Part shown: positions 1 through 50,368 of the stretch, one piece after another | Layout: every line of letters starts with the position of its first letter | Position numbering within the stretch: position 1 is the first letter of the stretch | Sequence record: PP971806.1 | Direction: 5' to 3' (one strand) | Length of the DNA: 50,368 nucleotides | DNA from: Escherichia phage GaoY1-9D | Translations under genes and position numbers: made by a program | Notes under the pieces: generated by a model | Told to the model about the DNA's origin: nothing | The model's input: only the letters and a program-made list of their open reading frames with translations | The model's database searches: none

Positions 1-12
1 GTATCCTACGCA

Positions 13-714
13 ATGCATAAAAAAGAAATTGAGTCGTTACAGGCGCGTTTAAATGCCTTAGAATCGAATCAAAAACATCAAATTTCTGTGCCGTCAATTA
101 TCGCCGATCATGTTGAGCAAGCAATCCTCAAGGCGGTGGCTGGGAAGTTGACTCACGAAGCATGTGAGCAATTGCTCAAGGATTTGCCTAAGTACAATGG
201 CGATCCGTGTCACAGCACTGTCGATGCATTCGTGAATGAGCTTGCGGCTGGCCCAGGGAAAACCGTCGTAGATGATGGCGCAAAGTTTGATTATCTGACG
301 AAAGATGCCAAGTTCACTTTCGGTAGCAATTTCGGTGAAGGCAAGGAGCTTACCATGTCAACCGCGAAAATGGAACCACGAAGCGGCGGTTACGGTTATA
401 GCAATCGTCACGTATGGGCGGTGGGTGAATGTGAATCAGCACGCGATCGCAAGGTGGCTGTTTGCTATTACGTTGGCGGGAATGGCTTCATCAAGGGTGG
501 AGAATATGAGTATGAAGTAGACGAGTGTGAAACAGGTCATAAACCGAGCGTTATTCACATCACGCAAGATGCCTTCCTCTCTGGACTAAAAGGTGATTAC
601 CGCTGGAGAGCATTGAAAGTTGGTAATGTAATAAATGCTAATGGTGAGCTAGTTGACGCATACGCAACACTAAATATTAATGGCGGAGTAGTGGCTCAGT
701 TCTATATTAAATAG
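13..714 (+). CDS. hypothetical protein, 5' end cut by window; true start is the ATG at 50149 in the duplicated end
   Basis: ORF in frame with 50149..50368 through the 127-bp terminal duplication; stop TAG lies inside the cassette dyad. Confidence 0.55.
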   Translation: MHKKEIESLQARLNALESNQKHQISVPSIIADHVEQAILKAVAGKLTHEACEQLLKDLPKYNGDPCHSTVDAFVNELAAGPGKTVVDDGAKFDYLTKDAKFTFGSNFGEGKELTMSTAKMEPRSGGYGYSNRHVWAVGECESARDRKVAVCYYVGGNGFIKGGEYEYEVDECETGHKPSVIHITQDAFLSGLKGDYRWRALKVGNVINANGELVDAYATLNINGGVVAQFYIK

Positions 715-775
715 CACGTTTTGTTAAAAGGGGATTCATGCTGACTGGTATAATCCCCACATCAACCACACGAAA
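712..775 (+). promoter_or_regulatory. intergenic cassette copy (dyad TAGCACGTTTTGTTAAAA, hairpin, TGGTATAAT, box, RBS)
   Basis: dyad 712-729; inverted repeat GGGGATT/AATCCCC 730-758 containing TATAAT 749-754; ACACGAAAGG before ATG 788. Confidence 0.6.
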
Positions 776-787
776 GGAAGTTAACCA

Positions 788-1327
788 ATGAATCAGATGT
801 ACGCCATGATTAAGCACCACTTGAACACAGACGCAATCAATAAGCCAGTCTACCTGTTTGATTACGACGGAACTTTATCTGACGGATCGCATCGTTTGCA
901 TAAGTTGCCTACAAAGGATTTGCACCTTACTGAGTCATGGTCTGAGTTCAATCGACTTTCAGAATATGATCAGCCTATCGAGTCAACTATTCAGGTAATG
1001 AACAGCCTGTTTGACTCCGGCGCGTTCATCATTATTCTTACAGGGCGTTCAGACGAGGTGTGTGAGATTTCTACTCAGTGGCTTCATGATGCTGGAGCAA
1101 AATATAACGTTATGGTCATGCGCCAGGCAAGTGATAACCGAAAGGATACCATCATCAAAGAGGAGTTCTTGCGGTATATTGGCTTGCATCAAATTACGGC
1201 AGCATTTGATGACAGTCCTAACGTAATCGCTCACTTTCGAAGCCTAGGCATCACCACATACCAGGTGTGTGACTATGGCGATAAACTACATGCTGGCGTC
1301 GGATCGCATGGCGTGCATCATAAGTGA
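788..1327 (+). CDS. HAD-superfamily phosphatase (possible polynucleotide 3'-phosphatase)
   Basis: N-terminal motif YLFDYDGTLSDG (DxDGT); cassette upstream. Confidence 0.6.
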   Translation: MNQMYAMIKHHLNTDAINKPVYLFDYDGTLSDGSHRLHKLPTKDLHLTESWSEFNRLSEYDQPIESTIQVMNSLFDSGAFIIILTGRSDEVCEISTQWLHDAGAKYNVMVMRQASDNRKDTIIKEEFLRYIGLHQITAAFDDSPNVIAHFRSLGITTYQVCDYGDKLHAGVGSHGVHHK

Positions 1328-1447
1328 CGATATACGAACATAAATTCAGCAGCAGGGGCGTTGATATGCTCCTGCACTATGTAGACGAAAAATAGGCAAA
1401 GCTCATGCTTAAGACGCATGGCGGCACAATAACGAGGATTAACACAA

Positions 1448-2065
1448 ATGTCAAAGATTATCATTCTCAACGGTCCAGCTTCGGTTGGTAAAGACACGAT
1501 CGGCAACGAGCTCGCAGCGAATTACAAATGCATCCCGACCAGCTTCAAGCGTCCAATGTTTGAGATTGCAGCATCCATCCTTGGTGCCAGGGCTTTCTCA
1601 AAGTTCATCACCGCATACGACGACCGCGACCAGAAAGAGATGCCTCATGACTTTCTCGGTGGCAAGACCTGCCGTGAGTTCATGATCTGGATTAGCGAAA
1701 CAGTGGTCAAGCCGCTTTTTGGCAATCAGCAGTTCGGCAAATTGATGAGCGAACATATCCAGCTGTGTGATGAAGGCTTTAGCTTCGTTTGCACTGATGG
1801 CGGATTCCCAGATGAAGTAATCAGGCTCGTTGAAGATGGTCACGATGTTACCCTGGTCCGCCTGTTCATGGATGGGAAGACGTTCGAGGGAGATAGTCGT
1901 GATTATATCCGCATCAAGGAATCGCATTTCCCTGACTATAAGAAATATAACGAGAATGACGTTCATCTTGTGAATGGCGATATTGACGGCGGCGTCATGG
2001 CGGTTGTTCGCGCCTGCGGTATCCGTCCTGCAATCGACGAGTGGGCCGACGATATTCCTTGGTAA
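1448..2065 (+). CDS. P-loop kinase (polynucleotide or nucleotide kinase-like)
   Basis: Walker A GPASVGKDT near N-terminus; RBS AGGA upstream. Confidence 0.55.
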   Translation: MSKIIILNGPASVGKDTIGNELAANYKCIPTSFKRPMFEIAASILGARAFSKFITAYDDRDQKEMPHDFLGGKTCREFMIWISETVVKPLFGNQQFGKLMSEHIQLCDEGFSFVCTDGGFPDEVIRLVEDGHDVTLVRLFMDGKTFEGDSRDYIRIKESHFPDYKKYNENDVHLVNGDIDGGVMAVVRACGIRPAIDEWADDIPW

Positions 2066-2066
2066 A

Positions 2067-2130
2067 TAGCACTAATTGCTAAACCCGCCCCGGCGGGTTT
2101 TGTTATAGTTAGTTCACACCAAACGAGAGG
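2067..2130 (+). promoter_or_regulatory. intergenic cassette copy with terminator-like hairpin
   Basis: TAGCACTAATTGCTAAA 2067-2083; CCCGCC/GGCGGG hairpin then TTTTGTTATAGT; AAACGAGAGG before ATG 2139. Confidence 0.55.
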
Positions 2131-2138
2131 AAAGCAAT

Positions 2139-2297
2139 ATGATTACTATCAACCTGTCAGACAAGCAAGCTGCCGAGCTTAAAGAGGCGATTTCTATAAA
2201 GAAAATTCGATACGGCCAGCACGATCGCCCTGAAGTTATGAGGGAAGTAATTAAACAGATCAACAATCAACAATTTGACGAAAACGAAGGGGAATAG
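2139..2297 (+). CDS. small hypothetical protein (52 aa)
   Basis: ATG 2139 with cassette and RBS upstream; below the ORF-track size cutoff. Confidence 0.45.
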   Translation: MITINLSDKQAAELKEAISIKKIRYGQHDRPEVMREVIKQINNQQFDENEGE

Positions 2298-2299
2298 CC

Positions 2300-2698
2300 A
2301 TGAAGTTACGTTGCATAAAGATTAATCCATGCGCATCAGAATGGTTTAAGAAAGACTTTCAGGTTGGCAAGGTGTATGAGGCAGAGCGCGGTCGTGATAT
2401 CTACACAGGCACAGTAGATGTTATTGGTGGTAATGAAGGTATTGCTTGGTGCACTATACAGAAAGGAAGCAAATTCAACCTAAGCATCGGAAGTGGACCT
2501 GCTGTCACGTTCGAGCTGGTAAAGGGTCCGCGCCGCCTGGTTGTAACTGAAAAACGTGTAACTGGCGTATTGAACGACAAGCGAAAATTCCGCCGCATGT
2601 GCCGCCAGTACGGTAAGCTTCGATTCACTGAGCCTGGGATGTTCTGCTTTATCGCATGGCGAGCAATGAAAAAGAATGCACGAAATTACCAGCGATAG
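2300..2698 (+). CDS. hypothetical protein
   Basis: ORF with RBS GAAGGGGAA; stop TAG is first triplet of next cassette. Confidence 0.5.
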   Translation: MKLRCIKINPCASEWFKKDFQVGKVYEAERGRDIYTGTVDVIGGNEGIAWCTIQKGSKFNLSIGSGPAVTFELVKGPRRLVVTEKRVTGVLNDKRKFRRMCRQYGKLRFTEPGMFCFIAWRAMKKNARNYQR

Positions 2699-2760
2699 CA
2701 CTTTTTGTTAAAACTCAGAATCGGGGTGGCTGTATAGTTACCCCATCGAAACGAACGAGG
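2696..2760 (+). promoter_or_regulatory. intergenic cassette copy
   Basis: TAGCACTTTTTGTTAAAA 2696-2713; hairpin GGGGT/ACCCC with TGTATAGT; CATCGAAACGAACGAGG. Confidence 0.6.
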
Positions 2761-2768
2761 AAGCAGAA

Positions 2769-2981
2769 ATGAAAATTGAAATTATCGACGTGAATTACAA
2801 GCCGGAAGAAGATGCGATGACTCTTGAGGAGTGCGGATTTAAAGTTGGCGATGTTGTCGAGGTGTCCGGCGAATACAATAATGGCGACTTGTCGATTCAG
2901 GCAATCCGTAAGACTATGTTCGTCAATATCGGCAATGAAGTAAGTATTAGTGAGCATGAATACAAGGTGATCGAAGAATGA
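2769..2981 (+). CDS. hypothetical protein
   Basis: ORF preceded by cassette and RBS. Confidence 0.5.
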   Translation: MKIEIIDVNYKPEEDAMTLEECGFKVGDVVEVSGEYNNGDLSIQAIRKTMFVNIGNEVSISEHEYKVIEE

Positions 2982-3304
2982 TTTACATTCACACTTACGG
3001 AGTCGGCAAGTTCGGTAAAGAGATTCGCCGGACCGTTCACGAAACGAAGGAATCAGCCGAAGCGGCGCAAAAAGTTCTCGGCGGTGAGTTCAAGGCTTAC
3101 CGCGACGCAGAAGACTCAGTTGAATGCTGGCAGATTGAGCACATGCGCAATGTGCTGGAAAGCGAAGTGTCGGAACTTATCGACAACATGACGTGTCACG
3201 GCCCTGGCGGACCATGGGAAGAACCAGGCTCACCGGAATGGGATTGCGCCAAGGTTGACACAATGAACAAGATCAGCGAAATCATTGATGGGGTGTACGA
3301 ATAA
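2978..3304 (+). CDS. hypothetical protein
   Basis: ORF overlapping previous stop (ATGA). Confidence 0.5.
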   Translation: MIYIHTYGVGKFGKEIRRTVHETKESAEAAQKVLGGEFKAYRDAEDSVECWQIEHMRNVLESEVSELIDNMTCHGPGGPWEEPGSPEWDCAKVDTMNKISEIIDGVYE

Positions 3305-3543
3305 TGTTTGGATTAACTGATCCGCAGATGAACGCAGTAAAGGCAAAGGCCAAGCAATTAAACGCAGCGTATGCCACCCTGAGCAAGAAAGATCGCAAAG
3401 ATGATAAGATGGTTGCCTCAATTATTACCAAGCACCATGAGGCCGTAGCGACCATTATATCGCGCGACAAATTTGTGTGGATTGCTGGTTATCTTAAGGG
3501 GCTGGTTGGCAAACGTGAAAACGGAGAAAGTATCTATGAGTAA
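3304..3543 (+). CDS. hypothetical protein
   Basis: ORF, start overlaps previous stop. Confidence 0.5.
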   Translation: MFGLTDPQMNAVKAKAKQLNAAYATLSKKDRKDDKMVASIITKHHEAVATIISRDKFVWIAGYLKGLVGKRENGESIYE

Positions 3544-3730
3544 GATCAAGAATGGTGACGTGATCAAGTGTATCGGCGCGCGCGGTTATGAGTTCTTTAC
3601 TGGCTGCGAGTACACAGTGGAAAAAGTTGATTCCCAGGGATACGTTTACGTCTACAGTGACGAGGGGAACAAGGTCGCGATCGACTACCCTGTTTGCCCG
3701 ACGTATGGAACTTTCAAAAAAGTTGATTGA
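3536..3730 (+). CDS. hypothetical protein (64 aa)
   Basis: internal ATG 3536 with RBS GGAGAAAG; same frame as track ORF 3473..3730. Confidence 0.45.
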   Translation: MSKIKNGDVIKCIGARGYEFFTGCEYTVEKVDSQGYVYVYSDEGNKVAIDYPVCPTYGTFKKVD

Positions 3731-3915
3731 CAGCCATCTCACTGACTGGTATCTTTAATCTCGTAAACAGAAGAGGCCACCAAGTGGTAACGAGCGGTTC
3801 GTAAGCCGCAAATTGAAATAGCGCATCGCCAAAAGCAAAGTGTAAGTCGCAATAAAATCGAGGCATTGTGAAAGCCTGCCGGACTCCGTAACCGGACCTA
3901 ACAATGAGGTTTGAT

Positions 3916-4101
3916 ATGTTTGAAGTCAAGCTAACTATTTTGCTAATGGGGCGCACATGCGCATCGTGTAAGCAAAACTTTGAAGCAAAGGTTGAGGCCA
4001 GCAGCGCCGAAGAAGCCGTTTCAAAGGTGAAGGAAATGAGCGGAGTCGACACAACGACTCATAAATTTTTAGTTAATTATGTAAGGGGTATTTCATGCTG
4101 A
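3916..4101 (+). CDS. hypothetical protein
   Basis: ATG 3916 preceded by TGAGG; track ORF 3904..4101. Confidence 0.4.
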   Translation: MFEVKLTILLMGRTCASCKQNFEAKVEASSAEEAVSKVKEMSGVDTTTHKFLVNYVRGISC

Positions 4102-4316
4102 TGTTTATTTATGGTTTTATTTTCGCTTCCGTCCTGATCATTTCGCTTTCCTGCTCATGGGCAGCCAAGTTAATTAAGCGAGGTCAGTTCGCTCAAGCTC
4201 GATACGATGAGAAGAAAAAGCAGTGGCGCGTATCCGGCAAGTTTATCTCTGTGTTCAACGAGATTAACGACATTCGATCGGGGCGGAAGCCTGGGGCCAT
4301 AAAATACGTTGACTGA
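4095..4316 (+). CDS. small membrane protein
   Basis: hydrophobic N-terminus FIYGFIFASVLIISLS; followed by intrinsic terminator. Confidence 0.45.
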   Translation: MLMFIYGFIFASVLIISLSCSWAAKLIKRGQFAQARYDEKKKQWRVSGKFISVFNEINDIRSGRKPGAIKYVD

Positions 4317-4324
4317 TTCATTTA

Positions 4325-4349
4325 AGCATCCTTCGGGGTGCTTTTTTTA
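4325..4349 (+). terminator. intrinsic terminator
   Basis: hairpin AGCATCC-TTCG-GGGTGCT then T7. Confidence 0.7.
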
Positions 4350-4359
4350 TGACTGCGTG

Positions 4360-4388
4360 TTGACAATGATATATGGGTGCATTATTAT
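4360..4388 (+). promoter_or_regulatory. sigma70-like promoter
   Basis: TTGACA 4360-4365, 17-bp spacer, TATTAT 4383-4388. Confidence 0.55.
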
Positions 4389-4429
4389 TAACTCATCGGG
4401 GCGACCCACTAACCAGAAGGAGATTCAAA

Positions 4430-4666
4430 ATGATTACATTAAAAGCAATTCACAAAGATGGTAGCGAACAGGTTTTTGAGGTTAAGAATTTCGGCTACAG
4501 AGCAACGCAAAACCGAATTGATGCCGTTGATTGTGATTGCCAGCCATTCAGTATTTACCTTAACGATGACTCAGTTTCTGTTGTGTACGCAATGAATTCG
4601 AGAGGGGCAACTATTGGCAAGTACTTTCTTAACGATCAAGTAGGGCTACGAGATTATATTTCTTAA
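4430..4666 (+). CDS. hypothetical protein (moron-like gene)
   Basis: ATG 4430 with RBS AAGGAG; own promoter and flanking duplicate terminators. Confidence 0.5.
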   Translation: MITLKAIHKDGSEQVFEVKNFGYRATQNRIDAVDCDCQPFSIYLNDDSVSVVYAMNSRGATIGKYFLNDQVGLRDYIS

Positions 4667-4671
4667 ATACA

Positions 4672-4696
4672 AGCATCCTTCGGGGTGCTTTTTTTA
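4672..4696 (+). terminator. intrinsic terminator (duplicate of 4325..4349)
   Basis: identical hairpin AGCATCCTTCGGGGTGCT then T7. Confidence 0.7.
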
Positions 4697-4745
4697 TGCC
4701 TGCAATCTGGTATAATCCCTTCCTATTCAACAAGAGGATGAAACC

Positions 4746-5282
4746 ATGAAAGATGAAAACTTCACCAGCACCGCTCAAGAGAAGGTGCGCATTGGAAACT
4801 TCAAAGAGCTGTACAACAAAAAGTATGGCGACATTGCCAACCTGAACCATCGTCATCCAATGACGCCTGAGACTGTATTCAACCTTGCGGTTAAATATTT
4901 CTCATGGGCCGAGGACCAGGCAATTAAGGCAATCGAAACGGCGAGCTCCCAGGGCGTTGTCACTGAGAACCTAGTGCACAAGCCGCGAGTGTTCACGCTT
5001 AACGGCTTCCAGCTTTATTGCGGCGTTACCTCCGGTGCTATCCAAAGCTGGCGCGCGTCGCCTGGATTCTCTGAGGTAATGGAGTTCATCGACTCAGTAA
5101 TTATTGAACAGAAATATCAGTTAGCTGCGTCCAACCTTATCAACGCCGGATTCGTAGGCAAAGACATTGGTATCGACAAGGCGGCAGAAGTGAACGTGCA
5201 GAACAACGTATCGGCTGGCGCGGTGTCAGTAACTACTGATGAATTTAAAGAAGCCGTCAAGGATATTTTGGGGGAATTATGA
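4746..5282 (+). CDS. terminase small subunit (putative)
   Basis: position immediately upstream of and overlapping the large terminase; size 178 aa. Confidence 0.5.
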   Translation: MKDENFTSTAQEKVRIGNFKELYNKKYGDIANLNHRHPMTPETVFNLAVKYFSWAEDQAIKAIETASSQGVVTENLVHKPRVFTLNGFQLYCGVTSGAIQSWRASPGFSEVMEFIDSVIIEQKYQLAASNLINAGFVGKDIGIDKAAEVNVQNNVSAGAVSVTTDEFKEAVKDILGEL

Positions 5283-6865
5283 TCCAGTGGGAAGATCTCG
5301 ACCTTGCAAGAAAGCAGGCAATAAAGGCGCTATCTGAGCAGTCATTCGAAAAGATGTTGAGAATCTGGTTCCAGATCGGGCAGGCTCAGAAGTTCCAAAG
5401 CAACTGGCACTTCACTTACCTTTGCTGGAAGGTTGAGCAGATCATCAAAGGCGAGGCGCAGAACGTGATATTCAACATCACGCCAGGCTCCGGTAAGACT
5501 GAGATCTTCTCTATCCACATGCCAGTTTACGGAATGTTAAAGAGTCCGAAGGTTCGAAATCTTAACCTTTCGTTCTCTGACAGTCTGGTGAAGGATAACG
5601 GGATCAGGACGCGTGAGATTATCGGTTGCGATGAGTTCCAGGAGCTATGGCCTACCAAACTGGCTAAGGCGTCCGGTGGCGATATTACCGCGCTGAATGA
5701 TAACGATAAAGCGTGGCTGACGTTAACATCGCGCGCTATCGGTGGCCAGGTAACTGGTAAGCGTGGCGGATACATGGAAGACCCTGACAAGCCATGGAGC
5801 TTTACCGGAATGTTGACGCTTGATGACCCCGACAAGCCAAAGGATATGTACTCACCCGTTAAGCGGAAAGCGGCGCATACCCTGCTAAAAAACACCGTGC
5901 GATCTCGTCGCATGACAGACAGGACGCCATGTGTCGTGGTTCAGCAGCGGCTACACGTTAACGACTCGACGTGGTTCCTGATGAATGGCGGCATGGGCGG
6001 CATGAAGTTTGAGCAGGTAATCATTCCGGCGCTGGTAACTGAGGAATACAGAGACACGCTTCCTGACTGGTTGAAAGAGGAATTTGACAGAGACGTTCTA
6101 TCTTCCCCATCGGTAATGATTGACGGGGTTGAACACTTCTCTTTCTGGCCCGCGAAGGAAAGCGCAGAAAGCCTACTGGCGTTGCGCGAAGCTGACCTTT
6201 ACACCTTCGAGTCGCAGTATCAGCAGAAGCCAATCGCGCTTGGAGGTAACGCGTTTAAATCGGACTGGTTCCAGTATTACGGAGATGGCGAGAAGGCCAA
6301 CATGCCAAAGCCGGATCGCTTCGAATACCTTTTTACTACTGCGGATACGGCGCAGAAAGCCGAGGAAATTCACGACTACAGCGTCTTTGTTTTGTGGGGT
6401 AAGTATAAGGACCGCGTATATTTCATCGACGGCATTCGCGGTAAGTGGGAAGCGCCGGAACTTGAAAAGATGGCCCTTAACTTTTATGGCAACTGCTTCA
6501 AATGGGCGAAGGATAACAAGACTTCACTGCGCAAGGTTTACATTGAAGACAAGGCGAGCGGTACCGGCCTGATCCAGTCAATCAACAAGAAACTACCGAT
6601 TGATATTACGCCAGTTCAGCGAAATACGGATAAGGTAACTCGCGCAATGGACGCGGCGCCAATCATGAAAGCGGGGCGCTGTGTTTTTCCTGAGTCTCAC
6701 GAAATGTTAAGTGACATGGAGGTTGAGTTGGTTTCATTCACGTTTGATGATTCATCTCCTCACGATGACATTTGCGATAACGTCTTTGATGCTGTAAACT
6801 TTGAGATGAACTTGCTTGATGATCCGGTAGCGCGAATGAAACGATTAGCGGGAATGCGCAAATAA
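5279..6865 (+). CDS. terminase large subunit
   Basis: 528 aa; P-loop-like TPGSGKT near N-terminus; C-terminal acidic nuclease-type region; followed by portal. Confidence 0.8.
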   Translation: MIQWEDLDLARKQAIKALSEQSFEKMLRIWFQIGQAQKFQSNWHFTYLCWKVEQIIKGEAQNVIFNITPGSGKTEIFSIHMPVYGMLKSPKVRNLNLSFSDSLVKDNGIRTREIIGCDEFQELWPTKLAKASGGDITALNDNDKAWLTLTSRAIGGQVTGKRGGYMEDPDKPWSFTGMLTLDDPDKPKDMYSPVKRKAAHTLLKNTVRSRRMTDRTPCVVVQQRLHVNDSTWFLMNGGMGGMKFEQVIIPALVTEEYRDTLPDWLKEEFDRDVLSSPSVMIDGVEHFSFWPAKESAESLLALREADLYTFESQYQQKPIALGGNAFKSDWFQYYGDGEKANMPKPDRFEYLFTTADTAQKAEEIHDYSVFVLWGKYKDRVYFIDGIRGKWEAPELEKMALNFYGNCFKWAKDNKTSLRKVYIEDKASGTGLIQSINKKLPIDITPVQRNTDKVTRAMDAAPIMKAGRCVFPESHEMLSDMEVELVSFTFDDSSPHDDICDNVFDAVNFEMNLLDDPVARMKRLAGMRK

Positions 6866-6916
6866 TGTATAATGGCTAGGCTAACAACCTAGCCATTTTT
6901 ATTTGGAGAAAAGCAG

Positions 6917-8176
6917 ATGAGTAAAAAAAGCGTAAAGACCGACTCTTACAACAAGACGTTTAAGGGTGAAGGTACGGCAGGCGGCGCGCTTGCATCGCTG
7001 TATGATCAGATGTATGTGACGCAGTTTTACATTGATGATCCTATGGCTAAGAAAATTGTCGATGTTATTCCAGAGGAAATGGTTTTCCCTGGATTCGGCC
7101 TGGACGGGGTGAAGGATGAGAAGGCGTTCAAATCTTTGTGGGATGGCATGAAGCTTAACAAGCAGATTGTCGAGGCGTTCTCATGGGAGCGGCTTTATGG
7201 TGGTTCCGCTATCGTTGCCGTCGTCCGTGACAACCGACTCCTGACATCACCAATCAAGGAAGGTGCGCAGCTTGAATCAATCCGCGTCTACGAGAAAGAG
7301 CAGATCCGCATCAAGGACCGCGAGAAGAACGCGCGCAACCCTCGCTATGGTATGCCGAAGATTTACACCATTAACCCTGGCGGCAGCGTACCGGAATACG
7401 ACGTACACTACACGCGAATCTATGTTAACGGCGGCGAGCGCGTACCTAACTCACTTCGAGCGCAGAATAACGATTGGGGCGCATCGGTGCTGAGTAAGGG
7501 CTTGATTGACGCCATCCTGGACTACAACTACTGTGAAGAACTGGCTACTCAGCTATTGCGCCGTAAGCAGCAAGGCGTATGGAAAGTAAAAGGACTGGCT
7601 GATTTGTGCGACGATGACGAAGGGCGTTACGCGGCTCGACTGCGATTAGCTCAGGTTGATGACAATAGCGGCGTAGGCCGGACGATTGGCATTGATGCCA
7701 CCGACGAAGAATACGACGTCCTTAACTCAGACATTGGCGGCGTTGATGCTTTCCTGGATAAGAAGATGGACCGCATCGTCAACTACTCGCAGATTCATGA
7801 GATCATCCTCAAGAATAAGAACGTAGGCGGCGTGTCAGCGAGCCAGAACACAGCGCTTGAGACTTTCTACAAGATGATTGATCGCAAGCGTAACGAGTAT
7901 TACAGGCCGCTTCTGGAATGGCTTGTTCCGATGATTATTCAGGATGAGGAGTGGTCAATCCGCTTTGAACCGCTATCAATGCCAAGCGAGAAAGAGCAGT
8001 CCGAGACGTTGAAGAATAACGTTGATTCAATCTCAAAGCTGGTGGCGGATCAGGTCATTGACCGTGACGAGGCACGTGATACACTTGAGGCGATCTCGGA
8101 CTTTATCAAGATTCAAGGCCCAGCGCCGGAGCTTGAAATCGAACCAACTGACCCACAGGTGAGCAACGAGGAATAA
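6917..8176 (+). CDS. portal protein
   Basis: 419 aa ORF between terminase and head morphogenesis genes; acidic C-terminus. Confidence 0.75.
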   Translation: MSKKSVKTDSYNKTFKGEGTAGGALASLYDQMYVTQFYIDDPMAKKIVDVIPEEMVFPGFGLDGVKDEKAFKSLWDGMKLNKQIVEAFSWERLYGGSAIVAVVRDNRLLTSPIKEGAQLESIRVYEKEQIRIKDREKNARNPRYGMPKIYTINPGGSVPEYDVHYTRIYVNGGERVPNSLRAQNNDWGASVLSKGLIDAILDYNYCEELATQLLRRKQQGVWKVKGLADLCDDDEGRYAARLRLAQVDDNSGVGRTIGIDATDEEYDVLNSDIGGVDAFLDKKMDRIVNYSQIHEIILKNKNVGGVSASQNTALETFYKMIDRKRNEYYRPLLEWLVPMIIQDEEWSIRFEPLSMPSEKEQSETLKNNVDSISKLVADQVIDRDEARDTLEAISDFIKIQGPAPELEIEPTDPQVSNEE

Positions 8177-8178
8177 TC

Positions 8179-8952
8179 ATGAAGGTTAACGGCATTGTAA
8201 ATCAATGGAGTTACCCCGAAGCAAGCGAGCGGCAGCTTAGCCGCTCATTGTCAAACTTCGCAGGCGAGATGGCAAAGAAGGCCAGATCGCTTACTGGCGG
8301 TATGAGGTTTGACGCTTCGGACGAAGAAATCAATGATGCAGAAAGTGAGCTTGCGGAATATGCTTCCGGACTGATCGCGGCGATTGTTGCCACACTTCCG
8401 GCGCTAGCCCTGACTATCTACAAGTTTAACTCAAGGCAATTCCTCAATGTGGCGAGGAAAGCAGGTGGCGGAAAGAACCAGTCTGTGATCTTGCTTGGCG
8501 TGCTGGGAGCGAATGCCAATGAGTCGTGGTATCGAGAGAAGTCATCACAATGGCGCGGTTCGGCTGAGGCGAGTATTTTGAAGCTAGCGAGAGACATCAT
8601 CTCTGACTGGTCGCAAAACCTACGCGTCGAAAACGTGCGCAATAAAACCAGTCAGCAGATTGATGAAGTTTTAAAGCAGCGTTACAAGGTGTATACTGGC
8701 TGGACCGTGAATCGGTCACGTGGAATTGTGTCCACCTGGAACAGCGTACTGATGCGCCAGCGCCTGGATGATGCTGGAGTAACTCACTATTTCTGGCATG
8801 GTAAACTGGACGAGCGCGAGCGATTGCAGCACGTAAAATGGGAAGGTAAACGCATTGAGATCTCAAGTGACCATCCGTTCCCTGGGGAGCCTTACGGATG
8901 CCGTTGTTGGGCAGTTCCGGACTTCACAACAGCAAACGGGAAATCATCATGA
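8179..8952 (+). CDS. head morphogenesis protein (minor capsid protein)
   Basis: 257 aa ORF directly after portal. Confidence 0.55.
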   Translation: MKVNGIVNQWSYPEASERQLSRSLSNFAGEMAKKARSLTGGMRFDASDEEINDAESELAEYASGLIAAIVATLPALALTIYKFNSRQFLNVARKAGGGKNQSVILLGVLGANANESWYREKSSQWRGSAEASILKLARDIISDWSQNLRVENVRNKTSQQIDEVLKQRYKVYTGWTVNRSRGIVSTWNSVLMRQRLDDAGVTHYFWHGKLDERERLQHVKWEGKRIEISSDHPFPGEPYGCRCWAVPDFTTANGKSS

Positions 8953-9006
8953 TTAATGAGGAGAATTGGGATGTTTAAATTAACTGGATTTGGAGAGGGT
9001 TAGTAT

Positions 9007-10122
9007 ATGAAAGCTAAGCAAAGGTTTGATTACCTGTTATTTAAGGCGATAAAGGATGAGAATGGATTTATTTTTGATGTCCCAGTAGTTGCAAGGGTTG
9101 GCTTACAGGAGTATACGTTAGCAGATGGCTCAACCCAGAGGGAGTTCAGGCCAGAAAGTGAGGTTTTTGATATAGACTCACTGACTAGTTACAGAGGGAA
9201 GCCAATAACACTTGGGCACGTAACGGTAACTCCAGATAACGCAAAAGATGTTGTTGTGGGTAATTGTTCTGGAGAGGCTTTTGCTGATAGAGGTGAGGGT
9301 AAGGTAATGTGCCCGATCACCATAATGGACTCCGATGCAATTGCTGCTGCTGAGAGCGGCAAGGCTAGAGAGTTGTCAGTAGGATACACAGTTATTGAGA
9401 TTCACAAGGAAGGTTGGGGTTCAAATGCATCTGGTGAATATATTTTCAAAGACGACGTTGGGCCTGATATTAGCATCCCAGATGACTGGGTAGAGTTTGA
9501 CGTTCTACAGACAAAAATTAGGGTTAATCACGTCGCACTTGTTAGCAAGGGTCGAGCTGGTGTTGCCAGATTAAATCTTGACGGCTCAGAAGAAATTAAA
9601 TATGATGAGCATGTTCAATTAACCAATGAGGAAAGTAACATGACCGTAAAAATTAAAATTGATTCAGCAGAAGTGGAAGTGTCCAAAGACGTAGCTGACC
9701 ACATCGGCAAACTGCAAACCGCAGCAGAGCAAGCTGGTGCTAAAGTCGATGGCCTGCAAGCTGAGCGTGATGCGCTGAAAGCAAAGGTTGACGGCATTCC
9801 GGCTCAGATCGAAGCGGCTCTGGCGGAAGCAAAAGAAAAAGCTGACGCTCTGGGCGCTGTTCTCACTTTCGCTTCCGGCCTTGGCATCAAGTGCGACGGC
9901 CTTGACGAGAAAGCTATCAAGCTGGCAGTCATTGACGAAGTTCTCGGCATTGACGCGAAAGAAAAATCCGACGCATACATCAATCAGTCTTATGAAATCG
10001 CACGCGATTCTGATAAGATGGCTGCTCAACGCATTAAAGTGCACGGCGACAAAGCTGATGGCGCTCAAGGCGACAAAGCTGATGACGCGATCCCTGATCC
10101 GCAGGCGCGCTTCCGTAAGTAA
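9007..10122 (+). CDS. scaffolding protein, possibly with N-terminal prohead protease domain
   Basis: C-terminal Ala/Lys/Glu-rich coiled-coil-like region; position before capsid genes. Confidence 0.5.
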   Translation: MKAKQRFDYLLFKAIKDENGFIFDVPVVARVGLQEYTLADGSTQREFRPESEVFDIDSLTSYRGKPITLGHVTVTPDNAKDVVVGNCSGEAFADRGEGKVMCPITIMDSDAIAAAESGKARELSVGYTVIEIHKEGWGSNASGEYIFKDDVGPDISIPDDWVEFDVLQTKIRVNHVALVSKGRAGVARLNLDGSEEIKYDEHVQLTNEESNMTVKIKIDSAEVEVSKDVADHIGKLQTAAEQAGAKVDGLQAERDALKAKVDGIPAQIEAALAEAKEKADALGAVLTFASGLGIKCDGLDEKAIKLAVIDEVLGIDAKEKSDAYINQSYEIARDSDKMAAQRIKVHGDKADGAQGDKADDAIPDPQARFRK

Positions 10123-10175
10123 TAAAATGGCGGTCGAAAGGCCGCTTAATCTCTAAGTGAAAAAGGAAAAATATC

Positions 10176-10688
10176 ATGGCACTAATCAAAGCATCTTATA
10201 CGGTTAACCGTTCAAAAGCATATGCAGGACTGCTGGCTGACACCTCTCTCTACAACGTTGATGGAGCTTGTGCGGCGGCTAAAGAAATTAAGGTTGGCGT
10301 GGTAGTCGCCCTCGACCCTACTGGAAAGGTTGTTGATGGTCACAAAGTCGTAACTGACACCATCTCGGCAGAAACTCCAAACCTGGTTGGCGTATCAACC
10401 ATGTCTCACGCATACTCTCCGGAGGGTGTTTATGAAGAAGGTTCCGCAATCAACGTACTGACCAACGGTCGCGCATGGGTGCTGTGTGCTAAAGACCTGC
10501 CTGAAGTTAACAAAGAGTTCAATAAGCAGGTATTCTTGACCACTTCGGGTACTGTGGCGGCAACTGGCATTGGTACTGTTTACACCACCACTGGCGAGTG
10601 GCTAAAGACTGATAATGAGAACTTCGACATTATCAAAATCCAGGTTACTCAAGCTCAATTCCAGCTTCCGGCAAGTCCGGCAGCTTAA
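10176..10688 (+). CDS. capsid-associated protein (possible decoration protein)
   Basis: 170 aa, strong RBS, followed by terminator; position before major capsid. Confidence 0.35.
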   Translation: MALIKASYTVNRSKAYAGLLADTSLYNVDGACAAAKEIKVGVVVALDPTGKVVDGHKVVTDTISAETPNLVGVSTMSHAYSPEGVYEEGSAINVLTNGRAWVLCAKDLPEVNKEFNKQVFLTTSGTVAATGIGTVYTTTGEWLKTDNENFDIIKIQVTQAQFQLPASPAA

Positions 10689-10704
10689 TAGCTGAACCAT
10701 AATA

Positions 10705-10728
10705 GGGAGCCGAAAGGCTCCTTTTTTA
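10705..10728 (+). terminator. intrinsic terminator
   Basis: hairpin GGGAGCC-GAAA-GGCTCC then T6. Confidence 0.7.
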
Positions 10729-10767
10729 TTGCCAGAGAACGACATAATCGCTTAACATAAAAAGCTG

Positions 10768-10795
10768 TTGACCGTTTAACAAAAAATGCTATTAT
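10768..10795 (+). promoter_or_regulatory. sigma70-like promoter for capsid gene
   Basis: TTGACC, 16-bp spacer, TATTAT. Confidence 0.55.
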
Positions 10796-10845
10796 AGAGC
10801 CGTGAACTTAATCACGGCTTTCTAACAAACAAAGGAAAACAAATT

Positions 10846-11799
10846 ATGACTATGAAACTCGACGCTTTCGAGCAGAACATGATCACTACTGGTATGCGCC
10901 AGCTTGGCGTAAGCGGCAACAAAGCTGACCAGCTTGGCATCTGGACTGTAAAACAGATGACTCAGTTACTTAAGCGCCAGTATGAAGCGGCTTATCCTGA
11001 AACCTCCGCGCTGGCTCTGTTCCCTGTCACTACTGAGATTAGCCCGACCGCTAACCTGTTCGAATATCTCAAGTTTGACGGCGTGACCATGGCGAAGATT
11101 ATCGCTGACTACACCGACGACCTGCCAACTGTTGACGCTACTCACAGTATGGAATCTGGTCGAGTTCACCGCCTCGGTAACGCGTGGCTGATCTCTATCG
11201 ACGAGATTAAAACTGGTGCGGCACTTGGTTCAAGCCTGTCAGATCGTAAAGCGACTCTGGCGCGCGAAGGTCACGAAACTCTGGTTAACCAGTTGGTTTT
11301 CAAAGGCTCAAAGCCTCACAAAATCATCTCTGTTTTCGACCATCCGAACATCACCCGCGTAACATCCGCTACTGGCGCATGGGCTGACGCAGAGAAAGCA
11401 AGCGAAGAACTGACCGACCTGATCGAGAAGATGGAAACCCTGACCAATGGTCAGCACAAGATCACCGACATCGTCATCCCGCCGTCCCAGCGTAAATTGC
11501 TCGCTAAGCGTATGCCGGAAACCACGATGAGCTATCTGGACTGGTTCAAGTCTCAGAACGGTGGCATCACCATCTCTTCCATCTCCGAACTGGAAGACAT
11601 CGACGGCGCAGGCACTAAAGCTGTTCTTGCATATGAGAAAGACCCAATGAACATGAGTATCGAGATCCCTGAGTCTTTCAATATGCTCCCGATGCAGGCG
11701 AAGGATTTGCACTTTAAAGTCCCGTGCACTTCTAAGACTACTGGTCTGATCGTTTATCGACCGCTGACTATCATCATGCTGGTTGGCGTAGGTAAGTAA
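10846..11799 (+). CDS. major capsid protein
   Basis: 317 aa; own consensus promoter and terminator; position in head module. Confidence 0.65.
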   Translation: MTMKLDAFEQNMITTGMRQLGVSGNKADQLGIWTVKQMTQLLKRQYEAAYPETSALALFPVTTEISPTANLFEYLKFDGVTMAKIIADYTDDLPTVDATHSMESGRVHRLGNAWLISIDEIKTGAALGSSLSDRKATLAREGHETLVNQLVFKGSKPHKIISVFDHPNITRVTSATGAWADAEKASEELTDLIEKMETLTNGQHKITDIVIPPSQRKLLAKRMPETTMSYLDWFKSQNGGITISSISELEDIDGAGTKAVLAYEKDPMNMSIEIPESFNMLPMQAKDLHFKVPCTSKTTGLIVYRPLTIIMLVGVGK

Positions 11800-11804
11800 G
11801 ATAA

Positions 11805-11835
11805 AGCTCCTGATTAACGTCAGGGGCTTTTTTTA
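11805..11835 (+). terminator. intrinsic terminator
   Basis: hairpin AGCTCCTGA/TCAGGGGCT then T7. Confidence 0.65.
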
Positions 11836-11911
11836 TTGACATGCAACATCAAAACAATTACATTGAACACCTAGGCAATACACTCGTTAAACTAATCAAA
11901 AGGAAATAAAC

Positions 11912-12184
11912 ATGGCTAAGAAAAACGTCATTAAGAACATCGGCGCTTGTCTGGTTCGTATCGAAAAGCAAGATCTAAAACCTGATGACACTCTGGAAGT
12001 AACAGAGGAACAAATCAAATCCCAGGCGTTTAAATACCTGTTCTTACGCAAGGACATTGAATTTGACGATGATCCGAAGCGCACGCGTGAGTACATCGCT
12101 GAAATCAAAAAGGCCGCGAAGGTTAAGCCGGAAAAAGAATTGAAAGGTATTGAAGATCTTGAAACTGGCAAGGAATACAAATAA
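11912..12184 (+). CDS. hypothetical protein (Lys/Glu-rich)
   Basis: ORF with RBS AAAGGAAA; between two terminators. Confidence 0.45.
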   Translation: MAKKNVIKNIGACLVRIEKQDLKPDDTLEVTEEQIKSQAFKYLFLRKDIEFDDDPKRTREYIAEIKKAAKVKPEKELKGIEDLETGKEYK

Positions 12185-12190
12185 CCTATA

Positions 12191-12216
12191 GGGGCGCTGA
12201 TGCGTCCCTTTTTTTT
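12191..12216 (+). terminator. intrinsic terminator
   Basis: hairpin GGGGCGC-TGAT-GCGTCCC then T8. Confidence 0.65.
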
Positions 12217-12233
12217 AACATGAGGAAGCTACT

Positions 12234-12647
12234 ATGAATGAAGATCAGATTAAGGCGTTCGAATTTATGTGCCAGTTGGCCCCAGCGTTACGAAAGGTAG
12301 ATAGCGTCACCTTCCTGGCGTGGATAATGCTGGCTGAGTCATTCGTGTGCAAGAATAAATTCGGTGCTGACTATTACAAAGCACTGGCCCTGTACACCAT
12401 GCACTTGATGTTTTTGGATGGTGCAATGAAGGGAGAGAATGAAAGTCTGGAGAACTACTCACGGCGAGTAACGTCATTCTCCCTGAGCGGTGAATTTTCG
12501 ACTGGCTACGGATCTGTAACTCAGAACACTGATGGGCGTCAGATTACACAAACCCCATGGGGCAAAATGTACGACGTTCTCAACAAGAAGAAAGGCGGAG
12601 GCTTCGGCCTTATCTCTGGTATTCGGGCGCGGGGGTGTGTGCGATGA
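12234..12647 (+). CDS. head-tail connector or head completion protein (putative)
   Basis: position between capsid and tail genes. Confidence 0.4.
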
Positions 12648-13024
12648 TTGATTATAACGAAGTCCAAAGGCTTACCGATCAGGGGATTAATGCCTTCTCT
12701 GGAAACGATGAGGTCGGATTCGACATTATCATCTCTGGTGGCGGCGTCCAAATGGTTGACGGTGAAGAGGTGAAAGTACCGGAGGTTCTCGGCAAAGTTT
12801 TCGGCGCTGTACGAGCGATCAGCTATCACATGATTGATGGCGAATCTATCAGGCTGGGAGACAAGCGCGCATTCTTCTCTAACGTCACGCCGATTGAGAA
12901 CGGGATGATTATCATCCTTGATGGCCAGCACTGGCGAGTCGTTGACAATCGACCAGTTAACCCGACTCAATCTCACGTTATCGCATACCGTCCGATCTTG
13001 CGTAAGGTTGCGGCACATGGCTAA
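12644..13024 (+). CDS. head-tail adaptor (putative)
   Basis: ATG 12644 overlapping previous stop; position. Confidence 0.4.
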
Positions 13025-13460
13025 CTATATCGTCAGGAAATTCCAGGGCGATATAGAGAAGTGGATTAAGCAGGTGAAATCAGGCCTTGATGATGTTATT
13101 CGTGAGTTCGTCAAGGCTGTACACGCCGATTTAGTTAAAGGCTCTCCAGTCGATACAGGACGTTTTAGAGCTAACTGGCAGATAACCTATAATCACATCC
13201 CAATGTACGCGCTGAATGAGTATGATAAATCCGGTAACGCTACCATTGCAGCAGGCATACGAACAGCTAACGCATTGCCGTTAGGTCGTGGCGGCGCGGT
13301 AACTACCATCTATTTTTCTAACATGCTGATCTATGCAAATGCTCTGGAGTACGGACATTCACAGCAAGCTCCCGCTGGTGTGCTTGGTCTAGTGGCTATC
13401 CGGTTGAGATCTTACATGGCAGAAGCAATTATTGAATCAAGGAATAAAAATGGTTTATGA
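13017..13460 (+). CDS. neck or tail completion protein (putative)
   Basis: ATG 13017 overlapping previous stop; position. Confidence 0.4.
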   Translation: MANYIVRKFQGDIEKWIKQVKSGLDDVIREFVKAVHADLVKGSPVDTGRFRANWQITYNHIPMYALNEYDKSGNATIAAGIRTANALPLGRGGAVTTIYFSNMLIYANALEYGHSQQAPAGVLGLVAIRLRSYMAEAIIESRNKNGL

Positions 13461-13851
13461 CGATTATGACCTGGCGGTCGCGGCGCGCAAGGCGCTTTAT
13501 GGTGAGTTTGGTAGTCGATTCCCGATCATGTATGAGAACGTGTCATTCACCGAGCCTGATGATGGCTCTACGTGGTTGAAGTTTGATTACATTCCGGCAG
13601 AGAAGACGTATAAGTCTCTGAGCCGGAAGTGTATCAGGATCCGTGGACTCGTACAGATTGGCATCGTGTTCTCGCCTGATACTGGCATGGACGACGCGCG
13701 CAAGCTCGCAAAAGAAATTGCTAATTTCTTCGAAGATGGTAAAATCCTTTCTGTAGGTTTTATTTTTGAAGGCGCGAGCCAAAAGCCCGTGCAGAAATCC
13801 CAAAGAGGCTGGTTAATTCCAATCCGCTTCACAGTACAATACGACGAATAA
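13450..13851 (+). CDS. tail terminator-like protein (putative)
   Basis: ATG 13450 with RBS AAGGA; directly upstream of major tail protein. Confidence 0.4.
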   Translation: MVYDDYDLAVAARKALYGEFGSRFPIMYENVSFTEPDDGSTWLKFDYIPAEKTYKSLSRKCIRIRGLVQIGIVFSPDTGMDDARKLAKEIANFFEDGKILSVGFIFEGASQKPVQKSQRGWLIPIRFTVQYDE

Positions 13852-13864
13852 AGGAGCATTAACT

Positions 13865-14539
13865 ATGGCACTTCCTAACGGTTCCCAAATCTTTATTGAG
13901 CAGACCCGAGCAGCCACCGAAATCGAAGCAACCGCAGTGAGTAACGCGGAAAATCCGGTGGCGACTGTTGCGTCAACCACTGGCATTGTGAAAGGCGATT
14001 ACGTCCTGGTGCTGGAAAGCGTATGGGCTGCATTTAAAAACCGCGTAATGCGCGTAAAAGAAGTGGTTAGCGACACATCAATCACGCTTGAAGGCGACAA
14101 GAACACTTCCACGGCTGACCTTAACAAGTTCCCCGCTGGCGGCGCCTCCACCTTCGTTAAGATCGAAAGCTGGATTGAGATTCCATGCGTGAGCGACATC
14201 GCAAAATCTGGTGGCGAGCAGCAGTTCTATACCAAGCAGTGTCTTTCAGATGACCGTGAAAAGCAGATCCCGACCTTTAAATCTGCGACGTCCATCGCGT
14301 ATACGTTCGACTTCGACTACTCCAACCCAATCACACAGCTTCTGATTGGTTACGACGAAGACGGCAAGACGCGCGCTATGCGAATGTTTGTACCGAAGGC
14401 AAGCTATCCGATCCGAACCTTCTCTGGCACGCCATCTTTCGATGACATCCCTAACACGGTGATGAACGAAGATGAAACGACCGTCCTGACCATCTCGCTT
14501 GATGGCAAATATACTCACATGAAAGAGTTTGTTGCGTAA
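13865..14539 (+). CDS. major tail protein
   Basis: 224 aa, strong RBS AAGGAG, followed by terminator; precedes chaperone and tape measure genes. Confidence 0.6.
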   Translation: MALPNGSQIFIEQTRAATEIEATAVSNAENPVATVASTTGIVKGDYVLVLESVWAAFKNRVMRVKEVVSDTSITLEGDKNTSTADLNKFPAGGASTFVKIESWIEIPCVSDIAKSGGEQQFYTKQCLSDDREKQIPTFKSATSIAYTFDFDYSNPITQLLIGYDEDGKTRAMRMFVPKASYPIRTFSGTPSFDDIPNTVMNEDETTVLTISLDGKYTHMKEFVA

Positions 14540-14544
14540 TGCAA

Positions 14545-14574
14545 AGGGGGGCTATTGCCCCCTCTTTTTATTTG
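14545..14574 (+). terminator. intrinsic terminator
   Basis: hairpin GGGGGC/GCCCCC then T-run. Confidence 0.65.
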
Positions 14575-14613
14575 TGGTTTAATAGATACTCAATTAACTA
14601 GAGGGCATTTCAA

Positions 14614-14928
14614 ATGGCTGCAAAATTTAAAGTAACTTTGGGCGCACTGCCTGATTTCATTCTTCCGGTTTCTTTCGTCATGCCAAACGGAGATGAGGCT
14701 GAGATTAAATTCAAGGTTCGCCACAAGAAAGCAAGCGAAATCAAAGCACTATATGACGGCGAGGCGAAGGATTATACCTTTATCAACGAGGTTTGCACTG
14801 GCTGGGATCTGGAGGATGAGTTTAATTCCGAAAACGCACAGGCTATTGTTGATCTCTTCCCATCCATTGCACTGGCGCTGGCTCAAGCCTACATGGGCGC
14901 TCTCGTTGGTCAGCGAGTAAAAAACTAA
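14614..14928 (+). CDS. tail assembly chaperone (G-like)
   Basis: position before tape measure; ends at slippery AAAAAAC. Confidence 0.55.
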   Translation: MAAKFKVTLGALPDFILPVSFVMPNGDEAEIKFKVRHKKASEIKALYDGEAKDYTFINEVCTGWDLEDEFNSENAQAIVDLFPSIALALAQAYMGALVGQRVKN

Positions 14929-14942
14929 AAAGGGCGATCCGG

Positions 14943-15239
14943 TTGATGTTCCAAAAATCACCGACTGATGCAGAGCTTGAGGCGTACGGATTGACCCGTG
15001 AAGATTACGAGGATGAAGAGCCTGAGATATTAATCTTTGATGAGTCAATGTATCAGTCATGGGAGATATTCAACGCAATGAATACTCAGTGGAGATCATC
15101 CGGAGGCGTCCCTTACGGTCTTGATTATAATGTGTTGCCGATGTTGTTCAGAATCTATAAAATAGACGATGAGGAAATGGCACTCAATGATGTGCGAGTA
15201 ATGGAGGGCTTAGCCCTACAACTCATGCACAAAAAGTAA
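14943..15239 (+). CDS. tail assembly chaperone extension (T-like), probably expressed as G-T fusion by -1 frameshift
   Basis: ORF in -1 frame relative to 14614..14928; slippery heptamer 14919-14925. Confidence 0.45.
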   Translation: MMFQKSPTDAELEAYGLTREDYEDEEPEILIFDESMYQSWEIFNAMNTQWRSSGGVPYGLDYNVLPMLFRIYKIDDEEMALNDVRVMEGLALQLMHKK

Positions 15240-15241
15240 TA

Positions 15242-15265
15242 AGCGCCTACGGGCGCTTTTTTTTG
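15242..15265 (+). terminator. intrinsic terminator-like hairpin
   Basis: AGCGCC-TAC-GGGCGCT then T8. Confidence 0.5.
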
Positions 15266-18200
15266 TTTGGGGGTTTTATGACAGATAAATTTGCAGGGCT
15301 ATCTCTTGGTGTTGACGTTTCCCAGGTTGATAAGGCGGTGAAATCACTGGAGAACTTCTCCAAGGCTAACAATAAGGCGGCTGGCTCTATCTCTGATTTT
15401 GTCGATAATGAACAGGTGGCAAGGACGAAGGCAAAAGAGCTAGCGTCTGAATTGTCACGCCAGCGTTCCGAGTTCCAGAAGCTTGAGAGAGTCATTGACC
15501 CGACAGCTAGCAAAATGTCACGCCTTAAAACTGCTAGTGAGCAACTTGATGCGGCGTGGCAAAAAGGAGTTGTACCTGATAAAAAGTTTTTCGAATTAGG
15601 TGAAATGCTTGAGACGCAGAATAACGCGCTCATCAAGTCACGCTCTATGTTGACAGTGGAGGGGCGTGCTGCGGCGGAGAATGCCAAGCAGAAGGCCAGG
15701 GCCAAAGTTGATGCTGATAACTTCATTCGAAGCCTTGAGCGTCAAGCGCAAGCGGCTACGATGACGAAGCAAGAAATGCTTGAGCTCAGGGCTGCGGAGT
15801 TGGGCGTATCGGGCAAAGCGGCTCCTTTGATTTCTCAGTTAAATCAGCAAGCGGAAGCATTCAAACTCAGCGGAATCTCAGCGAGTGAATACCGAAACGC
15901 AATGAGGATGCTACCTGCGCAGATTACTGATGTTGTAACATCAATGGCGTCTGGGATGCCGATATGGATGGTTGCCATCCAGCAGGGAGGGCAGATCAAA
16001 GATTCATTCGGCGGAATTGGTAACGTGATGCAGTTAGCGAAGGATGGCGTGATTGATTATATATCATCCATTACAGAGCTTAAATCAGCATTCGAGGATG
16101 TAAGAACCTTGGGTCAAGATGCGATTACCAGATTCGGACGGGCGACAACGATTTTCGGCGGCGGCATTGTCACGGCGGTTGCTGCTATTGGTTATGCGGC
16201 TTACTCCTCATACTCTGAGCTGAAAGAGCTTCAAAGCGCTATCGTTCTGAGCGGTGGATATGCGGTTCAATCAGCGGCTGAAATGGATACATTGACCGAT
16301 GCGATCACCGAAAACAGCAAGGCAAGCGGCGGAGCGGTTAAGGATATCGCTGCATCCATGGCTAAGTCTGGCAAGTACACATCCGATCAAATCAAAATCA
16401 TCACCGCATCAACGGCGGATTGGGCGACAGTAACAGGAACAAGCGCAGATAAGATCATTGCGGAGTTCGATAAGATTGCAAAAGATCCGGTTAGCGGACT
16501 GACGGAGTTAAACAAGACATATAACTTCCTAGAGAAAGGCCAGTTAACATACATCAACAATCTTAAGAAAACGGAAGGTCAAACTGCGGCGGTTACTGCT
16601 GCGACGAAAATTTTCGCCGATGTAATGGATGATCGAATTGAAAGGCTTGCGGAATCAGCAAACCCACTAGAGAAAATGTGGTGGAATATCAAGAAATGGT
16701 CTAGCGACGCGTGGGATTCCGTTTCCGATAGGACGCTAGGGGCGCTAAATCTGATCACCGATGTAGTTGCTGGCACGGTTGAGCAGGTCAAAGTGATCCT
16801 CAACTATGGAGATCAGTACATTGGGGAGTTCGTCATTTCAGCTACAAAGGCGATGCAGGGGATTCCTGGCATGGGCACTTTCGGTCAATCGGTGATCGAC
16901 GAGCAGCAGAAAATTGTTGACGCAGCCAAAAAACAAAACGAGGAGTTGTCAAAATCCATCGCAGAGCGAGACGCTAGGATCAGAAAGGGGGAAATGGGCT
17001 ACTCGGAAGCGAGCAAGAATGAGAAGGTAGGAGACGGTTATTCGTCAAAAACAAAAGAAGCTGTAGACAAAGAGGCAGAGGATCTAAAAAAATTAAACAA
17101 GGAAAAGAAATACTCAGTCGAACAGGGTATTAAAATCACCGATCAGTACGAAATGGATATTGTCGCCTTGCAGTCTCAGCTAAAAGTACTGCAGGAGCAT
17201 AAGACCATCAACGACAGCATCAGCCAGCAGCGCAAAACGCAATGGAACGAGCAAGCGCGGATACTGATTCTGGAGGGTATCGCGGCGGATCAGAAAGGGA
17301 GAGCGCTGACGCAGGAAGAGAAATCAATCCTTTTAAACAAGGCCAAGATTCTAGACCTTGCGGAACAGAAAGCGGTGTTGGGGGATCAGATTGTTGTCCA
17401 AGAGCGTTTGAATAAGTTGCAGGACGATTCAGAGAAGTTCGTGAATAAGACTCTGGCGGCAACAAGATCTCTCAACGATACCAAAGCGATGGGCGACAGG
17501 GAGGCAAAACGCTACGCTGAAAGAGAGGCTATGAAAGCCGATTGGGCGAACAGGGGCGGGAAAGATGCTGATCCGGCACTAAAAAGAATGCTTGATGAGC
17601 AAGATAAGTACTACGCGGCGGAAGATGCTAAGCGTGCTGACTGGTTGGCTGGGGCTGAAAACGCTTTTGAAAACTACGGCGCAGCGGCAACGGATATGTA
17701 TACCAACGTTGGCAGTATCGCAACGAGCGCATTAAACGGAATGTCTGACATGATGACTGAGTTTTTGATGACGGGGCAGGCCAACTTCGCTGACTTCGCA
17801 AAGAGCATTATCAGCCAGATCATTAAGATGATCACGCAGATGGTAATCTTCAACTCAATCTCCGGCATGATGGGCGGCTCGGCTGGTGGTAAGGGATTCT
17901 CCTTCGCTAACTCAGGTTGGTTCGCCACTGGTGGCTACACCGGAGACGGCGGGAAGTATGAGCCAGCAGGAACAGTTCATAAGGGTGAGTTCGTCATGAC
18001 CAAGGAAGCTACGAAGCGAATTGGCGTCGATAACCTTTATCGAATGATGCGCGGTTATGCGAATGGCGGGATGGTTGGCGGAACGTCAAGCGGTGGCGGT
18101 GGCGGTACAATCATGGCTGGCGGAGTGACAATCGGAAGCATCCCTGTTAGCATTAATAACGGTAGCGATCCGAAGGGCATGGAGCAGGGCGTGAAAATGA

Positions 18201-18280
18201 TTTTCAAGCAAATGATTCAGGAATCATGCTCCCAGGGTGGAGAAGTTTACAACTACATCAACGGAAAAGCAGGAGCGTAA
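15263..18280 (+). CDS. tail tape measure protein
   Basis: 1005 aa, coiled-coil rich, hydrophobic segments and Gly-rich C-terminal region; position. Confidence 0.9.
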   Translation: MFGGFMTDKFAGLSLGVDVSQVDKAVKSLENFSKANNKAAGSISDFVDNEQVARTKAKELASELSRQRSEFQKLERVIDPTASKMSRLKTASEQLDAAWQKGVVPDKKFFELGEMLETQNNALIKSRSMLTVEGRAAAENAKQKARAKVDADNFIRSLERQAQAATMTKQEMLELRAAELGVSGKAAPLISQLNQQAEAFKLSGISASEYRNAMRMLPAQITDVVTSMASGMPIWMVAIQQGGQIKDSFGGIGNVMQLAKDGVIDYISSITELKSAFEDVRTLGQDAITRFGRATTIFGGGIVTAVAAIGYAAYSSYSELKELQSAIVLSGGYAVQSAAEMDTLTDAITENSKASGGAVKDIAASMAKSGKYTSDQIKIITASTADWATVTGTSADKIIAEFDKIAKDPVSGLTELNKTYNFLEKGQLTYINNLKKTEGQTAAVTAATKIFADVMDDRIERLAESANPLEKMWWNIKKWSSDAWDSVSDRTLGALNLITDVVAGTVEQVKVILNYGDQYIGEFVISATKAMQGIPGMGTFGQSVIDEQQKIVDAAKKQNEELSKSIAERDARIRKGEMGYSEASKNEKVGDGYSSKTKEAVDKEAEDLKKLNKEKKYSVEQGIKITDQYEMDIVALQSQLKVLQEHKTINDSISQQRKTQWNEQARILILEGIAADQKGRALTQEEKSILLNKAKILDLAEQKAVLGDQIVVQERLNKLQDDSEKFVNKTLAATRSLNDTKAMGDREAKRYAEREAMKADWANRGGKDADPALKRMLDEQDKYYAAEDAKRADWLAGAENAFENYGAAATDMYTNVGSIATSALNGMSDMMTEFLMTGQANFADFAKSIISQIIKMITQMVIFNSISGMMGGSAGGKGFSFANSGWFATGGYTGDGGKYEPAGTVHKGEFVMTKEATKRIGVDNLYRMMRGYANGGMVGGTSSGGGGGTIMAGGVTIGSIPVSINNGSDPKGMEQGVKMIFKQMIQESCSQGGEVYNYINGKAGA

Positions 18281-18283
18281 TAA

Positions 18284-18631
18284 ATGGCCCTAGACGTTTT
18301 CAAGTGGTGCGTACAGGTTCAGGATGGTGGCGGTGTGATGACCGTCACCAACAATGACAGGCAGGTGCAGTTTGGTAACGGATTCCGCCAGGTTGCATCG
18401 TCTGGCTATAACACTGAGCGACGAGAGTACGCAATAAGTTACGTTGGCAAGGACTGGAAAGAAGTGCGCGAATTTTTGCGATCGCACAGACTGAAAGCCT
18501 TTGCCTTTACCCCACCGGAGGACAAGATCGGCGTCTTCCTATTGAAGCCTGACACGCTGAATACTCAGCCAATCGGTCGAGGCCTTCTTGTCGTAAAATG
18601 CACCATTGTAGAAGCCTTCACAGCGGTGTAG
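18284..18631 (+). CDS. minor tail protein (M-like)
   Basis: 115 aa directly after tape measure. Confidence 0.6.
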   Translation: MALDVFKWCVQVQDGGGVMTVTNNDRQVQFGNGFRQVASSGYNTERREYAISYVGKDWKEVREFLRSHRLKAFAFTPPEDKIGVFLLKPDTLNTQPIGRGLLVVKCTIVEAFTAV

Positions 18632-18635
18632 AATA

Positions 18636-18660
18636 AAGCCTCCTAACGGGGGCTTTTTTA
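18636..18660 (+). terminator. intrinsic terminator-like hairpin
   Basis: GC hairpin then T6. Confidence 0.5.
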
Positions 18661-18674
18661 TTGGAGGTAATCCC

Positions 18675-19421
18675 ATGACACCTAAGTTTGAAAACGTATT
18701 GCAGGGGCTATTCCCTGGTGAGATCATGACGCTAATCGACGTTGACGGAACTAAATTCGGAGCAGACGTCTACCGATTCCACAACGAGAACATCCAGTTT
18801 ACGCCGGAAGAGATTCTTGCAGCAACACAGCCAGGCGGGAACCTTAAGCCAAAAACAATCAACTTTCAGGGAAATGAATATGGCGCACGCCCCTTCGGCA
18901 TCTCTGGAATTGACTTAAATGGTAATGGCAAGGCCGGAAAGCCTCAGCTATCACTATCTAACCTTGACAGCCGCGTATCGGCGCTTATCCGGTCCTACAA
19001 CGGCATGATGCAGGCCAAGGTGACTATCTGGATAACCTCACGCGAAATGCTCGGCAGCAACGGAGATGTTTCCCCAGGTGACTTCAGAAAATACGTTTAC
19101 TATGTTGAACGACCGAACTTCGTGGATCAGAACCTTGCGCGATTCGACCTGACATCACCATACGATATGGATGGCATTATGATCCCGCCGCGAGTTACTC
19201 AGAGTGTTTGCTTTTGGGCGCAGCGTGGATGGTATCGGAGCGGACGCGGTTGCGGTTATAATGGAAGCCGGATGTTTGACAAAGACAACAATCCAGTAAC
19301 TGATCCATCTCAGGACGTTTGCGCTGGAACTGTAACTGCCTGCAAATTACGATTTGGCGACAAAAATGAATTAGATTTCGGCGGATGCGCGGTCGCATCA
19401 CTTGACAGGAAAAACCAATGA
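18675..19421 (+). CDS. minor tail protein (L-like)
   Basis: 248 aa; C-terminal Cys cluster; position. Confidence 0.65.
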   Translation: MTPKFENVLQGLFPGEIMTLIDVDGTKFGADVYRFHNENIQFTPEEILAATQPGGNLKPKTINFQGNEYGARPFGISGIDLNGNGKAGKPQLSLSNLDSRVSALIRSYNGMMQAKVTIWITSREMLGSNGDVSPGDFRKYVYYVERPNFVDQNLARFDLTSPYDMDGIMIPPRVTQSVCFWAQRGWYRSGRGCGYNGSRMFDKDNNPVTDPSQDVCAGTVTACKLRFGDKNELDFGGCAVASLDRKNQ

Positions 19422-20143
19422 TTAACGGCAAAATTAAGATGGCAATCTTCGAACATGCAAAATCAGTTTACCCCAATGAATGTTGCGGGGTGGTTACTCA
19501 GAAAGGCCGAGTGCAAAAATACTGGCCTATTGACAACGTTCACTCAGAGCCGGAAAAAGGTTTTCAGCTTCATTCGGTACAATACGCCTGCATTGAGGAT
19601 GACGCAGACCTAACCACGATCGCTATCGTTCATAGTCACACTGGCGACGGGGCGACCACTTTACCAAGCGCTCACGACCTTTGCGTATTGAATGAGATGG
19701 AATTGCCATGGGTGATTGTAAGTCTGCCAGAAGGTGACATGAGAATCGTTCATCCAGAAGCCATGCCGCTGATTGGTAGGCCCTGGTCGCTTGGCTCATT
19801 CGATTGTTGGGGTCTGGTTATGGCGTGGCACAAAGAGCAAGGCGTGATCCTGAATGACTTCCGAAAGCCTTACGAATGGTGGAAGCCTGAGTATGGCGAG
19901 AATCTATACCAGGATAACTACATCAAAGAGGGATTCGTTGAAACAGGAAAAGATCCTGAACCTGGTGACATGGTAATCATGAAACTACAGGCCGAAGTAT
20001 GGAATCATGCGGGAATTTACCTTGGAAACAATCAACTTCTTCACCACGCCTTCGGTAAGCTGTCAAAGACGGATATTTACTCAGGCTGGTTCCAGGATCA
20101 TACAGTAATGGTTTGTAGGCATAAGGAGTTAGAGAAATGTTAA
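19418..20143 (+). CDS. tail assembly protein (K-like, JAB/MPN plus NlpC/P60-like)
   Basis: motif HSHTGDGATTLPSAHD; position after L. Confidence 0.7.
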   Translation: MINGKIKMAIFEHAKSVYPNECCGVVTQKGRVQKYWPIDNVHSEPEKGFQLHSVQYACIEDDADLTTIAIVHSHTGDGATTLPSAHDLCVLNEMELPWVIVSLPEGDMRIVHPEAMPLIGRPWSLGSFDCWGLVMAWHKEQGVILNDFRKPYEWWKPEYGENLYQDNYIKEGFVETGKDPEPGDMVIMKLQAEVWNHAGIYLGNNQLLHHAFGKLSKTDIYSGWFQDHTVMVCRHKELEKC

Positions 20144-20730
20144 AAACGATCAAGCTATCCGGCTCGTTGGGCCGTCGATTCGGTGTTTTCCATAAGTTCG
20201 ACGTTGACTCATACCCCGAAGCAATTCGGGCTTTATCATCCCAGGTGGAAGGGTTTAAGGAGTTCATGCAGAGTGAGATCGGCTCACGTATGCACTTCGC
20301 AGTATTCGTTGACGGAAAGAATGTAGGCCAGCATGACGAGGCGGCATTCGTTTGTGCTAAAGAGGTCCGCATTATTCCGATCCCTACTGGATCAAAAAAC
20401 GGCGGGATGTTCCAGATTGTTGTTGGCGCTGTAATGATGGTTGCGGCATTCTACACAGGCGGCGCATCACTGGCGCTAATGGGTACATTCGCAACATCAG
20501 CATTCATGATGGGCGGCGCGATGGTTCTCGGCGGCGTAATGCAGATGATTTCACCGCAGCAAGGCGGCTCAAAGATGGAGGTTCAGAGCAGCAAGAACAA
20601 GCCTTCATATGCGTTCGGTGGTGCAGTTAACACAACAGCAGCCGGAAACCCGATCCCTGTACCTTATGGGTATCGAACTGTTGGTGGGGCGACATTCTCC
20701 GCCTATAGCGTCGCAGAAGATATGTCATAA
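20137..20730 (+). CDS. tail assembly protein (I-like)
   Basis: 197 aa with Gly/Ala/Met-rich hydrophobic segment; position before J. Confidence 0.55.
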   Translation: MLKTIKLSGSLGRRFGVFHKFDVDSYPEAIRALSSQVEGFKEFMQSEIGSRMHFAVFVDGKNVGQHDEAAFVCAKEVRIIPIPTGSKNGGMFQIVVGAVMMVAAFYTGGASLALMGTFATSAFMMGGAMVLGGVMQMISPQQGGSKMEVQSSKNKPSYAFGGAVNTTAAGNPIPVPYGYRTVGGATFSAYSVAEDMS

Positions 20731-20735
20731 CTTAA

Positions 20736-20760
20736 GACCCGCCTTGCGCGGGTTTTTTTG
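20736..20760 (+). terminator. intrinsic terminator
   Basis: hairpin ACCCGC-CTTG-CGCGGGT then T7. Confidence 0.65.
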
Positions 20761-20807
20761 CGCCTGTATAATGAAACCTCTATAAATCGCACGAAAGGCT
20801 AAACATC

Positions 20808-23800
20808 ATGATTAAAAATAGTGTAGTGACTGGCCGGAAGGGTGGAAGCAGTAAGCCGCATACCCCACAGGAGATGGAAGATAACCTGATCTCAATCAAC
20901 AAGATTAAGGTTTTGCTCGCTGTTAGTGATGGCGAGGTTGACGCGAATTTCTCATTAAAGGACTTATATCTTAATGATGTTCCTGTAATTGCACCTTCCG
21001 GCGAGGTTAACTATGAAGGAGTAACGGCTGAGTTCAGACCTGGTACGCAGGCACAGGACTACATCAAAGGATTTAACGACACGGCTGCTGAGTTCACTGT
21101 AGGTCGTGAACTGAAAACAACGACGCCTTACGTGATTTCAGTAACAAACAAACAGCTTTCCGCTGTTCGCGTAAAAATCCTGATGCCTCGCGGCGTTACC
21201 ACGAAAGAAAACGGCGACATGGTTGGCGTGGTCGTGAAGTGGGCCGTAGATATGGCGGTTGATGGAGGGAGCTACCAGGAGGTTTTATCTGACGTCATCG
21301 ATGGTAAGACGATTAGCGGATATGACAAGACAAAGCGTATTGACTTGCCGTCGTTTAATAGCCAAGTCCTGCTTCGGGTTCGTCGTGTTACTCCTGATTC
21401 GGATAATGCAAGAGTTGTTGACGCGATCAACATTCAGTCATATGCGGAAGTTATTGACGCTAAATTCCGTTATCCTCTGACTGGTCTTGTTTACGTTGAG
21501 TTTAACAGTGAGCTTTTCCCGCAGATCCCAAGCATTAGCACAAAAAAGAAATGGAAGTTGATTAACGTTCCGAGCAACTACAACCCAGAGCTACGTGAAT
21601 ATAGCGGCACATGGGATGGGAGTTTTAAAAAAGCATGGTCAAATAATCCGGCGTGGGTGCTTTATGATTTGATCACCAATCAGAGATACGGGCTCGACCA
21701 AAGAGAGTTGGGGATCGCCGTTGATAAGTGGTCGCTATATGATGCTGGTCAATACTGCGATCAGAAGGTTCCTGACGGTCACGGAGGGTTGGAGCCTCGC
21801 TACCTTTGCGATGTGGTAATCCAATCTCAGGTTGATGCTTACAATCTGGTTCGAGATATTTGCTCAATCTTCCGAGGAATGAGCTTCTGGAACGGCGAGA
21901 GCCTTTCAATTGTCATCGACCGACCTAGAGAGGCGTCGTATATTTTCACTAACGATAACGTCGTTGATGGCTCATTTGCCTATACGTTCGCAAGTGAAAA
22001 AAGCATGTACACAACCTGCAACGTCACGTTCGACGACGAGCAGAACATGTACAGCCAGGACATTGAGGGGGTATTCGACCTTAACGCCTCATTACGCTTC
22101 GGTCATAATCCGACAAGCATCACGGCGATCGGGTGTACTCGACGCAGTGAAGCGAATCGACGGGGCCGTTGGGTTCTCAAAACAAACCTTCGCAGCACGA
22201 CGGTGAGTTTTGCTACTGGCCTTGAGGGTATGATTCCGATGATTGGCGACGTGGTAGCAATCGCTGATAACTTCTGGTCAAGTAACCTGACGCTTTCGTT
22301 ATCAGGTCGTGTGATGGAAGTGTCAGGCCTGCAAGTGTTCACACACTTTAAGGTCGATGCGCGCGCTGGTGATTTCATTATCGTGAACAAGGCTGACGGA
22401 AATCCGGTGCGCCGGACGATTTCAAAAGTTTCTGCGGACGGGAAAACCATTGAGCTTAACGTTGGATTCGGTTTTGATGTTCAACCCAACACAGTGTTCG
22501 CAATCGACCGCACTGATGTGGCCTTGCAGCAATACGTTGTAACCGGAATCACGAAGGGCGACGGAGACGATGAGTTCACGTACAGCATTACTGCAGTTGA
22601 ATACGATCCGAACAAATACGACGAGATTGACTACGGCGTAAATATTGATGACCGACCAACCAGTATTGTAGATCCTGACAACATGCAGCCACCTAAAAAT
22701 ATCAAGGTGTCTTCATATTCAAGGATTGTCCAAGGAATGAGCGTAGAAACTATGGTCATCTCATGGGACAAAGTTCAGTACGCTAGCAAGTACGATGTGC
22801 AGTGGCGCAAGGACAATGGCAACTGGATGAACGTACCGCGAACAGCAAACAAAGAAGTCGAGGTTGAAGGGATTTATGCAGGCAATTATCACGTACGCGT
22901 AAGGAGCATCTCAAGAGGCGAAAATGCGTCTCCATGGTCTGAGGTTGTGAGCGTTGGATTGACGGGCAAGATTGGGAGGCCAGATAAACCAACAGTCATA
23001 ACTGCATCTGACGATCAGGTATTTGGTATCAGGGTTAAATGGGGATTCCCTGAAGGCTCTGGAGATACCGCGTACACTGAGTTGCAGCAGATACCAGATA
23101 ATGGAGCCGGAGGTCACACAGGCGAGGAGAATGCAAGCCTGTTAACAATGATACCATACCCTCAGTACGAGTACTGGCACTCTACACTACCGGCAGGATA
23201 TGTGAACTGGTACAGGGCAAGATTGGTAGACAGGATTGGTAACGCCTCTGACTGGTCTGACATTGTTCGCGGAATGGCAAGCGATGACGTTGAGTCAATA
23301 ATTGGAGAAATAAAGGTTGATATCGAGAATTCCGAGGGGTTTAAGTACCTACAGCAGAACGCCATTGAGTCAAACGGAGCTATTCAGGCGCAGGCGGAAT
23401 CAATTCTTGAAAACGCACTTGCAAACGACACGGACGTGCGACGAATGACCAAGGAAAACGGCAAGCGTAAGGCTGAATACGTTCAGGCGGTGAATCTTAT
23501 TGCTGATGAAACTCAGGCTCGCGTAGAGGCTCTCACGCAGCTTAAAGCACAGATTGATGATGAGGTTGTAGCTTCCATAACTGAAGTTCAGACGGCACTA
23601 GCCACCGAAACGGAAGCTAGGACTACTGCCGACACTGCTTTAAGCGCTCAGATTGGCGACACGCAGGCCGCACTGAATGAAAAACTTGACTCATGGGTAG
23701 ATGCAGAATCAGCTGGCGCTCAGTACGGCGTTAAATTGGGCCTCAAATACAATGGGGTTGAGTATAGTGCAGGGATGAGCATGGAACTTGTTGGCAGCGG

Positions 23801-24188
23801 TGCTGGTGTTAAGAGTCAGTTCATCTTTGACGCAAACAGATTCGCCATCAGTAACGGGATTGGATCTGGTTCCGGTCAGTGGGCATTGCCTTTTGTTGTT
23901 GAGAGCAACCAGGTGTTCATCCAGAGCGCAGTGATCAAGGACGGCTCAATCACTAATGCCAAGATTGGTAACAGGATTCAGTCAAACGACTACGTTACTG
24001 GATCTCAAGGGTGGGCGATTGATAAGTCTGGCACAGCTGAGTTAAGTAACGCAACTGTAAGGGGGAATCTGTACGCAAATAACGGTAACTTCGCATTCAA
24101 TGGAACAAACAATACTGTTCAGATTAACAACAATGGAATTACAGTAAACTTACCGAATGGAGGAAGGGTTGTAGTTGGAGTATGGTAA
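20808..24188 (+). CDS. central tail fiber / host specificity protein (J-like)
   Basis: 1126 aa, last gene of tail tip block. Confidence 0.85.
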   Translation: MIKNSVVTGRKGGSSKPHTPQEMEDNLISINKIKVLLAVSDGEVDANFSLKDLYLNDVPVIAPSGEVNYEGVTAEFRPGTQAQDYIKGFNDTAAEFTVGRELKTTTPYVISVTNKQLSAVRVKILMPRGVTTKENGDMVGVVVKWAVDMAVDGGSYQEVLSDVIDGKTISGYDKTKRIDLPSFNSQVLLRVRRVTPDSDNARVVDAINIQSYAEVIDAKFRYPLTGLVYVEFNSELFPQIPSISTKKKWKLINVPSNYNPELREYSGTWDGSFKKAWSNNPAWVLYDLITNQRYGLDQRELGIAVDKWSLYDAGQYCDQKVPDGHGGLEPRYLCDVVIQSQVDAYNLVRDICSIFRGMSFWNGESLSIVIDRPREASYIFTNDNVVDGSFAYTFASEKSMYTTCNVTFDDEQNMYSQDIEGVFDLNASLRFGHNPTSITAIGCTRRSEANRRGRWVLKTNLRSTTVSFATGLEGMIPMIGDVVAIADNFWSSNLTLSLSGRVMEVSGLQVFTHFKVDARAGDFIIVNKADGNPVRRTISKVSADGKTIELNVGFGFDVQPNTVFAIDRTDVALQQYVVTGITKGDGDDEFTYSITAVEYDPNKYDEIDYGVNIDDRPTSIVDPDNMQPPKNIKVSSYSRIVQGMSVETMVISWDKVQYASKYDVQWRKDNGNWMNVPRTANKEVEVEGIYAGNYHVRVRSISRGENASPWSEVVSVGLTGKIGRPDKPTVITASDDQVFGIRVKWGFPEGSGDTAYTELQQIPDNGAGGHTGEENASLLTMIPYPQYEYWHSTLPAGYVNWYRARLVDRIGNASDWSDIVRGMASDDVESIIGEIKVDIENSEGFKYLQQNAIESNGAIQAQAESILENALANDTDVRRMTKENGKRKAEYVQAVNLIADETQARVEALTQLKAQIDDEVVASITEVQTALATETEARTTADTALSAQIGDTQAALNEKLDSWVDAESAGAQYGVKLGLKYNGVEYSAGMSMELVGSGAGVKSQFIFDANRFAISNGIGSGSGQWALPFVVESNQVFIQSAVIKDGSITNAKIGNRIQSNDYVTGSQGWAIDKSGTAELSNATVRGNLYANNGNFAFNGTNNTVQINNNGITVNLPNGGRVVVGVW

Positions 24189-24193
24189 TAGAT

Positions 24194-24222
24194 AAAGCCC
24201 CTTAATTGGGGCTTTTCTTTTA
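24194..24222. terminator. bidirectional intrinsic terminator
   Basis: hairpin AAGCCCC-TTAATT-GGGGCTT flanked by A-run and T-run; convergent genes either side. Confidence 0.65.
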
Positions 24223-25185
24223 ATACATGTTTGGGGTAAAAGGAAGTGCCATTGATATGTTTGTATCAAATGGAAATTGAGCACCTGATTGCGTTGAGTA
24301 GTTACCAATTACAGTACCTGGAACTGCTCTAACATTGCCACCTGACATACATATTCCCTTATACCTAAGATTGTTGTAACCTCCTGTCACTCTTGTTGTT
24401 GCTCCACATCTAAGTATAGGAAAGAACCCACCCACATATTGCCAGTTGTTATTGATCTGAATGAAACCACCAAGGACAAATGGCCTCCTCACACTTGAGA
24501 ACACTATCTGCCCGGCGGGATTGCTCATTGTAATACCCGGGCCTGGCGGTGGAGGTGTATTGTTAAATATAACAAGATTAACATATGTGCTTGCGGCAAC
24601 GTCATCAGTTCCTCCGTATGTTATGTCTCTACACCATATTGTTGACCCATCAGACTCCAATGATACGTTTTGGTTATCCCACATGCCAAAAGGTATCCCA
24701 GAAACCGGAAGACTTGCCGCGCCGTTAACTTGCAACCCCCCAACGTACGCTGCGCTCATTAACCTGGCATTGTTTGGTATTGCTGTAAAATTAGTTGAGT
24801 TCTCTACAAGCAATCCCTGATTTCCAGCTGCGGCTGGCAGTATCTCAAAGCAACTACCGTAGAATCTTAATAGTCTACCATTCGAACCGTTGAAGTTTCC
24901 GATCCCAATGCGCCCCACAGAATCGCTAACCTTTGAGAAACTATTGAGGAAGTAGACCTCTGGAACAACATCAAAATCGTCAACATAAACGGCCTGGGAT
25001 GGTAGGCAAAATGCAGTTGATCCTGGGGTCATTGTTAACCCAAAATCCCACGATGAGTTTGAAGATGGGAAACCATCAGCCTGAATTGCTCCAGATACGG
25101 CAGGCGCTCTCAATCCAGCGGTAATCTCCATCGCTGGCCTTCCGTCATTTAGGTCAATCAATATACCTTGAGGCATTATTTCCAC
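24220..25185 (-). CDS. receptor-binding protein (putative)
   Basis: 321 aa on opposite strand just downstream of J, co-oriented with a lipoprotein gene. Confidence 0.45.
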
Positions 25186-25421
25186 TCCTTAGACCCATGG
25201 TCAGCCACTGAACCACCGTAACCTCCACCAGCCTTGCTCTCAATACCAGCGTAGCGCACATCAACTTCACCAGCTGGTACAATCACGCCACCTTTCCACT
25301 TAGCCACGCACACGCCGTTTGCTTGCGTTGCACACCACCCTTCAGGGCGAGGGCCAGAAGAACAACCAACTGTCATGATCACTGCTGCTGCGATGATTGC
25401 CGATTTGATTAAGTTAGTCAT
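25176..25421 (-). CDS. lipoprotein, candidate superinfection-exclusion protein (Llp/Cor-like)
   Basis: signal peptide with lipobox MTVGC; directly upstream of putative RBP. Confidence 0.55.
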
Positions 25422-25505
25422 TTTGTTTTCCTTAGTAAGTATTTTTCGTTTCGATGAAGTAACTATACATGCAACTATCGTCGGAGTCTTTAACTATTCG
25501 TGCTA
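25422..25505 (-). promoter_or_regulatory. intergenic cassette copy (minus orientation)
   Basis: reverse complement reads TAGCACGAATAGTTAAA ... GTATAGTTA ... CATCGAAACGAAAAAT. Confidence 0.5.
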
Positions 25506-25938
25506 TTGTATACACGTAACCAATGTAACTCGATGTATACAATCCCATCCGCGAGAAATGATATACGCACTGTTACGCCAATTTACGCAATGGTTACATT
25601 AAAATATCTATATATATCAACCTTTTACTCTTATTATTATTATTATATATATTACTGTGTATATCATGTAACTACTTATATAGAGTGTTCCGCTTATAAA
25701 TTTCTAATATGTACATTTATACAGTATTTAATCACAAGCATACCAATGCACCATCCGCCAGAAGCGATATACACGATATACACGCTATTTACATCTAGCT
25801 ATAGCTGGGCATGATAGCCATTTTATGTAACTAGCGCCAATGTATACACATGATTACAGATACATACACGTAACCACTTGACTAATGCAACCAGTCGCGT
25901 ATAGTTAGCCACATCAACAACGAACGAGGATTAAAGAG
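25506..25938. repeat. AT-rich non-coding region with GTATACAC-type iterons and (TTA)n/(TA)n tract
   Basis: repeated TGTATACAC and GATATACAC; ACACGTAACCA twice; about 100 bp related to 46005..46100. Confidence 0.6.
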
Positions 25939-26979
25939 ATGACTAAGCCACTGTTTCAATATTTCACTTCAGAAGAAATGAGCAACGATTTCTATCACAG
26001 CAAAGATGAATGGACTGCTGAGTATGTCTCTGGTTCATCGTTGAGCAAGATTCACAGCTCATGCCCTGCGGCGTGGAAGTTTGAAATGAACTCTACGACT
26101 AAAGCTCTTGTTTTCGGCACTCAGTCACACACAAACTTTGAGAGCAAGACGCTGTTTGAACGTCAGTATCGCCGAGCACCGAAAGAAAGCGAGATTAAGA
26201 ACGTAATCACAAGCCAGGCAGCATTGGCAACGAAATTAAAATCATTTGGCCTGACTGGTACAAGCGGAAAGCAATATCCAGAACTGATCAAAATGATGGT
26301 TGATTGTGGCGAAGAACTCAACGTGATGTGGCTGATTGATATGATCGCACAGTGTCAGGCATGGGCCGATGGCGTGGAACTGGTTAAGGCGGAAGACTAC
26401 GATGCTTGCGTAAGTATGCGTCAGGTTCTTGAAATGATTCCTGAGCATAATGCTTGCATGAACAGTGAGACTGCATTCCGTGAGTATTCTTTATTCGGCG
26501 TGATTTGCGGTGTAAAAGTCAAGGTTCGTCTTGACCACGTTGACATCATTAAAGATCCAGAAGCAATACGCCGCATGGGTTACGATCCTGAGGTTCACCC
26601 TGAAATTGTCGTCATCACTGATTACAAAACGACAATGATCGCTAACCCGACAGAGTTCCCGCGCCTGGCTTTCAACCTTGGCTATTATCTCAAGATGGCA
26701 TTGCAGCGTGACCTGTTCGTCAAGTGCTTTGAAGAAACGCGTCCAGTTGTTGTGCGCTTGCTGGCCCAGGAGAAGAAAGAGCCTTACTTGCCTATGGCGT
26801 ACCGGATGAGCAGCGATCAGCTTAAGATTGGTCGCGCTCAGTATATGAGTGTTATTCACACGTTCTCAATGTGCGAGGCGAATGATGTGTGGCCTTCATA
26901 CAGCAACGGCGAACCTGAGATTGAGCTTGAAACTCCTGATTGGATTAAAAAGCAGTTCAAGCACATTCTGGAAGCGTAG
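25939..26979 (+). CDS. exonuclease of PD-(D/E)xK type (recombination exonuclease, putative)
   Basis: LDHVD ... VVITDYKTT motif arrangement; upstream of annealing protein and SSB. Confidence 0.5.
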   Translation: MTKPLFQYFTSEEMSNDFYHSKDEWTAEYVSGSSLSKIHSSCPAAWKFEMNSTTKALVFGTQSHTNFESKTLFERQYRRAPKESEIKNVITSQAALATKLKSFGLTGTSGKQYPELIKMMVDCGEELNVMWLIDMIAQCQAWADGVELVKAEDYDACVSMRQVLEMIPEHNACMNSETAFREYSLFGVICGVKVKVRLDHVDIIKDPEAIRRMGYDPEVHPEIVVITDYKTTMIANPTEFPRLAFNLGYYLKMALQRDLFVKCFEETRPVVVRLLAQEKKEPYLPMAYRMSSDQLKIGRAQYMSVIHTFSMCEANDVWPSYSNGEPEIELETPDWIKKQFKHILEA

Positions 26980-27050
26980 CACTTTTTGCTAAACACTAAC
27001 GCGGTGATTTGCTATAATCACCGTAAATCAAACGAAGTAAACAAAGGTAT
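26977..27050 (+). promoter_or_regulatory. intergenic cassette copy
   Basis: TAGCACTTTTTGCTAAA; hairpin CGGTGAT/ATCACCG with TGCTATAAT; AATCAAACGAAG. Confidence 0.6.
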
Positions 27051-27055
27051 ATATA

Positions 27056-27712
27056 ATGCGTACATCAGAGAAGTTTTCGAATGTTTCATCCGCTCTAATT
27101 GCAGCTAAAAAGCAGTTTGCCATCGCAAAAAAATCAGGCTATAACACTCACCTAAAAACTCACTACTCAAACCTGACGGACGTTTTGGAGGCGGTAGAGC
27201 CAGCACTGAAAGAACATGACCTGATGGTTATACAGTCGAATCTTGATACATCAACAGAAAAAGTAATGCACATTGAGACGATAATTCTTCACAGTTCAGG
27301 TGAGTGGCTGGCTTTTCAGTACAATATGCCTATTGAGAAGATTAGCGCCCAGGCATACGGCTCTACTACTTCATACGGTCGCCGTTACGCATTATGTGCA
27401 GCGCTTGGTATCACTCAGAGTGATGATGATGCAGAGATCGCAAAGCGCACAGCGGCAGACTACAAAAAGCTGATCGCCAACTGTGAAAAACTGGAAGACC
27501 TTCAAGTAATCTATAAGAGTGCGAAAGGTTCACTTAGTGCGGCGGAGTGGAAGATTGCAGAGGATCACTTGCAGAAGCGCAAGGCTGAGCTTAGTATCGG
27601 TAGTGCTCGCGGATTCCAGCCAGCCAAAAAGGCTGACGCTCAAAAGGTTGAGGATAAGGTTGCAAGCGCACCTTCTGAACCTGTACAATCTGAATCCATC
27701 GAGCAATTCTAA
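27056..27712 (+). CDS. single-strand annealing protein (Erf-like, putative)
   Basis: 218 aa between exonuclease and SSB. Confidence 0.45.
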   Translation: MRTSEKFSNVSSALIAAKKQFAIAKKSGYNTHLKTHYSNLTDVLEAVEPALKEHDLMVIQSNLDTSTEKVMHIETIILHSSGEWLAFQYNMPIEKISAQAYGSTTSYGRRYALCAALGITQSDDDAEIAKRTAADYKKLIANCEKLEDLQVIYKSAKGSLSAAEWKIAEDHLQKRKAELSIGSARGFQPAKKADAQKVEDKVASAPSEPVQSESIEQF

Positions 27713-27751
27713 TTAACGGGGCTTCGGCCCCGATCCAACAAGGAAAATAAA

Positions 27752-28201
27752 ATGCCACACGTAATCACTGGACAGATCCGCAAAGCACCATTCACCAAAG
27801 AAGGAAGTAACAATAATGGTCGCTGGAAAATGTACGCCGTCGAACTGTCAGAGCGTATGAAGATTCGCAATCAACAGGGCGAGGATGAGACGGTTTACAG
27901 TAACTACCGCGCTACGTTCTTCGCAAAAGAAAACGTTATGCAGTGGTATGATGAAGCGTTCCAGGAAGGTAAGGTTGTATCAATTTCTGCCGACACGCTT
28001 CACTTGGCGTCACGCCAGGGTAATGACGGCACTGTTTATGTAACCGCAGAGATGATCCGGCCTCAGTTGCAATTCAGCCAGCGTGAGCCATCACAGCAGG
28101 GCCAAGGCCAGCAGCAACAACGTCAGCAGCCTCAGCAGCAACAACGCCAGCAGCAGCAACCTAATCAATCAATGCAATTCGACGATGACATTCCATTCTA
28201 A
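27752..28201 (+). CDS. ssb: single-stranded DNA-binding protein
   Basis: OB-fold-like N-terminal region, Gln-rich linker, C-terminal FDDDIPF. Confidence 0.7.
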   Translation: MPHVITGQIRKAPFTKEGSNNNGRWKMYAVELSERMKIRNQQGEDETVYSNYRATFFAKENVMQWYDEAFQEGKVVSISADTLHLASRQGNDGTVYVTAEMIRPQLQFSQREPSQQGQGQQQQRQQPQQQQRQQQQPNQSMQFDDDIPF

Positions 28202-28202
28202 A

Positions 28203-28230
28203 TAAAAGGCCCCTTTCGGGGCCTTTTTTA
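28203..28230. terminator. bidirectional intrinsic terminator
   Basis: hairpin AGGCCCC-TTTC-GGGGCCT with flanking A and T runs. Confidence 0.65.
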
Positions 28231-30381
28231 TGAAACTCTAATGTTAAGGTTGCTTCCGTTATTTCTGTAGAATCCACCAACTGGAACGCCGACAGACGCC
28301 GCGGCGGAATCGCTATCAGCATCCCTGATTATTAACCCCCTATATTCAGAGCCAGCGTCATATGAATATCCATTTATTGTTGCCCCTCCAGATAATGAGT
28401 TAGTCTTAAGTGATAGACTACTATCTGTAACCTTGCTACCTCCGTAAGCGTAAATACCAAATTGCGAGCTGCACTTTCTCATGTCAACACCGTTAGCAAC
28501 AACAAGCCCATCAGGGTTGTTCCCAACTTTTAATCCGGCTAGCTTAGCTCCGTAGGTCGGTTCTGTTGTTGCATTCGGGTTAATTTGCTCATCAGACGCA
28601 ACTATTGCCCCACCCGTGATTGTTAAGTCAATATTTCCATAAGTTCCATCTATGGTTACAGCCCCGCCATCGCTTGACGTATATCCACCTCCAGTGATAA
28701 TGCAGTTATCTATGAAATTGTTAGTACCAGAGCCTTCGCCATCCCCAATGAAAACAACAGCGCATCTTTTAGCAACATCAAGCCACATGTTTGAGAATCT
28801 TGAGTACGACGTCCCGATGCACTGAACATGTATCCTTGTGTACTCTATCTTCCCACCAATAAAGGCAACACCAGAATGCGGACCCAACCTTATACCAACA
28901 CCAACAGTTTCCGACAATGAAGCAGGATCACTTCCTGAGTGGTATCCAATATCATTAATGTACATGCTTGTAATTGTTGAATCGCTTATGTTATTTGATG
29001 AATAGAACCCCGCTTCAACACACCCTGTAATCTGATCTCCGTAAGACCTGTGTAGACCTGCATTATCTGTCCTCAAACCAATCCTTGCGGCTCTAAACGT
29101 GCAGTTATTCCTTAAATGGTTATTGAATGACTCGGAGTTTGAGTTGTCGCTAAATCTCCTTCCGTATTCAATACAACAAACATCAGCACCCCTTGCGTCT
29201 ACGTCAATATTTGATATAGCTGTCTGCCTACAACCCCTAAAATCAAGAATCGGGTCAAGATATCCAAGAGAGTGATCACCAGCGAGCGCTATGGTTCCAT
29301 TCATATTTAAACCGCTATCAGAATAAGCCCACGAGGATAAAGGCCCAACAATTGACTTGCTACTACGCATCAAAATTGGTTTTTTAACGTAGTAATAATC
29401 ACCAATGTAGCACTCATTTACATATGGAGATGAAAGGCACAGGTTTATTGCTACCGAGTTATCAACGCTTGAATTGTGTGGGATTGCACCAAAAAACCTA
29501 ACATCAACAGGTCCTTTAAAAATACCACCAGAAAAACCATCCCTAAAAATCTGCGAAGATTCTCCAACGTTAATTACCAACCCGCCATCAGGTGTCATAT
29601 CTCTTGATTTTTCAACAGAAAAAATACCACCACCGCTATCATTGGTAGAAGAAATATTTTTAATAAAGATATAGTCACCATCATTTACATTACTATCAAG
29701 AACATCTCTTACAAAATTGAATGTCTTGAATTTTTGCTCTGATTTTGAGTAAACATCAAGGTTCTGCCTTGCAAGTTGCTTATCTGTTAAGTCCGATAGT
29801 GCCAAATCTTTTCTCAATAAGTTTTGCGTATCAAGTGATGCGGCATAATCAGCTGCCTCCTGAGCAGATGCTGCGGCAGAATCTTTGTCATTACTTGCCG
29901 AGATTGCGCTTGCGGCTGCGGCATTCTTATCAGATGATACTTGAGCAGCATCTGTGGCAACCTGGCTTCCAATAGTAACAACATCACTATGCTGCGAGTT
30001 AACCTGAGAAACCTTTGTTTCAAAGTCATTTGCATCGAAGTTGTTGAAAGCATCAACAGCATCGGCAACCTCTGTTTCGCGTGACTGATAGTAACGCAAA
30101 GTCTCGGCAACACCCTGAGCCAAACCCTGAACTGTAATCCCATCGTGCGCAAGGATCGCGTAACCTGTACCTGCTGGTGCTGTTTCACCATTTGGATTAT
30201 ATACAGATAAAGACGTATCACTAGCGATCTCAGTGATAGTGTAAATCTGCACCGGATCAGTTTTAAATACGATTGTGGCACCAACTCGAATTAGCGTCAG
30301 CGGCATAGCCCATTGAGTTCCAGCGCCAGTAACTTGACCGTTTTCTGTAAGGCTGGCTGTGCCAGTATCATAAATTGACAT
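28228..30381 (-). CDS. lateral tail fiber / tailspike-like protein
   Basis: about 718 aa; Ala/Ser-rich linker; Gly/Asn-rich repeat-like C-terminal region; start ATG 30381 with RBS AGGAG. Confidence 0.65.
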   Translation of the reverse strand: MSIYDTGTASLTENGQVTGAGTQWAMPLTLIRVGATIVFKTDPVQIYTITEIASDTSLSVYNPNGETAPAGTGYAILAHDGITVQGLAQGVAETLRYYQSRETEVADAVDAFNNFDANDFETKVSQVNSQHSDVVTIGSQVATDAAQVSSDKNAAAASAISASNDKDSAAASAQEAADYAASLDTQNLLRKDLALSDLTDKQLARQNLDVYSKSEQKFKTFNFVRDVLDSNVNDGDYIFIKNISSTNDSGGGIFSVEKSRDMTPDGGLVINVGESSQIFRDGFSGGIFKGPVDVRFFGAIPHNSSVDNSVAINLCLSSPYVNECYIGDYYYVKKPILMRSSKSIVGPLSSWAYSDSGLNMNGTIALAGDHSLGYLDPILDFRGCRQTAISNIDVDARGADVCCIEYGRRFSDNSNSESFNNHLRNNCTFRAARIGLRTDNAGLHRSYGDQITGCVEAGFYSSNNISDSTITSMYINDIGYHSGSDPASLSETVGVGIRLGPHSGVAFIGGKIEYTRIHVQCIGTSYSRFSNMWLDVAKRCAVVFIGDGEGSGTNNFIDNCIITGGGYTSSDGGAVTIDGTYGNIDLTITGGAIVASDEQINPNATTEPTYGAKLAGLKVGNNPDGLVVANGVDMRKCSSQFGIYAYGGSKVTDSSLSLKTNSLSGGATINGYSYDAGSEYRGLIIRDADSDSAAASVGVPVGGFYRNNGSNLNIRVS

Positions 30382-30405
30382 AATTTCAACTCCTATTTTT
30401 ATTGA

Positions 30406-30440
30406 TAGCACGAATTGCTAAAGCGCAGTATAGCATTACT
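30406..30440. promoter_or_regulatory. cassette-like dyad copy without downstream gene (orientation ambiguous)
   Basis: TAGCACGAATTGCTAAA 30406-30422 then GCAGTATAGCAT; followed by terminator. Confidence 0.35.
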
Positions 30441-30448
30441 TATTGCAT

Positions 30449-30470
30449 AAAAAAACCCGCCGTAGCGGGT
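30449..30470 (-). terminator. intrinsic terminator for primase operon
   Basis: hairpin CCCGC-CGTA-GCGGG with T-run on minus strand. Confidence 0.6.
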
Positions 30471-30475
30471 AATTG

Positions 30476-31420
30476 TTATGAGTACTCATCTATCAGATCC
30501 TGTGGTGTATATAGCTTTCGCTCAAGGCCCATTTTGAAGTTTCCGCCGTTCGGCACTACAACTTTTAAATCACGTTCATCTGCCATGTAAAGTGTGCGCA
30601 AATCATCAGCCGGACACGCTACGCGCAATTCACGTTCGCCACGATACCGATAAGCAACAATCTCAAGATTCTCAGGGGAGAAAGTAACCCATACTTCCTG
30701 GCTGGTTGCCATCTTCACGCGGTAGCCATCAATAAGGTCGCTTGTCATATATATAGCTGCATCATCCTCGCCACTCCCCAGTTTAACAACTGAGCCGCGA
30801 GAATAATCACGCGCAAGGAAAGTGTATTCGCCATTATCATAAGCAAACATGACGTTACACATATCCTCATCAATTCCGTCATGGTGGACCATGTAGCACG
30901 GTAGTGCGTGTATTAGCTCCTCAGTGCCATTCTGACGCACTTTTACGCCAACATCATATGAATCTTCGGTTAGGCACTCATACACGCTTAAATCGGTGCT
31001 CTCGCGCTTTTCTGTGCGCTCCATTACAGATACGCACGACTCATGATCCGCCATCTTGCCAAGGCCTTTCTCCGGTACGCGAGACGCCCTGCGGTAAGCC
31101 TTAGCTTTGTAATCCTGCGGAACTTTGCCAAGGAATCGACCGAGAATATTAATCACTTCACTGTAAGGCTCACCAGTCAGCTTCATCATCCAGCCAACAC
31201 CGGAGTCGTTACCGCACTGGTTACAGATTGCTCCACCGTCACCAGGGGAGTTAATGTTATCAGTCCAGCGGAAGCGATCCGATCCTCCACAATTAGGGCA
31301 CATCTGGTGCTTCTTATTGAACACGATGGACTGCAAACCACAAATTGACTGTAGCGCCTCCTTCCATAATCCCTTCATGTAAGGAAGCACCTCTTCTTTC
31401 TGGTAATTCATTTCGCTCAC
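30476..31420 (-). CDS. DNA primase (zinc-ribbon containing)
   Basis: CPNCGGSDRF ... CNQCG zinc-binding motif near N-terminus; replication module. Confidence 0.6.
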   Translation of the reverse strand: MSEMNYQKEEVLPYMKGLWKEALQSICGLQSIVFNKKHQMCPNCGGSDRFRWTDNINSPGDGGAICNQCGNDSGVGWMMKLTGEPYSEVINILGRFLGKVPQDYKAKAYRRASRVPEKGLGKMADHESCVSVMERTEKRESTDLSVYECLTEDSYDVGVKVRQNGTEELIHALPCYMVHHDGIDEDMCNVMFAYDNGEYTFLARDYSRGSVVKLGSGEDDAAIYMTSDLIDGYRVKMATSQEVWVTFSPENLEIVAYRYRGERELRVACPADDLRTLYMADERDLKVVVPNGGNFKMGLERKLYTPQDLIDEYS

Positions 31421-31434
31421 TGTATTTACTCCAA

Positions 31435-31468
31435 TAAAAAAGGTTGCACCAATTATGGCACAACCTTG
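31435..31468 (-). terminator. intrinsic terminator-like hairpin
   Basis: minus-strand hairpin AAGGTTGTGCC/GGTGCAACCTT then T-run. Confidence 0.45.
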
Positions 31469-31472
31469 ATTG

Positions 31473-31946
31473 TCATTCTTTAGCTTTTCGTGCTGCTTCG
31501 TTTGCCGCTTTAATTTTTCGCCATGATCGACACTCTGGTTTAGTGGCTAGTTCAGCCTCAGTGACGACGCGCAGCATGTGACGCTTTTTGCAACGCAGCG
31601 TCAGCGGCTTACCGTTCCCATCGAATTGCAGATCAGGTCGGCAGAATGTAGCGCGGAATCCTTCGCCAGTTCGCTTATATCGGTTGTGCGCCAGTTGAGC
31701 GCCGCGAGCCGACATCATTCCTCGTTTAAACCATTCCTCAACGGCCTGGCGACTAACCTTCAGTTGTTTTGCGATATTGGCCTTCGTTCCGTAGAAGTCG
31801 AGAACCATTTCCAGTCGCGCCCGAAGCCCGGCCTTTACTTCATCTTTTAAAACGTAGTAACCTGAGGGTCGTTTCCGTTGCTTTTTGTCTTCAGTTCGGA
31901 CTGTTCCGTTGTTGCCGTTAATGGTTCGCTTGTCGACTGCATTCAT
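31473..31946 (-). CDS. HTH DNA-binding protein (putative transcriptional regulator)
   Basis: helix-turn-helix-like segment TKANIAKQLKVSRQAVEEWFKRG; basic protein. Confidence 0.5.
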   Translation of the reverse strand: MNAVDKRTINGNNGTVRTEDKKQRKRPSGYYVLKDEVKAGLRARLEMVLDFYGTKANIAKQLKVSRQAVEEWFKRGMMSARGAQLAHNRYKRTGEGFRATFCRPDLQFDGNGKPLTLRCKKRHMLRVVTEAELATKPECRSWRKIKAANEAARKAKE

Positions 31947-31959
31947 CTCATCACCTCAA

Positions 31960-32038
31960 TAGCACTTTTTGTTAAACATTGGTTTCGAAGGTTGTTATTA
32001 TAACGTCAATCGAACGAACATGAAAGGCATTTAATACT
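31960..32038 (+). promoter_or_regulatory. intergenic cassette copy in divergent region
   Basis: TAGCACTTTTTGTTAAA; TGTTATTATAAC; AATCGAACGAAC; RBS GAAAGG. Confidence 0.6.
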
Positions 32039-34141
32039 ATGGCTATGCGCATTAAATCCATTAAAAAACAGATAGAGGAACTCGGTCCTCAGAAAATTAA
32101 AGAGATTCAGGATAAATTCACGTTCGGTGACATGGTTCCTTATGAATATCAATGCGTAATGTATGATGAGATCGGCAAGCGCATTGCTCGCTACAGACAT
32201 CCATTCATTGTCAAGGCGTCGGTGTCGGCAGGTAAAACAATCGGCTTTGCCATGATCGCATCGCGCGTCAAAGAGATGGGCTTGTCGATGATGATTCTTG
32301 CACGCCAGGGCGATATAGTCGCTCAGGATAGTGAGGAGATCTCAAACTTCGGCGTTCCTAACTCAGTTTACTGTGCTGGCCTGAACACAAAATCAGCTTA
32401 CTTCCCTATCGTTGTAGGCTCGGAAGGTTCGGTTGCGAACGGTCTGTTTAAGGCGCTCGGTGACTTTACACCAATGGTGCTTGGGATTGATGAATGTCAC
32501 CAGGTGGATTGGGAAGACCTTGCCGCCGCCATCGACAACGAAGAGACGATTGAAATGATGCTCACTGAAAAGGATGAGCGTGTATTCGTTGACTACCCGA
32601 AAAACAGCGAGGGCTATGTCAATGGATACCTTGATGGCGTAGAGGTTGGCGTTCAGGTGATGGATAAGCAATTGCTAATCAGCAGGAAGACTGGCGAGCC
32701 TGTTCTCGGCACCAAGCGAAGCCAGTACACTATCATAATCACTGAGTTGATGCGCCGCTGCAAAGAGAAGAACGGGAAGGAATTGCGCATCTTCGGCATG
32801 ACTGGTTCTGAATTCAGAGGGACAACTCCGATTGTTGTCGATAACCCTAAGTTACCTGGGTTCTGGCGTGAGCAGGTTACTAACATCGATACCAATTACC
32901 TTATTGAGTTCGGCTCCGTTGTTCCAACCATATTCGGAAGTGTCGGTGATGCTGGATACGATCTGGATGAGTTCAAGGCATCAGGCCAGGACGGGACGGC
33001 AGATTTTAGCCAGAAAGAAATGAAGGCGATGGAAAAGAAAATCCATGACAACGCCAGCATGACAAAGCGAATTATGGGGATGGTCGTAGAGGAAGCGAAA
33101 AAGCGAAATGGCGTACTGATTACGTGCGCAGGCCAGCGCCATTGCAAAGAGGCGTCGAGCTATCTGCCACCTGACGCTACCTATGAGATCATCACGGAGA
33201 AGACGAACACCAAAAAACGACAAGCGATACTGGAGGCGGCGAACCGTGGCGAGATCAAATACATATTCCAGGTGGTAGCGCTAACCACTGGCGTTAACGT
33301 TCCATTTTGGGATTTTTCGGTAATCCTGCGCAAGATCGGATCGCTTACACTGTTAATACAGTTACTTGGTCGCGGTATGCGATTGCTTAAGCCATGGCAA
33401 AAAGCCATGGGAATGGTTAAGGAAGATCACCTGGTATGGGATTTTGCTGGCACGATGGATGAGCTTGGTCAGCTTTACTTCGATCCGATTCTTGAAGAGG
33501 CTCAGTACCAGCGCCGCTTTGATGGTAAGAAAGAACCGAAAAAATGTGAACTGTGCGGAACCGAGAACAGTTTTTACGCCCGCCGCTGCATTCACAGAGA
33601 CGAAAACGGCAATCGGTGCGAGTATTTCTGGAAGTCTCGCATCTGCGAAGACCAGATTGATGATCGCACTGGAGAGGTTATCGTTAAGGGATGTGGCGCT
33701 AAGAATGACGTAGTGGCGAGAATATGCCGTTGCTGTGATGTTAGCCTGAAAGATCCCAATGATAATCTGACTGGTAAGGCTTACACCAAAAACGACTGGT
33801 GCACAGTTAACAGCTTTGAAGTAACACTGACACGTAACCAGACTGGTGTCCTTTATCGGTACGACCTGACAGACTCAGTGGGAGTTAACTTCATCGCGTA
33901 TGAGAAGTTTTTCCCTCAATCAACGGCGCAGGTATGTCACACGATATGGAAACAAAAAGGGGTATTGCCTCACGTGCATGACAGTAAGATCGCAAAATTA
34001 ATGGCGGCTTACAGAAGTGCCAAAATGATTTTAAACAACGCCCACCACATAGCACATCCTGTGCGGGTAACTCACCGCAAGAATGCAAAAGGTGAGGATA
34101 TTATCTCACGTAAGGATTTCGGATTGGACGGTAACTTATGA
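32039..34141 (+). CDS. SF2 DNA helicase (DEAD/DEAH-box type)
   Basis: Walker A SVSAGKT; motif II IDECH; 700 aa; C-terminal Cys-rich zinc-finger-like region. Confidence 0.8.
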   Translation: MAMRIKSIKKQIEELGPQKIKEIQDKFTFGDMVPYEYQCVMYDEIGKRIARYRHPFIVKASVSAGKTIGFAMIASRVKEMGLSMMILARQGDIVAQDSEEISNFGVPNSVYCAGLNTKSAYFPIVVGSEGSVANGLFKALGDFTPMVLGIDECHQVDWEDLAAAIDNEETIEMMLTEKDERVFVDYPKNSEGYVNGYLDGVEVGVQVMDKQLLISRKTGEPVLGTKRSQYTIIITELMRRCKEKNGKELRIFGMTGSEFRGTTPIVVDNPKLPGFWREQVTNIDTNYLIEFGSVVPTIFGSVGDAGYDLDEFKASGQDGTADFSQKEMKAMEKKIHDNASMTKRIMGMVVEEAKKRNGVLITCAGQRHCKEASSYLPPDATYEIITEKTNTKKRQAILEAANRGEIKYIFQVVALTTGVNVPFWDFSVILRKIGSLTLLIQLLGRGMRLLKPWQKAMGMVKEDHLVWDFAGTMDELGQLYFDPILEEAQYQRRFDGKKEPKKCELCGTENSFYARRCIHRDENGNRCEYFWKSRICEDQIDDRTGEVIVKGCGAKNDVVARICRCCDVSLKDPNDNLTGKAYTKNDWCTVNSFEVTLTRNQTGVLYRYDLTDSVGVNFIAYEKFFPQSTAQVCHTIWKQKGVLPHVHDSKIAKLMAAYRSAKMILNNAHHIAHPVRVTHRKNAKGEDIISRKDFGLDGNL

Positions 34142-34228
34142 TTACAGATTTGTTTTATGTGTGTAAAAGTGATTCTCTTAGATGGAAGGCTAAATCAAGT
34201 AAAAAACAAAAGAACAACATAGGCGAAG

Positions 34229-34639
34229 TTGCCGGGAAGCCCAAACAAAAATGGATACATAAGCGTAATGGTGATGGGTGAAAGGATTATGGCTCATCAC
34301 ATAGCCTGGGAAATTCACCACGGCTTTAGTGTTCCTTATGGTTTTGAAATAGATCACATCGACCATAACCCAAAAAACCAAGCCAAAGATAACTTGAGAT
34401 TGGTAAAAAGATATGATAACGCAAAAAATCTTTCAATGTCAAAATCAAATACTAGCGGAGTAACTGGAGTTTCACTATTCAAGAAAACTGGAAAGTGGAA
34501 AGCATCAATAAAGCATAACGGAAAGACGTATCACTTAGGTTATTTTAATGATATAGAAGAAGCAAGGGCGGCAAGAACCGAGGCGAATATTAAATATAAC
34601 TTCCACAAAAATCATGGAGATAAAAATGTCAATAATTGA
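34229..34639 (+). CDS. HNH homing endonuclease with AP2-like DNA-binding domain
   Basis: HHIAWEIHHG ... EIDHIDHNPKN; C-terminal SGVTGV ... YHLGYF; AT-rich; exact start uncertain. Confidence 0.7.
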   Translation: MPGSPNKNGYISVMVMGERIMAHHIAWEIHHGFSVPYGFEIDHIDHNPKNQAKDNLRLVKRYDNAKNLSMSKSNTSGVTGVSLFKKTGKWKASIKHNGKTYHLGYFNDIEEARAARTEANIKYNFHKNHGDKNVNN

Positions 34640-35057
34640 TAAAGGCGATTACCTGGAGTATTACACTCCAGACAAATCGGATACATGGACCGAGAACAAG
34701 CACCAGGTCGATTGCGTGACCTGGACGAAGGTTAGGCATTGTGATTTGCTGTTCTGGCACGCCGTTAATGAGAACAAGAAGCACATCCACACGGCGTTAA
34801 AGGATGCTCAGAGCGGGTTATTGAAGGGGGTTAGTGACTTTGTATTCCTTATAGGTCCGTTCGGTAAATATCCTTTCGGAGCCATAGAATTAAAGCGCGT
34901 CAATAAGAGCGGAAAAGGAAAGGCATCACCAGTCAGTAAGGAGCAGAAAGATTTCCTCCGGCGCGTCCGTGAGCGTGGCGGATTCGCGGCGGTGGCATAC
35001 GGCCAAGAGGAGTATAAGAAAGCTGTTCATGACATGCTGAATAGCACGAATTGCTAA
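34626..35057 (+). CDS. VRR-NUC-like nuclease (putative)
   Basis: GVSDFVFLIGPFGKYPFGAIELK (D ... ELK); protein ends MLNSTNC, read through cassette dyad. Confidence 0.45.
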   Translation: MSIIDKGDYLEYYTPDKSDTWTENKHQVDCVTWTKVRHCDLLFWHAVNENKKHIHTALKDAQSGLLKGVSDFVFLIGPFGKYPFGAIELKRVNKSGKGKASPVSKEQKDFLRRVRERGGFAAVAYGQEEYKKAVHDMLNSTNC

Positions 35058-35115
35058 AGAGGAATCAGTGAGGTGGTGTATTATCACCTCATCGAAACGA
35101 AGTAACCAACCAAGG
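35042..35115 (+). promoter_or_regulatory. intergenic cassette copy
   Basis: TAGCACGAATTGCTAAA; hairpin GAGGTG/CACCTC with TATTAT; CATCGAAACGAAG. Confidence 0.6.
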
Positions 35116-35123
35116 AAATCAAA

Positions 35124-35396
35124 ATGAAAAAGTCAATCATCGCTCTACTGGCAGTTGTGGCAATGGCAGGTTGTGCAGAAGATACCAAGTTTTACGATTG
35201 CGGTAAGGAATCATTCACAGTAACCAAGTCACAGATTGTTTCAGACAAGGGCGTTGTTATTGAGCGTGAAGGCGATCACTATGAACTGCAAACTTTCTTG
35301 GGGAAGGCGGTTTACAACGTGACTGAAAGTCAAGTCAAGGTTAGCGTAGGTGGGTTCGTTGCCGTAAATAACTGTAAAGTTACCGAGGTTAAATAA
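35124..35396 (+). CDS. small lipoprotein
   Basis: signal peptide with lipobox AMAGC; adjacent to dam start. Confidence 0.55.
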   Translation: MKKSIIALLAVVAMAGCAEDTKFYDCGKESFTVTKSQIVSDKGVVIEREGDHYELQTFLGKAVYNVTESQVKVSVGGFVAVNNCKVTEVK

Positions 35397-35397
35397 G

Positions 35398-36126
35398 ATG
35401 AACGACTCAAATGACAAAGATACCCATGACGCATTCGTTAGCTTTGAACAGATCGAGCGTGAAAACTTTGTTACCAATGCGCTTGTTCCTGGGAACGGTC
35501 ATTACCAGGCGGTCAAGCCTGATACCTTCTATCGGGTAACTGGAAACCGATACGCAGGAAGCAAGACGCCTGACGCTGTGCGTGACCTTTGGGCAACTGA
35601 CAGAGAAGTGATCTCATGGATGGAGTCGCGTTATGGTAAGTACGACATTGACGCCGCCGCCAGCGCTAATAATGCTGTTTGCGAAAAGTTCTACAGCGAA
35701 CAAGTGAACTGCCTCAAAATCTGGTGGGGTAGCAATAAGCACATCTGGCTGAATCCTCCGTACTCACATCCAGATCCTTTCGTGAAGAAAGCGATTGAGC
35801 AAATGGAACACAACAATCAGATTGATATGTTGCTTCCTGGTGATAACTCAACGGCGTGGTTTGCCGAAGCACGACGCAACGCGGCTGAAATCATCTGGAT
35901 TGAGGCGGACATCACAGAGATTGACAGTCAGGAATATTGCCGGACGGGGCGGTTGGCATTCATCTCTGGACTGACCGGAAAGCCTGTCGATGGCAACAAT
36001 AAAGGTAGCGTGATTTTTGTCATGCGAAAACTGCAAGAAGGCGAGACGCAGAAAACGACATACGTTAGCGTTGCCGATATTTGTCCTGGCGTAAGCCGTA
36101 AGAAACCACGTAAACGGAGTGTTTAA
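35398..36126 (+). CDS. dam: DNA N6-adenine methyltransferase
   Basis: catalytic NPPY motif (WLNPPYSHP). Confidence 0.8.
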   Translation: MNDSNDKDTHDAFVSFEQIERENFVTNALVPGNGHYQAVKPDTFYRVTGNRYAGSKTPDAVRDLWATDREVISWMESRYGKYDIDAAASANNAVCEKFYSEQVNCLKIWWGSNKHIWLNPPYSHPDPFVKKAIEQMEHNNQIDMLLPGDNSTAWFAEARRNAAEIIWIEADITEIDSQEYCRTGRLAFISGLTGKPVDGNNKGSVIFVMRKLQEGETQKTTYVSVADICPGVSRKKPRKRSV

Positions 36127-36127
36127 G

Positions 36128-36355
36128 ATGAGCAGTGTACAAATCAATTTAACCGACAAAGGTCAATATCTTTTATTCCGCGCGATCGTTTGTGAGGTGT
36201 TAACGAAAGCAGGCTTTAAGGGTGACGCTTGGGAGTTCTCGGATCTGGATATGTCATTCGAAGAAGTGCAGGATCAGCCGATTAACACATGGGCTAAAGC
36301 GATACGAAAGGATATGGAAGACTATAAACGCGATTGCCCCGAAGATTTCGCATAA
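36128..36355 (+). CDS. hypothetical protein
   Basis: ATG 36128 in frame of track ORF 36119..36355. Confidence 0.45.
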   Translation: MSSVQINLTDKGQYLLFRAIVCEVLTKAGFKGDAWEFSDLDMSFEEVQDQPINTWAKAIRKDMEDYKRDCPEDFA

Positions 36356-36420
36356 TAGCACGAATTGCTAAACATACCCGCCGCCGCGCGGGTATACTTC
36401 TTTCATACCAACGAGACGAG
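36356..36420 (+). promoter_or_regulatory. intergenic cassette copy
   Basis: TAGCACGAATTGCTAAA; hairpin ATACCCGC/GCGGGTAT; CAACGAGACGAGG. Confidence 0.55.
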
Positions 36421-36428
36421 GAATCACC

Positions 36429-36662
36429 ATGAAGAAGCAACCTTTTAGCACTTACAACCAGCAGGCATACCGTAAAAATATTTTACTGCCGCACCTGCTT
36501 CGCCTGGCTAATGAGTGCGCAAGTGAAGCGCTGTCGCTTGGTAAGGACGGCGGTCTTGACGAAGTGATTGCCGTTACTTATCTCAAGGGCGCTTATGGTC
36601 ACTTGCCGATCGCAGACTATCAAGCTATGTCAGGGAGCTTTGACATTTATGGTAACTGTTGA
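36429..36662 (+). CDS. hypothetical protein
   Basis: ORF after cassette. Confidence 0.45.
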   Translation: MKKQPFSTYNQQAYRKNILLPHLLRLANECASEALSLGKDGGLDEVIAVTYLKGAYGHLPIADYQAMSGSFDIYGNC

Positions 36663-36894
36663 GGTAGGTCGTCAGGCTGTTTGGGATCACTGCAAGGAGG
36701 CAGGCATAAGTGATGATATTGCTCTTATAGCAAAGTATTTCGATATTAAAGATATATGCGTCATTTTCAACGGAAAGATGACGTATATACACGAAAGGCC
36801 GCGTAAGCTTATCAGAGTTCCGGCAACTCCGGTTAAGATTGACTACAAGGCCTGCATTCAAGCAACGAAAGACGCAGCGAGAAGATATAAATGA
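36649..36894 (+). CDS. hypothetical protein
   Basis: internal ATG 36649 of track ORF 36568..36894. Confidence 0.4.
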   Translation: MVTVEVGRQAVWDHCKEAGISDDIALIAKYFDIKDICVIFNGKMTYIHERPRKLIRVPATPVKIDYKACIQATKDAARRYK

Positions 36895-37142
36895 GCTTAC
36901 CAGGCCTTGATTTTGACGCTGACAAATATCCGACTTGCAGCAACAACAATGAGACGTTCGCGATCATCCCTTTCGCTGACTGGTTGCCTTCTGACTTCGA
37001 AGATGTGCCATGTTCGCGCGGTGGCGGCTATCGCCTGATGTATTTTAGCCCGTCAACTGGTATGATGGTTCCCAGCGAATCAGAGATAACAGGCGAGGCG
37101 GTTGAACCAAATACTTTAACGACATGGTTGAAAAAGATTTGA
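36891..37142 (+). CDS. hypothetical protein
   Basis: ORF overlapping previous stop. Confidence 0.45.
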   Translation: MSLPGLDFDADKYPTCSNNNETFAIIPFADWLPSDFEDVPCSRGGGYRLMYFSPSTGMMVPSESEITGEAVEPNTLTTWLKKI

Positions 37143-37225
37143 TGCGCTGCTTAATTGCTGTATTATTACCGCCGCTAATTGGTTTTATTATCATCTACTT
37201 ACTAACACGATAAGGATTTACAAAA

Positions 37226-38356
37226 ATGGCTATTCAAAAAATCACTGACGAACAATTCATTGCTGAGCGCGAAGCTGGTAAAACACTCCGCCAGATTGCC
37301 CAGGAATACGGGATGAACATCCGCACCGTAGAGCAACGCTCAAGCAACCTGGCCAAGAAAGGTCACGGACACGGTAACAAAGCTGTTGCTAAATATGTTC
37401 CTGATGGATTCGCTGTAAAAGGCACGTCAACCATGATTGATGCGGAAGGTAACGAGAAGATCCGGTGGGTTAAGACCTCAATTGATAATGATCGCCTTGA
37501 GGTTCTGATGGAGCAGGCTCGTGAGGCATTCTGCTCAGAGTTGCCGAAGGCAGATGTGGTAATCCATTCAGGCAATGAGGTCAATTCTGAATTAATGACT
37601 CTTTACCCTATTTTCGATATCCATATTGGCATGATGGCACATCGCCATGAATCTGGTGAGAATTATGACACTAACACGGCAGAGAAATTAATGGGGTCAT
37701 ATTTTGACCACGCAATCTCTGTATCACCAGCCTCAGAGAAAGCTGTGATTTTAGTTGGTGGAGACTTCCTCCACTCTGATGGGTTGGAGGCGGTAACTCC
37801 AGCAAGCGGACACTGCCTTGATCAGGATAGCCGATATGCTAAGCTAGTTTATGTTGCGATTCGCTCAATTCGTGGTGCAGTAGAGAAGATGCTTAAAAAG
37901 CATAAAAATATCGAGATTCAGGTTATAGAAGGAAATCATGACCAAAGTGGAATGATTTGGCTTCGCGCAGCAATTGCTGCATTTTATGAAAACGAGAATC
38001 GCGTGTTTGTTGATACCAGTCCGGCAATCATGCATAAAACAAGATTTGGCTCAACACTACTTGGCTACACGCATGGTCACACCATGAAGAAGGCGGAAGG
38101 GAGATTGGCGGCAATGGCAACTGACTACCGTAAAGACTTTGGCGAATGTGAGTTTGTCTACTGCCACTCCGGCCACTTCCATCATGCAACTGTTACAGAA
38201 TGCACGCTTGGCATTGACGAAGTTCACCCAGCCCTGGCTAGTAAGGACGCATATGCAGCTCGTGGAGGTTGGAGATCATATCGTCAAGCGGCTGCAATCA
38301 TCTATCACAAAGAGTTTGGCGAGGTTGGTCGCCACATTTATCGCCCAGGTATGTAA
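37226..38356 (+). CDS. HTH domain fused to calcineurin-like metallophosphoesterase
   Basis: N-terminal TLRQIAQEYGMNIRTVEQ; motifs DIH, GGDFLHSD, EGNHD, GHTHG, HSGHFHH. Confidence 0.55.
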   Translation: MAIQKITDEQFIAEREAGKTLRQIAQEYGMNIRTVEQRSSNLAKKGHGHGNKAVAKYVPDGFAVKGTSTMIDAEGNEKIRWVKTSIDNDRLEVLMEQAREAFCSELPKADVVIHSGNEVNSELMTLYPIFDIHIGMMAHRHESGENYDTNTAEKLMGSYFDHAISVSPASEKAVILVGGDFLHSDGLEAVTPASGHCLDQDSRYAKLVYVAIRSIRGAVEKMLKKHKNIEIQVIEGNHDQSGMIWLRAAIAAFYENENRVFVDTSPAIMHKTRFGSTLLGYTHGHTMKKAEGRLAAMATDYRKDFGECEFVYCHSGHFHHATVTECTLGIDEVHPALASKDAYAARGGWRSYRQAAAIIYHKEFGEVGRHIYRPGM

Positions 38357-38357
38357 G

Positions 38358-38420
38358 TAGCACTTTTTGCCTAACATGTAGCGCCGGAAGGCGCTATATT
38401 CATATCTCACTCACAGAGGA
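38358..38420 (+). promoter_or_regulatory. intergenic cassette copy
   Basis: TAGCACTTTTTGCCTAA; hairpin TAGCGCC/GGCGCTA; GCTATATT. Confidence 0.5.
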
Positions 38421-38427
38421 TTCAATC

Positions 38428-38601
38428 ATGGTTAAATTATTTTGTGTTAAGAACACATCTAAAACCCTGCCTTTCACTGTTAAAAATCCGTACAGCGCCG
38501 AGTATCAAGGTGACGGTAACTACAAGATTTACGGCGACGATATGACGTGGATTTTTGCGCCTATTGATGGTGCGCTGGTTGAATTTATTATCGCTGACTA
38601 G
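38428..38601 (+). CDS. small hypothetical protein (57 aa)
   Basis: ATG 38428 with RBS AGAGGA. Confidence 0.4.
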   Translation: MVKLFCVKNTSKTLPFTVKNPYSAEYQGDGNYKIYGDDMTWIFAPIDGALVEFIIAD

Positions 38602-38626
38602 CGCATTAAAAACATAACGTTACGAA

Positions 38627-38653
38627 CGGGGAGCCTTTAGGCTCCCCTTTTTT
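38627..38653 (+). terminator. intrinsic terminator
   Basis: hairpin GGGGAGCC-TTTA-GGCTCCCC then T6. Confidence 0.7.
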
Positions 38654-38733
38654 GTGCTTCTTTTCTGTACCGTGCTAATGTATTATGTTTTTTACTAACT
38701 GAGATATTGACAAATAAATAAAAGGCGGATCAC

Positions 38734-38949
38734 ATGAGGGAAGTAATTAACGCTGCTACAGCGTCAACTGGTGGAGCTGCGGTAACTGGCGCGGCAACTG
38801 GTCAAATGACTATAGCAATAATCAGCCTTATCGCTCTAATCATTTTTGGTGCGTGGGGGGCTTACTGGAAGTTTAAAGATAGTCAGGCGATTCGGCGAGC
38901 TCTTGAATCAGGAGACTTAAAAACAGCAATCAAGATAAGGAGCAAGTAA
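38734..38949 (+). CDS. holin (putative)
   Basis: 71 aa with transmembrane segment; immediately upstream of endolysin. Confidence 0.55.
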   Translation: MREVINAATASTGGAAVTGAATGQMTIAIISLIALIIFGAWGAYWKFKDSQAIRRALESGDLKTAIKIRSK

Positions 38950-39435
38950 ATGAAGCAGAAGTTGGTCATTAGCGCAGCGACGGCTGCGGCAATATACATT
39001 GCAGCACCGCTCATTGAGCTCGTTGAGGGTGTGGAGAACAAGCCTTACATGGACATTGCCGGAATCCCTACGGTGTGTTCCGGTATTACTGGCCCCGACG
39101 TAGTTTGGGGTAAAACTTACAGTAACAGGGAGTGCCGGAACCTGCTGGAGAAACACATTCAGATTCATGCTAAGTATGTTCAGAATGCAGTCACCTACCA
39201 AATCTCACCGCAAACAAGGGCGGCTTTAATCAGCTTTAGCTACAATGTTGGCGGCTCAGCGATGAGGAAATCTACTGCCGTTAAGTTAATTAACCAGGGT
39301 AAGATTGAGCATGGTTGCAAGGCTCTCGGGATGTGGACAAAGGCTACCGTTAATGGCAAGAAGGTTGTCGTTAAGGGGTTAGTGAATCGCAGGAATGAGG
39401 AGATTAAGTTATGTTTAAGTGGATTGCGGCGTTAG
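38950..39435 (+). CDS. endolysin (lysozyme, T4-lysozyme-like fold)
   Basis: Glu ... Asp spacing in ELVEGVENKPYMDIAG typical of GH24 lysozymes. Confidence 0.75.
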   Translation: MKQKLVISAATAAAIYIAAPLIELVEGVENKPYMDIAGIPTVCSGITGPDVVWGKTYSNRECRNLLEKHIQIHAKYVQNAVTYQISPQTRAALISFSYNVGGSAMRKSTAVKLINQGKIEHGCKALGMWTKATVNGKKVVVKGLVNRRNEEIKLCLSGLRR

Positions 39436-39800
39436 TAATGTGCATGGCTTTATCTGGGTGCTCAGCAACATCTGCGCTGACTGGTTTAATTGGCAGCAAG
39501 CCAGAAATCAGTGCGCAGGCTGGGGCCGAGAACGTGAAGCAAACGGTAGGCGTTACCGGAAAGGTGGATAAGTCAAACGACAACGACACCACTATCAAAG
39601 ATTCAAAGGTAGGAAAGGTTGATACGTCAAACGGGAAGTCTGTCAGCACCTCAAGCATCAAGGCTGACACCATCATCGCTGATAATATTGAGATCAGGAA
39701 CGATGACTCGAAAGGTAATCTGATTGCCGGACTGGTATTCCTGTTCATTGGCATTCTGATGATTGCTATTTCAATTTGGCTGGAACGACGCAAAAAATAA
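39411..39800 (+). CDS. unimolecular spanin (lipoprotein with C-terminal transmembrane anchor)
   Basis: lipobox LSGC at N-terminus; C-terminal TM LIAGLVFLFIGILMIAISIWL; overlaps endolysin 3' end. Confidence 0.7.
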   Translation: MFKWIAALVMCMALSGCSATSALTGLIGSKPEISAQAGAENVKQTVGVTGKVDKSNDNDTTIKDSKVGKVDTSNGKSVSTSSIKADTIIADNIEIRNDDSKGNLIAGLVFLFIGILMIAISIWLERRKK

Positions 39801-39828
39801 AAGGAGCCGAAAGGCTCCCTTTTTTTAT
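39801..39828 (+). terminator. intrinsic terminator (same hairpin as 10705..10728)
   Basis: hairpin GGAGCC-GAAA-GGCTCC then T8. Confidence 0.7.
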
Positions 39829-39975
39829 CCAAATCTTTGCACCAGTAGCAACAATTCACCTTCATTATTGCACAATGTATGCTCATCACGTCGCCCTGCG
39901 CGCATGGATGAGTTAAGCATTGAAAGAAGGGCTTGGTTAAGACCATCCTCACTGATAGCATTCTCAGAACTGCAT

Positions 39976-40338
39976 CTAATTATCGCGTCGATTACGACCT
40001 GACTTTCCAAATAACTCTCCATCGCTCATCTTCTCTATGTTCATCATCTCCCATGTATAGCGATCACCCTCACCGCCATAGCACTTGAAATGAAATTCAA
40101 ATGGCCTTTTTTGCGCGCCCTTGGACCAGTACCAGTTATTCACGCCGTCAAGGTATCCTTCTGCCATACATCTTGCAATAAACTCCTTTGATGATGATGA
40201 TGCGAAATAGCGAGGAGTCACGCCTGCGGCCTTCGCAAGACGCTCGCACTCCCTGTGCTTGTATATGAATACCGCCAGGTGCTGACGGTTGAATTTTTCA
40301 TAGCCTTCGCAAAAACGGTACAGATCCAGAAGAAACAT
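39976..40338 (-). CDS. hypothetical protein
   Basis: ORF immediately downstream of P-loop protein gene, same strand. Confidence 0.5.
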   Translation of the reverse strand: MFLLDLYRFCEGYEKFNRQHLAVFIYKHRECERLAKAAGVTPRYFASSSSKEFIARCMAEGYLDGVNNWYWSKGAQKRPFEFHFKCYGGEGDRYTWEMMNIEKMSDGELFGKSGRNRRDN

Positions 40339-40341
40339 AAT

Positions 40342-41925
40342 TTACCCCAGCAGTCGCGGATTAATGTAAATTTTATCACCAATCAGGCAAGTGTAGTTTT
40401 TCTCATCCAGCATAGGGATCAGGTGATCTTTGATGCGAGTCATTACACCACTTTGCCCTTCAAAGGGTTTAACCTTACGAGCCGCTTCATATAGGGATCG
40501 GACACCTACAACGCCCTTCCCGTTCTTACCTTGCTTGATCAGAATATCGATCAGCTTATTCATCTCCGCATGGTCGCCAGCATGACCAGCAGCGTTTGCA
40601 GATGACAGATAAGTCTTACTCAGTTCCTGGAACATAATTACCGCTTCCTGCATTGTGTCAAGCTCAATCTCTCTAGACTTCTGCGGACTCCCGCCATTGG
40701 GATTAAACCAGTTACGCACAGTGTGAAGAACAGCAGCGATCCTGATAGCCTGCTTATCGAACTTACCCAGCGCTCCGCGAAGCATTGTGTGTGAATACTT
40801 CCCGCCGTCCGCAAGGTGAGGCTCCATATCCTGACGAGCACGGTTGAGATATTTCATCGCCGACGTGCTCACTGTTAGGTTGACTTCGTGTTCGCTCATG
40901 ATCTCATGGACCAGACGGAAGTAGTCCGCCTTGAGTCCGCCATCAATCGGCTCATATGTTGATTCGCCTTTCTCATCTACGAACACACGCTCACCAAGGA
41001 ATGACTTCTCACGCACAAGCAAGAAACGTTCTGACACACCGATACCACGCGCACCAGCATTCATGATCGCGTTGATTGTTTCATCCTGTGCAATTACAGA
41101 TATGCAGCCCATCGCAATGAAGCTCATGTTATTGTCTGCGTTCGCACGGGCGATAGACACGTTACCAGCATCCCATGCTTTCAGCACAAGCTCGCTGTTC
41201 GTTTTCTTTGAGCCGTCACCATAGGTCATGCCTAACAGTGAGTTCACGCTCGTTGCTTCATCCGAGATCACTGCAAAGTTGCCCTGGCGGTTGTTGATTC
41301 GCGCAAGACCTTCCGGCGTGGTGTCGGATACGGGGAAAACGATGTCACAGAGTCGTTCAAGTTTTTCTTCAAGTTCCTCTTTCTCATCAAACAGAGCCGC
41401 CATATCAGATGGTGATTTCTCCTGCTTCATCTCCTTGGATAGAGCGGAGAGCTTAGCCATAATCTTCTTGCGGTCACGCTTTCGGATCTCGTTGAGTCGC
41501 TCAGTCTCTGCGATCATTGGGGCCAGGGAAAGTGAGTTAATGGCTGATTTACCCGTCGATGGCGGCTGACTGGTTACGACGTACAGCGCGGTCGGCTGTT
41601 GTGTTCCGTGATACTCAACCGTAAATCGGCCCAGCATGGCGGCTGATATGCATCCGAGGAAATGCATGTAAGCGGACGACTCGGGGAACTGAACTGAACG
41701 AGCGGCATTGCTTGACAGCTTACCAACGACATCACAATCGTTACCAAGTGAGATAACCGGATATTTGTCACCGCCTGAGTCAATTTCTGTTGGGGCTTTC
41801 CAGAATGATTGGCTCTGCCTGTATCCGTTCGCATTGATGGCAACGCGCAAAGGTGGCAGGTTATCGGCAGCGGCTACAGCCATGACCTGATCGATTGACA
41901 ATTTATCTTCGTTGAAATCAAACAT
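40342..41925 (-). CDS. P-loop NTPase of unknown role (possible replication initiator or helicase-type ATPase)
   Basis: Walker A QPPSTGKSA; Walker B-like AVISDE; N- and C-terminal modules shared with 46901..47464. Confidence 0.55.
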   Translation of the reverse strand: MFDFNEDKLSIDQVMAVAAADNLPPLRVAINANGYRQSQSFWKAPTEIDSGGDKYPVISLGNDCDVVGKLSSNAARSVQFPESSAYMHFLGCISAAMLGRFTVEYHGTQQPTALYVVTSQPPSTGKSAINSLSLAPMIAETERLNEIRKRDRKKIMAKLSALSKEMKQEKSPSDMAALFDEKEELEEKLERLCDIVFPVSDTTPEGLARINNRQGNFAVISDEATSVNSLLGMTYGDGSKKTNSELVLKAWDAGNVSIARANADNNMSFIAMGCISVIAQDETINAIMNAGARGIGVSERFLLVREKSFLGERVFVDEKGESTYEPIDGGLKADYFRLVHEIMSEHEVNLTVSTSAMKYLNRARQDMEPHLADGGKYSHTMLRGALGKFDKQAIRIAAVLHTVRNWFNPNGGSPQKSREIELDTMQEAVIMFQELSKTYLSSANAAGHAGDHAEMNKLIDILIKQGKNGKGVVGVRSLYEAARKVKPFEGQSGVMTRIKDHLIPMLDEKNYTCLIGDKIYINPRLLG

Positions 41926-41929
41926 TAAA

Positions 41930-41995
41930 ATAACTCCTTAGTTGGTGCGCCAATGTTAACGCACCTATGGTAAAACCGCTTGCCAGAAAATGCTA
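41930..41995 (-). promoter_or_regulatory. degenerate cassette-like element
   Basis: minus strand TAGCATTTTCTGGCAAG then hairpin GGTGCG/CGCACC then RBS AAGGAG. Confidence 0.35.
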
Positions 41996-41996
41996 C

Positions 41997-42346
41997 TTAT
42001 TTATACGCCGCCTCAAATCGATAGGTTCCGCATACTGTTTCGAATCCGACATCATCCGAGCGGTACAGTTGCCAGGCTACGCCGTCGTTGTCGAAGATGT
42101 AACCAGCGTTACTACCGAGTCCTGCGTGCATGTCAACCTGATAGCGTTTACCTTGCGTGAAGTCTTTTTTAACGGAAGACTTGTGATTAATCTTCGTCAC
42201 GTAAAGGGTTTTGGTCTTAATGTATCGGCCATTGACGTCCAGGTTAACCCACTTGCCATCAACCTTGATTTGCTCTACCTCATCTTTCACGCGAGCTTTC
42301 AGAAGGCGGTTATCGGAGGTAACGAAGTTTTTGGTGGTGATTGTCA
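41997..42346 (-). CDS. hypothetical protein
   Basis: internal ATG 42346 with RBS AAGGAAA within track ORF 41997..42458. Confidence 0.45.
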
Positions 42347-42357
42347 TTTTGATTTCC

Positions 42358-42528
42358 TTATTTAGCGTAATTGGTAGAGAATTTAGCGCCAGCAAACTTT
42401 GATGGTTTACGGTTTGCATTGATTGTTTCATAAACCTTCTTAGTATCGCGAGCGTCAATTACCTCAAAAACCATCAAAGCGACCATTGGGAAAACTACTG
42501 CGATAACCATCAAAGTTAAAATAATCAT
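42358..42528 (-). CDS. small membrane protein (56 aa)
   Basis: internal ATG 42528; hydrophobic MIILTLMVIAVVFPMVALMVF. Confidence 0.35.
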   Translation of the reverse strand: MIILTLMVIAVVFPMVALMVFEVIDARDTKKVYETINANRKPSKFAGAKFSTNYAK

Positions 42529-42544
42529 TTTCTCTAGCTCTCGT

Positions 42545-42607
42545 TGTTTCGTTTCGATGGAGTAATAGTATCGCATCCTTGCGATTGTGTTTTAACAAAA
42601 AGTGCCA
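42545..42607 (-). promoter_or_regulatory. intergenic cassette copy (minus orientation)
   Basis: minus strand TGGCACTTTTTGTTAAAA; hairpin ATCGCA/TGCGAT; CATCGAAACGAAAC. Confidence 0.55.
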
Positions 42608-42855
42608 TTTGCTAGTTTGACATATCAATCCAAGAAAATACAAACTAACTCTATTCTAAATCAAACGGTATTGACCTATTGTAAAAGTACATATAACAAT
42701 CATAGTTATGTTTTGGTTGCACCGTCTCAGATAGACACGCCTTTACAGAATCGCGGTCAGATGGATCTACATGCTCAGCCTTAAGTAATGCTAAGATCTG
42801 GTTATAGCGCACCATTAGTTGTACAATTTGCTCCTGCCTCATATTATCTACCCCC

Positions 42856-43086
42856 TTAAAGTTGCTCGGCAATGTAAGAATGACAAGCGCGAAGCTTCAT
42901 TAATGCACTACCTTTCACTTCGCCTACTATGTTCATAACCTCTAATCGATCCTGTGGGTTCATCTTAGCGTGCCAGACATGGTTAGCAAGTTCCAGATTG
43001 CTCATGTTAGGTTCCATCTCAAGCAGCTCTCGCTCGAAGTCTATAACTTCTCTTGCAGCTTCTTTAAAGTTAATCATTTTCTTCAC
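42856..43086 (-). CDS. hypothetical protein
   Basis: ORF with RBS AAGGTG; cassette upstream. Confidence 0.5.
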   Translation of the reverse strand: MKKMINFKEAAREVIDFERELLEMEPNMSNLELANHVWHAKMNPQDRLEVMNIVGEVKGSALMKLRACHSYIAEQL

Positions 43087-43094
43087 CTTTCTTT

Positions 43095-43156
43095 ATTTCG
43101 TTTCGATGGGATGAATATACAGGAAAAGCCCCGAAGGGCTTTAGCAATTCGTGCTA
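43095..43156 (-). promoter_or_regulatory. intergenic cassette copy (minus orientation)
   Basis: minus strand TAGCACGAATTGCTAAA; hairpin AGCCCTTCGGGGCT; TGTATATT; CATCGAAACGAAAT. Confidence 0.6.
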
Positions 43157-43302
43157 TTTCGTGCTTTCTCTATCGCATTTAGCATTGTTTCATGGCTCTC
43201 GAGCAAATCCTCGTTAAACCAATCACCGCATGGCCATCCCTTTCCGCTATAGGCACTAATGACTTCCAGATCGAAGTAGTTTATCTCAGATGGCAGGAGC
43301 AT
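43141..43302 (-). CDS. small hypothetical protein (53 aa) ending NSTNC, translated through the cassette dyad
   Basis: ATG 43302 overlaps upstream stop; RBS GAGGTG; stop TAA inside dyad. Confidence 0.3.
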   Translation of the reverse strand: MLLPSEINYFDLEVISAYSGKGWPCGDWFNEDLLESHETMLNAIEKARNSTNC

Positions 43303-43541
43303 CACTTCACCTCATCAAAAGTTGCAACCCCAGGGATGAACATCCCAACCTTCCAGCCTGCGATAGCAACCCAGCCAGAATCGTGCTTGTGCGGTCGCTC
43401 AGCGCCATTAATCACCCATTCGTTCGGGATTGTCTTACCTTTAATGATTAGAGGCTCAGCGTCGTATACAGAGCCTTTTACGAACGGTGTCAAAACCTTC
43501 TTGTCGGTGCTGGTTATTACGTTAGTGCATCGAATCTTCAT
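43302..43541 (-). CDS. hypothetical protein
   Basis: internal ATG 43541 with RBS GGAG; track ORF 43302..43559. Confidence 0.45.
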   Translation of the reverse strand: MKIRCTNVITSTDKKVLTPFVKGSVYDAEPLIIKGKTIPNEWVINGAERPHKHDSGWVAIAGWKVGMFIPGVATFDEVK

Positions 43542-43542
43542 G

Positions 43543-43926
43543 TTAAACTCCGTAATCAATTTTTACGAGATGGCCATTATAGTAACCAAAGTTTTTAGGT
43601 AAAGCGTCATACTCAAAGAAATCTTTATCAAGTTTCTGCGGCTCATTTGACGCATATGTGTACAACCTCTCTAGCTCAATCCAGAACAAGCCTTTATGAT
43701 TAACTGGTCTTGCTCTGGTCATAACTACAACTAAGCCAAATTTATTTGAATACTTTATTGGACAAAGGAACTTATTGTCATAACCTTTCCATTGCCCTTC
43801 GGTTATGTTGCTTAACATACCTTGAACAAAATTCTTCCATGTGTTTGCTCTCGGTAGCTTTATGGCGTACTTTTTGGTTAAAATAACTAACCTTGTACCT
43901 CCAGATCTAATTATCTTCATTTCCAC
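43543..43926 (-). CDS. minimal protein-kinase-like protein (putative)
   Basis: ordered motifs RSGGTR, YAIK, YDALPKN, KIDYG in 127 aa. Confidence 0.4.
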   Translation of the reverse strand: MEMKIIRSGGTRLVILTKKYAIKLPRANTWKNFVQGMLSNITEGQWKGYDNKFLCPIKYSNKFGLVVVMTRARPVNHKGLFWIELERLYTYASNEPQKLDKDFFEYDALPKNFGYYNGHLVKIDYGV

Positions 43927-43929
43927 CCC

Positions 43930-44145
43930 TTAGAACGGTATTCCGTCATCAAATTTTAAGCGGTAGTCGAAGTCATCCCCGATCCCATCTACTGACTGGT
44001 TGCTTTCGCTTTCCAGATCCATATCCATAACGCCCAACGCGTCATCGAGTTCGATGCATCCGTAAGCAACCTTGAGCGCCCACTCTTCATTAAGTCCGGC
44101 TTCAAGTGCCGCGCGGTGGCGGCTCCAGAAATTATCTTGATGCAC
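43930..44145 (-). CDS. small acidic protein with SSB C-terminal-like tip (FDDGIPF)
   Basis: 71 aa, Asp/Glu-rich, ends KFDDGIPF; compare SSB end QFDDDIPF at 28201. Confidence 0.5.
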   Translation of the reverse strand: MHQDNFWSRHRAALEAGLNEEWALKVAYGCIELDDALGVMDMDLESESNQSVDGIGDDFDYRLKFDDGIPF

Positions 44146-44147
44146 TG

Positions 44148-44372
44148 TTAGCTCCAGGAATTGATGTAAAGTGAGTTATCGTTTAACAGGTTGACCATCT
44201 CGGCGCGGGTAAGGCTACGGATGATTGAGCCTGGATGAGTGCCAACAACGTAGCGGTCGAACTCACGGCGCGTAATGGTGATTTGGCTAACTCCTGCGGC
44301 GCGGTCAAGTTTGATGATTGCGCGGCCTTTGGCTTCGATATGTGCTACTACGTTCTGAGCTTTAACTGACAT
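44148..44372 (-). CDS. hypothetical protein
   Basis: ORF with cassette upstream. Confidence 0.5.
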   Translation of the reverse strand: MSVKAQNVVAHIEAKGRAIIKLDRAAGVSQITITRREFDRYVVGTHPGSIIRSLTRAEMVNLLNDNSLYINSWS

Positions 44373-44389
44373 TTTTACTTCCTCTTGTA

Positions 44390-44452
44390 TACTTCGTTTC
44401 GATGAAATGATTATGCCTCAATCCGTGAGGCTTAGTTTAGCAATTAGTGCTA
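44390..44452 (-). promoter_or_regulatory. intergenic cassette copy (minus orientation)
   Basis: minus strand TAGCACTAATTGCTAAA; hairpin GCCTCACGGATTGAGGC; CATCGAAACGAAG. Confidence 0.6.
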
Positions 44453-44453
44453 T

Positions 44454-44780
44454 TTATGCGATGTCGAACTCTGCCGCGTACGCTTCTTTGATACCCGATT
44501 CACGCATGGTGCGCTTGCTGATTTTGCGCGGGTGACGGTACTGAGCGTTAGGCTTAATCCACCAGAAGCAAGCAGTTTCACGAACGATTTCATAAGTGCT
44601 GTAACGAGTGAAAGTATCGCGCTCTGCGTCAGGTTGGGATACACAAGTCAGGTTCTTAACTTCCGGCTTGATTTCTTCCCAAACGAATGAATCCATACCG
44701 TTAACCTTGCAAGCTACCATCACATATTCAACGCCATTTTCGATTTTGATGATGTCGTTACCGCGATTTTCGTATTTCAT
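44454..44780 (-). CDS. hypothetical protein
   Basis: ORF with cassette upstream. Confidence 0.5.
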   Translation of the reverse strand: MKYENRGNDIIKIENGVEYVMVACKVNGMDSFVWEEIKPEVKNLTCVSQPDAERDTFTRYSTYEIVRETACFWWIKPNAQYRHPRKISKRTMRESGIKEAYAAEFDIA

Positions 44781-44789
44781 TTGCTTTCT

Positions 44790-44857
44790 CTATGTGTCTC
44801 GTTTCGATTAAGTAATAATACCCCATCGTGAGATCTGGCGTTTAGCAATTCGTGCTA
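44790..44857 (-). promoter_or_regulatory. intergenic cassette copy (minus orientation)
   Basis: minus strand TAGCACGAATTGCTAAA; TATTATTACTTAATCGAAACGAGAC. Confidence 0.6.
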
Positions 44858-44859
44858 TT

Positions 44860-45666
44860 TTATATGTCGCTGAAAACTTCACAGCTTTCACTGCAAGATC
44901 CGGTGTCGAATGATTTGGCCCCTCTAACCCTTGAGGCTATCTCATCTCTCGACTGTGGAAACATCTGTATAATGTCACCGATTGAGCGCCTTCCTCTGTA
45001 CATGTCAGATGATGATTCCTTTTTATTGTGCTCACTAATTGTGTCAATGAATAGCTTTGCAAGTTCCGGCTCATCTTTACACGCAAGCGCAATCTTAAGC
45101 TCTGACTTCTTGATGCAGAAAACGCAGTTACCAAGATGCTCATCAATTTCAAGGTCAAATGGCATGTCATGCCAGAAGTCGATAATGTCCTGTTTTTCGA
45201 AATCAGATATGTCAGCAAGGTAACTGAACCCATCGACGGGTTTTAGTCTCTTTGGCTCATCGGCACGAATACCAATCCATCTCTGATAATTACCCTTACC
45301 ATACTTCTCCTCGCAGTACTTCTCGAATGGCTTAGTCTTCATCCTGTTCGTACAGAATGGCCCGCCTTGGTATGGATTTCCGTACTTCCTTAGCATTCTA
45401 ATCCACCCAGTCAGATCATGGTGAATGTCATCGACGCTGACAACTTCGAAAGATGGAGCCCCGCGGAACTTATCGCTGGGCAAACATCTCAGGCAGGTTA
45501 TCGGCCTTGAAAGCATTGATGAGACTTTACGGATAAACTCATATGTCTTCGGATGCTCTGCTCCAGTGTCCATATAAATCACCTCCGCGTCAGGATGAAT
45601 CTTGAGTACCTCAAGTGTCATGTATGCCGAAGTCCTGCCGCCGCTAAAACTAATTACCTGATTCAT
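44860..45666 (-). CDS. PAPS reductase-family PP-loop ATPase
   Basis: PP-loop SFSGGRTSAYM at N-terminus; ATG 45666 with RBS AGGAG. Confidence 0.7.
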   Translation of the reverse strand: MNQVISFSGGRTSAYMTLEVLKIHPDAEVIYMDTGAEHPKTYEFIRKVSSMLSRPITCLRCLPSDKFRGAPSFEVVSVDDIHHDLTGWIRMLRKYGNPYQGGPFCTNRMKTKPFEKYCEEKYGKGNYQRWIGIRADEPKRLKPVDGFSYLADISDFEKQDIIDFWHDMPFDLEIDEHLGNCVFCIKKSELKIALACKDEPELAKLFIDTISEHNKKESSSDMYRGRRSIGDIIQMFPQSRDEIASRVRGAKSFDTGSCSESCEVFSDI

Positions 45667-45744
45667 TTCAACTCCTATTTGTGCGCTAAATAACAACCAG
45701 ATGATAGCAACTAACCCATGAATGGTCATTAGCAAAAAGTGCTA
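45667..45744 (-). promoter_or_regulatory. cassette-like element upstream of PAPS reductase gene
   Basis: minus strand TAGCACTTTTTGCTAAT at 45728-45744. Confidence 0.45.
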
Positions 45745-46373
45745 TTCGTTCGATTTATGGATTGTTGCAGCTATTGCAATGATTCACATGACTATTGCAC
45801 AGATAGCAATATTGCATCTATTGCAATGATGTTTTCTATTGTTGCGAATTGAGCAATGATTCATTGATGGGGGGAATGATGGGGTGATCAAGGATCACCT
45901 GATCGACTGGTAGGATTTTCCCGCCACACGCTTCTAGCGTATACGCGTTATTTATGTTATGCCATGTAGACACACCAGCACTCCGTAGGAATCATGTACG
46001 CATATCACGCTTAATTACGCCATGGTTACATTAAAATATCCTTATATAATAACCATTTATCTATATTATTATTATTAATATATATATATGTAGATAATGT
46101 AGATAGTGGATATGTGATATTGCGATAGTTTTCTATGATATTTTCCTACACCTGTAGGAATATGACGACATTGTAGGAATAAAAGGGCATGTAGGGGCCC
46201 ATTTGCTAAAAATCCTTATCTACAAACTATACGCAGACTTTACATTGAGCTATATCTGGGGCGATTGGTGGAAATATGTAACTAATCAGAAAATTTGCAC
46301 CGATAACACTTGATAACACGTAGATGTGTGATACTATGGAATCATCTTAGCGAAGACCAACCAATCAGGAGTA
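45745..46373. repeat. AT-rich non-coding region with TATTGCAATGAT repeats, GATC-rich palindrome, GTATAC and GTAGGAAT motifs and (TTA)n/(TA)n tract
   Basis: TATTGCAATGAT at about 45772 and 45819; GGTGATCAAGGATCACCTGATC; TGTAGGAAT three times; core related to 25560..25665. Confidence 0.6.
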
Positions 46374-46901
46374 ATGAGTATGTCAGAGCACAAAGAAGCA
46401 GTAAGCCTCGGTGACGTTATCCGCTACATGGCGGAGCAAGCGCTCAAGTCCGAGAACCGCAGCTACCACGTCCCAATCCATCTAATAGCTCGCCAGGTTT
46501 ACGGCCTCACATCTAGTGATATAGGAGGCATAAGTCGTGAGGATCTGGATGTAGGTGGCAAGTACAGTATGGCAAAGCTGAAGGCGTCATATGTCGCCAA
46601 TACGGTAGCCAGGATGCCAGAGATACAGGCGGCAAACGTTCGTGCAAAACTTTCAATTAAGGATGGTGATTTCGGTGATGACGTCGAGGTTCGGTGTGCT
46701 TATCTGTCTTTGGTTGATGGCGCAATCCAGACAGGAAAGCGAGTGAAGGCAAACTGCCAGATTGCAGAGAAGGCTGTGAGCGACTTTAAGGTCAAAATAC
46801 TCAAGCTGATGCCATCCGTGACTAACTTTGAGGGCGATGAGATTACAGGAGCCATCAAGGCAATCAAAATGTACCAGGAAATGATTAGGGAGACGAAATA
46901 A
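46374..46901 (+). CDS. hypothetical protein
   Basis: ATG 46374 with RBS AGGAG; first gene after AT-rich region. Confidence 0.5.
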   Translation: MSMSEHKEAVSLGDVIRYMAEQALKSENRSYHVPIHLIARQVYGLTSSDIGGISREDLDVGGKYSMAKLKASYVANTVARMPEIQAANVRAKLSIKDGDFGDDVEVRCAYLSLVDGAIQTGKRVKANCQIAEKAVSDFKVKILKLMPSVTNFEGDEITGAIKAIKMYQEMIRETK

Positions 46902-47464
46902 TGTGGATGTTTGATTTTAACGAAGAGAAGCTGACAGATGAGCAGATTATGAAGATTGCTACGGAAGATGGGATTCCACCACTACGAGTTGCAATCAATG
47001 CTAACGGATACCGACAGTCACAAAAGTACTGGTGCGAATTAGAAGTTATGCGTCGCGCAAACCTAAATCGTGAACAATGCGTCGTGGTTGAAAAGATCTG
47101 GAAGCAAGCGATAAATGGAAAAGGCGTTGTGGGAGTTCGCTCAACATATGAGGCGATCAGAAAGGTCCAGCCGTTCGTCGAGCGTAATGGAGTAATGAAT
47201 AACCTGATTGACAATATCCTACCATCACTACAGGACGCGGGAATCATTTGCCTTATTGGTGACAAGATATATGCACACCCATACCTGGTGGGCATGTATG
47301 GGAGAGACATCCACAAGTGGTGCGACTCATGGAGATCGGTTGAGCGCAAATCTCATAGCAAATTGCAGGCAAGCTCAGACATGATTCATGGCTATGATGC
47401 CGATGATGTCAGAAAGGCTGTCGAGTTTTATCGGAAAGCTAAATCACTCCTGAACGGTGAATAG
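46901..47464 (+). CDS. hypothetical protein, truncated paralog of the 40342..41925 P-loop protein
   Basis: shares MFDFNE-KL ... PPLRVAINANGYRQSQ and GKGVVGVRS-YEA-RKV-PF ... CLIGDKIY with the 527-aa protein. Confidence 0.55.
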   Translation: MWMFDFNEEKLTDEQIMKIATEDGIPPLRVAINANGYRQSQKYWCELEVMRRANLNREQCVVVEKIWKQAINGKGVVGVRSTYEAIRKVQPFVERNGVMNNLIDNILPSLQDAGIICLIGDKIYAHPYLVGMYGRDIHKWCDSWRSVERKSHSKLQASSDMIHGYDADDVRKAVEFYRKAKSLLNGE

Positions 47465-47525
47465 CACGAATTGCTAAACAATAAATCGGGTAGTCAGCTA
47501 TGATTACCCTATCGACAACAAAGAG
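47462..47525 (+). promoter_or_regulatory. intergenic cassette copy
   Basis: TAGCACGAATTGCTAAA; GGGTA/TACCC around GCTATGAT; TATCGACAACAAAGAGG. Confidence 0.55.
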
Positions 47526-47528
47526 GAA

Positions 47529-47738
47529 ATGATTATGGAAACTGTACGTATTGACGATGTTCACTTTGACCAAGCAGAGGTCAGCGTTAGAAAAACAGTT
47601 CGTGGGGCGGTTGTATCTCTAGACTTTGATCCTGACGACTACGCAGACTGTCAAACACTGATGCAATACTCACCTGATGCTGCCCGCAAATTAGCTGCGG
47701 CATTAATCCTTGCGGCAGACGAAGTAGAGGGGAAGTAA
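47529..47738 (+). CDS. small protein, paralog 1 of tandem triplet
   Basis: C-terminal motif DAARKLAAALILAADEVEG shared with next two ORFs. Confidence 0.5.
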   Translation: MIMETVRIDDVHFDQAEVSVRKTVRGAVVSLDFDPDDYADCQTLMQYSPDAARKLAAALILAADEVEGK

Positions 47739-47740
47739 TT

Positions 47741-47947
47741 ATGGAATCTGTAATTATCGAAGATTTCGCAGGTGACAGCACAGAGGTGTCAACATCCGTA
47801 TATTACGACGGCATCGTGAGCATTGACATTGACATTGACACCGAAGACCGTGGCTATAGCTCCACTATGGCTCATTACACACCAGAACAAGCACGCAAGC
47901 TGGCGGCGGCGCTTATCCTGGCGGCGGAAGAGGCAGACAATCAATGA
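47741..47947 (+). CDS. small protein, paralog 2 of tandem triplet
   Basis: C-terminal EQARKLAAALILAAEEAD. Confidence 0.5.
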   Translation: MESVIIEDFAGDSTEVSTSVYYDGIVSIDIDIDTEDRGYSSTMAHYTPEQARKLAAALILAAEEADNQ

Positions 47948-48162
47948 GAGACATTCGAGTTAACTCATCATGGAATCAGGAAACAGAAATCTCAGTAATC
48001 AAGGTTCCGTTCGGAAAGATGCGTAAGCGCGTGCACCTGGACCTTTCGCCGGATTCGCAAGTGGATGGCGCTGGCATGACATACACCGCAGAGCAGGCGC
48101 GCGAACTTGCTGCGGCGCTAATTAAGGCAGCTGAGGAAGTGGAGGCGGAAGTCGATGAGTAA
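47944..48162 (+). CDS. small protein, paralog 3 of tandem triplet
   Basis: C-terminal EQARELAAALIKAAEEVEAE. Confidence 0.5.
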   Translation: MRDIRVNSSWNQETEISVIKVPFGKMRKRVHLDLSPDSQVDGAGMTYTAEQARELAAALIKAAEEVEAEVDE

Positions 48163-48355
48163 ATTCAGGATCGCATTGATTGAAACAACAACCGCCTTCG
48201 GTCATCCGGTCAAGTGGTATGCCGTCCAGAAACGGGTGGCCTTGTTCTGGTGGGTGACAGTGGCACATGCAAGCCAGATTGACCAGGCTCGCTACTGGCT
48301 GCATAAGTCCGGCGCACCGCATCGCAAAGAGAATGTGGTGCGAGTGGTAGAATAG
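48155..48355 (+). CDS. hypothetical protein
   Basis: start overlaps previous stop; stop TAG is first triplet of cassette. Confidence 0.45.
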   Translation: MSKFRIALIETTTAFGHPVKWYAVQKRVALFWWVTVAHASQIDQARYWLHKSGAPHRKENVVRVVE

Positions 48356-48420
48356 CACTTTTTGTTAAAACTACCGTGAGTGCACTTGCTATAGTGCACT
48401 CATTGAATCGAAACAACCAA
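48353..48420 (+). promoter_or_regulatory. intergenic cassette copy
   Basis: TAGCACTTTTTGTTAAAA; hairpin GAGTGCAC/GTGCACTC with TGCTATAGT; ATTGAATCGAAACAACC. Confidence 0.6.
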
Positions 48421-48475
48421 TTAGTCTGATACTGTTTTAATATTGTATTTCCACTTAATTATTGAGGTTAAGGCC

Positions 48476-48688
48476 ATGTTAGTAAGACCAAAAATGAACA
48501 AGGTAGAGCTTGAAGGCGATAATGAGATTGTACTCACGCGTAAAAATGAAGGCATCAATTATGACATAAGAAATGAGAGCAATGTAGCAGTATGCATTAG
48601 CAACTTTAGCTTTTATGGATTGACGCAAAAAACCAGGTTAGGCAGATTCTTTGCAGCGATGAGGATTGTATGGAAATTCTGTAAATAA
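48476..48688 (+). CDS. hypothetical protein
   Basis: ATG 48476 with RBS GAGGTTAAGG. Confidence 0.45.
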   Translation: MLVRPKMNKVELEGDNEIVLTRKNEGINYDIRNESNVAVCISNFSFYGLTQKTRLGRFFAAMRIVWKFCK

Positions 48689-48706
48689 ACACTCAGGAGA
48701 ATCAGA

Positions 48707-48925
48707 ATGAACAACGAAGAAATGATTAAGATCCGTATTATCAAGTCTCCGTATCAGGGCGTTGACTCAAGCAAGCTGCCAGTGGTGGCGATGGCCTGGA
48801 AGTTGGTAGGCGATAACGAAGAGCCATTTTACATGGTTGACGCAGATTTCATTCCGGCGCTCAGCAAGAAAGGAATGGCACCAGGCGAATGGCCCTTTGC
48901 AGAGGATGAGGTTGAATTGCTATGA
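48707..48925 (+). CDS. hypothetical protein
   Basis: ORF with RBS AGGAGA. Confidence 0.45.
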   Translation: MNNEEMIKIRIIKSPYQGVDSSKLPVVAMAWKLVGDNEEPFYMVDADFIPALSKKGMAPGEWPFAEDEVELL

Positions 48926-49020
48926 AGTTCAAATTAGTTGACGTGCTGCAATTGCTTCTTGTTGGGTTATCCTGGGTGCTTCTGTTCCTGGTGATTATCT
49001 TTCTGGTAGTGGTTAAATAG
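48922..49020 (+). CDS. small hydrophobic peptide (32 aa)
   Basis: ATGA overlap with previous stop; LLLVGLSWVLLFLVIIFLVVV; stop TAG inside cassette. Confidence 0.3.
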   Translation: MKFKLVDVLQLLLVGLSWVLLFLVIIFLVVVK

Positions 49021-49095
49021 CACGAATTGCTAAACCTTCCGCAAGGCCATTTGATATAGTGGCCTTATTGAAGCAAAACAACCAATCACAGAGGA
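49018..49095 (+). promoter_or_regulatory. intergenic cassette copy
   Basis: TAGCACGAATTGCTAAA; hairpin AAGGCCA/TGGCCTT with TGATATAGT; ATTGAAGCAAAACAACC. Confidence 0.6.
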
Positions 49096-49102
49096 TTCAC
49101 AA

Positions 49103-49483
49103 ATGAAAGTACGTTTACTTAACCCGTCAATCTACTCCCTCAAACCAAACCAGAAACTTAGCGATTGGAGCAAGGTCGCCGATCCGGAAAGTTACCCCGT
49201 AGTGGTTGAGACTGATGATATCAGCCATGAACCTAAAATCATTCAGGATGCATTCAAGGATCGCGCTCTTGTCGGTGCTAGTGAGCTGGATCGTGTTTTT
49301 AACATGGGTGGAGGTTACAAACGAAGAAGCGACACGCAGCTTGGATGGTGGAACAATCAGAATAACTCAAGTCGCCCACATATCCCTAGTAACTCCTGGG
49401 AGCCAGTCGGCCCGTTCGATTTCTGGAACAAATTAAAGGCATCACGCGAAATTGGTGAAACTGTAGGTAAGGGTTACTTATGA
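49103..49483 (+). CDS. hypothetical protein
   Basis: ORF with RBS AGAGGA after cassette. Confidence 0.5.
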   Translation: MKVRLLNPSIYSLKPNQKLSDWSKVADPESYPVVVETDDISHEPKIIQDAFKDRALVGASELDRVFNMGGGYKRRSDTQLGWWNNQNNSSRPHIPSNSWEPVGPFDFWNKLKASREIGETVGKGYL

Positions 49484-49659
49484 TTACTTTATGCATCGTG
49501 CTTTACATCCTGGGCGCACTTCCGGTTTATGCAATTGCAAAAGATGTTAGCAATAGTGACAACAAGTGGTACGACATGGTAATCGTTGCCGCTATCTGGC
49601 CCCTGGCCATTTCGCTCGGAGTGGTCAAGGGCATCTACCAAAAGTTGAAGGAGCAATGA
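49480..49659 (+). CDS. small membrane protein (59 aa)
   Basis: ATG 49480 overlapping previous stop; two hydrophobic segments. Confidence 0.35.
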   Translation: MITLCIVLYILGALPVYAIAKDVSNSDNKWYDMVIVAAIWPLAISLGVVKGIYQKLKEQ

Positions 49660-49865
49660 TTATGATCCCGTTGAAGCCAATAGTTTTTATGCGTAATGGC
49701 ATTTGGTTTGCGGTAGTTTGTGGAACTGGATACGTCTATTCAAAAACAGCCGGAAGATGGTATAAGGCTTTAAGCCAGGCGATGGTATTTACTAATTTGG
49801 TTACAGCCATCCGAACAGGAACGGCATATCAGGTTAAGGGGTTAAAAAATGCAAGTCTACACTAA
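49656..49865 (+). CDS. hypothetical protein
   Basis: ATG 49656 overlapping previous stop; track ORF 49566..49865. Confidence 0.4.
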   Translation: MIMIPLKPIVFMRNGIWFAVVCGTGYVYSKTAGRWYKALSQAMVFTNLVTAIRTGTAYQVKGLKNASLH

Positions 49866-50067
49866 CAGTAAAGGCATCGAATTTTGTGCGGTCGGAGATG
49901 TTGTCCTGCGCACTGGTAGCGATGTCGGGGTTGTTAAAATCTCACGCATCACACAGGATCAGTTGGTAAAGGGCATCCAGGCTGGAATCTTTACCTATCA
50001 CTCATCGTTGACGGCTGATGATTACATCACACTTGATGCTGCGGTTCGCGTTGGGTTCATCGAATAG
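49849..50067 (+). CDS. hypothetical protein
   Basis: ORF; stop TAG is first triplet of cassette. Confidence 0.45.
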   Translation: MQVYTNSKGIEFCAVGDVVLRTGSDVGVVKISRITQDQLVKGIQAGIFTYHSSLTADDYITLDAAVRVGFIE

Positions 50068-50140
50068 CACTTTTTGTTAAAACTTGCTCGGAGACATTAG
50101 CTATAGTGTCTCCTGTCAAGTGAACACAAATCAACTGAGG
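50065..50140 (+). promoter_or_regulatory. intergenic cassette copy
   Basis: TAGCACTTTTTGTTAAAA; hairpin GGAGACA/TGTCTCC with GCTATAGT; RBS GAGGAA. Confidence 0.6.
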
Positions 50141-50148
50141 AATCACAT

Positions 50149-50368
50149 ATGAACAGCATCAACCGATATATCCCTGTGTCAGCGCCAACCAGCGTCAACA
50201 TTCACGGCGTCGGAATGCAATCCTGCGACGATGGAGCATGGGTATCCTACGCAATGCATAAAAAAGAAATTGAGTCGTTACAGGCGCGTTTAAATGCCTT
50301 AGAATCGAATCAAAAACATCAAATTTCTGTGCCGTCAATTATCGCCGATCATGTTGAGCAAGCAATCC
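50149..50368 (+). CDS. hypothetical protein, 3' end cut by window (same gene as 13..714)
   Basis: ATG 50149 with RBS; in frame with 13..714 across the terminal duplication. Confidence 0.5.
   Translation, partial: MNSINRYIPVSAPTSVNIHGVGMQSCDDGAWVSYAMHKKEIESLQARLNALESNQKHQISVPSIIADHVEQAI

Follow-up and report, generated by a model that had tools for sequence, protein, structure and literature searches.

The window analysed here, the whole 50,368-nucleotide stretch of Escherichia phage GaoY1-9D (PP971806.1), comes from a T1-like coliphage of the family Drexlerviridae, genus Nouzillyvirus, and its nearest relatives are other Nouzillyvirus phages, with 90-92% identity to it. On the plus strand, ORF 34614..35057 encodes a protein with a VRR_NUC Pfam domain (residues 27-131), and its last codons, AAT AGC ACG AAT TGC TAA (ending ...HDMLNSTNC*), run over a copy of the 15-mer TAGCACGAATTGCTA at 35042-35056. 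ORF 43141..43305 on the minus strand ends in the same way (...EKARNSTNC*), and its product gives a full-length match to phrog_4548, with orthologues in 123 phage records; the linked VRR-NUC gene is present in roughly a thousand. A preliminary description of this DNA had proposed that two unrelated genes read a dyad-symmetric element in another frame up to a TAA, and in fact both are real genes that do so; the tail they share is NSTNC, and the longer MLNSTNC attributed to both is present on just one. The features at the two loci are as follows.

35040..35060, plus strand: repeat, with the dyad at 35042-35056; frame b codes NSTNC and the TAA of the VRR-NUC gene 34614..35057.
35065..35095, plus strand: variable hairpin (dG -15.0) enclosing the putative -10 box TATTAT at 35079-35084; predicted start A35091 in CAT.
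35090..35126, plus strand: conserved leader CATCGAAACGAAGTAA, then the ribosome-binding site and, at 35124, the ATG that opens the following gene (35124..35396).
43138..43158, minus strand: repeat, with the dyad at 43156-43142; codes NSTNC and the TAA of the 54-aa gene 43141..43305.
Downstream of 43138..43158, minus strand: hairpin 43141-43126, -10 box TATATT 43119-43114, predicted start at about 43107, ATG at 43086.

The core 15-mer and its variants occur about 20 times in the window; TAGCACGAATTGCTA itself is found in 8 exact copies, and 18 matches with no more than 3 mismatches stand against a chance expectation of 1.7. When the element is taken as the 21-nt consensus aaATAGCACnnnTTGnTAAAA, 19 window copies have no more than 2 mismatches, with GAA, TTT and A-type centres all represented, and the number of copies per genome is 19-23 in six genomes including related phages. 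The term dyad is apt for the GAA-type copies, the only ones with a clean 5+5 dyad, and fails for the TTT-type copies (TAGCACTTTTTGTTA), which are not dyads; an oriented 21-nt direct repeat is the better description. The dyad is the core of the published 21-nt intergenic repeat of T1-like phages, which has been described in TLS (as 'DR' elements), T1, Rtp and Rogue1, lies in the same orientation as transcription about 76 nt 5' of start codons, and whose function was left as an open question, a stoperator, an enhancer site or an UP element having been proposed (PMC11447400). In the 2024 re-annotation of TLS only three sigma-70 promoters were recognisable. The repeat of the window resembles the TLS family in consensus, in the three centre types, in orientation, in start-codon distance and in the approximately 20 copies per genome, and shows no essential difference from it, being a further member in the genus Nouzillyvirus. 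The exact 15-mer had no occurrence in the literature searched, and in a pattern scan of IMG/VR the matches listed were mostly single chance ones, the multi-copy contigs among them measuring about 46-53 kb and including Rtp (L057). The other copies in the window are given below.

710..730, plus strand: repeat; its TAG (712-714) terminates 13..714; -10 box TATAAT 749-754; next start 788.
2065..2085, plus strand: repeat; gene 1448..2065 has its TAA 1 nt before the TAG; -10 box TATAGT 2104-2109.
Spacer of the 2065..2085 repeat, plus strand: terminator-like hairpin with a T-run.
2694..2714, plus strand: repeat; TAG is the stop of 2300..2698; -10 box TATAGT 2733-2738.
25487..25507, minus strand: repeat in a divergent region with no upstream gene; -10 box TATAGT 25467-25462; start codon 25421.
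26975..26995, plus strand: repeat; its TAG terminates the exonuclease-like gene 25939..26979; -10 box TATAAT 27013-27018, spacing 21.
31477..31497, minus strand: degenerate copy CAGCACGAAAAGCTA; frame c codes the C-terminus ...AARKAKE* of the Cro-like regulator.
Downstream of 31477..31497, minus strand: hairpin 31466-31441 with a T-run; -10 box CATAAT; next start 31420.
31958..31978, plus strand: repeat preceding the helicase gene, which starts at 32039, and also 14 nt 5' of the initiation codon of the Cro-like gene 31473..31946, divergently encoded on the minus strand.
36354..36374, plus strand: repeat; TAA of 36119..36355 abuts the TAG; -10 box TATACT 36393-36398.
38356..38376, plus strand: variant repeat (TAGCACTTTTTGCCT); gene 37226..38356 ends 1 nt before; -10 box TATATT 38395-38400.
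42589..42609, minus strand: variant repeat (TGGCAC...); -10 box TACTAT 42570-42565; ATG 42528.
44434..44454, minus strand: repeat; stop of gene 44454..44780 1 nt 5' of the TAG; homology breakpoint relative to p111 and P817.
44839..44859, minus strand: repeat; stop of gene 44860..45735 2 nt 5' of the TAG; -10 box TATTAT 44820-44815.
45726..45746, minus strand: repeat at the edge of a large non-coding region, before a PAPS-reductase-like gene (start about 45666) that it putatively drives; breakpoint relative to P817.
47460..47480, plus strand: repeat; TAG is the stop of 46901..47464; p111 homology ends exactly here.
48351..48371, plus strand: repeat; TAG is the stop of 48155..48355; -10 box TATAGT 48390-48395.
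49016..49036, plus strand: repeat; its TAG terminates the 32-aa ORF 48922..49020; P817 alignment blocks overlap exactly over the dyad.
50063..50083, plus strand: repeat; TAG is the stop of 49849..50067; -10 box TATAGT 50102-50107.

The TAG of the repeat is thus the stop codon of seven ORFs in the window (13..714, 2300..2698, 25939..26979, 46901..47464, 48155..48355, the 32-aa 48922..49020 and 49849..50067), the number that the preliminary description itself lists and not the "at least nine" that it states, and five more genes end with a TAA of their own 0-2 nt 5' of the TAG, within the A-rich 5' edge of the repeat. Among 107 cassettes, that is, repeats with their downstream elements, the upstream stop is the TAG in 44 and the TAA at +13 in 14, and lies 0-2 nt before the TAG in 22; the remainder have no co-directional ORF (22) or a stop elsewhere (5). 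Expressed over the cassettes of the six genomes that do have a co-directional upstream ORF, the stop falls inside the repeat or no more than 2 nt before its TAG in 80 of 85, in accordance with the earlier view of a nucleic-acid element that tolerates coding overlap and makes gene boundaries exact. Three reading frames are tolerated over the repeat, and of the TAG stops in any one genome around half belong to it. The overlap itself is attributable to the tight packing of the genome, in which the gene in front reaches the repeat or extends into it.

A comparison of orthologues, suggested in the same description as a possible refutation, gave a divided answer, since the repeat is also found at gene ends in relatives but just one genus has NSTNC on its VRR-NUC protein. 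The TAG of the repeat terminates the VRR-NUC gene of T1, TLS and Rtp; the NSTNC ending is found only in Nouzillyvirus, whose A-run ahead of the repeat is a single base shorter; and the VRR-NUC gene of Vc1 reads through the whole cassette, the TAG being changed to AAG. This restriction to a single genus indicates that the tail of the VRR-NUC protein is incidental. Tails of the NSTNC type are carried by at least six unrelated proteins, and also by homologues of the regulator, the C-termini of which are otherwise of differing length. By chance the repeat offers two stops, a TAG and, in a different frame, a TAA, such that a gene stopping at the TAG acquires no residues and one stopping at the TAA acquires (N/D)ST(N/D)(C/S). 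Because the stops are supplied by the repeat in chance frames, the tail is most probably a by-product and not a functional peptide, and in itself it has no functional interest.

What lies downstream of the repeat is more regular than what lies upstream. We scored 119 copies from six genomes, with a match of at least 5/6 to TATAAT as the criterion for a -10 box, and a TATAAT-like box was present 21-23 nt 3' of the repeat in 91 of them, a count in which related genomes are included and the copies are not independent events. The spacing after TTGnTA was 22 in 75 copies, 21 in 10 and 23 in 6, every other spacing between 10 and 35 being represented by 0-3 copies each; a spacing of 17 occurred in 1 of the 119, and the canonical sigma-70 layout of 16-18 bp is accordingly not what these sequences have. 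In the alignment of the 119 copies, 'cAt' coincides with the predicted +1 and is followed by an A-rich leader, half of the copies or more carry G at -14, and an extended -10 motif, TGn, is found in about a third. The distance from the repeat to the start codon is 67-85 nt, about 77 (17 window copies), and all of these are co-oriented with the downstream gene. The cassettes start at the stop codon of the upstream gene and end with a ribosome-binding site and the next start codon; the same downstream architecture accompanies the copies at 25505, 31960 and 45744, which lie in divergent regions and have no gene upstream, and the same cassette architecture is found in a Vibrio cholerae drexlervirus. 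The centre of the dyad is 42 nt 5' of the predicted +1, with the repeat spanning -51 to -31.

Based on the fixed 22-nt spacing to the -10 box, the CAT, the leader, the ribosome-binding site and the start-codon distance, we consider it probable that T1-like phages have a standard promoter whose upstream half is the repeat, and that the NSTNC tail is a by-product of this DNA element. As no mapping of transcription start sites in T1-like phages was found in the literature searched, the -10 box, the +1 and the promoter role are inferred from sequence. The proposed cassette would consist, in this order, of the repeat (-51 to -31), a variable hairpin-forming spacer, a TATAAT-like -10 box exactly 22 nt past TTGnTA, a CAT start site, a conserved A-rich leader (CATCGAAACGAA...), a ribosome-binding site and the start codon. 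Since no -35 hexamer is present at a usable distance, the repeat most likely substitutes for it, and we hypothesize that it would be the docking site of a candidate factor that recruits the sigma-70 RNA polymerase of the host, with a geometry like that of a class II activator site such as lambda cI at PRM. Two other assignments were rejected. TTGnTA is not an ordinary -35 box, no -10 box being found at 16-19 bp. Likewise, sigma-54 promoters have the form TGGCAC-N5-TTGCW, i.e. GG-N10-GC, and no TATAAT box at -10; the repeat, TAGCAC-N3-TTGC (AG-N8-GC), is 2 bp too short in spacing, has AG for GG, and is followed by a TATAAT box 22 nt downstream. One difficulty for the promoter model is that no sigma-70 promoter is known to work with 22 bp between a -35-like TTGnTA and the -10 box; another is that the first transcription after infection is unexplained if each promoter needs an activator made by the phage.

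The 40 nt 3' of the repeat fold with a mean of -10.8 kcal/mol, whereas shuffled versions give -4.3 and 40-mers drawn at random from the genomes -5.5 (p = 2e-22), and the stem sequences vary between copies. Of 119 cassettes, 102 have a hairpin with a dG no higher than -5 kcal/mol, and in 73 of these 102 it encloses the -10 box. A U-tract (at least 5 T within 8 nt past the stem) follows 15 of the 102 hairpins, e.g. those of the copies at 2067, 36356, 43156 and 31495; most are without one, which leaves the hairpins as no more than candidate terminators. Any function in 3'-end formation would belong to this variable hairpin and not to the dyad, for which an RNA hairpin of its own was rejected: it would have just 5 bp, it is broken in the TTT-type copies, and it is the sequence that is conserved, not the pairing.

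The placement of stop codons might suggest that the element is an RNA or translation signal selected at stops and coupled to them, for instance in 3'-end formation or termination-linked processing, as had been suggested initially. The position of 80 of 85 upstream stops, the share of about half of the TAG stops of each genome and the stable hairpin 3-25 nt downstream are consistent with this idea, which we nevertheless regard as very improbable, given that three different frames are tolerated, that an oriented sequence with an asymmetric centre is conserved where pairing is not, the TTT-type breaking the dyad, and that the downstream architecture is the same at the three divergent sites (25505, 31960 and 45744) where no gene ends; moreover, a covariance-model scan of the whole window against Rfam gave 0 matches at gathering score. 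The fixed 22 nt to the -10 box and the constant distance of about 77 nt to the start codon place the element with the downstream gene. It is somewhat doubtful, albeit better founded, that the main role of the repeats is as recombination joints for mobile gene cassettes, with stops in two frames that end newly arrived genes, in the manner of the PeSLs of T4-type phages, which have the same layout and between which recombination is documented (PMC2839356). In comparisons with five Nouzillyvirus genomes, 10 of 83 homology-breakpoint clusters lie no more than 5 nt from a dyad, against 0.8 expected (p = 7e-9); overlapping alignment blocks have just the dyad in common at 44437-44458 and 49016-49034; p111 has an extra gene between two repeats, with the crossover within CATAAATAGCAC; the segment between the dyads at 44452 and 45744 is replaced in P817; and the phage carries exonuclease VIII and an Erf-type annealing protein. 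Nevertheless, breakpoints occur at 6 of 10 gene ends with a repeat and 18 of 68 without (p = 0.06), many of them are homing-endonuclease insertions or gene-internal divergence, and recombination leaves the fixed -10 spacing unexplained. This view is compatible with the promoter explanation and not an alternative to it, and in a promoter cassette the repeats would also act as short homologies for the gain and loss of gene modules.

With the promoter as the preferred reading, the question becomes which factor reads the repeat. The only conserved predicted DNA-binding protein is the 157-aa Cro-like protein encoded by 31473..31946 (minus strand), which is the candidate activator; its recognition helix is variable, however, whereas the repeat is nearly invariant. 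It has no sequence match in the PDB, and a fold search gave just generic Cro/cI/XRE helix-turn-helix matches, so that as the reader of the repeat it is a candidate only. That such a protein acts instead as a repressor, with the repeats as operator or 'stoperator' sites that block or insulate transcription, seems improbable: about 90 of the 119 repeats lie at -51 to -31, outside the -10 to +1 core, a position that is poor for repression and classic for activation, the promoters have no -35 box of their own, the phages are virulent, and the recognition helix varies. A conserved host component, either RNA polymerase (through the alpha C-terminal domain, or through sigma region 4 on a displaced TTGnTA) or the global regulator Lrp, is rather unlikely but deserves more weight than a repressor. 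The repeat is near-identical in Escherichia and Vibrio phages, between which the phage regulator is just 45% identical, practically every transcription unit has a promoter of this type in front of it, the ones that are probably expressed first not excepted, and the extended -10 TGn is present in about one third of the copies; yet the repeat is not A/T-rich as an UP element is, and for the polymerase alone a 22-bp spacer is incompatible with simultaneous sigma-70 contacts at -35 and -10. As for Lrp, the four main variants match the E. coli consensus yAGhAwATTwTdCTr (as quoted in PMC5554404) at 11-13 of 15 positions, with perfect arms, and only 0.09% of the 15-mers of the window reach 12 consensus positions, although this match was picked after comparison with many consensus sequences, and the A/T-rich centre of the consensus is fitted neither by the GAA-type centre nor by the C that is invariant at position 6 (TAGCAC).

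A wider form of the promoter reading, which falls a little short of what we would call likely, is that these cassettes form a distinct promoter class for nearly the whole transcription programme of T1-like phages, with a reader shared across hosts, a switch at the capsid promoter and recombination joints. In such a class, the -10 box would lie in a hairpin loop and the 21-nt element centred at -42 would replace the -35 box; the reader would be conserved across phages of Escherichia and Vibrio, the candidates being the invariant disordered N-terminal arm (DKRTxNGNNGTxR) of the Cro-like protein, or a host protein such as Lrp; and a reversed element within the spacer of the major-capsid promoter would act as a switch. 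T1 belongs to the seven classic T phages and is notorious as a contaminant in laboratories, and the 2024 re-annotation of TLS counts the function of the repeat among the questions still to be answered for the family. The phasing of 22 nt with the -10 box, the CAT start and the leader convert this question into a testable promoter model, which predicts about 18 start sites in the genome of the window, each at the A of a CAT 49 nt 3' of the TAG of the repeat, for instance near 761, 2745, 35091, 36405, 43107, 44403 and 48402. For annotation, the repeat accounts for the NSTNC, STNS, STDC or ARKAKE endings of unrelated proteins and for the single motif shared by about half of the TAG stops, and shows where gene boundaries and module junctions fall. 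The published account (PMC11447400) mentions neither the constant 22-nt interval to a -10 box nor a hairpin enclosing that box, nor that genes use the TAG and TAA of the repeat as stops.

Several known systems resemble parts of this arrangement. The stoperators of mycobacteriophage L5 are, like the T1-like repeat, many short asymmetric intergenic sites oriented with transcription, but they are repressor sites of a temperate phage with no fixed relation to a -10 box, whereas the T1-like repeat is found in virulent phages and is phased with the -10 box. Class II activator sites include that of lambda cI at PRM (OR2, centre -42), those of CRP and FNR (-41.5) and that of Mu Mor/C (-43.5), and these promoters share with the T1-like cassette a partly dyad-symmetric site at about -42, abutting the place of the -35 box, and a good -10 box with no -35. 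The asymmetric centre and flanks and the strict orientation of the T1-like repeat are, in contrast, unusual for the site of a symmetric dimer, and as a class II type the T1-like promoter has a candidate activator only and a predicted +1. In layout, the closest counterpart of the cassette is the PeSL promoter-terminator cassette of T4-type phages (PMC2839356, PMC4122927). The two have no sequence relationship and belong to different phage families, the T1-like phages being siphoviruses of the Drexlerviridae; the PeSL has a canonical -35 box at normal spacing and measured promoter and terminator activities, whereas the putative T1-like promoter cassette lacks that box and has the conserved 21-nt element 5 bp further upstream. 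Nevertheless, both are composite and intergenic and start at the upstream stop codon in an A/T-rich stretch, and both combine a sigma-70-type promoter with a stem-loop that lies over the -10 box or between the two boxes, followed by a ribosome-binding site and the start codon. PeSLs are associated with the junctions of insertions, deletions and replacements, as the T1-like cassettes may be, and both types occur in many copies among small early genes.

In a megablast search of positions 30000-50000 against phage records, the DNA matched Escherichia phages p111, P817 and TH21, among others, at 90-92% identity; these are all Drexlerviridae of the genus Nouzillyvirus, T1-like siphoviruses of ~50 kb. 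The dyad TAGCACGAATTGCTA, located at 35042-35056, occurs in eight exact copies in the window; allowing up to three mismatches gives 18 matches, where shuffles would give 1.7, and a search with a wider consensus gives ~20 good copies. A scan of the window, T1, TLS, Rtp, p111 and P817 revealed 19-23 copies of the repeat per genome; the observation made in the window is family-wide and real. The 2024 re-annotation of TLS reports a 21-nt direct repeat of consensus aaATAGCACnnnTTGnTAAAA, with 18 intergenic copies oriented as transcription, start codons ~76 nt downstream and centres of the types GAA, TTT and AAA, and the same repeat in T1, Rtp and Rogue1 (PMC11447400). Its authors, who found only three ordinary sigma-70 promoters in TLS, suggested stoperators, enhancer sites or UP elements and named the function an open question (PMC11447400). 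The exact 15-mer has no occurrence in the other papers searched, and by sequence family the element of the window is a new member of this published repeat.

The match to TATAAT was scored at all distances of 10-35 nt past TTGnTA in the 119 copies lying far enough from sequence ends. A match of at least 5/6 was found at exactly 22 nt in 75 copies, at 21 nt in 10 and at 23 nt in 6, and at any other distance in 0-3 copies each. In the same alignment G occupies position -14 in at least half of the copies, and 'cAt' stands seven nucleotides past the -10 hexamer, CAT being the usual start-site context; no -35-like hexamer was found 16-19 bp from the -10 box. With the A of CAT as the predicted +1, the repeat spans -51 to -31 and its dyad is centred at -42; a conserved A-rich leader, in many copies CATCGAAACGAA, leads to a ribosome-binding site and, 67-85 nt from the repeat, a start codon. 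Since the same downstream layout is observed at the divergent intergenic copies 25505, 31960 and 45744, although no gene ends there, and the same architecture in Vibrio cholerae phage Vc1, the element belongs, as far as sequence can tell, with the downstream gene as the upstream half of a predicted promoter, and not with the gene whose stop codon overlaps it. For a known repeat of unsolved function, this phasing with a -10 box represents a concrete, testable answer. The conserved leader CATCGAAACGAA(G/A)TAA (CAACGAAACGAA in Vc1) begins at the predicted transcription start and could be an initial transcribed sequence, could act in mRNA stability or translation, or could belong to the recognised site; it is found at the following positions.

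35090-35105, plus strand: leader
2744-2759, plus strand: leader
43108-43093, minus strand: leader
44404-44389, minus strand: leader
42559-42544, minus strand: leader
25456-25441, minus strand: leader

The preliminary description had suggested insertion or selection at stop codons, or a function coupled to them, based on the TAG of the repeat ending the upstream gene in at least nine copies and on two genes sharing the tail MLNSTNC, read in a second frame (frame b, in which the T of TAG is the third codon position and the element reads AAT AGC ACG AAT TGC TAA). All three reading frames were tabulated at every copy in the window, and the gene ends obtained are listed below.

13..714: ORF, stop is the repeat's TAG
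2300..2698: ORF, stop is the repeat's TAG
25939..26979: ORF, stop is the repeat's TAG
46901..47464: ORF, stop is the repeat's TAG
48155..48355: ORF, stop is the repeat's TAG
48922..49020: 32-aa ORF, stop is the repeat's TAG
49849..50067: ORF, stop is the repeat's TAG
34614..35057: gene ending in frame b, ...HDMLNSTNC and stop
43141..43305, minus strand: gene ending in frame b, ...EKARNSTNC and stop
1448..2065: gene with its own TAA 0-2 nt before the repeat's TAG, within the A-rich 5' edge of the repeat
36119..36355: gene with its own TAA, placed likewise
37226..38356: gene with its own TAA, placed likewise
44454..44780: gene with its own TAA, placed likewise
44860..45735: gene with its own TAA, placed likewise

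The TAG stops thus number seven, the same ones that had been enumerated, and the two tails have NSTNC in common but not MLNSTNC. Both ORFs are real genes: the first carries a VRR_NUC domain across residues 27-131 and has homologues in 972 phage records, and the second aligns over its whole length with PHROG family 4548 and has homologues in 123 records. When the stop of the co-directional upstream ORF was located for the 107 cassettes with a -10 box in six genomes, it proved to be the repeat's TAG in 44, the TAA at +13 in 14, a stop 0-2 nt before the TAG in 22 and a stop elsewhere in 5, the remaining 22 having no such ORF; the stop-free frame through the repeat is hardly ever used by upstream genes. 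In each genome roughly one TAG stop in two is the repeat's TAG. Under compaction, intergenic space would shrink to the length of promoter and leader, pressing the gene against the promoter, and the overlaps expected to survive would be those adding few or no residues; these are the stop positions observed. A stop-coupled function is unsupported, the layout being the same where no gene ends, and the overlap is probably the result of a compact promoter cassette whose upstream element chances to hold two stop codons.

Whether the NSTNC tail is conserved or incidental was settled by comparing VRR-NUC orthologues across phages: it is kept within Nouzillyvirus, where all six genomes end in ...DMLNSTNC and the DNA has one A fewer before the TAG, and is absent from T1 (...MMK), TLS (...ATK) and Rtp (...ISK), each stopping at the repeat's TAG. 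In Vibrio phage Vc1 (L129, 29381-29773) this TAG is AAG, and the ORF traverses the whole cassette, gaining 25 residues. The annotated Vc1 ORF reads through repeat, hairpin, -10-like CAAAAT and leader to a TAA adjoining the ATG of the dam gene, the 25-residue tail being coded by promoter DNA. Tails of the NSTNC type are found on at least six unrelated proteins, and homologues of the Cro-like regulator vary widely in C-terminal length yet end in ...STNC, ...STNS or ...STDC, all frame-b readings, or, in the clade of the window, in AARKAKE, the third frame of the degenerate copy CAGCACGAAAAGCTAAAG. These endings appear to be dictated by the DNA element, the peptide being a likely by-product.

The 40 nt past the repeat fold at a mean of -10.8 kcal/mol, against -4.3 for shuffles and -5.5 for random genomic 40-mers (Mann-Whitney p = 2e-22), with a stem sequence that varies between copies. 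A hairpin of -5 kcal/mol or lower is found in 102 of 119 cassettes (seven genomes); its stem encloses the -10 hexamer in 73 of the 102, the 3' arm ending near +1. Since only 15 of the 102 carry at least five T in the 8 nt past the stem, most would not qualify as canonical terminators, and a minority, such as those of copies 2067, 36356, 43156 and 31495, are predicted to be ordinary terminators in the spacer.

Exact gene boundaries might also reflect recombination between repeats. In blastn comparisons of the window with p111 and P817, later also TH21, TH30 and TH27, homology ends at repeats (47463 is the TAG of copy 47462), and alignment blocks overlap by the dyad exactly at 44437-44458 and 49016-49034. 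In P817 the segment between dyads 44452 and 45744 is replaced, and p111 has an extra gene between two repeats; at the window junction the left flank is that of the first repeat and the right flank that of the second, and the crossover falls in CATAAATAGCAC. Of 83 breakpoint clusters, ten are no more than 5 nt from a dyad, where a uniform model predicts 0.8 (p = 7e-9), but with gene ends as the fairer null a breakpoint is present at 6/10 with a repeat and 18/68 without (p = 0.06). Repeat-mediated module exchange does happen, and is not demonstrable as the main reason for the exact boundaries. The window also has ~490 nt that p111 and P817 lack (34148-34638), inserted between the genes for helicase and VRR-NUC and coding for an HNH_3 and AP2-domain homing endonuclease (34229..34639); several other differences from relatives are likewise homing-endonuclease insertions, carried by p111 at the window equivalents of ~3500, 6856 and 31430. 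Between divergent transcription units, ~620 nt at 45750-46370 are non-coding and probably a replication origin or packaging region. Repeats resembling iterons, CTATTGCAATGA with its variants, stand there in about six copies (45768-45850), positions 46040-46095 are A/T only, and TGTAGGAAT motifs recur at 45985 and 46155-46185; the Rtp record closes with the start of this stretch.

With its centre at -42 and a -35 box lacking, the site has the geometry of class II activation, exemplified by lambda cI at PRM. By analogy the predicted promoter would be of this type, from which we infer a reader, with candidates only. Among phage proteins the candidate is 31473..31946(-), 157 aa long (PHROG 2856, annotated 'transcriptional regulator') and homologous to T1 gp23, Rtp52 and TLS gp58; in the window, T1, TLS and Rtp its start codon is preceded at 12-14 nt by a repeat in the opposite orientation, and its homologues occur almost exclusively on contigs of ~50 kb, but its recognition helix is highly variable while the repeat hardly changes between Escherichia and Vibrio phages. 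Residues invariant in the family (alignment A1) lie beyond this helix-turn-helix recognition helix, in DKRTxNGNNGTxRxxDxxxRK, an N-terminal arm predicted to be disordered, and in a C-terminal FCRPDLxFDxNGK motif with a pair of conserved cysteines, which suggests a conserved function outside canonical base reading. The near-invariance of the repeat, and the service of this promoter to nearly all transcription units, speak for a conserved host reader. The arms of the repeat fit the E. coli Lrp consensus yAGhAwATTwTdCTr at 11-13 of 15 positions, 12 being reached by 0.09% of window 15-mers, but its centre and invariant C6 do not; having emerged from comparison with many consensus sequences, Lrp is a lead only.

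At 31990-32010 the helicase -10 box TATTAT (+, 31996-32001) overlaps a perfect TATAAT (-, 32003-31998), from which the divergent regulator gene could be transcribed by way of the repeat in that gene's 5' leader, and these back-to-back boxes might work as a switch. The major capsid gene (start 10846) is closely preceded by an otherwise canonical promoter with an extended -10 box, TTGACC-N16-TGcTATTAT (10769-10800, +), followed by a hairpin; the 16-nt spacer of this promoter is occupied by the reverse-oriented copy TTTAACAAAAAATGCTAT (10791-10777, -), so that any repeat-binding factor would occupy this late capsid promoter. The arrangement is kept in p111, T1, TLS and Vc1; P817 keeps it as well, though its -35 hexamer, TTGCGC, is poorer. 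An exact dyad at 30406-30420, in the 'wrong' orientation and with no -10 box 22 nt away on its own strand, lies between a minus-strand TATACT (30432-30427), the likely -10 box, and the ~30382 start of the large tail-fibre-like gene 28228..30382(-). Related phages have a dyad with TTTAGCAC in the same place, a possible operator-type use of the site.

A sigma-54 promoter, an L5 stoperator and an Rfam family were each considered as identities and set aside. As a system, the closest analogue is the promoter-early stem-loop (PeSL) of T4-type phages, a cassette running from the upstream stop codon, within an A/T-rich stretch, to a ribosome-binding site and start codon, with an early sigma-70 promoter whose stem-loop lies over the -10 box or between the boxes, and modules are shuffled by recombination between PeSLs (PMC2839356). 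What sets PeSLs apart is a normally spaced canonical -35 box; it was looked for in the T1-like cassettes and is absent, and the latter are therefore not filed as PeSLs, although by analogy they would work like them.

Follow-up and report, generated by a model that had tools for sequence, protein, structure and literature searches.

What kind of locus is the run of minus-strand genes that lies beside the lysis genes of Escherichia phage GaoY1-9D, and what drives its transcription? The window that we analysed (50,368 nucleotides; record PP971806.1) is by sequence similarity a T1-like coliphage (Drexlerviridae, Nouzillyvirus); its closest DNA match is Nouzillyvirus p111, with 95% identity across 83% of the query. 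The initial annotation saw at 39976–45735 an accessory island of host-takeover or anti-defence type, with nearly every gene behind its own cassette promoter. The all-minus-strand block itself is borne out: 13 minus-strand ORFs (g1 to g13, coding density 91%) are bounded by the lysis terminator and an AT-rich gap, and GC skew is negative across 40–46 kb. On one side, a bidirectional intrinsic terminator (39799–39822; a 10-pair stem on the minus strand, a 6-pair stem on the plus strand, and a T run after each) separates the spanin gene from the end of the block. On the other, the gap at 45736–46373 (GC 0.365, dropping to 0.169 at 46040–46110) contains a divergent control region (45746–46373) with four 26-nt iterons (45761–45863) and TGTAGGAATA repeats (46140–46190), and this AT-rich iteron region is a putative origin.

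T1 shares the gene order of lysis genes, terminator and minus-strand ST10–ST1, including a DUF3987 gene. Judged by this synteny, the block is a leftward-transcribed arm conserved in the family (T1 genes 1–10, ST10–ST1) rather than an island, and it would be read from the control region toward the lysis terminator. Homologues of g1, g2, g3 (in part), g10 and g11 occupy the same strand after the T1 spanin gene and terminator, whereas in place of g4–g9, g12 and the PAPS reductase gene T1 carries different small genes and an HNH endonuclease. The arm thus mixes a conserved module (g1, the DUF3987 gene g2, g3, the SSB-tip gene g10 and g11), shared with both T1 and SECphi27, with swappable small genes. 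Because the arm adjoins the putative origin, some of it probably belongs to the core machinery of replication.

In the conserved module, g1 (39976–40338; 120 aa; homologous to T1 ST10; phrog_2794, E 1.7e-62) is the conserved partner of the DUF3987 gene, with identities of 59% (T1) and 58% (SECphi27). The product of g2 (40342–41925; 527 aa) is a DUF3987 P-loop protein (PF13148, E 4.6e-39; phrog_2373, E 1.5e-254) whose relatives are annotated “DNA helicase”; its distribution, with matches in 921 phage records and at full length in 898, is that of a core gene of the family. A third gene, g3 (41997–42347; 116 aa; phrog_2684; 812 phage records), is homologous to SECphi27 gp13 (tblastn 42% identity, E 1e-18). 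The 128-aa gp13, identified from the preprint's supplement, was shown by experiment to set off Mokosh type I; since phages with a frameshift in gp13 escape this system, gp13 is dispensable. The 71-aa product of g10 (43930–44145; 331 records) has a conserved N-terminal domain that an acidic linker joins to a C-terminal tip of SSB type, DDGIPF. Aligned homologues keep I68, P69 and F/W70 invariant or nearly so (IPF/IPW; T1 ST6 ends DDYIPW), and profile searches detected no OB fold. Last, g11 (44148–44372; 74 aa; phrog_4344) is the homologue of T1 ST5, conserved across genera (41% identity to both T1 and SECphi27).

The remaining eight genes are missing from at least one close relative or rare in the family. 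The small hydrophobic protein of g4 (42358–42528; 56 aa), as well as g5 (42651–42842; 63 aa; phrog_18624) and g6 (42856–43077; 73 aa; phrog_10996), have no counterpart in p111, ETEP102 or T1. By comparison, p111 has g7 (43141–43302; 53 aa; phrog_4548) and ETEP102 part of it, and g8 (43302–43541; 79 aa; phrog_4448) is present in p111, ETEP102 and 50EP, but not in T1. A minimal protein-kinase-like protein of 125 aa is encoded by g9 (43543–43920). Its invariant residues (K20, E40, D104, N109, D121) and its AlphaFold2 model (pLDDT 87.9), for which the top Foldseek PDB matches are all kinase folds (probability 0.9–0.98), support a predicted kinase-like fold. This gene is a precise single-gene insertion without a cassette of its own (junctions 43541 and 43928), and its 92 records, none above 80% identity, are scattered over unrelated phage families. 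Rarer still is g12 (44454–44780; 108 aa; phrog_29431), with 29 records. Of the 50,697 phage records searched, 542 match the PAPS-reductase-family (NinC-like) gene g13 (44860–45666; 268 aa; PF01507, E 1.6e-8; phrog_33262, E 1.6e-91), but only 2 reach 90% identity, the others being from Vibrio, Stx and Salmonella phages; its distribution is that of a sporadic accessory gene. The labels first given to these genes (P-loop ATPase, PAPS-reductase family, kinase-like, SSB tip) all hold.

The repeated cassette is real: with up to two mismatches, TAGCACNNNTTGCTAA has 20 matches in the window versus 1.47 expected, a count that none of 100 shuffled sequences attains. It is not a mark of the block: 15 of the 20 copies are found outside it, and across the genome it precedes early, replication, recombination and lysis genes alike; it is also present in T1, TLS and a Klebsiella phage. 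Eighteen copies aim at a downstream gene, and two orphans face a terminator. Each module opens with an asymmetric box of 20 bp (ATAGCAC-NNN-TTGYTAAA-NN). Exactly 18 bp of free sequence come next, in most cases with one arm of a hairpin or the whole hairpin, then a -10 hexamer (TAtAnT) and a conserved start region, ATCGAAACGAA, followed by a ribosome-binding site and ATG. A -10-like hexamer stands 31 ± 1 nt past GCAC in 18 of the 20 copies, with TG one base upstream in about half. No -35 hexamer was found in the cassettes, and a sigma-70 scan returned 14 sites versus 14.0 expected. The hairpins are more stable than background (mean z -2.5; 26/42 below -1.64), and they are more stable on the sense strand in 47 of 60 cassettes (p 1e-5; G-U pairs 60/522 vs 27/478). 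We take the cassette to be the standard promoter module of the family.

Within the arm, cassettes had been placed near 41960, 42575, 43125, 44420, 44825 and 45700, each of which proves to lie within about 7 nt of a real -10 hexamer. However, they head only 6 of the 13 genes, and define six transcription units: g13, g12, g11–g7, g6–g5, g4–g3 and g2–g1. Intergenic gaps of at least 63 nt are confined to the cassette sites, and the seven junctions without a cassette measure at most 13 nt, so that the genes there sit in operons. Cassette A (45667–45745, before g13 alone) has a marbox-like box at 45745–45726 ending AAT, an extended -10, TGCTATCAT, with its hexamer at 45706–45701, and a -35-like ATGACC at 17 bp; the conserved leader is missing from it. 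In cassette B (44781–44858, before g12 alone), the box (44858–44839), -10 (TATTAT, 44820–44815) and leader (44808–44799) are all present, as they are in cassette C (44373–44453; box 44453–44434, -10 CATAAT 44415–44410, leader 44403–44394), which heads g11-g10-g9-g8-g7 and has the spacer hairpin gcctca/tgaggc. The box of cassette D (43078–43157, before g6–g5; box 43157–43138, -10 TATATT 43119–43114, leader 43107–43098) sits in the final codons of g7, and its terminator-like hairpin gccc-ttcg-gggc is followed by TTTT. Cassette E (42529–42608, before g4–g3) comprises a box at 42608–42589, the -10 TACTAT at 42570–42565, the leader ATCGAAACGA at 42558–42549 and the spacer hairpin atcgca/tgcgat. The upstream block of cassette F (41926–41997, before g2–g1) is degenerate (TAGCATTTTCTGGCAAG), but its geometry is intact, with 31 nt from GCAT to TAACAT (41958–41953); the latter lies in the loop of a hairpin, ggtgcg/cgcacc, and the cassette has an intact T1 counterpart at 46157(-).

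Position for position, the box matches the published marbox to which MarA, SoxS and Rob of Escherichia coli bind. The unmodified marbox consensus GCANNWWNTGNNAAA, taken from PMC12052159, has 18 matches in the window versus 1.04 expected, and another published consensus, AYNGCACNNWNNRYYAAA, likewise unmodified, has 17 versus 0.08 expected; the corresponding counts are 20 and 15 in T1 and 14 and 12 in Klebsiella phage cp5. Variable positions of the phage repeat (8, 9, 10 and 14) coincide with the degenerate positions of the marbox consensus, and the box shares 16 of 18 positions with the marbox of the mar operon itself. The match amounts to about 22 bits, very unlikely by chance even with some 200 candidate transcription-factor motifs. 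Moreover, the phage boxes are in forward orientation and 18 bp before the -10, as they are at three E. coli promoters, micF, nfo and inaA, where inspection of the MG1655 genome shows the 20-mer, 18 nt and then the -10. Martin and colleagues are said to have classed nfo and inaA in 1999 as class II promoters. According to the literature, the micF box is centred at -41.5 in forward orientation and overlaps the -35, and Rob touches its GCAC at -47 and -45. We infer that the cassettes are class II MarA/SoxS/Rob-type promoters that incorporate a hairpin and a conserved leader, and that they are probably activator dependent.

We propose that a host marbox-binding activator would bring the host sigma-70 RNA polymerase to the cassettes, the candidates being Rob, which is made constitutively, and MarA and SoxS, made under stress. 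Bound at about -41.5, the activator would substitute for the -35 contact, and transcription would begin at the A of ATCGAAACGAA. In RNA reading through from upstream, the hairpin would act as a terminator or as a processing/stability signal, and would thereby insulate each unit. No phage-encoded MarA, SoxS or Rob was found by hmmsearch (best E 0.9, filters off). T1-like phages grow very well in laboratory culture, although Rob is largely inactive there and both MarA and SoxS are scarce. A Keio single-knockout screen with the T1-like phage LL5, more than 90% identical to TLS, recovered only LPS, tolC, secB and ppiB mutants, and not rob, marA or soxS; therefore no single activator is essential in LB. 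Redundancy of the three paralogues, or basal activity of the extended -10, could hide the effect of a knockout.

Alternatively, the box might be read by a phage protein, with the marbox likeness reflecting convergence, although we regard this as unlikely. The likeliest reader would be a Cro-like HTH protein (157 aa, 31473–31946; T1 ST23) binding as a dimer to TAGCA-N5-TGCTA, be it as global activator, shut-off repressor or “stoperator” reader. The box does hold a 5-5-5 pseudo-palindrome (TAGCA/TGCTA), and a weak P22_Cro-type HTH (E 1e-4, under Pfam's cut-off) is kept in T1 (53%) and cp5 (65%). Invariance of the box across genera fits a co-evolving phage factor, as does the absence of an effect of single rob, marA or soxS knockouts on a T1-like phage, and the extra conservation of A at position 3 and T at position 11, beyond what a marbox demands, hints at an additional or different reader. 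Stoperator and enhancer functions were also among the suggestions of the TLS authors (PMC11447400). However, the 3' AAA is nearly invariant whereas its 5' mirror is A/G rather than TTT, and the G of TAGCA is invariant whereas its mirror is C or T about equally; such asymmetry suits a monomer on RYYAAA, not a symmetric dimer. The box also precedes the genes closest to the divergent control region, which are presumably expressed first, before any phage protein exists, and a single repressor closing early, replication, recombination and lysis units would make little regulatory sense. Neither the exact 18-bp class II spacing nor the absent -35 would be explained. The cassettes could also be plain extended -10 promoters independent of any activator, the box being a UP-like alpha contact or a recombination linker without a reader, which seems to us quite improbable. 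The TG in about half of the copies, the good growth of the phages with activators scarce or inactive, the negative knockout screen, the mosaic junctions at cassette edges and the TLS authors' comparison of the repeat to UP elements (PMC11447400) are all consistent with this. Yet the other half of the copies have neither TG nor any -35, the UP consensus consists of A/T tracts and does not resemble the invariant G/C positions (GCAC, TG), a linker needs no fixed 18-bp distance or orientation relative to the -10, and the strength of the marbox match would be left to chance.

It is possible, if doubtful, that the block is nevertheless an accessory host-takeover or anti-defence island, its genes individually promoted because they were independently acquired and act independently. 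This reading is partly supported. Among relatives, 8 of the 13 genes are variable or rare, whereas g1, g2, g3, g10 and g11 are conserved across genera. In the same slots relatives carry DNA methyltransferases and HNH endonucleases, g3 has its dispensable Mokosh-triggering homologue, g9 is common to unrelated phage families, and the g10 tip could engage host DNA-repair proteins. By contrast, the arm is conserved to T1 and SECphi27, DUF3987 is widespread, GC is normal (0.454 vs 0.465 for the genome), and the cassette is a genome-wide promoter type present at fewer than half of the genes. No arm protein showed homology to known anti-defence proteins in profile searches including PADLOC, whose sole match was g13, to the defence-side proteins SspD (E 3.5e-17), BrxP and DndC. 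As to how the small genes vary, in alignments with relatives mosaic junctions often fall at cassette edges (43074, 43157–43159, 44437, 44455–44458 and 45701); those at 44455–44458, the edge of cassette C, are seen with three relatives. Others are off cassettes (42359–42363, 43541/43928 and 43270–43286). Being near-identical repeats, the modules may double as crossover points for gene swapping, which would explain why small variable genes are individually promoted.

Marbox-type promoters of this kind can be set beside several known systems. Like the class II marboxes of E. coli micF, nfo and inaA, they combine a forward box (AYnGCACnnWnnRYYAAAYn or GCAnnWWnTGnnAAA) with 18 bp to the -10, GCAC at about -47 to -44 and no usable -35. 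Unlike those scattered, degenerate chromosomal sites, they form some 20 near-consensus copies on a 50-kb virulent phage, and in addition they have a hairpin, placed around the -10 or in the 18-bp spacer, and conserved bases at the predicted start of the transcript. T4 middle promoters are read by MotA and AsiA, both phage-encoded, through “sigma appropriation” at a MotA box centred near -30. There, too, an activator box replaces the -35, the reader remodels or occludes sigma region 4, and the -10 is normal, whereas the putative reader of the phage cassettes is a host protein at -41.5; we know of no AsiA-like factor for T1-like cassettes. The PeSLs of T4-type phages (PMC2839356, PMC4122927) are likewise repeated promoter/stem-loop motifs before small genes in variable regions, with insertion, deletion and replacement junctions between relatives at the motifs. 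They differ in sequence and phage family, and their promoters are ordinary early sigma-70 promoters; the cassettes described here have a marbox-type promoter half, head conserved genes too, and leave some junctions off the motif.

The same element as the cassette box was reported in the 2024 re-annotation of TLS as a 21-nt direct repeat, aaATAGCACnnnTTGnTAAAA, also found in T1, Rtp and Rogue1 (PMC11447400). Consensus, orientation with transcription, position about 76 nt before start codons and number (about 20 copies per genome) all agree. The TLS authors, who found only three sigma-70-like promoters, called the repeat unexplained and left its function open. That study tied it to neither a fixed-distance -10, a hairpin, a leader nor the marbox. 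Taken together, we favour, at a probability of roughly 60%, a T1-like arm whose marbox-type cassette promoters would be switched by host activators and whose modules would be prone to swapping.

The 13 minus-strand genes (g1 to g13, 39976-45735, coding density 91%) that lie between a bidirectional terminator on the lysis side (39799-39822) and a 638-bp AT-rich gap (GC 0.365, with a minimum of 0.169 at 46040-46110) form a conserved leftward arm of the phage family and are not an insertion into the GaoY1-9D genome, as the gene order of T1 is identical (holin, endolysin, spanin and terminator, then minus-strand ST10 to ST1, including a DUF3987 "DNA helicase") and the closest of the 214 phage records matching the 6.6 kb around the block, Nouzillyvirus vB_EcoM-p111 (Drexlerviridae), shares 95% identity over 83% of the query. 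The initial annotation, which had described an accessory island with a promoter before nearly every gene, was largely accurate in its observations: the uniform strand, the terminator and the AT-rich region were all recovered, and at each of the six promoter positions that it reported there is a real cassette, its -10 hexamer no more than about 7 nt away. The per-gene promoters, however, were overstated. Five gene junctions are gaps of 63-122 nt with a cassette in each, the sixth cassette precedes g13, and the remaining seven junctions are 13 nt or shorter, so that the 13 genes make up six transcription units (headed by cassettes A to F, with A nearest the AT-rich gap). The term "island" is also inaccurate, as the block is not foreign in composition (GC 0.454 vs. 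0.465 for the genome), and the cassette is no hallmark of it, since there are 20 copies across the window.

The cassette itself is the more important result. Its copies were identified with TAGCACNNNTTGCTAA at up to two mismatches, for which 1.47 matches would be expected in the window, and 18 of the 20 have a gene downstream. Alignment of these copies with 22 from T1 resolves four parts: a box of 18-20 bp (ATAGCAC-NNN-TTGYTAAA), 18 bp of unconserved sequence, a -10-like hexamer that is preceded by TG in about half of the copies, and a start region, ATCGAAACGAA, followed by a ribosome-binding site and ATG. Of the 20 window copies, 14 have box and -10 separated by 18 bp (31 nt when counted from GCAC), and four more deviate from this by one. 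In all copies with a downstream gene the box is in forward orientation, with its GCAC end distal and its AAA proximal to the -10, and overlaps the -35 position; in cassette F, upstream of the DUF3987 gene g2, the box is degenerate and the spacing is exact. TTGCTA lies 22 bp from the -10 and therefore cannot serve as a -35 element. A scan of 39400-46500 for canonical sigma-70 -35/-10 pairs returned 14 sites against 14.0 expected and detected only A among the cassettes. The transcription start is a predicted position, and our literature search yielded no mapped transcript starts for T1-like phages. Many cassettes of GaoY1-9D, T1 and the Klebsiella Webervirus cp5 share ATCGAAACGA(A) as the bases predicted to be transcribed first (in the window, e.g., 42549-42558, 43098-43107, 44394-44403, 44799-44808, 2745-2754, 25446-25455, and 35091-35100).

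The repeat itself is already known. The 2024 re-annotation of phage TLS described it as aaATAGCACnnnTTGnTAAAA, 21 nt long and present in 21 copies about 76 nt before start codons, as well as in T1, Rtp, and Rogue1; that study found only three sigma-70-like promoters and left the function of the repeat open, with a stoperator, an enhancer site or an UP element suggested (PMC11447400). Its reading as a marbox, the site of the host activators MarA, SoxS and Rob, seems to be a new one as far as the open-access literature searched goes, in which a full-text search found no connection between marboxes and bacteriophages.

The box matches the marbox in sequence, orientation, and spacing. The marbox string AYnGCACnnWnnRYYAAA(Yn) reportedly goes back to Martin et al. 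in 1999, and AYnGCACnnWnnRYYAAA, used unmodified, has 17 matches in the window against 0.08 expected. The unmodified consensus of the Grainger laboratory, GCAnnWWnTGnnAAA (PMC12052159), has 18 against 1.04 expected, and the latter and former strings match 20 and 15 times in T1 and 14 and 12 times in cp5. The box positions that vary among the phage copies (8, 9, 10, and 14) are the degenerate positions of the marbox consensus, and the marbox of the mar operon in E. coli MG1655, ATGCCACGTTTTGCTAAATC, is identical to the phage box at 16 of 18 positions. In class II marbox promoters, a forward box centred near -41.5 overlaps the -35, and Rob contacts GCAC at -47 and -45 (PMC12052159, among other sources). 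The upstream regions of micF, nfo, and inaA in MG1655 show the same 18-nt spacing as the phage cassette, their best forward box being followed, after exactly 18 nt, by TAGAAT, TATCAT or TATAGT, and micF also shares the orientation of the box. The agreement in sequence and geometry is thus very probably real and non-accidental, and by every sequence criterion available the cassette qualifies as a family-wide promoter module of the class II MarA/SoxS/Rob type. That a host activator drives these promoters we consider somewhat better than an even bet. A six-frame screen of the window with all filters off found no recognisable MarA, SoxS or Rob homologue (best E 0.9); it was a screen for homology and not an exact test.

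A phage-encoded protein might instead read the box, as its 5-5-5 pseudo-palindrome and the conservation in the family of a weak Cro-like helix-turn-helix (HTH) protein would allow. Conservation within the box is asymmetric, however: no TTT stands at the mirror position of the 3' AAA, and the position opposite the invariant G is C or T, a pattern that fits a monomer and disfavours a palindromic operator bound by a dimer. Furthermore, genes next to the control region carry the box, and these must be expressed when the phage has not yet made any protein; we therefore regard a phage-encoded reader as unlikely. The Cro-like protein (157 aa, 31473-31946, minus strand) is the only candidate phage-encoded DNA-binding regulator that we saw; its Cro/YdaS-type HTH match falls below the Pfam cut-off, its gene is divergent from a cassette, and it has counterparts in T1 (ST23, 53% identity) and cp5 (65%). 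Slightly less likely still is a box with an UP-like or purely recombinational role, which would leave the invariant G/C positions and the fixed spacing unaccounted for.

Activation by MarA, SoxS or Rob has to accommodate a published Keio single-deletion screen with the T1-like phage LL5, which recovered LPS, tolC, secB, and ppiB mutants, with rob, marA, and soxS not among them, indicating that no single activator is essential in rich medium. Redundancy among the three paralogues, or basal activity of the extended -10, could mask a dependence on the activator.

No sense-oriented cassette was found in the structural block of the window, the roughly 20 kb from terminase to tail (4700-24200, plus strand), and the same holds for T1 from 8.4 to 29.6 kb, so that late genes must be served by read-through or by another type of promoter. 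Two orphan boxes, at 10776-10791 (minus strand) and 30406-30421 (plus strand), are oriented against or between neighbouring genes, with a terminator-like hairpin and no gene within about 60 nt downstream, and may make short antisense RNAs. Orphan boxes occur at the same map positions in T1 (15085, minus strand, and 34903, plus strand), one ahead of the major capsid gene and the other between the genes for tail fibre and primase. Packing is very tight: the box of cassette D (43138-43157, minus strand) lies wholly within the 3' end of g7, in its six final codons and stop (…N S T N C *), and in several other cassettes a TAG or TAA of the box region doubles as the stop codon of the upstream gene.

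In addition to the promoter elements, the cassettes carry a hairpin. The 36 nt downstream of the box fold more stably than shuffled sequences in 26 of 42 cassettes (mean z -2.5); the -10 falls within the hairpin loop in many copies, the hairpin occupies the 18-bp spacer in the copies of the block, and that of cassette D resembles a terminator, a stem with TTTT after it. When both strands were compared in 60 cassettes of three phages, the sense strand folded more stably in 47 (Wilcoxon p 1e-5), and G-U pairs account for 60 of 522 pairs in sense hairpins vs. 27 of 478 in antisense ones. The greater stability of the sense strand and the G-U pairs point to a role in RNA reading through from upstream, which may be termination, processing or 3'-end protection. 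Read on the plus strand, cassettes E (42570-42585) and C (44415-44431) present the spacer hairpin with the T-rich complement of the box after it, and both were flagged by the terminator scan; termination of antisense transcripts may be a further function of the cassettes. Neither Rfam nor a tRNA scan returned a match anywhere in the window, the conserved ATCGAAACGAA at the predicted +1 included, and the leader and hairpin are thus not a described RNA family. A paper on base-pair distortion by MarA has no bearing on these hairpins.

The cassettes may also be sites of exchange. In a comparison with four relatives, homology breaks at cassette edges (43074, 43157-43159, 44437, 44455-44458, and 45701) and also away from cassettes (42359-42363, 43541/43928, and 43270-43286). 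This pattern of junctions is similar to that of the T4-type PeSLs, promoter/stem-loop cassettes that mediate gene shuffling (PMC2839356; PMC4122927), and the cassettes likewise repeat a composite of promoter and stem-loop between genes; the PeSLs, however, belong to another phage family and have a visibly different consensus, so that the likeness is one of analogy only.

Presence/absence variation, which the initial annotation had proposed as a check on the block, is seen in part of it: g4 to g9, g12, and g13 are variable, whereas g1, g2, g3, g10, and g11 are kept across genera. The DUF3987 P-loop protein g2 (E 4.6e-39) is found in 921 phage records and g3 in 812, and T1 and SECphi27 have retained g1, g10, and g11 as well. 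By contrast, g12 occurs in 29 records, the PAPS reductase g13 has only two near-identical matches, and the variable slots of relatives hold methyltransferases and HNH endonucleases. The suggested role in host takeover or anti-defence is plausible where the variable genes and g3 are concerned, and wrong for the arm as a whole, which includes probable replication functions beside a putative origin. Profile searches of the block proteins found no anti-defence homologues, and the sole PADLOC match was that of the PAPS reductase to the defence-side proteins SspD, BrxP, and DndC. The SECphi27 homologue of g3, gp13, is the experimentally identified trigger of Mokosh type I, and a frameshift in gp13 leads to phage escape; this makes it a protein sensed by the defence, not an established counter-defence factor.

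Two further small proteins stand out. In the 71-aa g10 (43930-44145, minus strand), a conserved N-terminal domain is joined by a variable linker, acidic or Cys-rich, to an invariant C-terminal IPF/IPW; some homologues carry a CxC…CxxC insert before the tip, and that of SECphi27 ends in FPF and that of T1 in IPW. The phage thus encodes two proteins with an SSB-type tip, the true SSB (27752-28201, plus strand; …MQFDDDIPF) and g10 (…KFDDGIPF), and as g10 has no match to the Pfam SSB/OB families and no detectable OB fold, it bears the SSB tip but is no SSB itself. A DRT10 preprint describes an "SSB-like protein with C-terminal tip", but this is a different, OB-fold protein from another phage and has no bearing on g10. 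The 125-aa g9 (43543-43920, minus strand) is predicted to adopt a protein-kinase-like fold: its invariant K20, E40, D104, N109, and D121 correspond to the beta3 Lys, the alphaC Glu, the catalytic Asp…Asn and a DFG-like Asp, and for its confident structural model (pLDDT 87.9) the top 50 PDB matches are all kinase or aminoglycoside-phosphotransferase folds, at E-values of only 2.5e-3 to 2e-2 and a TM-score of about 0.5. It is a precise single-gene insertion found in unrelated phage families, about half the size of the smallest familiar kinases, with homologues of 120-129 aa in T1-like, jumbo, Aeromonas, Erwinia, and Ralstonia phages. PDB sequence searches with g2, g9, and g13 gave no useful match.

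The divergent gap beyond g13 (46373 being its far end and 45746 its near end) contains four 26-nt iterons (45761-45863), a stretch of 17% GC (46040-46110), and tandem TGTAGGAATA repeats (46140-46190), and with the DUF3987 gene arm on one side and a DUF7174 gene on the other it looks like a replication origin. Beyond it, a 187-aa ORF (46901-47464, plus strand) encodes a "mini" paralogue of the DUF3987 protein that retains 42 aa at the N-terminus (69% identity, E 1e-19) and 92 aa at the C-terminus (45% identity, E 3e-23) and lacks the entire ATPase core. This paralogue forms a PHROG of its own (7327), occurs in p111 as well, and could regulate the full-length protein or compete with it.

Taken to its full extent, the proposal is that T1-like phages run their whole early and middle transcription, some 20 promoters per genome, through the host stress activators Rob, MarA, and SoxS, with the same modules serving as hairpin carriers and crossover points; we give this a probability of roughly 0.4. 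An activator at -41.5 would stand in for the -35 contact, and the phage promoters would consequently remain active even if sigma region 4 or the host promoters were shut down. RNA hairpin and crossover function would reside in the same repeated modules, and crossovers there would shuffle individually promoted accessory genes. If this is true, T1-like phages would have a host-factor version of the sigma appropriation known from T4.

Few coliphages, and few laboratory contaminants, are as common as the T1-like phages. Small proteins of the arm are tractable, namely the kinase-like g9, the SSB-tipped non-SSB g10, and the Mokosh-trigger homologue g3, and, if the proposal is correct, the cassettes would be compact stress-inducible promoter/insulator parts. 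The class II marbox reading of the repeat offers the first concrete and cheaply testable model of transcription for these phages, and it links the expression of a virulent phage to the enteric regulon for multidrug resistance and stress tolerance. If it is true, phage development would be tunable by bile salts, salicylate, antibiotics, and oxidative stress, and the effects of stress on phage growth would matter for combined phage-antibiotic therapy.

What the first reader, a model, noticed from the sequence alone, without database searches (positions are those of the whole stretch)
44860..45666. PAPS-reductase-family PP-loop enzyme at the edge of the accessory island
The N-terminal SFSGGRTSAYM is the PP-loop ATP-pyrophosphatase signature of the PAPS reductase superfamily. 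In phages such enzymes are often linked to nucleic-acid modification pathways (sulfur or deazapurine-type chemistry) rather than sulfate assimilation. No partner biosynthetic genes are evident nearby, so the substrate is open. Its RBS context (AAATAGGAGTTGAAAT) nearly duplicates that of the lateral tail fiber gene at 30381.
Basis: partly seen in the sequence, partly recalled or inferred. Interest (0 to 1): 0.45.

Follow-up and report, generated by a model that had tools for sequence, protein, structure and literature searches.

The report
Phage NinC, an SspD-like sulfur enzyme
This gene is a T1-like coliphage copy of lambda's long-unexplained NinC protein, a relative of the enzymes that put sulfur into the DNA backbone, and it most likely helps the phage escape bacterial defences that rely on that sulfur mark.

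Summary
A 268-aa ORF lies on the minus strand at 44860-45666, with an AGGAG ribosome-binding site and the N-terminal SFSGGRTSAYM PP-loop.

It is not CysH. It is a full-length homologue of lambda NinC (47% identity, E 1e-75). It is 54.5% identical to the PAPS half of the PAPS-Dam fusion that was transferred with a neighbouring gene to confer escape from Dnd defence in Vibrio phage 44E38.1.

Profile comparison puts it closest to SspD, the ATP pyrophosphatase of Ssp DNA phosphorothioation (98.5% probability over 194 columns). The two share an intact PP-loop, three core cysteines and a C-terminal cysteine pair.

NinC domains are fused to, or sit next to, N6-adenine DNA methyltransferases in many lineages. 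The window encodes such a Dam at 35398-36126, so a partner does exist.

The gene is a rare cassette, swapped at repeated promoter-like modules. That repetition explains the "duplicated RBS".

Best reading: an active sulfur-transfer enzyme that acts on DNA as a counter-defence. The mechanism is inferred, not shown.

This is a new member of a known but biochemically unsolved family. Interest is moderate.

The parts
44860..45666 (-). ninC coding sequence, 268 aa plus stop: NinC-family PP-loop ATP pyrophosphatase of the PAPS-reductase clan, SspD-like
   Evidence: ORF and translation. Lambda NinC: 47% identity over residues 1-266, E 1e-75. PHROG 33262: 1.6e-91. PADLOC SspD: 3.5e-17. hhalign against a bona fide SspD: 98.5% probability.
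45625..45651 (-). PP-loop S6-F-S-G-G-R-T-S-A14 (ATP pyrophosphatase signature, intact)
   Evidence: In 115 cluster representatives, S8 and S13 are kept in 115, G10 in 114 and G9 in 108. It aligns to SspD GLSGGRDSA. E. coli CysH has the degenerate SSSFGIQAA at this position.
45337..45357 (-). F-C105-T-N-R-M-K110 motif; C105 is the first of three core cysteines
   Evidence: C105 is kept in 114 of 115 representatives and K110 in all 115. The motif aligns to SspD W-C-T-R-Q-L-K.
45106..45135 (-). L-G-N-C181-V-F-C184-I-K-K187: invariant CxxC motif
   Evidence: C181, C184 and K187 are kept in 115 of 115 representatives. The motif aligns to SspD S-G-C-T-F-C.
44881..44901 (-). G-S-C258-S-E-S-C262: cysteine pair on the C-terminal tail
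   Evidence: Invariant in alignments A1 and A2. Present in 94-95 of 115 representatives; the rest are mostly unaligned or truncated tails. Residues 253-268 have pLDDT below 50, so the tail is predicted flexible. SspD sequences likewise end in ...SCVVCHK and ...ACPMCQL.
45672..45676 (-). Shine-Dalgarno AGGAG, 5 nt upstream of the ATG
45701..45744 (-). Promoter-like intergenic module upstream of ninC: TAGCACTTTTTGCTA (45730-45744) followed by the -10-like TATCAT (45701-45706, TG-extended)
   Evidence: Motif scan: 11 copies against 0.06 expected. Alignment of all copies with their flanks. Sigma-70-like hit ATGACC-17-TATCAT.
44843..44857 (-). Next copy of the module (TAGCACGAATTGCTA on the minus strand), 2 nt after the ninC stop; it begins the downstream cassette
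44454..44780 (-). 108-aa ORF of unknown function (PHROG 29431). Together with ninC it forms the segment that is replaced in phage P818
   Evidence: The ORF also occurs in T1-like phages that lack ninC (hits H14-H25), so it is not an obligate partner.
35398..36126 (+). Stand-alone DNA N6-adenine methyltransferase (Pfam PF05869 Dam): the family's recurrent fusion and neighbour partner, about 9 kb from ninC
   Evidence: Pfam Dam at 5.3e-60. It is 36% identical to the Dam half of the 44E38.1 PAPS-Dam fusion, E 1.6e-26.

Best explanation
The gene encodes a NinC-family protein. It is a catalytically intact PP-loop ATP pyrophosphatase of the PAPS-reductase clan, and its nearest characterised relatives are SspD and, more distantly, DndC and BrxP, the sulfur-inserting enzymes of DNA phosphorothioation.

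Shown here:
- Family membership.
- The SspD-like motif set: PP-loop, DTGxE, [F/W]CT..K..P, IRADEP.R, GC.FC and a C-terminal cysteine pair on a flexible tail.
- Strict conservation of these residues across the family.
- Recurrent fusion or adjacency to N6-adenine DNA methyltransferases.
- A Dam of that type in the same phage.
- Cassette-like, sporadic distribution among T1-like phages.

Taken from the literature: a homologous PAPS-Dam fusion, moved together with one neighbouring gene, lets a Vibrio phage escape the host Dnd system.

Inferred: NinC is a phage counter-defence enzyme aimed at phosphorothioate-based immunity (Dnd, Ssp or BREX type 4). It would use ATP to adenylate its target. It would pass sulfur, taken from host IscS as a persulfide on the C-terminal cysteine pair and handled at the three-cysteine site, onto phage DNA. 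It would do this either with the phage Dam supplying DNA and site recognition, or by plugging into the host's own PT machinery. Phage DNA would then carry the "self" mark.
For: Family and relatives:
- Full-length homology to lambda NinC: 47% identity, E 1e-75.
- The nearest phage, p111, annotates the gene as NinC at 97.8% identity.
- PADLOC scores SspD 3.5e-17, BrxP 2.8e-6 and DndC 3e-3.
- hhalign of the NinC profile against a bona fide SspD (itself PADLOC 5.8e-134) gives 98.5% probability, E 1.9e-15, 194 columns, with all motifs and all three core cysteines in register.
- C-terminal cysteine pairs are present in both families.

Conservation and structure:
- Among 115 representatives that differ by more than 50%, the PP-loop, K110, R134, E137 and K187 are kept at about 100%. 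C105 is kept in 114 of 115, and C181 and C184 in 115 of 115. This argues for a working enzyme.
- The AF2 model has pLDDT 85.7 and a disordered Cys-bearing tail.

Link to Dam:
- Fusions occur as Dam-NinC, NinC-Dam and NinC-D12.
- Of 80 viral loci, 11 are fused, 11 adjacent and 8 have a methyltransferase within 10 kb.
- Methyltransferases also neighbour NinC in Riemerella phage RAP44, Vibrio phage K248 and A. baumannii conjugative plasmids.
- The window's own Dam is PF05869.

Experiment and review:
- 44E38.1 p0018 (PAPS-Dam) plus p0019 gave escape from Dnd. The recipient phage already had a 96%-identical stand-alone Dam.
- Window NinC is 54.5% identical to the PAPS half.
- A 2026 review-type statement says the same.

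Accessory status:
- Only p111 and ULIM2 carry a close copy, whereas the Dam is found in 727 phage records, including all close relatives.
- The gene is replaced by another gene in P818, with breakpoints at module copies.
Against: - No activity, DNA modification or phenotype is known for this gene or for lambda NinC. In lambda it is dispensable.
- The window has no SspA, SspB, SspC, DndD or DndE equivalents. All established PT systems need an NTPase partner.
- In the Vibrio experiment two genes were moved together, so the PAPS domain is implicated "at least in part" only. The second gene, p0019, has no homologue in the window.
- 50 of the 80 NinC loci have no methyltransferase within 10 kb.
- The Fe-S or sulfur-relay role of the cysteines is inferred from motif correspondence. 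I could not measure distances in the model.
- The match to the SspD HMM covers only the N-terminal half.
- From my own knowledge, untested here: lambda DNA has never been reported to carry phosphorothioates.
Confidence: 0.5

Rival explanations
1. NinC modifies a base rather than the backbone. Like other PP-loop enzymes (TtuA, MnmA, ThiI, TilS, QueC), it would adenylate a base position in DNA, or in tRNA, and replace it with sulfur or an amine. It might work on the adenine flipped out by the partner Dam, producing a new hypermodified base that blocks restriction in general.
Against: By sequence the protein is clearly closer to SspD than to any base-modifying PP-loop family. The one experimental link is to a PT-based defence. 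No unusual base has been reported for lambda or T1-like phages (my own knowledge).
Confidence: 0.2
2. NinC is a decoy or inhibitor. As a homologue of the host SspD/DndC subunit, it would bind the host PT machinery, its sulfur donor IscS, or the restriction module, and disable the defence without modifying phage DNA.
For: It is a single gene homologous to a host defence-system subunit. It needs no partner genes, which fits the 50 of 80 loci that lack a methyltransferase.
Against: The catalytic PP-loop, the charged active-site residues and all three core cysteines are kept in 114-115 of 115 divergent representatives. That is the pattern of an enzyme, not a binding mimic. Repeated fusion to an active-looking methyltransferase is hard to explain for a decoy.
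Confidence: 0.12
3. It is an auxiliary metabolic gene: a CysH-type PAPS or APS reductase that boosts host sulfate assimilation during infection.
For: The Pfam PAPS_reduct domain matches. PHROG labels the family as an auxiliary metabolic gene. The closest solved folds are PAPS and APS reductases.
Against: The CysH and APS-reductase NCBIfam models score 18-24 bits against cut-offs of 154-254. PDB CysH sequences align only to residues 4-70. The PP-loop is intact, whereas CysH has SSSFG. The C-terminus is GSCSESCEVFSDI, not the ECGLH motif (the motif is from my own knowledge). The partner is a DNA methyltransferase, not cys genes.
Confidence: 0.03
4. It is a recombination or replication accessory factor. 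Some records call it "NinC recombination protein" because it follows NinB/Orf in lambdoid nin regions.
For: It is adjacent to NinB in lambda and in P22-like phages. It is labelled that way in Vibrio phage VchM-138.
Against: The label rests on gene position only. In the window it stands apart from the recombination genes (the exonuclease VIII-like ORF at 25939-26979 and the Erf-like ORF at 27056-27712). The fold and motifs are those of an adenylating sulfur enzyme.
Confidence: 0.03

Closest known systems
Bacteriophage lambda NinC (nin region ORF-290, NP_040635)
   Same: The two are homologous over their full length (47% identity, residues 1-266, E 1e-75). All family-invariant motifs are shared: SFSGGRTSA, MDTGxEHPxTY, FCTxRxK, HLGNCxFCIKK and GSCSESCE. 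Both are dispensable accessory genes on a mobile element.
   Different: Lambda NinC lies in the nin region directly after NinB. Here the gene heads a leftward string of small genes in a virulent T1-like phage, with its own promoter-like module. Lambda has no phage Dam; this phage does. The function of lambda NinC is still unassigned in the literature I could search.
PAPS-Dam fusion p0018 of Vibrio phage 44E38.1 (QZI91755), the reported anti-Dnd determinant
   Same: The PAPS half is 54.5% identical to the window protein (E 7e-92). The Dam half is 36% identical to the window's Dam (E 1.6e-26). So both halves of the fusion are encoded in this window.
   Different: Here the two domains are separate genes about 9 kb apart on opposite strands. 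The co-transferred gene p0019 is absent. The anti-Dnd phenotype is known only for the Vibrio phage, and only from a two-gene transfer.
SspD (ATP pyrophosphatase of the SspABCD single-strand DNA phosphorothioation system)
   Same: hhalign gives 98.5% probability and E 1.9e-15 over 194 columns. The shared features are an intact PP-loop, DTGxE, [F/W]CT..K..P, IRADEP.R, the GC.FC CxxC motif, similar length (268 against 279 aa), and a cysteine pair at the extreme C-terminus.
   Different: Identity is only about 29%. The SspD HMM covers just the N-terminal half of NinC. The window has no SspA, SspB or SspC neighbours. NinC is carried by phages and plasmids and is paired with Dam instead. The tail pair is CxxxC, against CxxC in SspD.
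DndC and BrxP (PT sulfur-insertion enzymes of the Dnd and BREX type 4 systems)
   Same: They belong to the same PAPS-reductase/PP-loop clan. DndC is described as having a three-cysteine [4Fe-4S] centre plus a cysteine dyad, an arrangement that NinC's five conserved cysteines resemble.
   Different: The sequence matches are weak: DndC 3e-3 and BrxP 2.8e-6, N-terminal only. DndC and BrxP are much larger (about 470-780 aa). They work with DndD/E or BrxC, which are absent here.
Assimilatory PAPS/APS reductase CysH (PDB 1sur, 2goy)
   Different: Identity is only 18-19%. The curated CysH models fail by more than 130 bits. The PP-loop is intact here and degenerate in CysH. The roughly 100 C-terminal residues of NinC have no counterpart. 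The genomic partners are different.

Membership tests
NinC family (lambda NinC; PHROG 33262 / 424) | Full-length sequence homology to lambda NinC | tested here: met
   47.1% identity over residues 1-266, E 1e-75. PHROG 33262 at 1.6e-91 and PHROG 424 at 2.6e-59.
NinC family (lambda NinC; PHROG 33262 / 424) | Family-invariant motifs: SxSGGRTS PP-loop, MDTGxEHPxTY, FCTxRxK, GNCxFCxKK and the C-terminal GSCSESCE | tested here: met
   All are present in the window protein and invariant in A1 and A2. They are conserved in 94-115 of 115 divergent representatives.
NinC family (lambda NinC; PHROG 33262 / 424) | Carried as a dispensable accessory gene by phages and other mobile elements | tested here: met
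   It is absent from the close relative P818, with breakpoints at module copies. Close copies occur in only 2 other phage records. Homologues occur in prophages, phage-plasmids and conjugative plasmids.
Assimilatory PAPS/APS reductase (CysH) | Reaches the curated score of the CysH / APS-reductase models | tested here: not met
   NF002537 scores 24.1 bits against 154. TIGR00434 scores 19.2 against 165. TIGR02055 scores 20 against 235. TIGR02057 scores 17.7 against 254.
Assimilatory PAPS/APS reductase (CysH) | C-terminal catalytic ECGLH-type cysteine motif (motif known from the CysH literature, my own knowledge) | tested here: not met
   The C-terminus reads ...DTGSCSESCEVFSDI.
Assimilatory PAPS/APS reductase (CysH) | Linked to sulfate-assimilation genes | tested here: not met
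   The neighbours are small phage ORFs of unknown function. Across the family the recurrent partner is a DNA methyltransferase.
SspD of SspABCD phosphorothioation systems | Homology to SspD, including the PP-loop and the CxxC motif | tested here: met
   PADLOC SspD at 3.5e-17, N-terminal half only. hhalign against a bona fide SspD gives 98.5% probability over 194 columns with the motifs in register.
SspD of SspABCD phosphorothioation systems | Encoded together with SspB (nickase) and SspC (ATPase), with or without SspA | tested here: not met
   The PADLOC scan of the ten largest unassigned ORFs found no Ssp or Dnd proteins. None is annotated in the relative p111.
SspD of SspABCD phosphorothioation systems | ATP pyrophosphatase activity and PT formation in DNA | not testable with these tools
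   Needs biochemistry and LC-MS of PT dinucleotides.
DndC of DndABCDE systems | Significant match to the DndC models and a DndD/DndE neighbourhood | tested here: not met
   The DndC models match only at E 3e-3 to 7e-3. There is no DndD or DndE.
Phage anti-Dnd PAPS-Dam fusion (Vibrio phage 44E38.1 p0018) | Homologous PAPS-reductase domain | tested here: met
   54.5% identity over 279 columns, E 7e-92.
Phage anti-Dnd PAPS-Dam fusion (Vibrio phage 44E38.1 p0018) | PAPS domain covalently fused to a Dam methyltransferase | tested here: not met
   The window protein ends 6 residues after the cysteine pair. The Dam is a separate gene at 35398-36126.
Phage anti-Dnd PAPS-Dam fusion (Vibrio phage 44E38.1 p0018) | Confers escape from a host Dnd system | not testable with these tools
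   This is known only for the Vibrio phage, by transfer of p0018 plus p0019.

The most novel reading that the evidence does not exclude
NinC and a Dam-type N6-adenine methyltransferase together form a minimal, mobile-element-borne DNA sulfur-modification system. The methyltransferase would supply sequence recognition and DNA distortion in place of SspB/SspC or DndD/E. NinC, fed by host IscS, would install a phosphorothioate, or a new sulfur-containing adenine derivative, at or next to Dam sites. That would be a fifth and much simpler route to PT-type DNA marks, used for offence rather than defence, and it would finally assign a function to lambda NinC.
Probability: 0.2. Interest if true: 0.75.

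Novelty: new member of a known kind. Interest (0 to 1): 0.38.

Why it matters
NinC has been an unassigned lambda gene since the genome was sequenced, and in the literature I could search it is still listed only by its domain name. PAPS-reductase-like genes are also among the commonest "auxiliary metabolic genes" counted in viromes as sulfate-assimilation cysH. If most of them are NinC- or SspD-like DNA-directed counter-defence enzymes, those ecological readings are wrong.

The analysis here gives three things:
- A precise motif-level link between NinC and SspD.
- A quantified link between NinC and Dam methyltransferases.
- A natural test pair. This phage carries ninC, and its relative P818 carries another gene at the same module-bounded site. 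Both are coliphages with a Dam, so the anti-phosphorothioate-defence hypothesis can be tested directly in E. coli.

For phage therapy and engineering, a small portable anti-Dnd or anti-Ssp cassette would be useful.

Tried and rejected
- **CysH orthology:** rejected on the curated cut-offs, the state of the PP-loop and the C-terminal motif.
- **PDB sequence searches:** with the single sequence and with the profile, only residues 4-70 aligned to CysH or APS reductase. No solved close relative exists.
- **Foldseek against PDB and BFVD:** weak matches only (TM 0.4-0.5), apart from one unnamed viral homologue. They add nothing beyond the family assignment.
- **AFDB50 fold search:** the library was not available.
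- **Geometry of the cysteine site:** I could not read model coordinates, so the proposed three-cysteine site rests on motif alignment alone.
- **Second Vibrio gene (p0019, and p0020):** no homologue in the window.
- **Ssp/Dnd partner proteins in the window:** none found.
- **Pfam DUF3440 hit:** the neighbouring 126-aa ORF 43543-43926 gave a hit (20.4 bits against a cut-off of 25). DUF3440 is a domain I recall accompanying some bacterial PAPS-reductase proteins. A PDB sequence search gave nothing, so I treat it as unconfirmed.
- **108-aa ORF as obligate partner:** rejected. It occurs in many T1-like phages without ninC.
- **Rfam scan of 44000-47000:** no RNA family.
- **Published Nat Microbiol version of the Vibrio study:** not held. 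I relied on the preprint and on a 2026 paper that cites the published version.
- **Literature searches for NinC function:** nothing beyond "nonessential".
Full report
**1. The observation**

The finding's coordinates are exact, but the gene is on the minus strand. The ATG is at 45666-45664 and the stop TAA at 44862-44860, giving 268 aa that begin MNQVISFSGGRTSAYM. The ORF listing extends the frame to a TTG at 45735 (291 aa). The ATG is the better start: AGGAG (45676-45672) lies 5 nt upstream of it, homologues start at the same residue, and the nearest phage annotates the same 807-bp CDS. Pfam PAPS_reduct passes its cut-off (35.2 against 22.5 bits), although only on residues 4-57.

**2. Which phage, and what kind of locus**

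The window is a T1-like siphovirus genome of the Drexlerviridae. The closest record is vB_EcoM-p111 (Nouzillyvirus), 95% identical across this region, where the gene is already labelled "NinC protein".

ninC is the first gene of a leftward string of small ORFs. That string starts at a 707-bp divergent intergenic region (45667-46373).

It is an accessory cassette. In the close relative P818, homology with the window stops at 44458 and resumes at 45704. A different 142-aa gene occupies the gap. p111 carries that gene as well as the 108-aa ORF and ninC.

The breakpoints coincide with copies of a 15-bp palindromic motif, TAGCA-N5-TGCTA. The motif occurs 11 times in the window against 0.06 expected. 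It is part of a longer conserved module with this order: stop codon, TAGCAC(G/T)AATTGCTAAA, a short hairpin, a -10-like hexamer, "atcgaaacgaa", then the RBS.

The two genes share a generic module, not a specific relationship.

By tblastn, close copies of this NinC (above 90% identity) exist in only two other phage records, p111 and ULIM2.

**3. What the protein is**

It is a full-length homologue of lambda NinC: 47% identity over residues 1-266, E 1e-75. It belongs to a large family. There are more than 4,100 clusters at 90% identity with E of 1e-5 or better, and 1,509 representatives at 50% identity with E of 1e-3 or better. Members are found in lambdoid prophages, P22-like, chi-like, Vibrio and Riemerella phages, phage-plasmids and conjugative plasmids.

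It is not CysH:
- The curated CysH, APS-reductase and PAPS-reductase models score 18-24 bits against cut-offs of 154-254.
- PDB CysH sequences align only to residues 4-70.
- In that stretch NinC has a complete PP-loop (SFSGGRTSA), where E. coli CysH has SSSFGIQAA.

**4. The closest characterised relative is SspD**

PADLOC's best hit is SspD (3.5e-17), ahead of BrxP (2.8e-6) and DndC (3e-3). A tblastn search of plasmids turned up a bona fide SspD on a Sinorhizobium plasmid, which scores 5.8e-134 across the whole PADLOC SspD model.

hhalign of the NinC profile against that SspD gives 98.5% probability, E 1.9e-15 and 194 aligned columns, pairing NinC residues 2-234 with SspD residues 5-226. The motifs fall in register:

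| NinC | SspD |
|---|---|
| SFSGGRTSA | GLSGGRDSA |
| MDTGAEHPKTY | TDTGKELPEVY |
| FC105TNRMKTKP | WCTRQLKLRP |
| IGIRADEPKR | VAIRADEPSR |
| GNC181VFC184 | SGCTFC |

Beyond the aligned region, both SspD sequences I examined end in a cysteine pair (...SCVVCHK and ...ACPMCQL). NinC ends ...GSC258SESC262EVFSDI, on its disordered tail.

Across 115 family representatives that differ from one another by more than 50%, conservation is as follows:
- S8, S13, K110, R134, E137, K187, C181 and C184 are kept in all 115.
- C105 and G10 are kept in 114.
- The tail cysteines are kept in 94-95. The remainder are mostly truncated or unaligned tails.

This pattern is what a working enzyme shows, not a binding mimic. 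The arrangement resembles the published description of DndC: a three-cysteine [4Fe-4S] centre plus a sulfur-accepting cysteine dyad. That resemblance is an inference. I could not measure distances in the model.

**5. The recurrent partner is a DNA adenine methyltransferase**

Among the multi-domain representatives, the only recurring extra domain is an N6-adenine DNA methyltransferase. PF05869 Dam occurs N-terminal to NinC (P0121, P0124) and C-terminal to it (P0126, P0131, P0142, 44E38.1 p0018). The unrelated D12 class PF02086 occurs in P0137. The two PHROG profiles that match NinC are 495 and 460 positions long, and NinC covers positions 1-273 and 161-417 respectively. Those lengths fit the two fusion orders.

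In 80 NinC loci from IMG/VR, my ORF and HMM scan found 11 fusions, 11 immediately adjacent methyltransferases (both orders), 8 more within 10 kb, and 50 with none. Many loci are related, so I dereplicated them. At 90% NinC identity there are 29 clusters: 4 with fusions, 3 with adjacency and 4 with a nearby methyltransferase. The link is recurrent, and its varied forms suggest it arose more than once. It is not universal.

Annotated examples:
- Riemerella phage RAP44 has a methyltransferase directly upstream.
- Vibrio phage K248 has one 1.5 kb upstream.
- A. baumannii conjugative plasmids have an N-6 DNA methylase 1.2 kb downstream.

The window itself encodes a PF05869 Dam at 35398-36126 (5.3e-60). 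That Dam type is found in 727 phage records, including all the close relatives that lack ninC. NinC is therefore an add-on to a lineage that already carries a Dam.

**6. The experimental link**

Piel et al. (bioRxiv 10.1101/2021.05.05.442762) compared Vibrio crassostreae podoviruses. The phages that overcome a host Dnd system differ from sensitive ones by two genes: p0018, a 479-aa PAPS(N)-Dam(C) fusion, and p0019. Transferring both genes into a sensitive phage gave full infectivity on the Dnd-bearing host. The sensitive phage already had a stand-alone Dam that is 96% identical to the fused one. The authors call this an anti-Dnd system "related at least in part" to the PAPS domain.

The window NinC is 54.5% identical to the PAPS half (E 7e-92). 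The window Dam is 36% identical to the Dam half (E 1.6e-26). p0019 has no homologue in the window.

[quoted passage not shown] It notes that phage PAPS reductases are predicted DndC/SspD homologues in anti-defence hotspots. Another paper lists anti-Dnd among the systems whose mechanism is unknown. Lambda ninC itself is recorded only as nonessential.

**7. Most likely mechanism, and what is inferred**

Shown here: the family, the motif set, the conservation, the Dam link and the cassette nature.

From the literature: the anti-Dnd phenotype of a homologous fusion transferred as part of a two-gene set.

Inferred: NinC adenylates its target with ATP and transfers sulfur onto phage DNA. The sulfur would arrive as a persulfide on the flexible C-terminal cysteine pair, presumably from host IscS, and be handled at the C105/C181/C184 site. 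The phage genome would then carry the mark that PT-dependent restriction (DndFGH, SspE, SspFGH) reads as self. Site recognition could come from the phage Dam or from the host's own DndD/E or SspB/C.

The second option would explain why NinC is silent and dispensable in defence-free laboratory hosts. I put about 0.5 on [quoted passage not shown], and less (about 0.3) on actual PT installation.

Points against:
- There is no NTPase partner, although all four known PT systems need one.
- 50 of 80 loci lack a nearby methyltransferase.
- The Vibrio experiment moved two genes.
- To my knowledge no PT has ever been reported in lambda DNA.

Rivals:
- Modification of a base in DNA or tRNA (0.2).
- A non-catalytic decoy (0.12), disfavoured by the conservation of the catalytic residues.
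- A sulfate-assimilation auxiliary gene (0.03).
- A recombination accessory (0.03).

**8. Comparison, novelty and verdict**

The protein is a member of the NinC family; every feature tested was met. It works like, but is not a member of, SspD or DndC: it is homologous to them, but the defining gene neighbourhood is absent. It is a split version of the Vibrio PAPS-Dam anti-Dnd protein.

The gene kind is known and already annotated, so this is a new member of a known kind. Its value lies in an open question rather than in surprise. NinC's chemistry is unsolved. The SspD-type motif correspondence and the quantified Dam coupling make the question directly testable in E. coli with natural ninC+ and ninC- sister phages. 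Interest: 0.38.

Noticed in passing
window 2067, 26977, 30406, 35042, 36356, 43142, 44438, 44843, 45730, 47462, 49018 (15 bp each): The palindromic motif TAGCA-N5-TGCTA, mostly TAGCACGAATTGCTA, occurs 11 times against 0.06 expected. At 10 of the 11 sites it starts within a few bases of the upstream gene's stop codon; at 45730 it lies about 64 nt upstream of the ninC start. It is followed by a short GC hairpin, a -10-like hexamer about 20-23 nt downstream, a conserved 'atcgaaacgaa', and the next gene's RBS. The spacing is too long for a plain sigma-70 -35/-10 pair, so it may be the site of a phage-encoded regulator combined with a terminator and promoter. The copy at 30406 is inverted relative to its gene.
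   Followed up: partly
window 44438-45744, compared with L089 (phage P818) and L001 (phage p111): Gene cassettes are swapped exactly at copies of the intergenic module. P818 has a 142-aa gene where the window has the 108-aa ORF plus ninC, and p111 has all three. The roughly 80-bp module regions are about 75% identical to each other, which would allow recombination between them.
   Followed up: partly
window 45667-46373: The 707-bp divergent intergenic region contains four copies of a roughly 26-nt iteron-like repeat built on TTGCAAT/ATTGCA (45761-45863; spacing 30, 17, 30). It also has a tandem ATGTAGATA pair and a 60-bp AT-rich palindromic tract (46043-46105). GC falls to 0.36 here. It could be a replication origin or a densely regulated early promoter region. 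No Rfam family matches.
   Followed up: partly
window 43543-43926 (minus strand, 127 aa from the GTG start; the 126 codons 43543-43923 were searched): This ORF lies in the same leftward gene string. It gives a sub-threshold Pfam DUF3440 hit (E 4.5e-4, 20.4 bits against a cut-off of 25). DUF3440 is a domain I recall accompanying some bacterial PAPS-reductase proteins. By eye the sequence also carries kinase-like motifs (YAIKLPR; DALPKN; KIDYG). PHROG 4301 has no assigned function, and the PDB sequence search gave nothing. It may be coincidence.
   Followed up: partly
window 47529-48162 (plus strand): Three tandem small ORFs (69, 68 and 72 aa) are evident paralogues. They share a C-terminal ...YxPxxARKLAAALILAAEE... 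segment.
   Followed up: no
L090 (A. baumannii conjugative plasmid p2008S11-069-2) 4983-7773: A NinC homologue (31% identity) sits on MOBF/MPF_F conjugative plasmids of Acinetobacter; 141 plasmid records are from Acinetobacter. It lies two genes upstream of an N-6 DNA methylase and next to parAB. So the NinC-methyltransferase pairing extends beyond phages.
   Followed up: partly
L007 (Salmonella phage FSL SP-124, chi-like) 2462-3834: In chi-like phages NinC overlaps the start of a nucleoside 2-deoxyribosyltransferase gene. This is another gene of nucleotide or DNA-modification flavour beside NinC.
   Followed up: no
proteins P0018, P0023, P0040, P0043; L006 (Vibrio phage K198) 2501-3541; alignment A3: Some NinC homologues carry a conserved C-terminal extension of about 100 aa with no Pfam match. 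Others, such as K198 at 346 aa, have an insertion of about 70-100 aa after the position of residue 145. One representative is fused to a metallo-beta-lactamase domain.
   Followed up: no
PDB entry 21fy chain C, 'PptA': The NinC profile weakly matches (E 0.17, residues 6-62) a recently solved 270-aa protein called PptA. I could not find out what it is. It may be another PP-loop enzyme worth comparing.
   Followed up: no

Follow-up and report, generated by a model that had tools for sequence, protein, structure and literature searches.

What does a T1-like phage keep in the largest gap between its genes? The question is raised by Escherichia phage GaoY1-9D (PP971806.1), whose whole stretch of 50,368 nucleotides, analysed here, is called the window. 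It is a circularly assembled T1-like phage (Drexlerviridae, Nouzillyvirus-like). Its ends (1-127 and 50242-50368) form an exact 127-bp direct repeat, the assembly overlap of a circular or permuted genome, and because of this overlap the window is taken to be a circularly closed assembly with 50,241 unique bases. BLAST of 45400-46700 matched Drexlerviridae (T1-like phages) only; the best match, over the whole query at 93% identity, was vB_EcoM-p111 (Nouzillyvirus), whose record likewise has 50,241 bp. Gene order is as in T1. From ~46.4 kb, across the window end and up to ~4.7 kb, there are small plus-strand early genes, followed by terS/terL (4746..6865), structural genes, recE/erf, replication and lysis genes and a minus-strand block, which stops at the 45667-46379 gap.

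A sequence-only reading had described 45745-46373 as the largest non-coding stretch of the genome, separating the minus-strand block from the plus-strand early genes. Both points are borne out: 638 bp contain no ORF of at least 60 aa, the longest ORF-free stretch in the window, and the gap between genes proper (45667..46379, ~713 bp) is the largest in the genome and does divide the two gene blocks. An Rfam scan of 45500-46500 gave no match at E <=1, and a tRNA scan of the window found none. On the left lies a minus-strand gene (44860-45666) for a PAPS-reductase-domain protein, annotated NinC in p111; its start is placed at 45666, not at TTG 45735, with a good RBS and in agreement with the p111 annotation. 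On the right, the conserved start is ATG 46380, 8 nt past AGGAG, preferred because the first ATG, at 46374, is missing in p111. The gene that begins there (46374/46380..46901) encodes a DUF7174 protein. The gap is thus not directly upstream of the truncated paralog of a P-loop protein, as had been proposed, since that gene (46901..47464) comes second. The paralogy itself holds: the product of 46901..47464 has retained two parts of the DUF3987 'P-loop' protein of 40342..41925 (here called the DUF3987 helicase), 42 aa at the N-terminus with 69% identity and 92 aa at the C-terminus with 45% identity.

Judged by its homology to the left end of T1, the gap is the T1-family 'left-end' region, a known kind of packaging-start and early-control region. 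Homologous sequence is found at the left ends of T1 (NC_005833 positions 1-538), Rtp, MSK, SU57 and UDF157lw, and T1-like left ends share a context of minus-strand block, large gap, small plus-strand early genes and terS ~9 kb downstream, with a terminal repeat or PhageTerm termini inside the gap. The region is unsurprising in kind, because phages are expected to carry such sites. T1 differs in having two of the four dyads described below and other box sequences (TTACGCC, GATTAACAC), and the present phage is set apart by the NinC-like gene to the left of its gap. Of the relatives examined, p111 alone has such a gene at this place; in the others unrelated, non-homologous small genes stand there, so that the conserved non-coding block marks a mosaic boundary. 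We consider it fairly probable that the gap itself is a mosaic of leftward promoter, pac site, duplicated AT-rich module and sigma-70 early promoter (Table 1). A packaging-start (pac) function was absent from the sequence-only reading, and we found no description of either the four-dyad array or the two-copy module in the accessible literature.

Table 1. Features of the gap between the minus-strand block and the early genes (window coordinates)
Feature	Coordinates	Strand	Remarks
Leftward promoter of NinC-like gene	45701..45745	-	DR element ATAGCACTTTTTGCTAA (45729-45745) and extended -10 TGcTATCAT
Four 15-bp dyads, TTGC-N7-GCAA	45765-45779, 45795-45809, 45812-45826, 45842-45856 (array 45761..45858)	.	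Proposed pac recognition part
TGAT/G-run box TGATTCATTGATGGGGGGAATGATGGGGTGATC, then putative pac cleavage zone	45857..45935	+	Termini of relatives map here
Module core: boxes, AT tract, tandem 9-mers	45936..46135	.	Paralog of 25503-25706
Palindrome TTCCTACA-CC-TGTAGGAA and direct repeats	46143-46160 within 46140..46198	.	Repeat and palindrome searches
Second collinear block: TTATCTACA, TTTACATTGAGCTATATCTGGGG, TATGTAACTA, GATAACAC (twice)	46216..46319	+	Common to 25767-25872
Immediate-early sigma-70 promoter	46310..46337	+	TTGATA, 16-nt spacer, TGaTACTAT; promoter scan

The divergent control elements suspected earlier are present as a conserved outward-facing promoter at either end of the gap, each with recognisable hexamers, a spacer in the 16-18 nt range, conservation in relatives and a gene behind it. 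The promoter scan found the leftward one as ATGACC-17-TGcTATCAT (45729 to 45701, with the -10 hexamer at 45701-45706). Its upstream part is a copy of the DR element (ATAGCACnnnTTGnTAA) with 0 mismatches to the 17-nt consensus; it is intergenic, points along transcription and lies about 60-80 nt before the start codon at 45666, and positions 45730-45749 are 97% identical across 10 distant phages. DR elements number 22 in the window against 1.3 expected, and 19 have at most one mismatch. A TAnnnT-type -10-like box, commonly with TG before it, follows TTGnTA by ~21-23 nt in 17 of these 19 copies, and a CATCGAAACGAA-type leader is recognisable before the RBS in about half of the copies. TTGnTA falls at about -40..-35 and is therefore not a normal -35, so the promoters look activator-dependent. 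The leftward promoter, of the ATAGCAC-N3-TTGnTAA type, would drive the NinC-like gene. The DR element is the 21-nt intergenic repeat of TLS and T1 (aaATAGCACnnnTTGnTAAAA), given as an open question for TLS in the accessible part of the TLS paper; that part makes no mention for TLS of the -10-like box and CATCGAAACGAA-type leader that accompany the repeat here (PMC11447400).

At the other end, what looks like a canonical sigma-70 immediate-early promoter would serve the plus-strand early genes. Behind it come the family leader CATCttaGCGAAGaCCAACCAA, which is similar to the leaders of DR-type promoters, and the RBS AGGAG (46367-46371) of the DUF7174 gene; its -35 and -10 are conserved in Rtp, T1 (TTGACA), MSK and others. 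Supplementary Table S1 for TLS gives three sigma-70 promoters only, among them P01 (523..549), which immediately precedes gp01, and P51, located where recE begins (PMC11447400). By position, unaligned, P01 corresponds to window 46310-46337 and P51 to 25878-25905.

Next to the leftward promoter lies the most distinctive part of the gap. The TATTGCAATGAT repeats reported by the sequence-only reading are exact at 45772-45783 and 45819-45830, and ATTGCAAT has just two copies in 50 kb, both inside this gap. A repeat-family search made the TATTGCAATGAT repeats members of an array of four dyads with the core TTGC-N7-GCAA and a start-to-start spacing of 30-17-30. The array is symmetric about 45810.5, near the centre (45809.5) of the palindrome GCAATATTGC, and occurs once in the window. 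Genome-wide, TTGC-N7-GCAA has 7 matches (1.8 expected), four of them within 92 bp in the gap; ATTGCA is enriched 50-fold in 45751-45935 (6 against 0.12 expected), and TGTAG/CTACA is seen 8 times where 0.52 are expected. Chance does not account for such numbers.

We aligned 15 phages from Nouzillyvirus, Braunvirinae, Rogunavirinae and Tunavirus. The dyad array is 80-97% conserved in 10 distant Drexlerviridae, across subfamilies, and window bases 45730-45859 and 45870-45879 are 74-97% identical in ten distant phages. The half-sites of the dyads are invariant whereas the 7-nt spacers vary (~14 related phages). The strict four-dyad pattern was found in only five viral contigs, all of lengths that fit known T1-like phages. 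T1 retains two dyads with the 30-bp spacing unchanged (T1 positions 2 and 32), and TLS has a different dyad pair, GACCGATTGGTC twice, in the equivalent place. A short ORF over this DNA (45739..45852) was rejected as coding: it lacks an RBS, is not intact in all relatives and recurs through DNA conservation. Its variation by codon position is 32/32/58, with the third-position excess coming from a few spacer columns. None of the short ORFs in the gap that are annotated in some relatives is intact in all relatives.

Just to the right of the dyads is where the packaging termini of relatives align. For MSK, PhageTerm indicated forward headful packaging from position 36,862 (PMC8421802), which aligns to window 45895. 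For UDF157lw, whose record was re-opened at the terminus given by PhageTerm (PMC10838988), the start aligns to 45891; that of the SU57 record, set from PhageTerm output and a coverage step (PMC7718038), aligns to ~45916. The three termini fall within 25 bp of one another, 35-65 bp right of the dyads; the relatives that supply them are 71-76% identical to this phage in the gap region. The T1 record (NC_005833) has a 2800-bp terminal repeat_region annotated from position 1 and its first gene at 539. In the alignment to the window, T1 position 1 falls at 45811 and Rtp position 1 at 45805. The cut position is uncertain (about 45811-45920), because the T1 record start aligns ~80 bp left of the PhageTerm termini. 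The TLS record opens inside the corresponding intergenic region, 588 bp before gp01. For two other T1-like phages, KanT1 and OzMSK, PhageTerm runs gave no clear terminus.

We therefore regard 45751-45935 as the probable pac site, the sequence recognised by terminase; the dyads are better explained in this way because they are far from the promoters, absent at 25.5 kb and close to the termini of relatives. The pac sequence of SU57 was 'not identified' (PMC7718038), and in the accessible papers both pac sequence and replication origin of T1-like phages are described as unidentified, the origin in the SU57 and TLS papers (PMC7718038, PMC11447400). TLS pac was located by restriction mapping of a sub-molar fragment and then fixed by likeness to the P22 pac consensus (PMC11447400). 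A proposal of 'five ATATA repeats' as pac is mentioned second-hand in the accessible text of the MSK paper (PMC8421802). An AT-rich motif of the ATATA type is unlikely as a unique pac signal, because it is duplicated at recE.

The dyads might instead be bound as operators by a phage transcription factor such as the Cro-like HTH protein of 31473..31946, acting on either or both promoters. Dimeric HTH regulators typically have 15-bp dyads of this kind, in which the half-sites are conserved, a Cro-like HTH protein is encoded (though its P22_Cro match is below the Pfam cut-off), and the array begins 16 bp upstream of the leftward promoter element. We nevertheless hold this to be very improbable. 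The dyads overlap neither core promoter: they occupy roughly -70 to -165 with respect to the leftward start and are 490-580 bp away from the rightward promoter. They are missing, with the whole 45751-45935 block, from the paralogous divergent region at 25.5 kb, which has the same promoter layout and in which the module starts right after the leftward promoter element, and ~20 other DR-type promoters are likewise without them.

If 45751-45935 is the pac site, the P22 gp3-type TerS (4746..5282) would assemble on the four dyads, and perhaps on the neighbouring TGAT/G-run box as well. The large terminase would then make its first cut ~35-65 bp to the right, around 45890-45920, and headful packaging would proceed rightward through the early genes. 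Both subunits are encoded at 4746..6865, TerS being P22 gp3-like by its PF16677 domain. Two points count against this reading. The first headful would leave unpackaged the side of the cut on which the dyads sit, and TerS divergence does not track dyad divergence: the TerS proteins of ES, IME542 and 12469II are just 54-65% identical, yet their dyads are nearly identical, and T1, with a TerS 55% identical, has two dyads only.

Known systems resemble this arrangement in part. In SPP1 pac (pacL-pacC-pacR) and lambda cosB, repeated small-terminase binding sites adjoin the cleavage site. The likeness lies in several short repeats within ~100 bp, adjoining the first cut, and in unidirectional packaging; unlike the SPP1 boxes and lambda R sites, the candidate sites here are 15-bp dyads with a symmetric 30-17-30 spacing on the non-packaged side of the inferred cut. 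The known pac site of the P22 gp3 family is inside gene 3, whereas that proposed for the T1 family is intergenic, ~9 kb from the TerS gene. P1 pac consists of clusters of TGATCA/G hexamers, and its cleavage is controlled by Dam methylation. The putative cut zone here recalls it in six TGAT(C) occurrences between 45857 and 45904 and three GATC sites within 20 bp, and T1-like phages encode a Dam methylase, according to the T1 annotation. P1-type pac has two TGATCA/G clusters flanking the cut; here a single cluster was found, in this phage and its close relatives only and not family-wide. The three GATC (Dam) sites, at 45886, 45893 and 45901, lie where the packaging termini of relatives map. They are kept in close Nouzillyvirus-like relatives only and cannot be a family-wide signal, because Braunvirinae, Rogunavirus and T1 have none or a single site. 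Genome-wide the GATC count equals expectation (217 against 217), and just the local cluster of three stands out.

To the right of the probable pac site begins a module that the genome carries twice. A core of roughly 100 bp had been reported as shared with 25560..25665. That similarity is real, but it is longer than was stated, ~200 bp plus a second block. In a self-BLAST search 45934-46135 matched 25503-25706 (72% over 209 bp, E=1.5e-25) and, collinearly, 46218-46322 matched 25767-25872 (E=0.009). The core holds, in order, ATACGCGT/TACGC-type boxes (45942, 45997, 46006 and 46016), GGTTACATTAAAATATC, a (TTA)n(TA)n run at 46064-46089, which confirms the AT tract TATTATTATTATTAATATATATATAT of the sequence-only reading, and the tandem 9-mers ATGTAGATA, two copies at 46088-46105. 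It is quasi-palindromic about 46072. The lowest-GC 60-mer of the genome (46030-46089, 8%) falls here, the paralog being second at 12% and the next lowest 22%. The 8-bp palindrome CGTATACG to which attention had been drawn is present at 45938-45945, although a single palindrome of this length is not significant, with ~2.5 expected in 629 bp.

Further right, the three copies of GTAGGAAT noted earlier are exact (45985, 46154 and 46173) and have no counterpart elsewhere in the window. An inverted copy, TTCCTACA, lies at 46143-46150, and direct repeats follow at 46153 and 46172 (TGTAGGAAT) and at 46190 (TGTAGGGGC), with 19/18-bp spacing. The TTCCTACA/TGTAGGAA palindrome is retained in Sd1 and 12469II through two compensatory double changes (TTCTGACA..TGTCAGAA). 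In the second collinear block the GATAACAC copies are at 46302 and 46312, the second overlapping the -35 of the early promoter, and the AGCTATAGCT palindrome is perfect in the 25.5-kb copy, Rtp and ES.

Both copies share one order. First comes an ATAC(G/A)CGT box, then three TACGC-type boxes 9-10 bp apart; GGTTACATTAAAATATC and the (TTA)n(TA)n tract are next, followed by TGTAnAnn 9-mers in tandem, TTTACAT..AGCTATA.CTGGG, TATGTAACTA and finally boxes at the -35 of the sigma-70 promoter, which is ~260 bp from the AT core. The module core is 65-89% conserved in distant phages, and within each phage the tandem 9-mers vary together (GATA, TATC or TACC variants). The same duplication between early region and recE region is found in T1 (E=3e-9) and TLS (E=2e-10), with genus-specific box sequences. 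Because the boxes show concerted evolution, it can be argued that one phage-specific protein reads both loci. Such a protein would bind the short iterated boxes around the AT-rich quasi-palindrome of each ~360-bp module, which may serve as one of a pair of replication origins or as a shared early-control element; the duplicated module (45936-46300) may accordingly be listed as a candidate for either.

The second copy stands in another large divergent intergenic region (25422-25938), between a minus-strand gene at the position of T1 cor and recE. In this paralog of 45934-46322 there is no dyad/pac block. Its elements are a leftward promoter element of DR type (25490-25506), a perfect IHF core consensus (25615-25627), ten TATACA boxes (0.13 expected) and a canonical promoter, TTGACT-16-TATAGT (25878-25905).

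An origin had been suggested for the gap as a whole. On this account the gap unites a replication origin with divergent control: the repeats TATTGCAATGAT and GTAGGAAT would act as iterons or operators, the AT tract would unwind, and the DUF3987 helicase (40342..41925) and its truncated paralog (46901..47464) would be the candidate binders. Iteron-like boxes do flank the most AT-rich DNA of the genome, and in any one phage the tandem 9-mers evolve in concert. According to two papers the origin of T1-like phages has not been found (PMC11447400; PMC7718038), and SPP1 offers a precedent of two origins bound by one protein (PMC3485210). Three observations speak against the account. The TATTGCAAT dyads do not belong to the duplicated module, and packaging termini of relatives coincide with them; an exact IHF core consensus WATCAANNNNTTR is absent from 45667-46379; and the DnaA-like boxes TTATCTACA are only 8/9 matches and are not conserved in relatives. 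We consider an origin comprising the whole gap possible but unlikely.

The idea of an origin is possible solely for the AT-rich/iteron module (45936-46300), present in two copies per genome. An iteron-origin layout is recognisable there in the TACGC-type boxes at 45997, 46006 and 46016, two copies each of ATGTAGATA and TGTAGGAAT and the 8% GC segment. Short repeated boxes on either side of an extremely AT-rich segment are also a feature of lambda ori and SPP1 oriL/oriR. SPP1 is also similar in having two related copies per genome, both bound by G38P according to the accessible portion of the source (PMC3485210). In contrast to the lambda and SPP1 origins, the module is outside any initiator gene and its box types are heterogeneous (TACGC, TGTAGA, TGTAGGAAT). 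The early protein of 46901..47464 and the C-terminus of the DUF3987 helicase have a winged-helix domain in common. That T1-like phages replicate from the two paralogous modules (45936-46300 and 25503-25872), as an oriL/oriR-type pair read by this domain of helicase and paralog with the boxes co-evolving per genus, we think decidedly doubtful. A search of the gap for clustered or conserved DnaA boxes (TTATCCACA) gave two 8/9 matches, 46089-46097 (-) and 46216-46224 (+), neither clustered nor conserved; the boxes matching these sites read TGTATATC and TGTATACC in Rtp and Sd1. The only match of the module to the IHF core consensus is in the paralog (25615-25627), and several relatives read TATCAACCTTTTA at the position aligned to it. 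GC skew follows gene orientation only and is uninformative on the origin, and the accessible literature held nothing usable on origin or transcript mapping for T1.

The module could also be purely transcriptional, providing extra divergent early promoters in the AT core (hexamers TCTACA-18-AATAAT leftward and TTTATC-17/18-TATATA rightward) or an upstream enhancer or architectural element, and so serving two of the three canonical sigma-70 early promoters. Its two copies are collinear and each ~260 bp upstream of a canonical sigma-70 promoter, the promoter-like hexamers recur at equivalent places in both, and two of the three TLS sigma-70 promoters (P01 and P51) are at these two loci according to the accessible part of the TLS paper (PMC11447400). 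However, the hexamers are weak (9/12), at chance level for AT-rich DNA (4 against 4.1 expected in the region A scan), 260 bp is too distant for an UP element, and the region of the third sigma-70 promoter, ~31.95-32.04 kb, has no such module. A purely transcriptional role remains a tentative alternative to which we give rather low probability.

T1-like phages often contaminate laboratories and fermentations; they are also generalized transducers and have been considered for therapy. A pac signal defined as proposed here, with four TTGC-N7-GCAA dyads and a cut ~35-65 bp to their right, would account for the starting points of packaging series, which bears on how genomes are opened and compared. 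It would also permit pac-plasmid transduction tools and help to predict transduction risk. The duplicated module, for its part, offers two precise candidates for an origin or a shared early-control element.

A terminator scan found one weak site, inside the first gene and not above chance. Examples of DR copies elsewhere are those at 711, 2695, 26976, 35041, 47461, 48352, 49017 and 50064 on the plus strand and at 42608, 43157, 44453, 44858 and 45745 on the minus strand. In many copies a hairpin has the -10 box in its loop or 3' arm, with stems that vary among copies (e.g. GGAGACA/TGTCTCC, AAGGCCA/TGGCCTT and GAGTGCAC/GTGCACTC), the folding z-score averaging -2.3 and reaching -5.3; other copies have a terminator-like hairpin between element and -10. 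The minus-strand gene 31473-31946 (157 aa) has a weak P22 Cro-like HTH match (P22_Cro, E=1e-4, 22.4 bits against a Pfam cut-off of 30.2). Its homologs in T1 and TLS are annotated 'transcriptional regulator', and in TLS the third canonical sigma-70 promoter (P57) stands in front of the homolog. This Cro-like protein is a candidate activator of the DR-type promoters.

Follow-up and report, generated by a model that had tools for sequence, protein, structure and literature searches.

No function is known for about half of the genes that T1-like phages carry, and the way in which these phages shut off their host is unexplained (PMC11447400, PMC13164509). Three adjacent small genes of one such phage, here called A, B and C, raise the question of why proteins that have diverged through their N-terminal halves should end in nearly the same Ala/Leu-rich helix, and of what such proteins may do in the infected cell. 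The window analyzed here, that is, the whole stretch of 50,368 bases from Escherichia phage GaoY1-9D (PP971806.1), looks like the complete genome of a Drexlerviridae (T1-like) phage of Nouzillyvirus type, whose structural module is ~92% identical to those of phages CJ19, XT34, and P817.

All three genes lie on the plus strand. Copy A (47535..47738) encodes a protein of 67 aa with a pI of 4.3 and a net charge of -7, copy B (47741..47947) one of 68 aa with a pI of 4.05 and a net charge of -12, and copy C (47944..48162) one of 72 aa with a pI of 4.8, which carries a basic β2-β3 hairpin, KVPFGKMRKRVH (KMRKRVH), and an acidic tail. The ORF of copy A can also be read from its first ATG (47529-47738); the likely start is the second ATG, at 47535 (METV..., 67 aa), because its distance from the GAGG at 47523-47526 is 8 nt, as against only 2 nt for the ATG at 47529, and because a METV start is common to nearly all relatives. 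All three copies are preceded by a GAGG of their own, at 7-9 nt, and the ribosome-binding sites of B and C fall within the acidic last codons of the gene before. An earlier note on this DNA, made from the letters alone, had described three consecutive ORFs with overlapping start and stop codons; the three consecutive plus-strand ORFs stand, A being probably of 67 aa. A and B are separated by 2 nt, and B and C overlap by 4 nt (ATGA). ORFs running across the array on the minus strand (47587-47781 and 47789-47944) are unsupported, and Rfam and tRNA scans of the window gave no matches.

The array sits in a plus-strand block of small genes that begins past a divergent intergenic region near 46 kb and crosses the window end to reach genes for a polynucleotide kinase (788-1327), a dNMP kinase (1448-2065), and the small terminase subunit (4746-5282). 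In T1-like phages, the genes of this block have been termed presumptive early genes, without an assigned function (PMC11447400), in agreement with the location in a phage early region supposed in the earlier note. The small-gene repertoire of the block differs among relatives, and such a variable setting would suit accessory genes for host interaction. Immediately before the array come the genes for a DUF7174 protein (46374-46901) and for a 187-aa protein of PHROG 7327 (46901-47464). The latter protein had no Pfam match; its residues 57-130 match the C-terminal end of a phage "DNA helicase" (PHROG 2373, E 1e-22). Across the divergent intergenic region, on the opposite strand, lies a PAPS-reductase-like gene (44860-45735, minus strand; PHROG 33262, E 2e-91). 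On the other side of the array, a 66-aa gene of the uncharacterized PHROG 2010 (48155..48355, plus strand), which is outside the A/B/C family, overlaps the end of C by 8 nt and is the last gene of the transcription unit. Because it comes after the C-type gene in the window, in CJ19, and in ETEP102, the two genes may form a linked pair.

The limits of this transcription unit are given by a 21-nt intergenic repeat, AATAGCAC-N3-TTGYTAAA, which matches the window at 19 sites, where 0.06 are expected, and is always oriented with the local genes (at 710, 2065, 2694, 26975, 30404, 31958, 35040, 36354, 47460, 48351, 49016, and 50063, and, on the minus strand, at 10775, 25489, 42591, 43140, 44436, 44841, and 45728). 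The repeat was already known from phage TLS, without an assigned function (PMC11447400). Its AATAG often provides the TAG stop of the gene before. The copy upstream of the array (AATAGCACGAATTGCTAAA, 47460..47478, plus strand) overlaps the preceding gene's TAG and stands at the head of the transcription unit to which the array belongs. The next copy and its hairpin, GAGTGCAC...GTGCACTC around TATAGT (48351..48402, plus strand), close the cassette, so that the repeats at 47460 and 48351 exactly bracket A, B, C, and the 66-aa gene. The repeat also lies ahead of the A-type gene in all Drexlerviridae relatives that were retrieved. What is added here to the published repeat is the hairpin/-10-like spacer and the conserved leader: the repeat is followed by a spacer of ~22 nt that folds into a hairpin, its stem varying from copy to copy, with a -10-like TATAGT/TATAAT inside it; next are a conserved CATCGAAACGAA leader, the ribosome-binding site, and the ATG. 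In front of copy A, the spacer folds into a hairpin GGGTA...TACCC (47488..47509, plus strand) around a -10-like TATGAT (47499-47504), and a promoter scan put the end of the second hexamer at 47504, which makes this hairpin a candidate promoter or punctuation element of the array. With 22 nt between TTGYTA and the -10, the spacing exceeds that of a standard sigma-70 pair, and the hairpins at copies 2065, 36354, and 43158 look like terminators made of a GC stem and a T-run.

Pairwise, A, B, and C are 42-45% identical, and the majority of their 17 invariant columns fall within the helix A52-E65. The BLAST low-complexity filter masks this helix, from which it might be argued that the similarity is an artefact of Ala-rich low-complexity sequence, or that no real genes underlie the ORFs. 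The following results refute this reading, to which we give next to no credence. Compared with shuffled sequences, the helix segments score at z 8.9-12.3, but the N-terminal 45 residues, taken without the helix, are also similar for A-B (z 8.4) and A-C (z 7.6), with 0/3000 shuffles reaching the observed score; the N-termini of B and C alone are not significantly similar (z 0.6) and are connected via A. Moreover, each copy has its own ribosome-binding site, 313 homologs have an intact reading frame, the helix bears the mark of purifying selection, and a fold is confidently predicted. The alignments thus indicate that A, B, and C are true paralogs, homologous over their full length, and they uphold what had been noticed at the outset, diverged N-terminal halves joined to a near-identical C-terminal helix, as a similarity that goes beyond Ala-rich low complexity into a confidently modeled, structured domain.

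The same comparison gives an indication of the age of the copies. At the DNA level, the conserved helix shows abundant synonymous differences among the three genes: by the Nei-Gojobori method, pS in the helix is 0.70-0.88, that is, saturated, for a pN of only 0.14-0.25, and pN rises to 0.46-0.61 in the N-terminal halves. Because synonymous sites are saturated even within the helix, the substitution pattern identifies the copies as old, anciently diverged lineages and not as the product of a recent triplication. Saturated pS together with low pN also implies that the helix is kept by purifying selection on the protein; gene conversion and a DNA- or RNA-level reason for the conserved segment, both of which we considered, are ruled out by the saturated synonymous sites. 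The "tandem triplication" of the earlier note, in the sense of copying in situ, is not supported in that wording, since A-type and B-type genes can each stand alone in this slot in other phages. On these sequence comparisons, the array is better described as three old lineages standing side by side in a variable cassette.

How widely the family is distributed was examined by profile and translated searches. All three proteins match the uncharacterized PHROG 13316 (E 8e-12 for A, 9.8e-32 for B, and 2e-8 for C). A profile search retrieved the 313 homologous proteins mentioned above, almost all on contigs of ~50 kb, and the best 120 of these comprised 78 A-like, 36 C-like, and 6 B-like proteins. 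When 1.8 billion representatives were searched exhaustively with a profile, 102 clusters were returned, many of them of 55-75 residues with the same layout and a helix of the form TPxQARELAAALLRAADEAE; the named members are Streptomyces hypothetical proteins, encoded at the edge of integrated elements with genes for a D5-type primase-helicase, a family-A DNA polymerase, and HNH proteins. No Pfam, NCBIfam, or PADLOC model matched the family above threshold. The commonest weak Pfam match was DUF6907 (39/50 members; 13-16 bits; best member E 1.7e-4), which, at 15.8 bits, stays below the gathering threshold of 26 bits; DUF6907 is, like PHROG 13316 and A/B/C, uncharacterized, and our literature search found no paper on the A/B/C family or on DUF6907. 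A profile scan of 185,579 species genomes gave no chromosomal copy of the T1-like subfamily, and a scan of IMG/VR gave only 5 loci. The family is restricted to phages and mobile elements.

Within phages, the repertoire of copies is variable. A tblastn search of 50,697 phage records, which under-counts copies through low-complexity masking of the helix, found A-type genes in 73 records, B-type in 20, and C-type in 6; copies were therefore counted with a custom HMM in 18 loci, which gave from 1 to 5 per genome. The A-type gene fills the first slot behind the 21-nt repeat in most Drexlerviridae, and the B-type gene is the sole copy in the first slot of the loci matching CEB_EC3a and phiKP26. The C-type gene was found only directly after an A- or B-type copy, with an ATGA overlap, in TH21, CJ19, ETEP102, an IMG/VR contig, and the window; among the loci examined, the window alone combines A, B, and C. 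Two further, more divergent members, types D and E, are absent from the window and usually travel as an adjacent pair, with a 4-nt overlap in five loci (3668-4101 in locus L002, 3982-4415 in L013, 4196-4644 in L014, 2620-3047 in L004, and 2523-2962 in L009); in SU57, an E-like copy was present and no D was detected. GenBank labels the E-type gene of CJ19 "DUF600", seemingly a mis-annotation. A further copy in CJ19, of type A and either frameshifted or truncated, lies at 3036-3209 of its locus (L014).

Two further observations bear on how this repertoire arose. ETEP102 (2273-2479 of locus L016) and CJ19 (3212-3418 of L014) each contain a mosaic copy in which an A-type N-terminus, METVRIDDVHFDQAEVSV, is joined to a B-like second half, VSIDFDTDDQG...HYTPEQARKLAAALILAAEEAENQ, which suggests recombination between paralogs. 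In addition, a single A-like copy is present in LTH01 and W70, unrelated large E. coli myoviruses of the Vequintavirinae (~140 kb; 3001-3210 in both L012 and L018). Its N-terminal 45 residues are 56% identical to those of copy A (tblastn identity 55-63%), and the 21-nt repeat was not found in these two loci. The presence of the gene in such phages indicates that it has moved horizontally between phage families.

Structure prediction, proposed in the earlier note as a check, gave a confident domain of four strands and a helix. The AlphaFold2 model, computed from an alignment of 50 sequences (pLDDT 86.8, pTM 0.70), has the order β-β-β-β-α (strands 4-7, 13-21, 24-30, and 42-45, helix 47-65). In Foldseek searches against the PDB, the top matches were repeat III of PUR-alpha (5fgo, 8chw; TM 0.64-0.69, prob 1.0, E 0.1-0.2), followed by the C-terminal domain of PC4 (1pcf) and the T5 PC4-like protein (4bg7); because the E-values of the PC4/PUR matches are modest (0.1-2 overall, for TM 0.55-0.74) and the topology is simple, we treat the match as a predicted fold-class assignment and not as homology. 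In a structure search of BFVD, the only significant matches were to the family itself. Sequence matches in the PDB to 2js3, a Bfl-1 peptide, and the RelJ/YefM antitoxin were at chance level (E 0.15-0.6); the RelJ match ("SPENARRL") is moreover to a protein of different topology.

The unequal conservation of the proteins fits the architecture of PC4-like domains. Type II PC4-like domains (PC4 CTD, PUR repeat III, T5 PC4-like protein, YdbC) are the best structural matches (TM 0.64-0.74) and are likewise built from half-domains of ~65 residues with the order β-β-β-β-α; two repeats pair with their helices swapped, and the sheets are the ligand surfaces (PMC7549692). The constant helix and divergent sheets of A/B/C parallel this division of labor and would map onto the pairing helix and the ligand-binding sheets, respectively. 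The helix is conserved on all its faces, and three distant homologs have two signature-helix repeats in a single chain, a fused arrangement that would be expected if the repeats pair. On the other hand, A/B/C share no sequence similarity with type II domains, are acidic, and lack the conserved basic and aromatic sheet residues that PC4-like domains use for nucleic-acid binding; known type II domains are symmetric homodimers of one gene product, whereas A/B/C are a set of paralogs whose pairing is a proposal. A small PC4-like fold is also found in AcrIIA22, an anti-CRISPR nickase of 54 aa (PDB 7JTA) that comes from hypervariable phage/prophage regions and has a counter-defense role (PMC8545432). 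However, AcrIIA22 lacks the C-terminal helix, oligomerizes via its strands, and was absent from the Foldseek PDB matches of the copy model; nickase activity is a feature of AcrIIA22 of which there is no evidence in the window proteins.

A second comparison is with Gp4.5 of T7, which is reported to target the Lon protease and thereby to block toxin-antitoxin abortive infection (PMC10286901), and which has also been proposed to counter RADAR (PMC11482910). When aligned with hhalign to Gp4.5 or its family profile, our family profiles gave E-values of 2.5e-5 to 1.2e-4 (probability 55-75%) over 60-69 columns in one register, with a shared ET[VI]R[IL]xD at the start and TxxEQAxxLxxALxxAA at the strand-helix junction. 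The corresponding Pfam family, TA_inhibitor (PF17574), is weakly matched by copy C (15.7 bits, E 0.016; gathering threshold 27 bits) and by 10/50 family members (best E 1.2e-4, below the Pfam threshold); copies A and B gave no match to it. Gp4.5 and A/B/C are small phage proteins, encoded by non-essential accessory genes, in which four strands are followed by a helix that begins right after T-x-D/P-E-Q-A, and the AlphaFold2 model of Gp4.5 (pLDDT 91.4) has the element order of the A/B/C family plus one extra helix at the C-terminus; this order has also been reported for the T5 PC4-like protein (PMC7549692). In contrast, Gp4.5 is basic (pI 9.9, against 4.05-4.8 for A/B/C) and single-copy in T7, and its invariant residues R19, H22, N24, Y34, R35, W36, H45, Q47, and R48 are not shared by the window proteins, in which the corresponding columns are Asp/Glu-rich or variable. 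In reciprocal Foldseek searches, neither model found the other family among its best 50 BFVD matches, with only weak shared neighbors, and the Gp4.5 profile gave nothing relevant against the PDB. A distant common ancestry of the two families is likely, though the link is moderate and unproven, and identity of function is unlikely.

Taken with the predicted fold, these comparisons lead us to a tentative model, for which we would claim not quite an even chance of being correct: A, B, and C would be helix-paired dimers with variable binding faces that act on host proteins early in infection. According to this model, three co-transcribed, anciently diverged paralogs of one small phage/mobile-element protein family would each form a four-stranded antiparallel sheet and a helix, a PC4/PUR-like half-domain stable only as a helix-paired dimer. 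The near-invariant helix ARxLAAALIxAAxE would be both fold core and pairing surface, which would explain why it is constant in all paralogs, and the face of the β-sheet, strongly acidic in A and B and bearing the basic hairpin in C, would be the diverged ligand-binding surface. Early in infection the dimers would bind host proteins, as accessory host-takeover or counter-defense factors, like the probable distant relative Gp4.5, which binds Lon. What we infer here is that the proteins dimerize, that their ligands are proteins and not nucleic acids, that they act early, and that they may have a role in anti-defense; the pI of 4.05-4.8 argues against classical nucleic-acid binding, and a helix-paired dimer acting on host proteins is the most economical mechanism.

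Three other readings have to be weighed against this one. The proteins could be equivalents of Gp4.5 that inhibit Lon, stabilize antitoxins, and so block toxin-antitoxin abortive infection, the copies being tuned to Lon variants or to other AAA+ enzymes. The full-length profile match in register, with its motif T-x-(D/P)-E-Q-A-x-x-L-x-x-A-L-x-x-A-A, the equal order of secondary-structure elements and the universality of Lon, in keeping with a helix that is maintained all the way from coliphages to elements of Streptomyces, all point this way, as does the proposed action of Gp4.5 on RADAR (PMC11482910). But a match below the Pfam threshold, opposite charges, unshared invariant surface residues and the failure of the reciprocal fold search make this reading unlikely. 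A similarly low probability attaches to the idea that A/B/C are true PC4-like nucleic-acid binders, acting as dimers on ssDNA or RNA to aid phage replication, recombination, or transcription, as the T5 PC4 homolog does, or altering DNA topology like AcrIIA22. Here the resemblance to PC4, PUR, and the T5 protein, the many PC4-like proteins encoded by phages, the occurrence of AcrIIA22 in hypervariable prophage regions (PMC8545432), and, in copy C, the KMRKRVH hairpin together with the aromatics W10 and F23 on the sheet region have to be set against the strong acidity of A and B (net -7 and -12, of which about -6 and -10 in the sheet regions, counted from the sequences), against the lack of conservation of basic or aromatic sheet residues across the family, and against the dispensable, accessory nature of the genes, which are missing from most Drexlerviridae.

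This same acidity could instead mean that A and B are nucleic-acid mimics, whose acidic sheets would imitate the DNA or RNA backbone and titrate host DNA-binding defense or nucleoid proteins, in the manner of Ocr and ArdA. The very low pI, the dense Asp/Glu on strands and loops (IDDVHFDQAEVSV, LDFDPDDYAD, IDIDIDTEDRG), the small size of the proteins within a variable gene block, and the position of the acidic surface, on the side with which PC4-like proteins bind nucleic acid (PMC7549692), would be accounted for in this way. Known mimics are, however, not among the fold matches, the conserved part is a hydrophobic helix and not an acidic pattern, the types differ in their acidic positions, and acidity is not uniform among distant relatives; we regard this reading as quite improbable. 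The helix-paired dimer with variable, protein-binding faces therefore remains our preferred, if tentative, reading, and it has a more far-reaching and rather doubtful extension: interchangeable half-domains would pair through the shared helix as homo- or heterodimers (A/A, A/B, A/C...) with asymmetric faces, and would belong to an unrecognized superfamily, extending from coliphages to Streptomyces and including T7 Gp4.5, whose members neutralize different host proteins. Only symmetric homodimers have been reported for PC4-like domains, which sets this idea apart from them.

A/B/C are not categorically new, as they fall within the PC4-like half-domains and the small phage accessory proteins; they constitute an uncharacterized accessory family, and the mode of action proposed for it is plausible. 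The possible heterodimers, and a superfamily perhaps including Gp4.5, are a testable and moderately interesting twist. If heterodimers do form, they would be the first PC4-like domain built from different gene products. If the link to Gp4.5 is true, what looks like the curiosity of a single phage would become part of a wide superfamily of small proteins from mobile elements, and one would look for targets in Lon or in other conserved machinery of the host. For T1-like phages, the family provides a concrete handle on genes without known function, with a predicted fold in which a constant, putative pairing helix is distinguished from variable, putative binding faces, and with natural variants of one to five copies that allow comparison.
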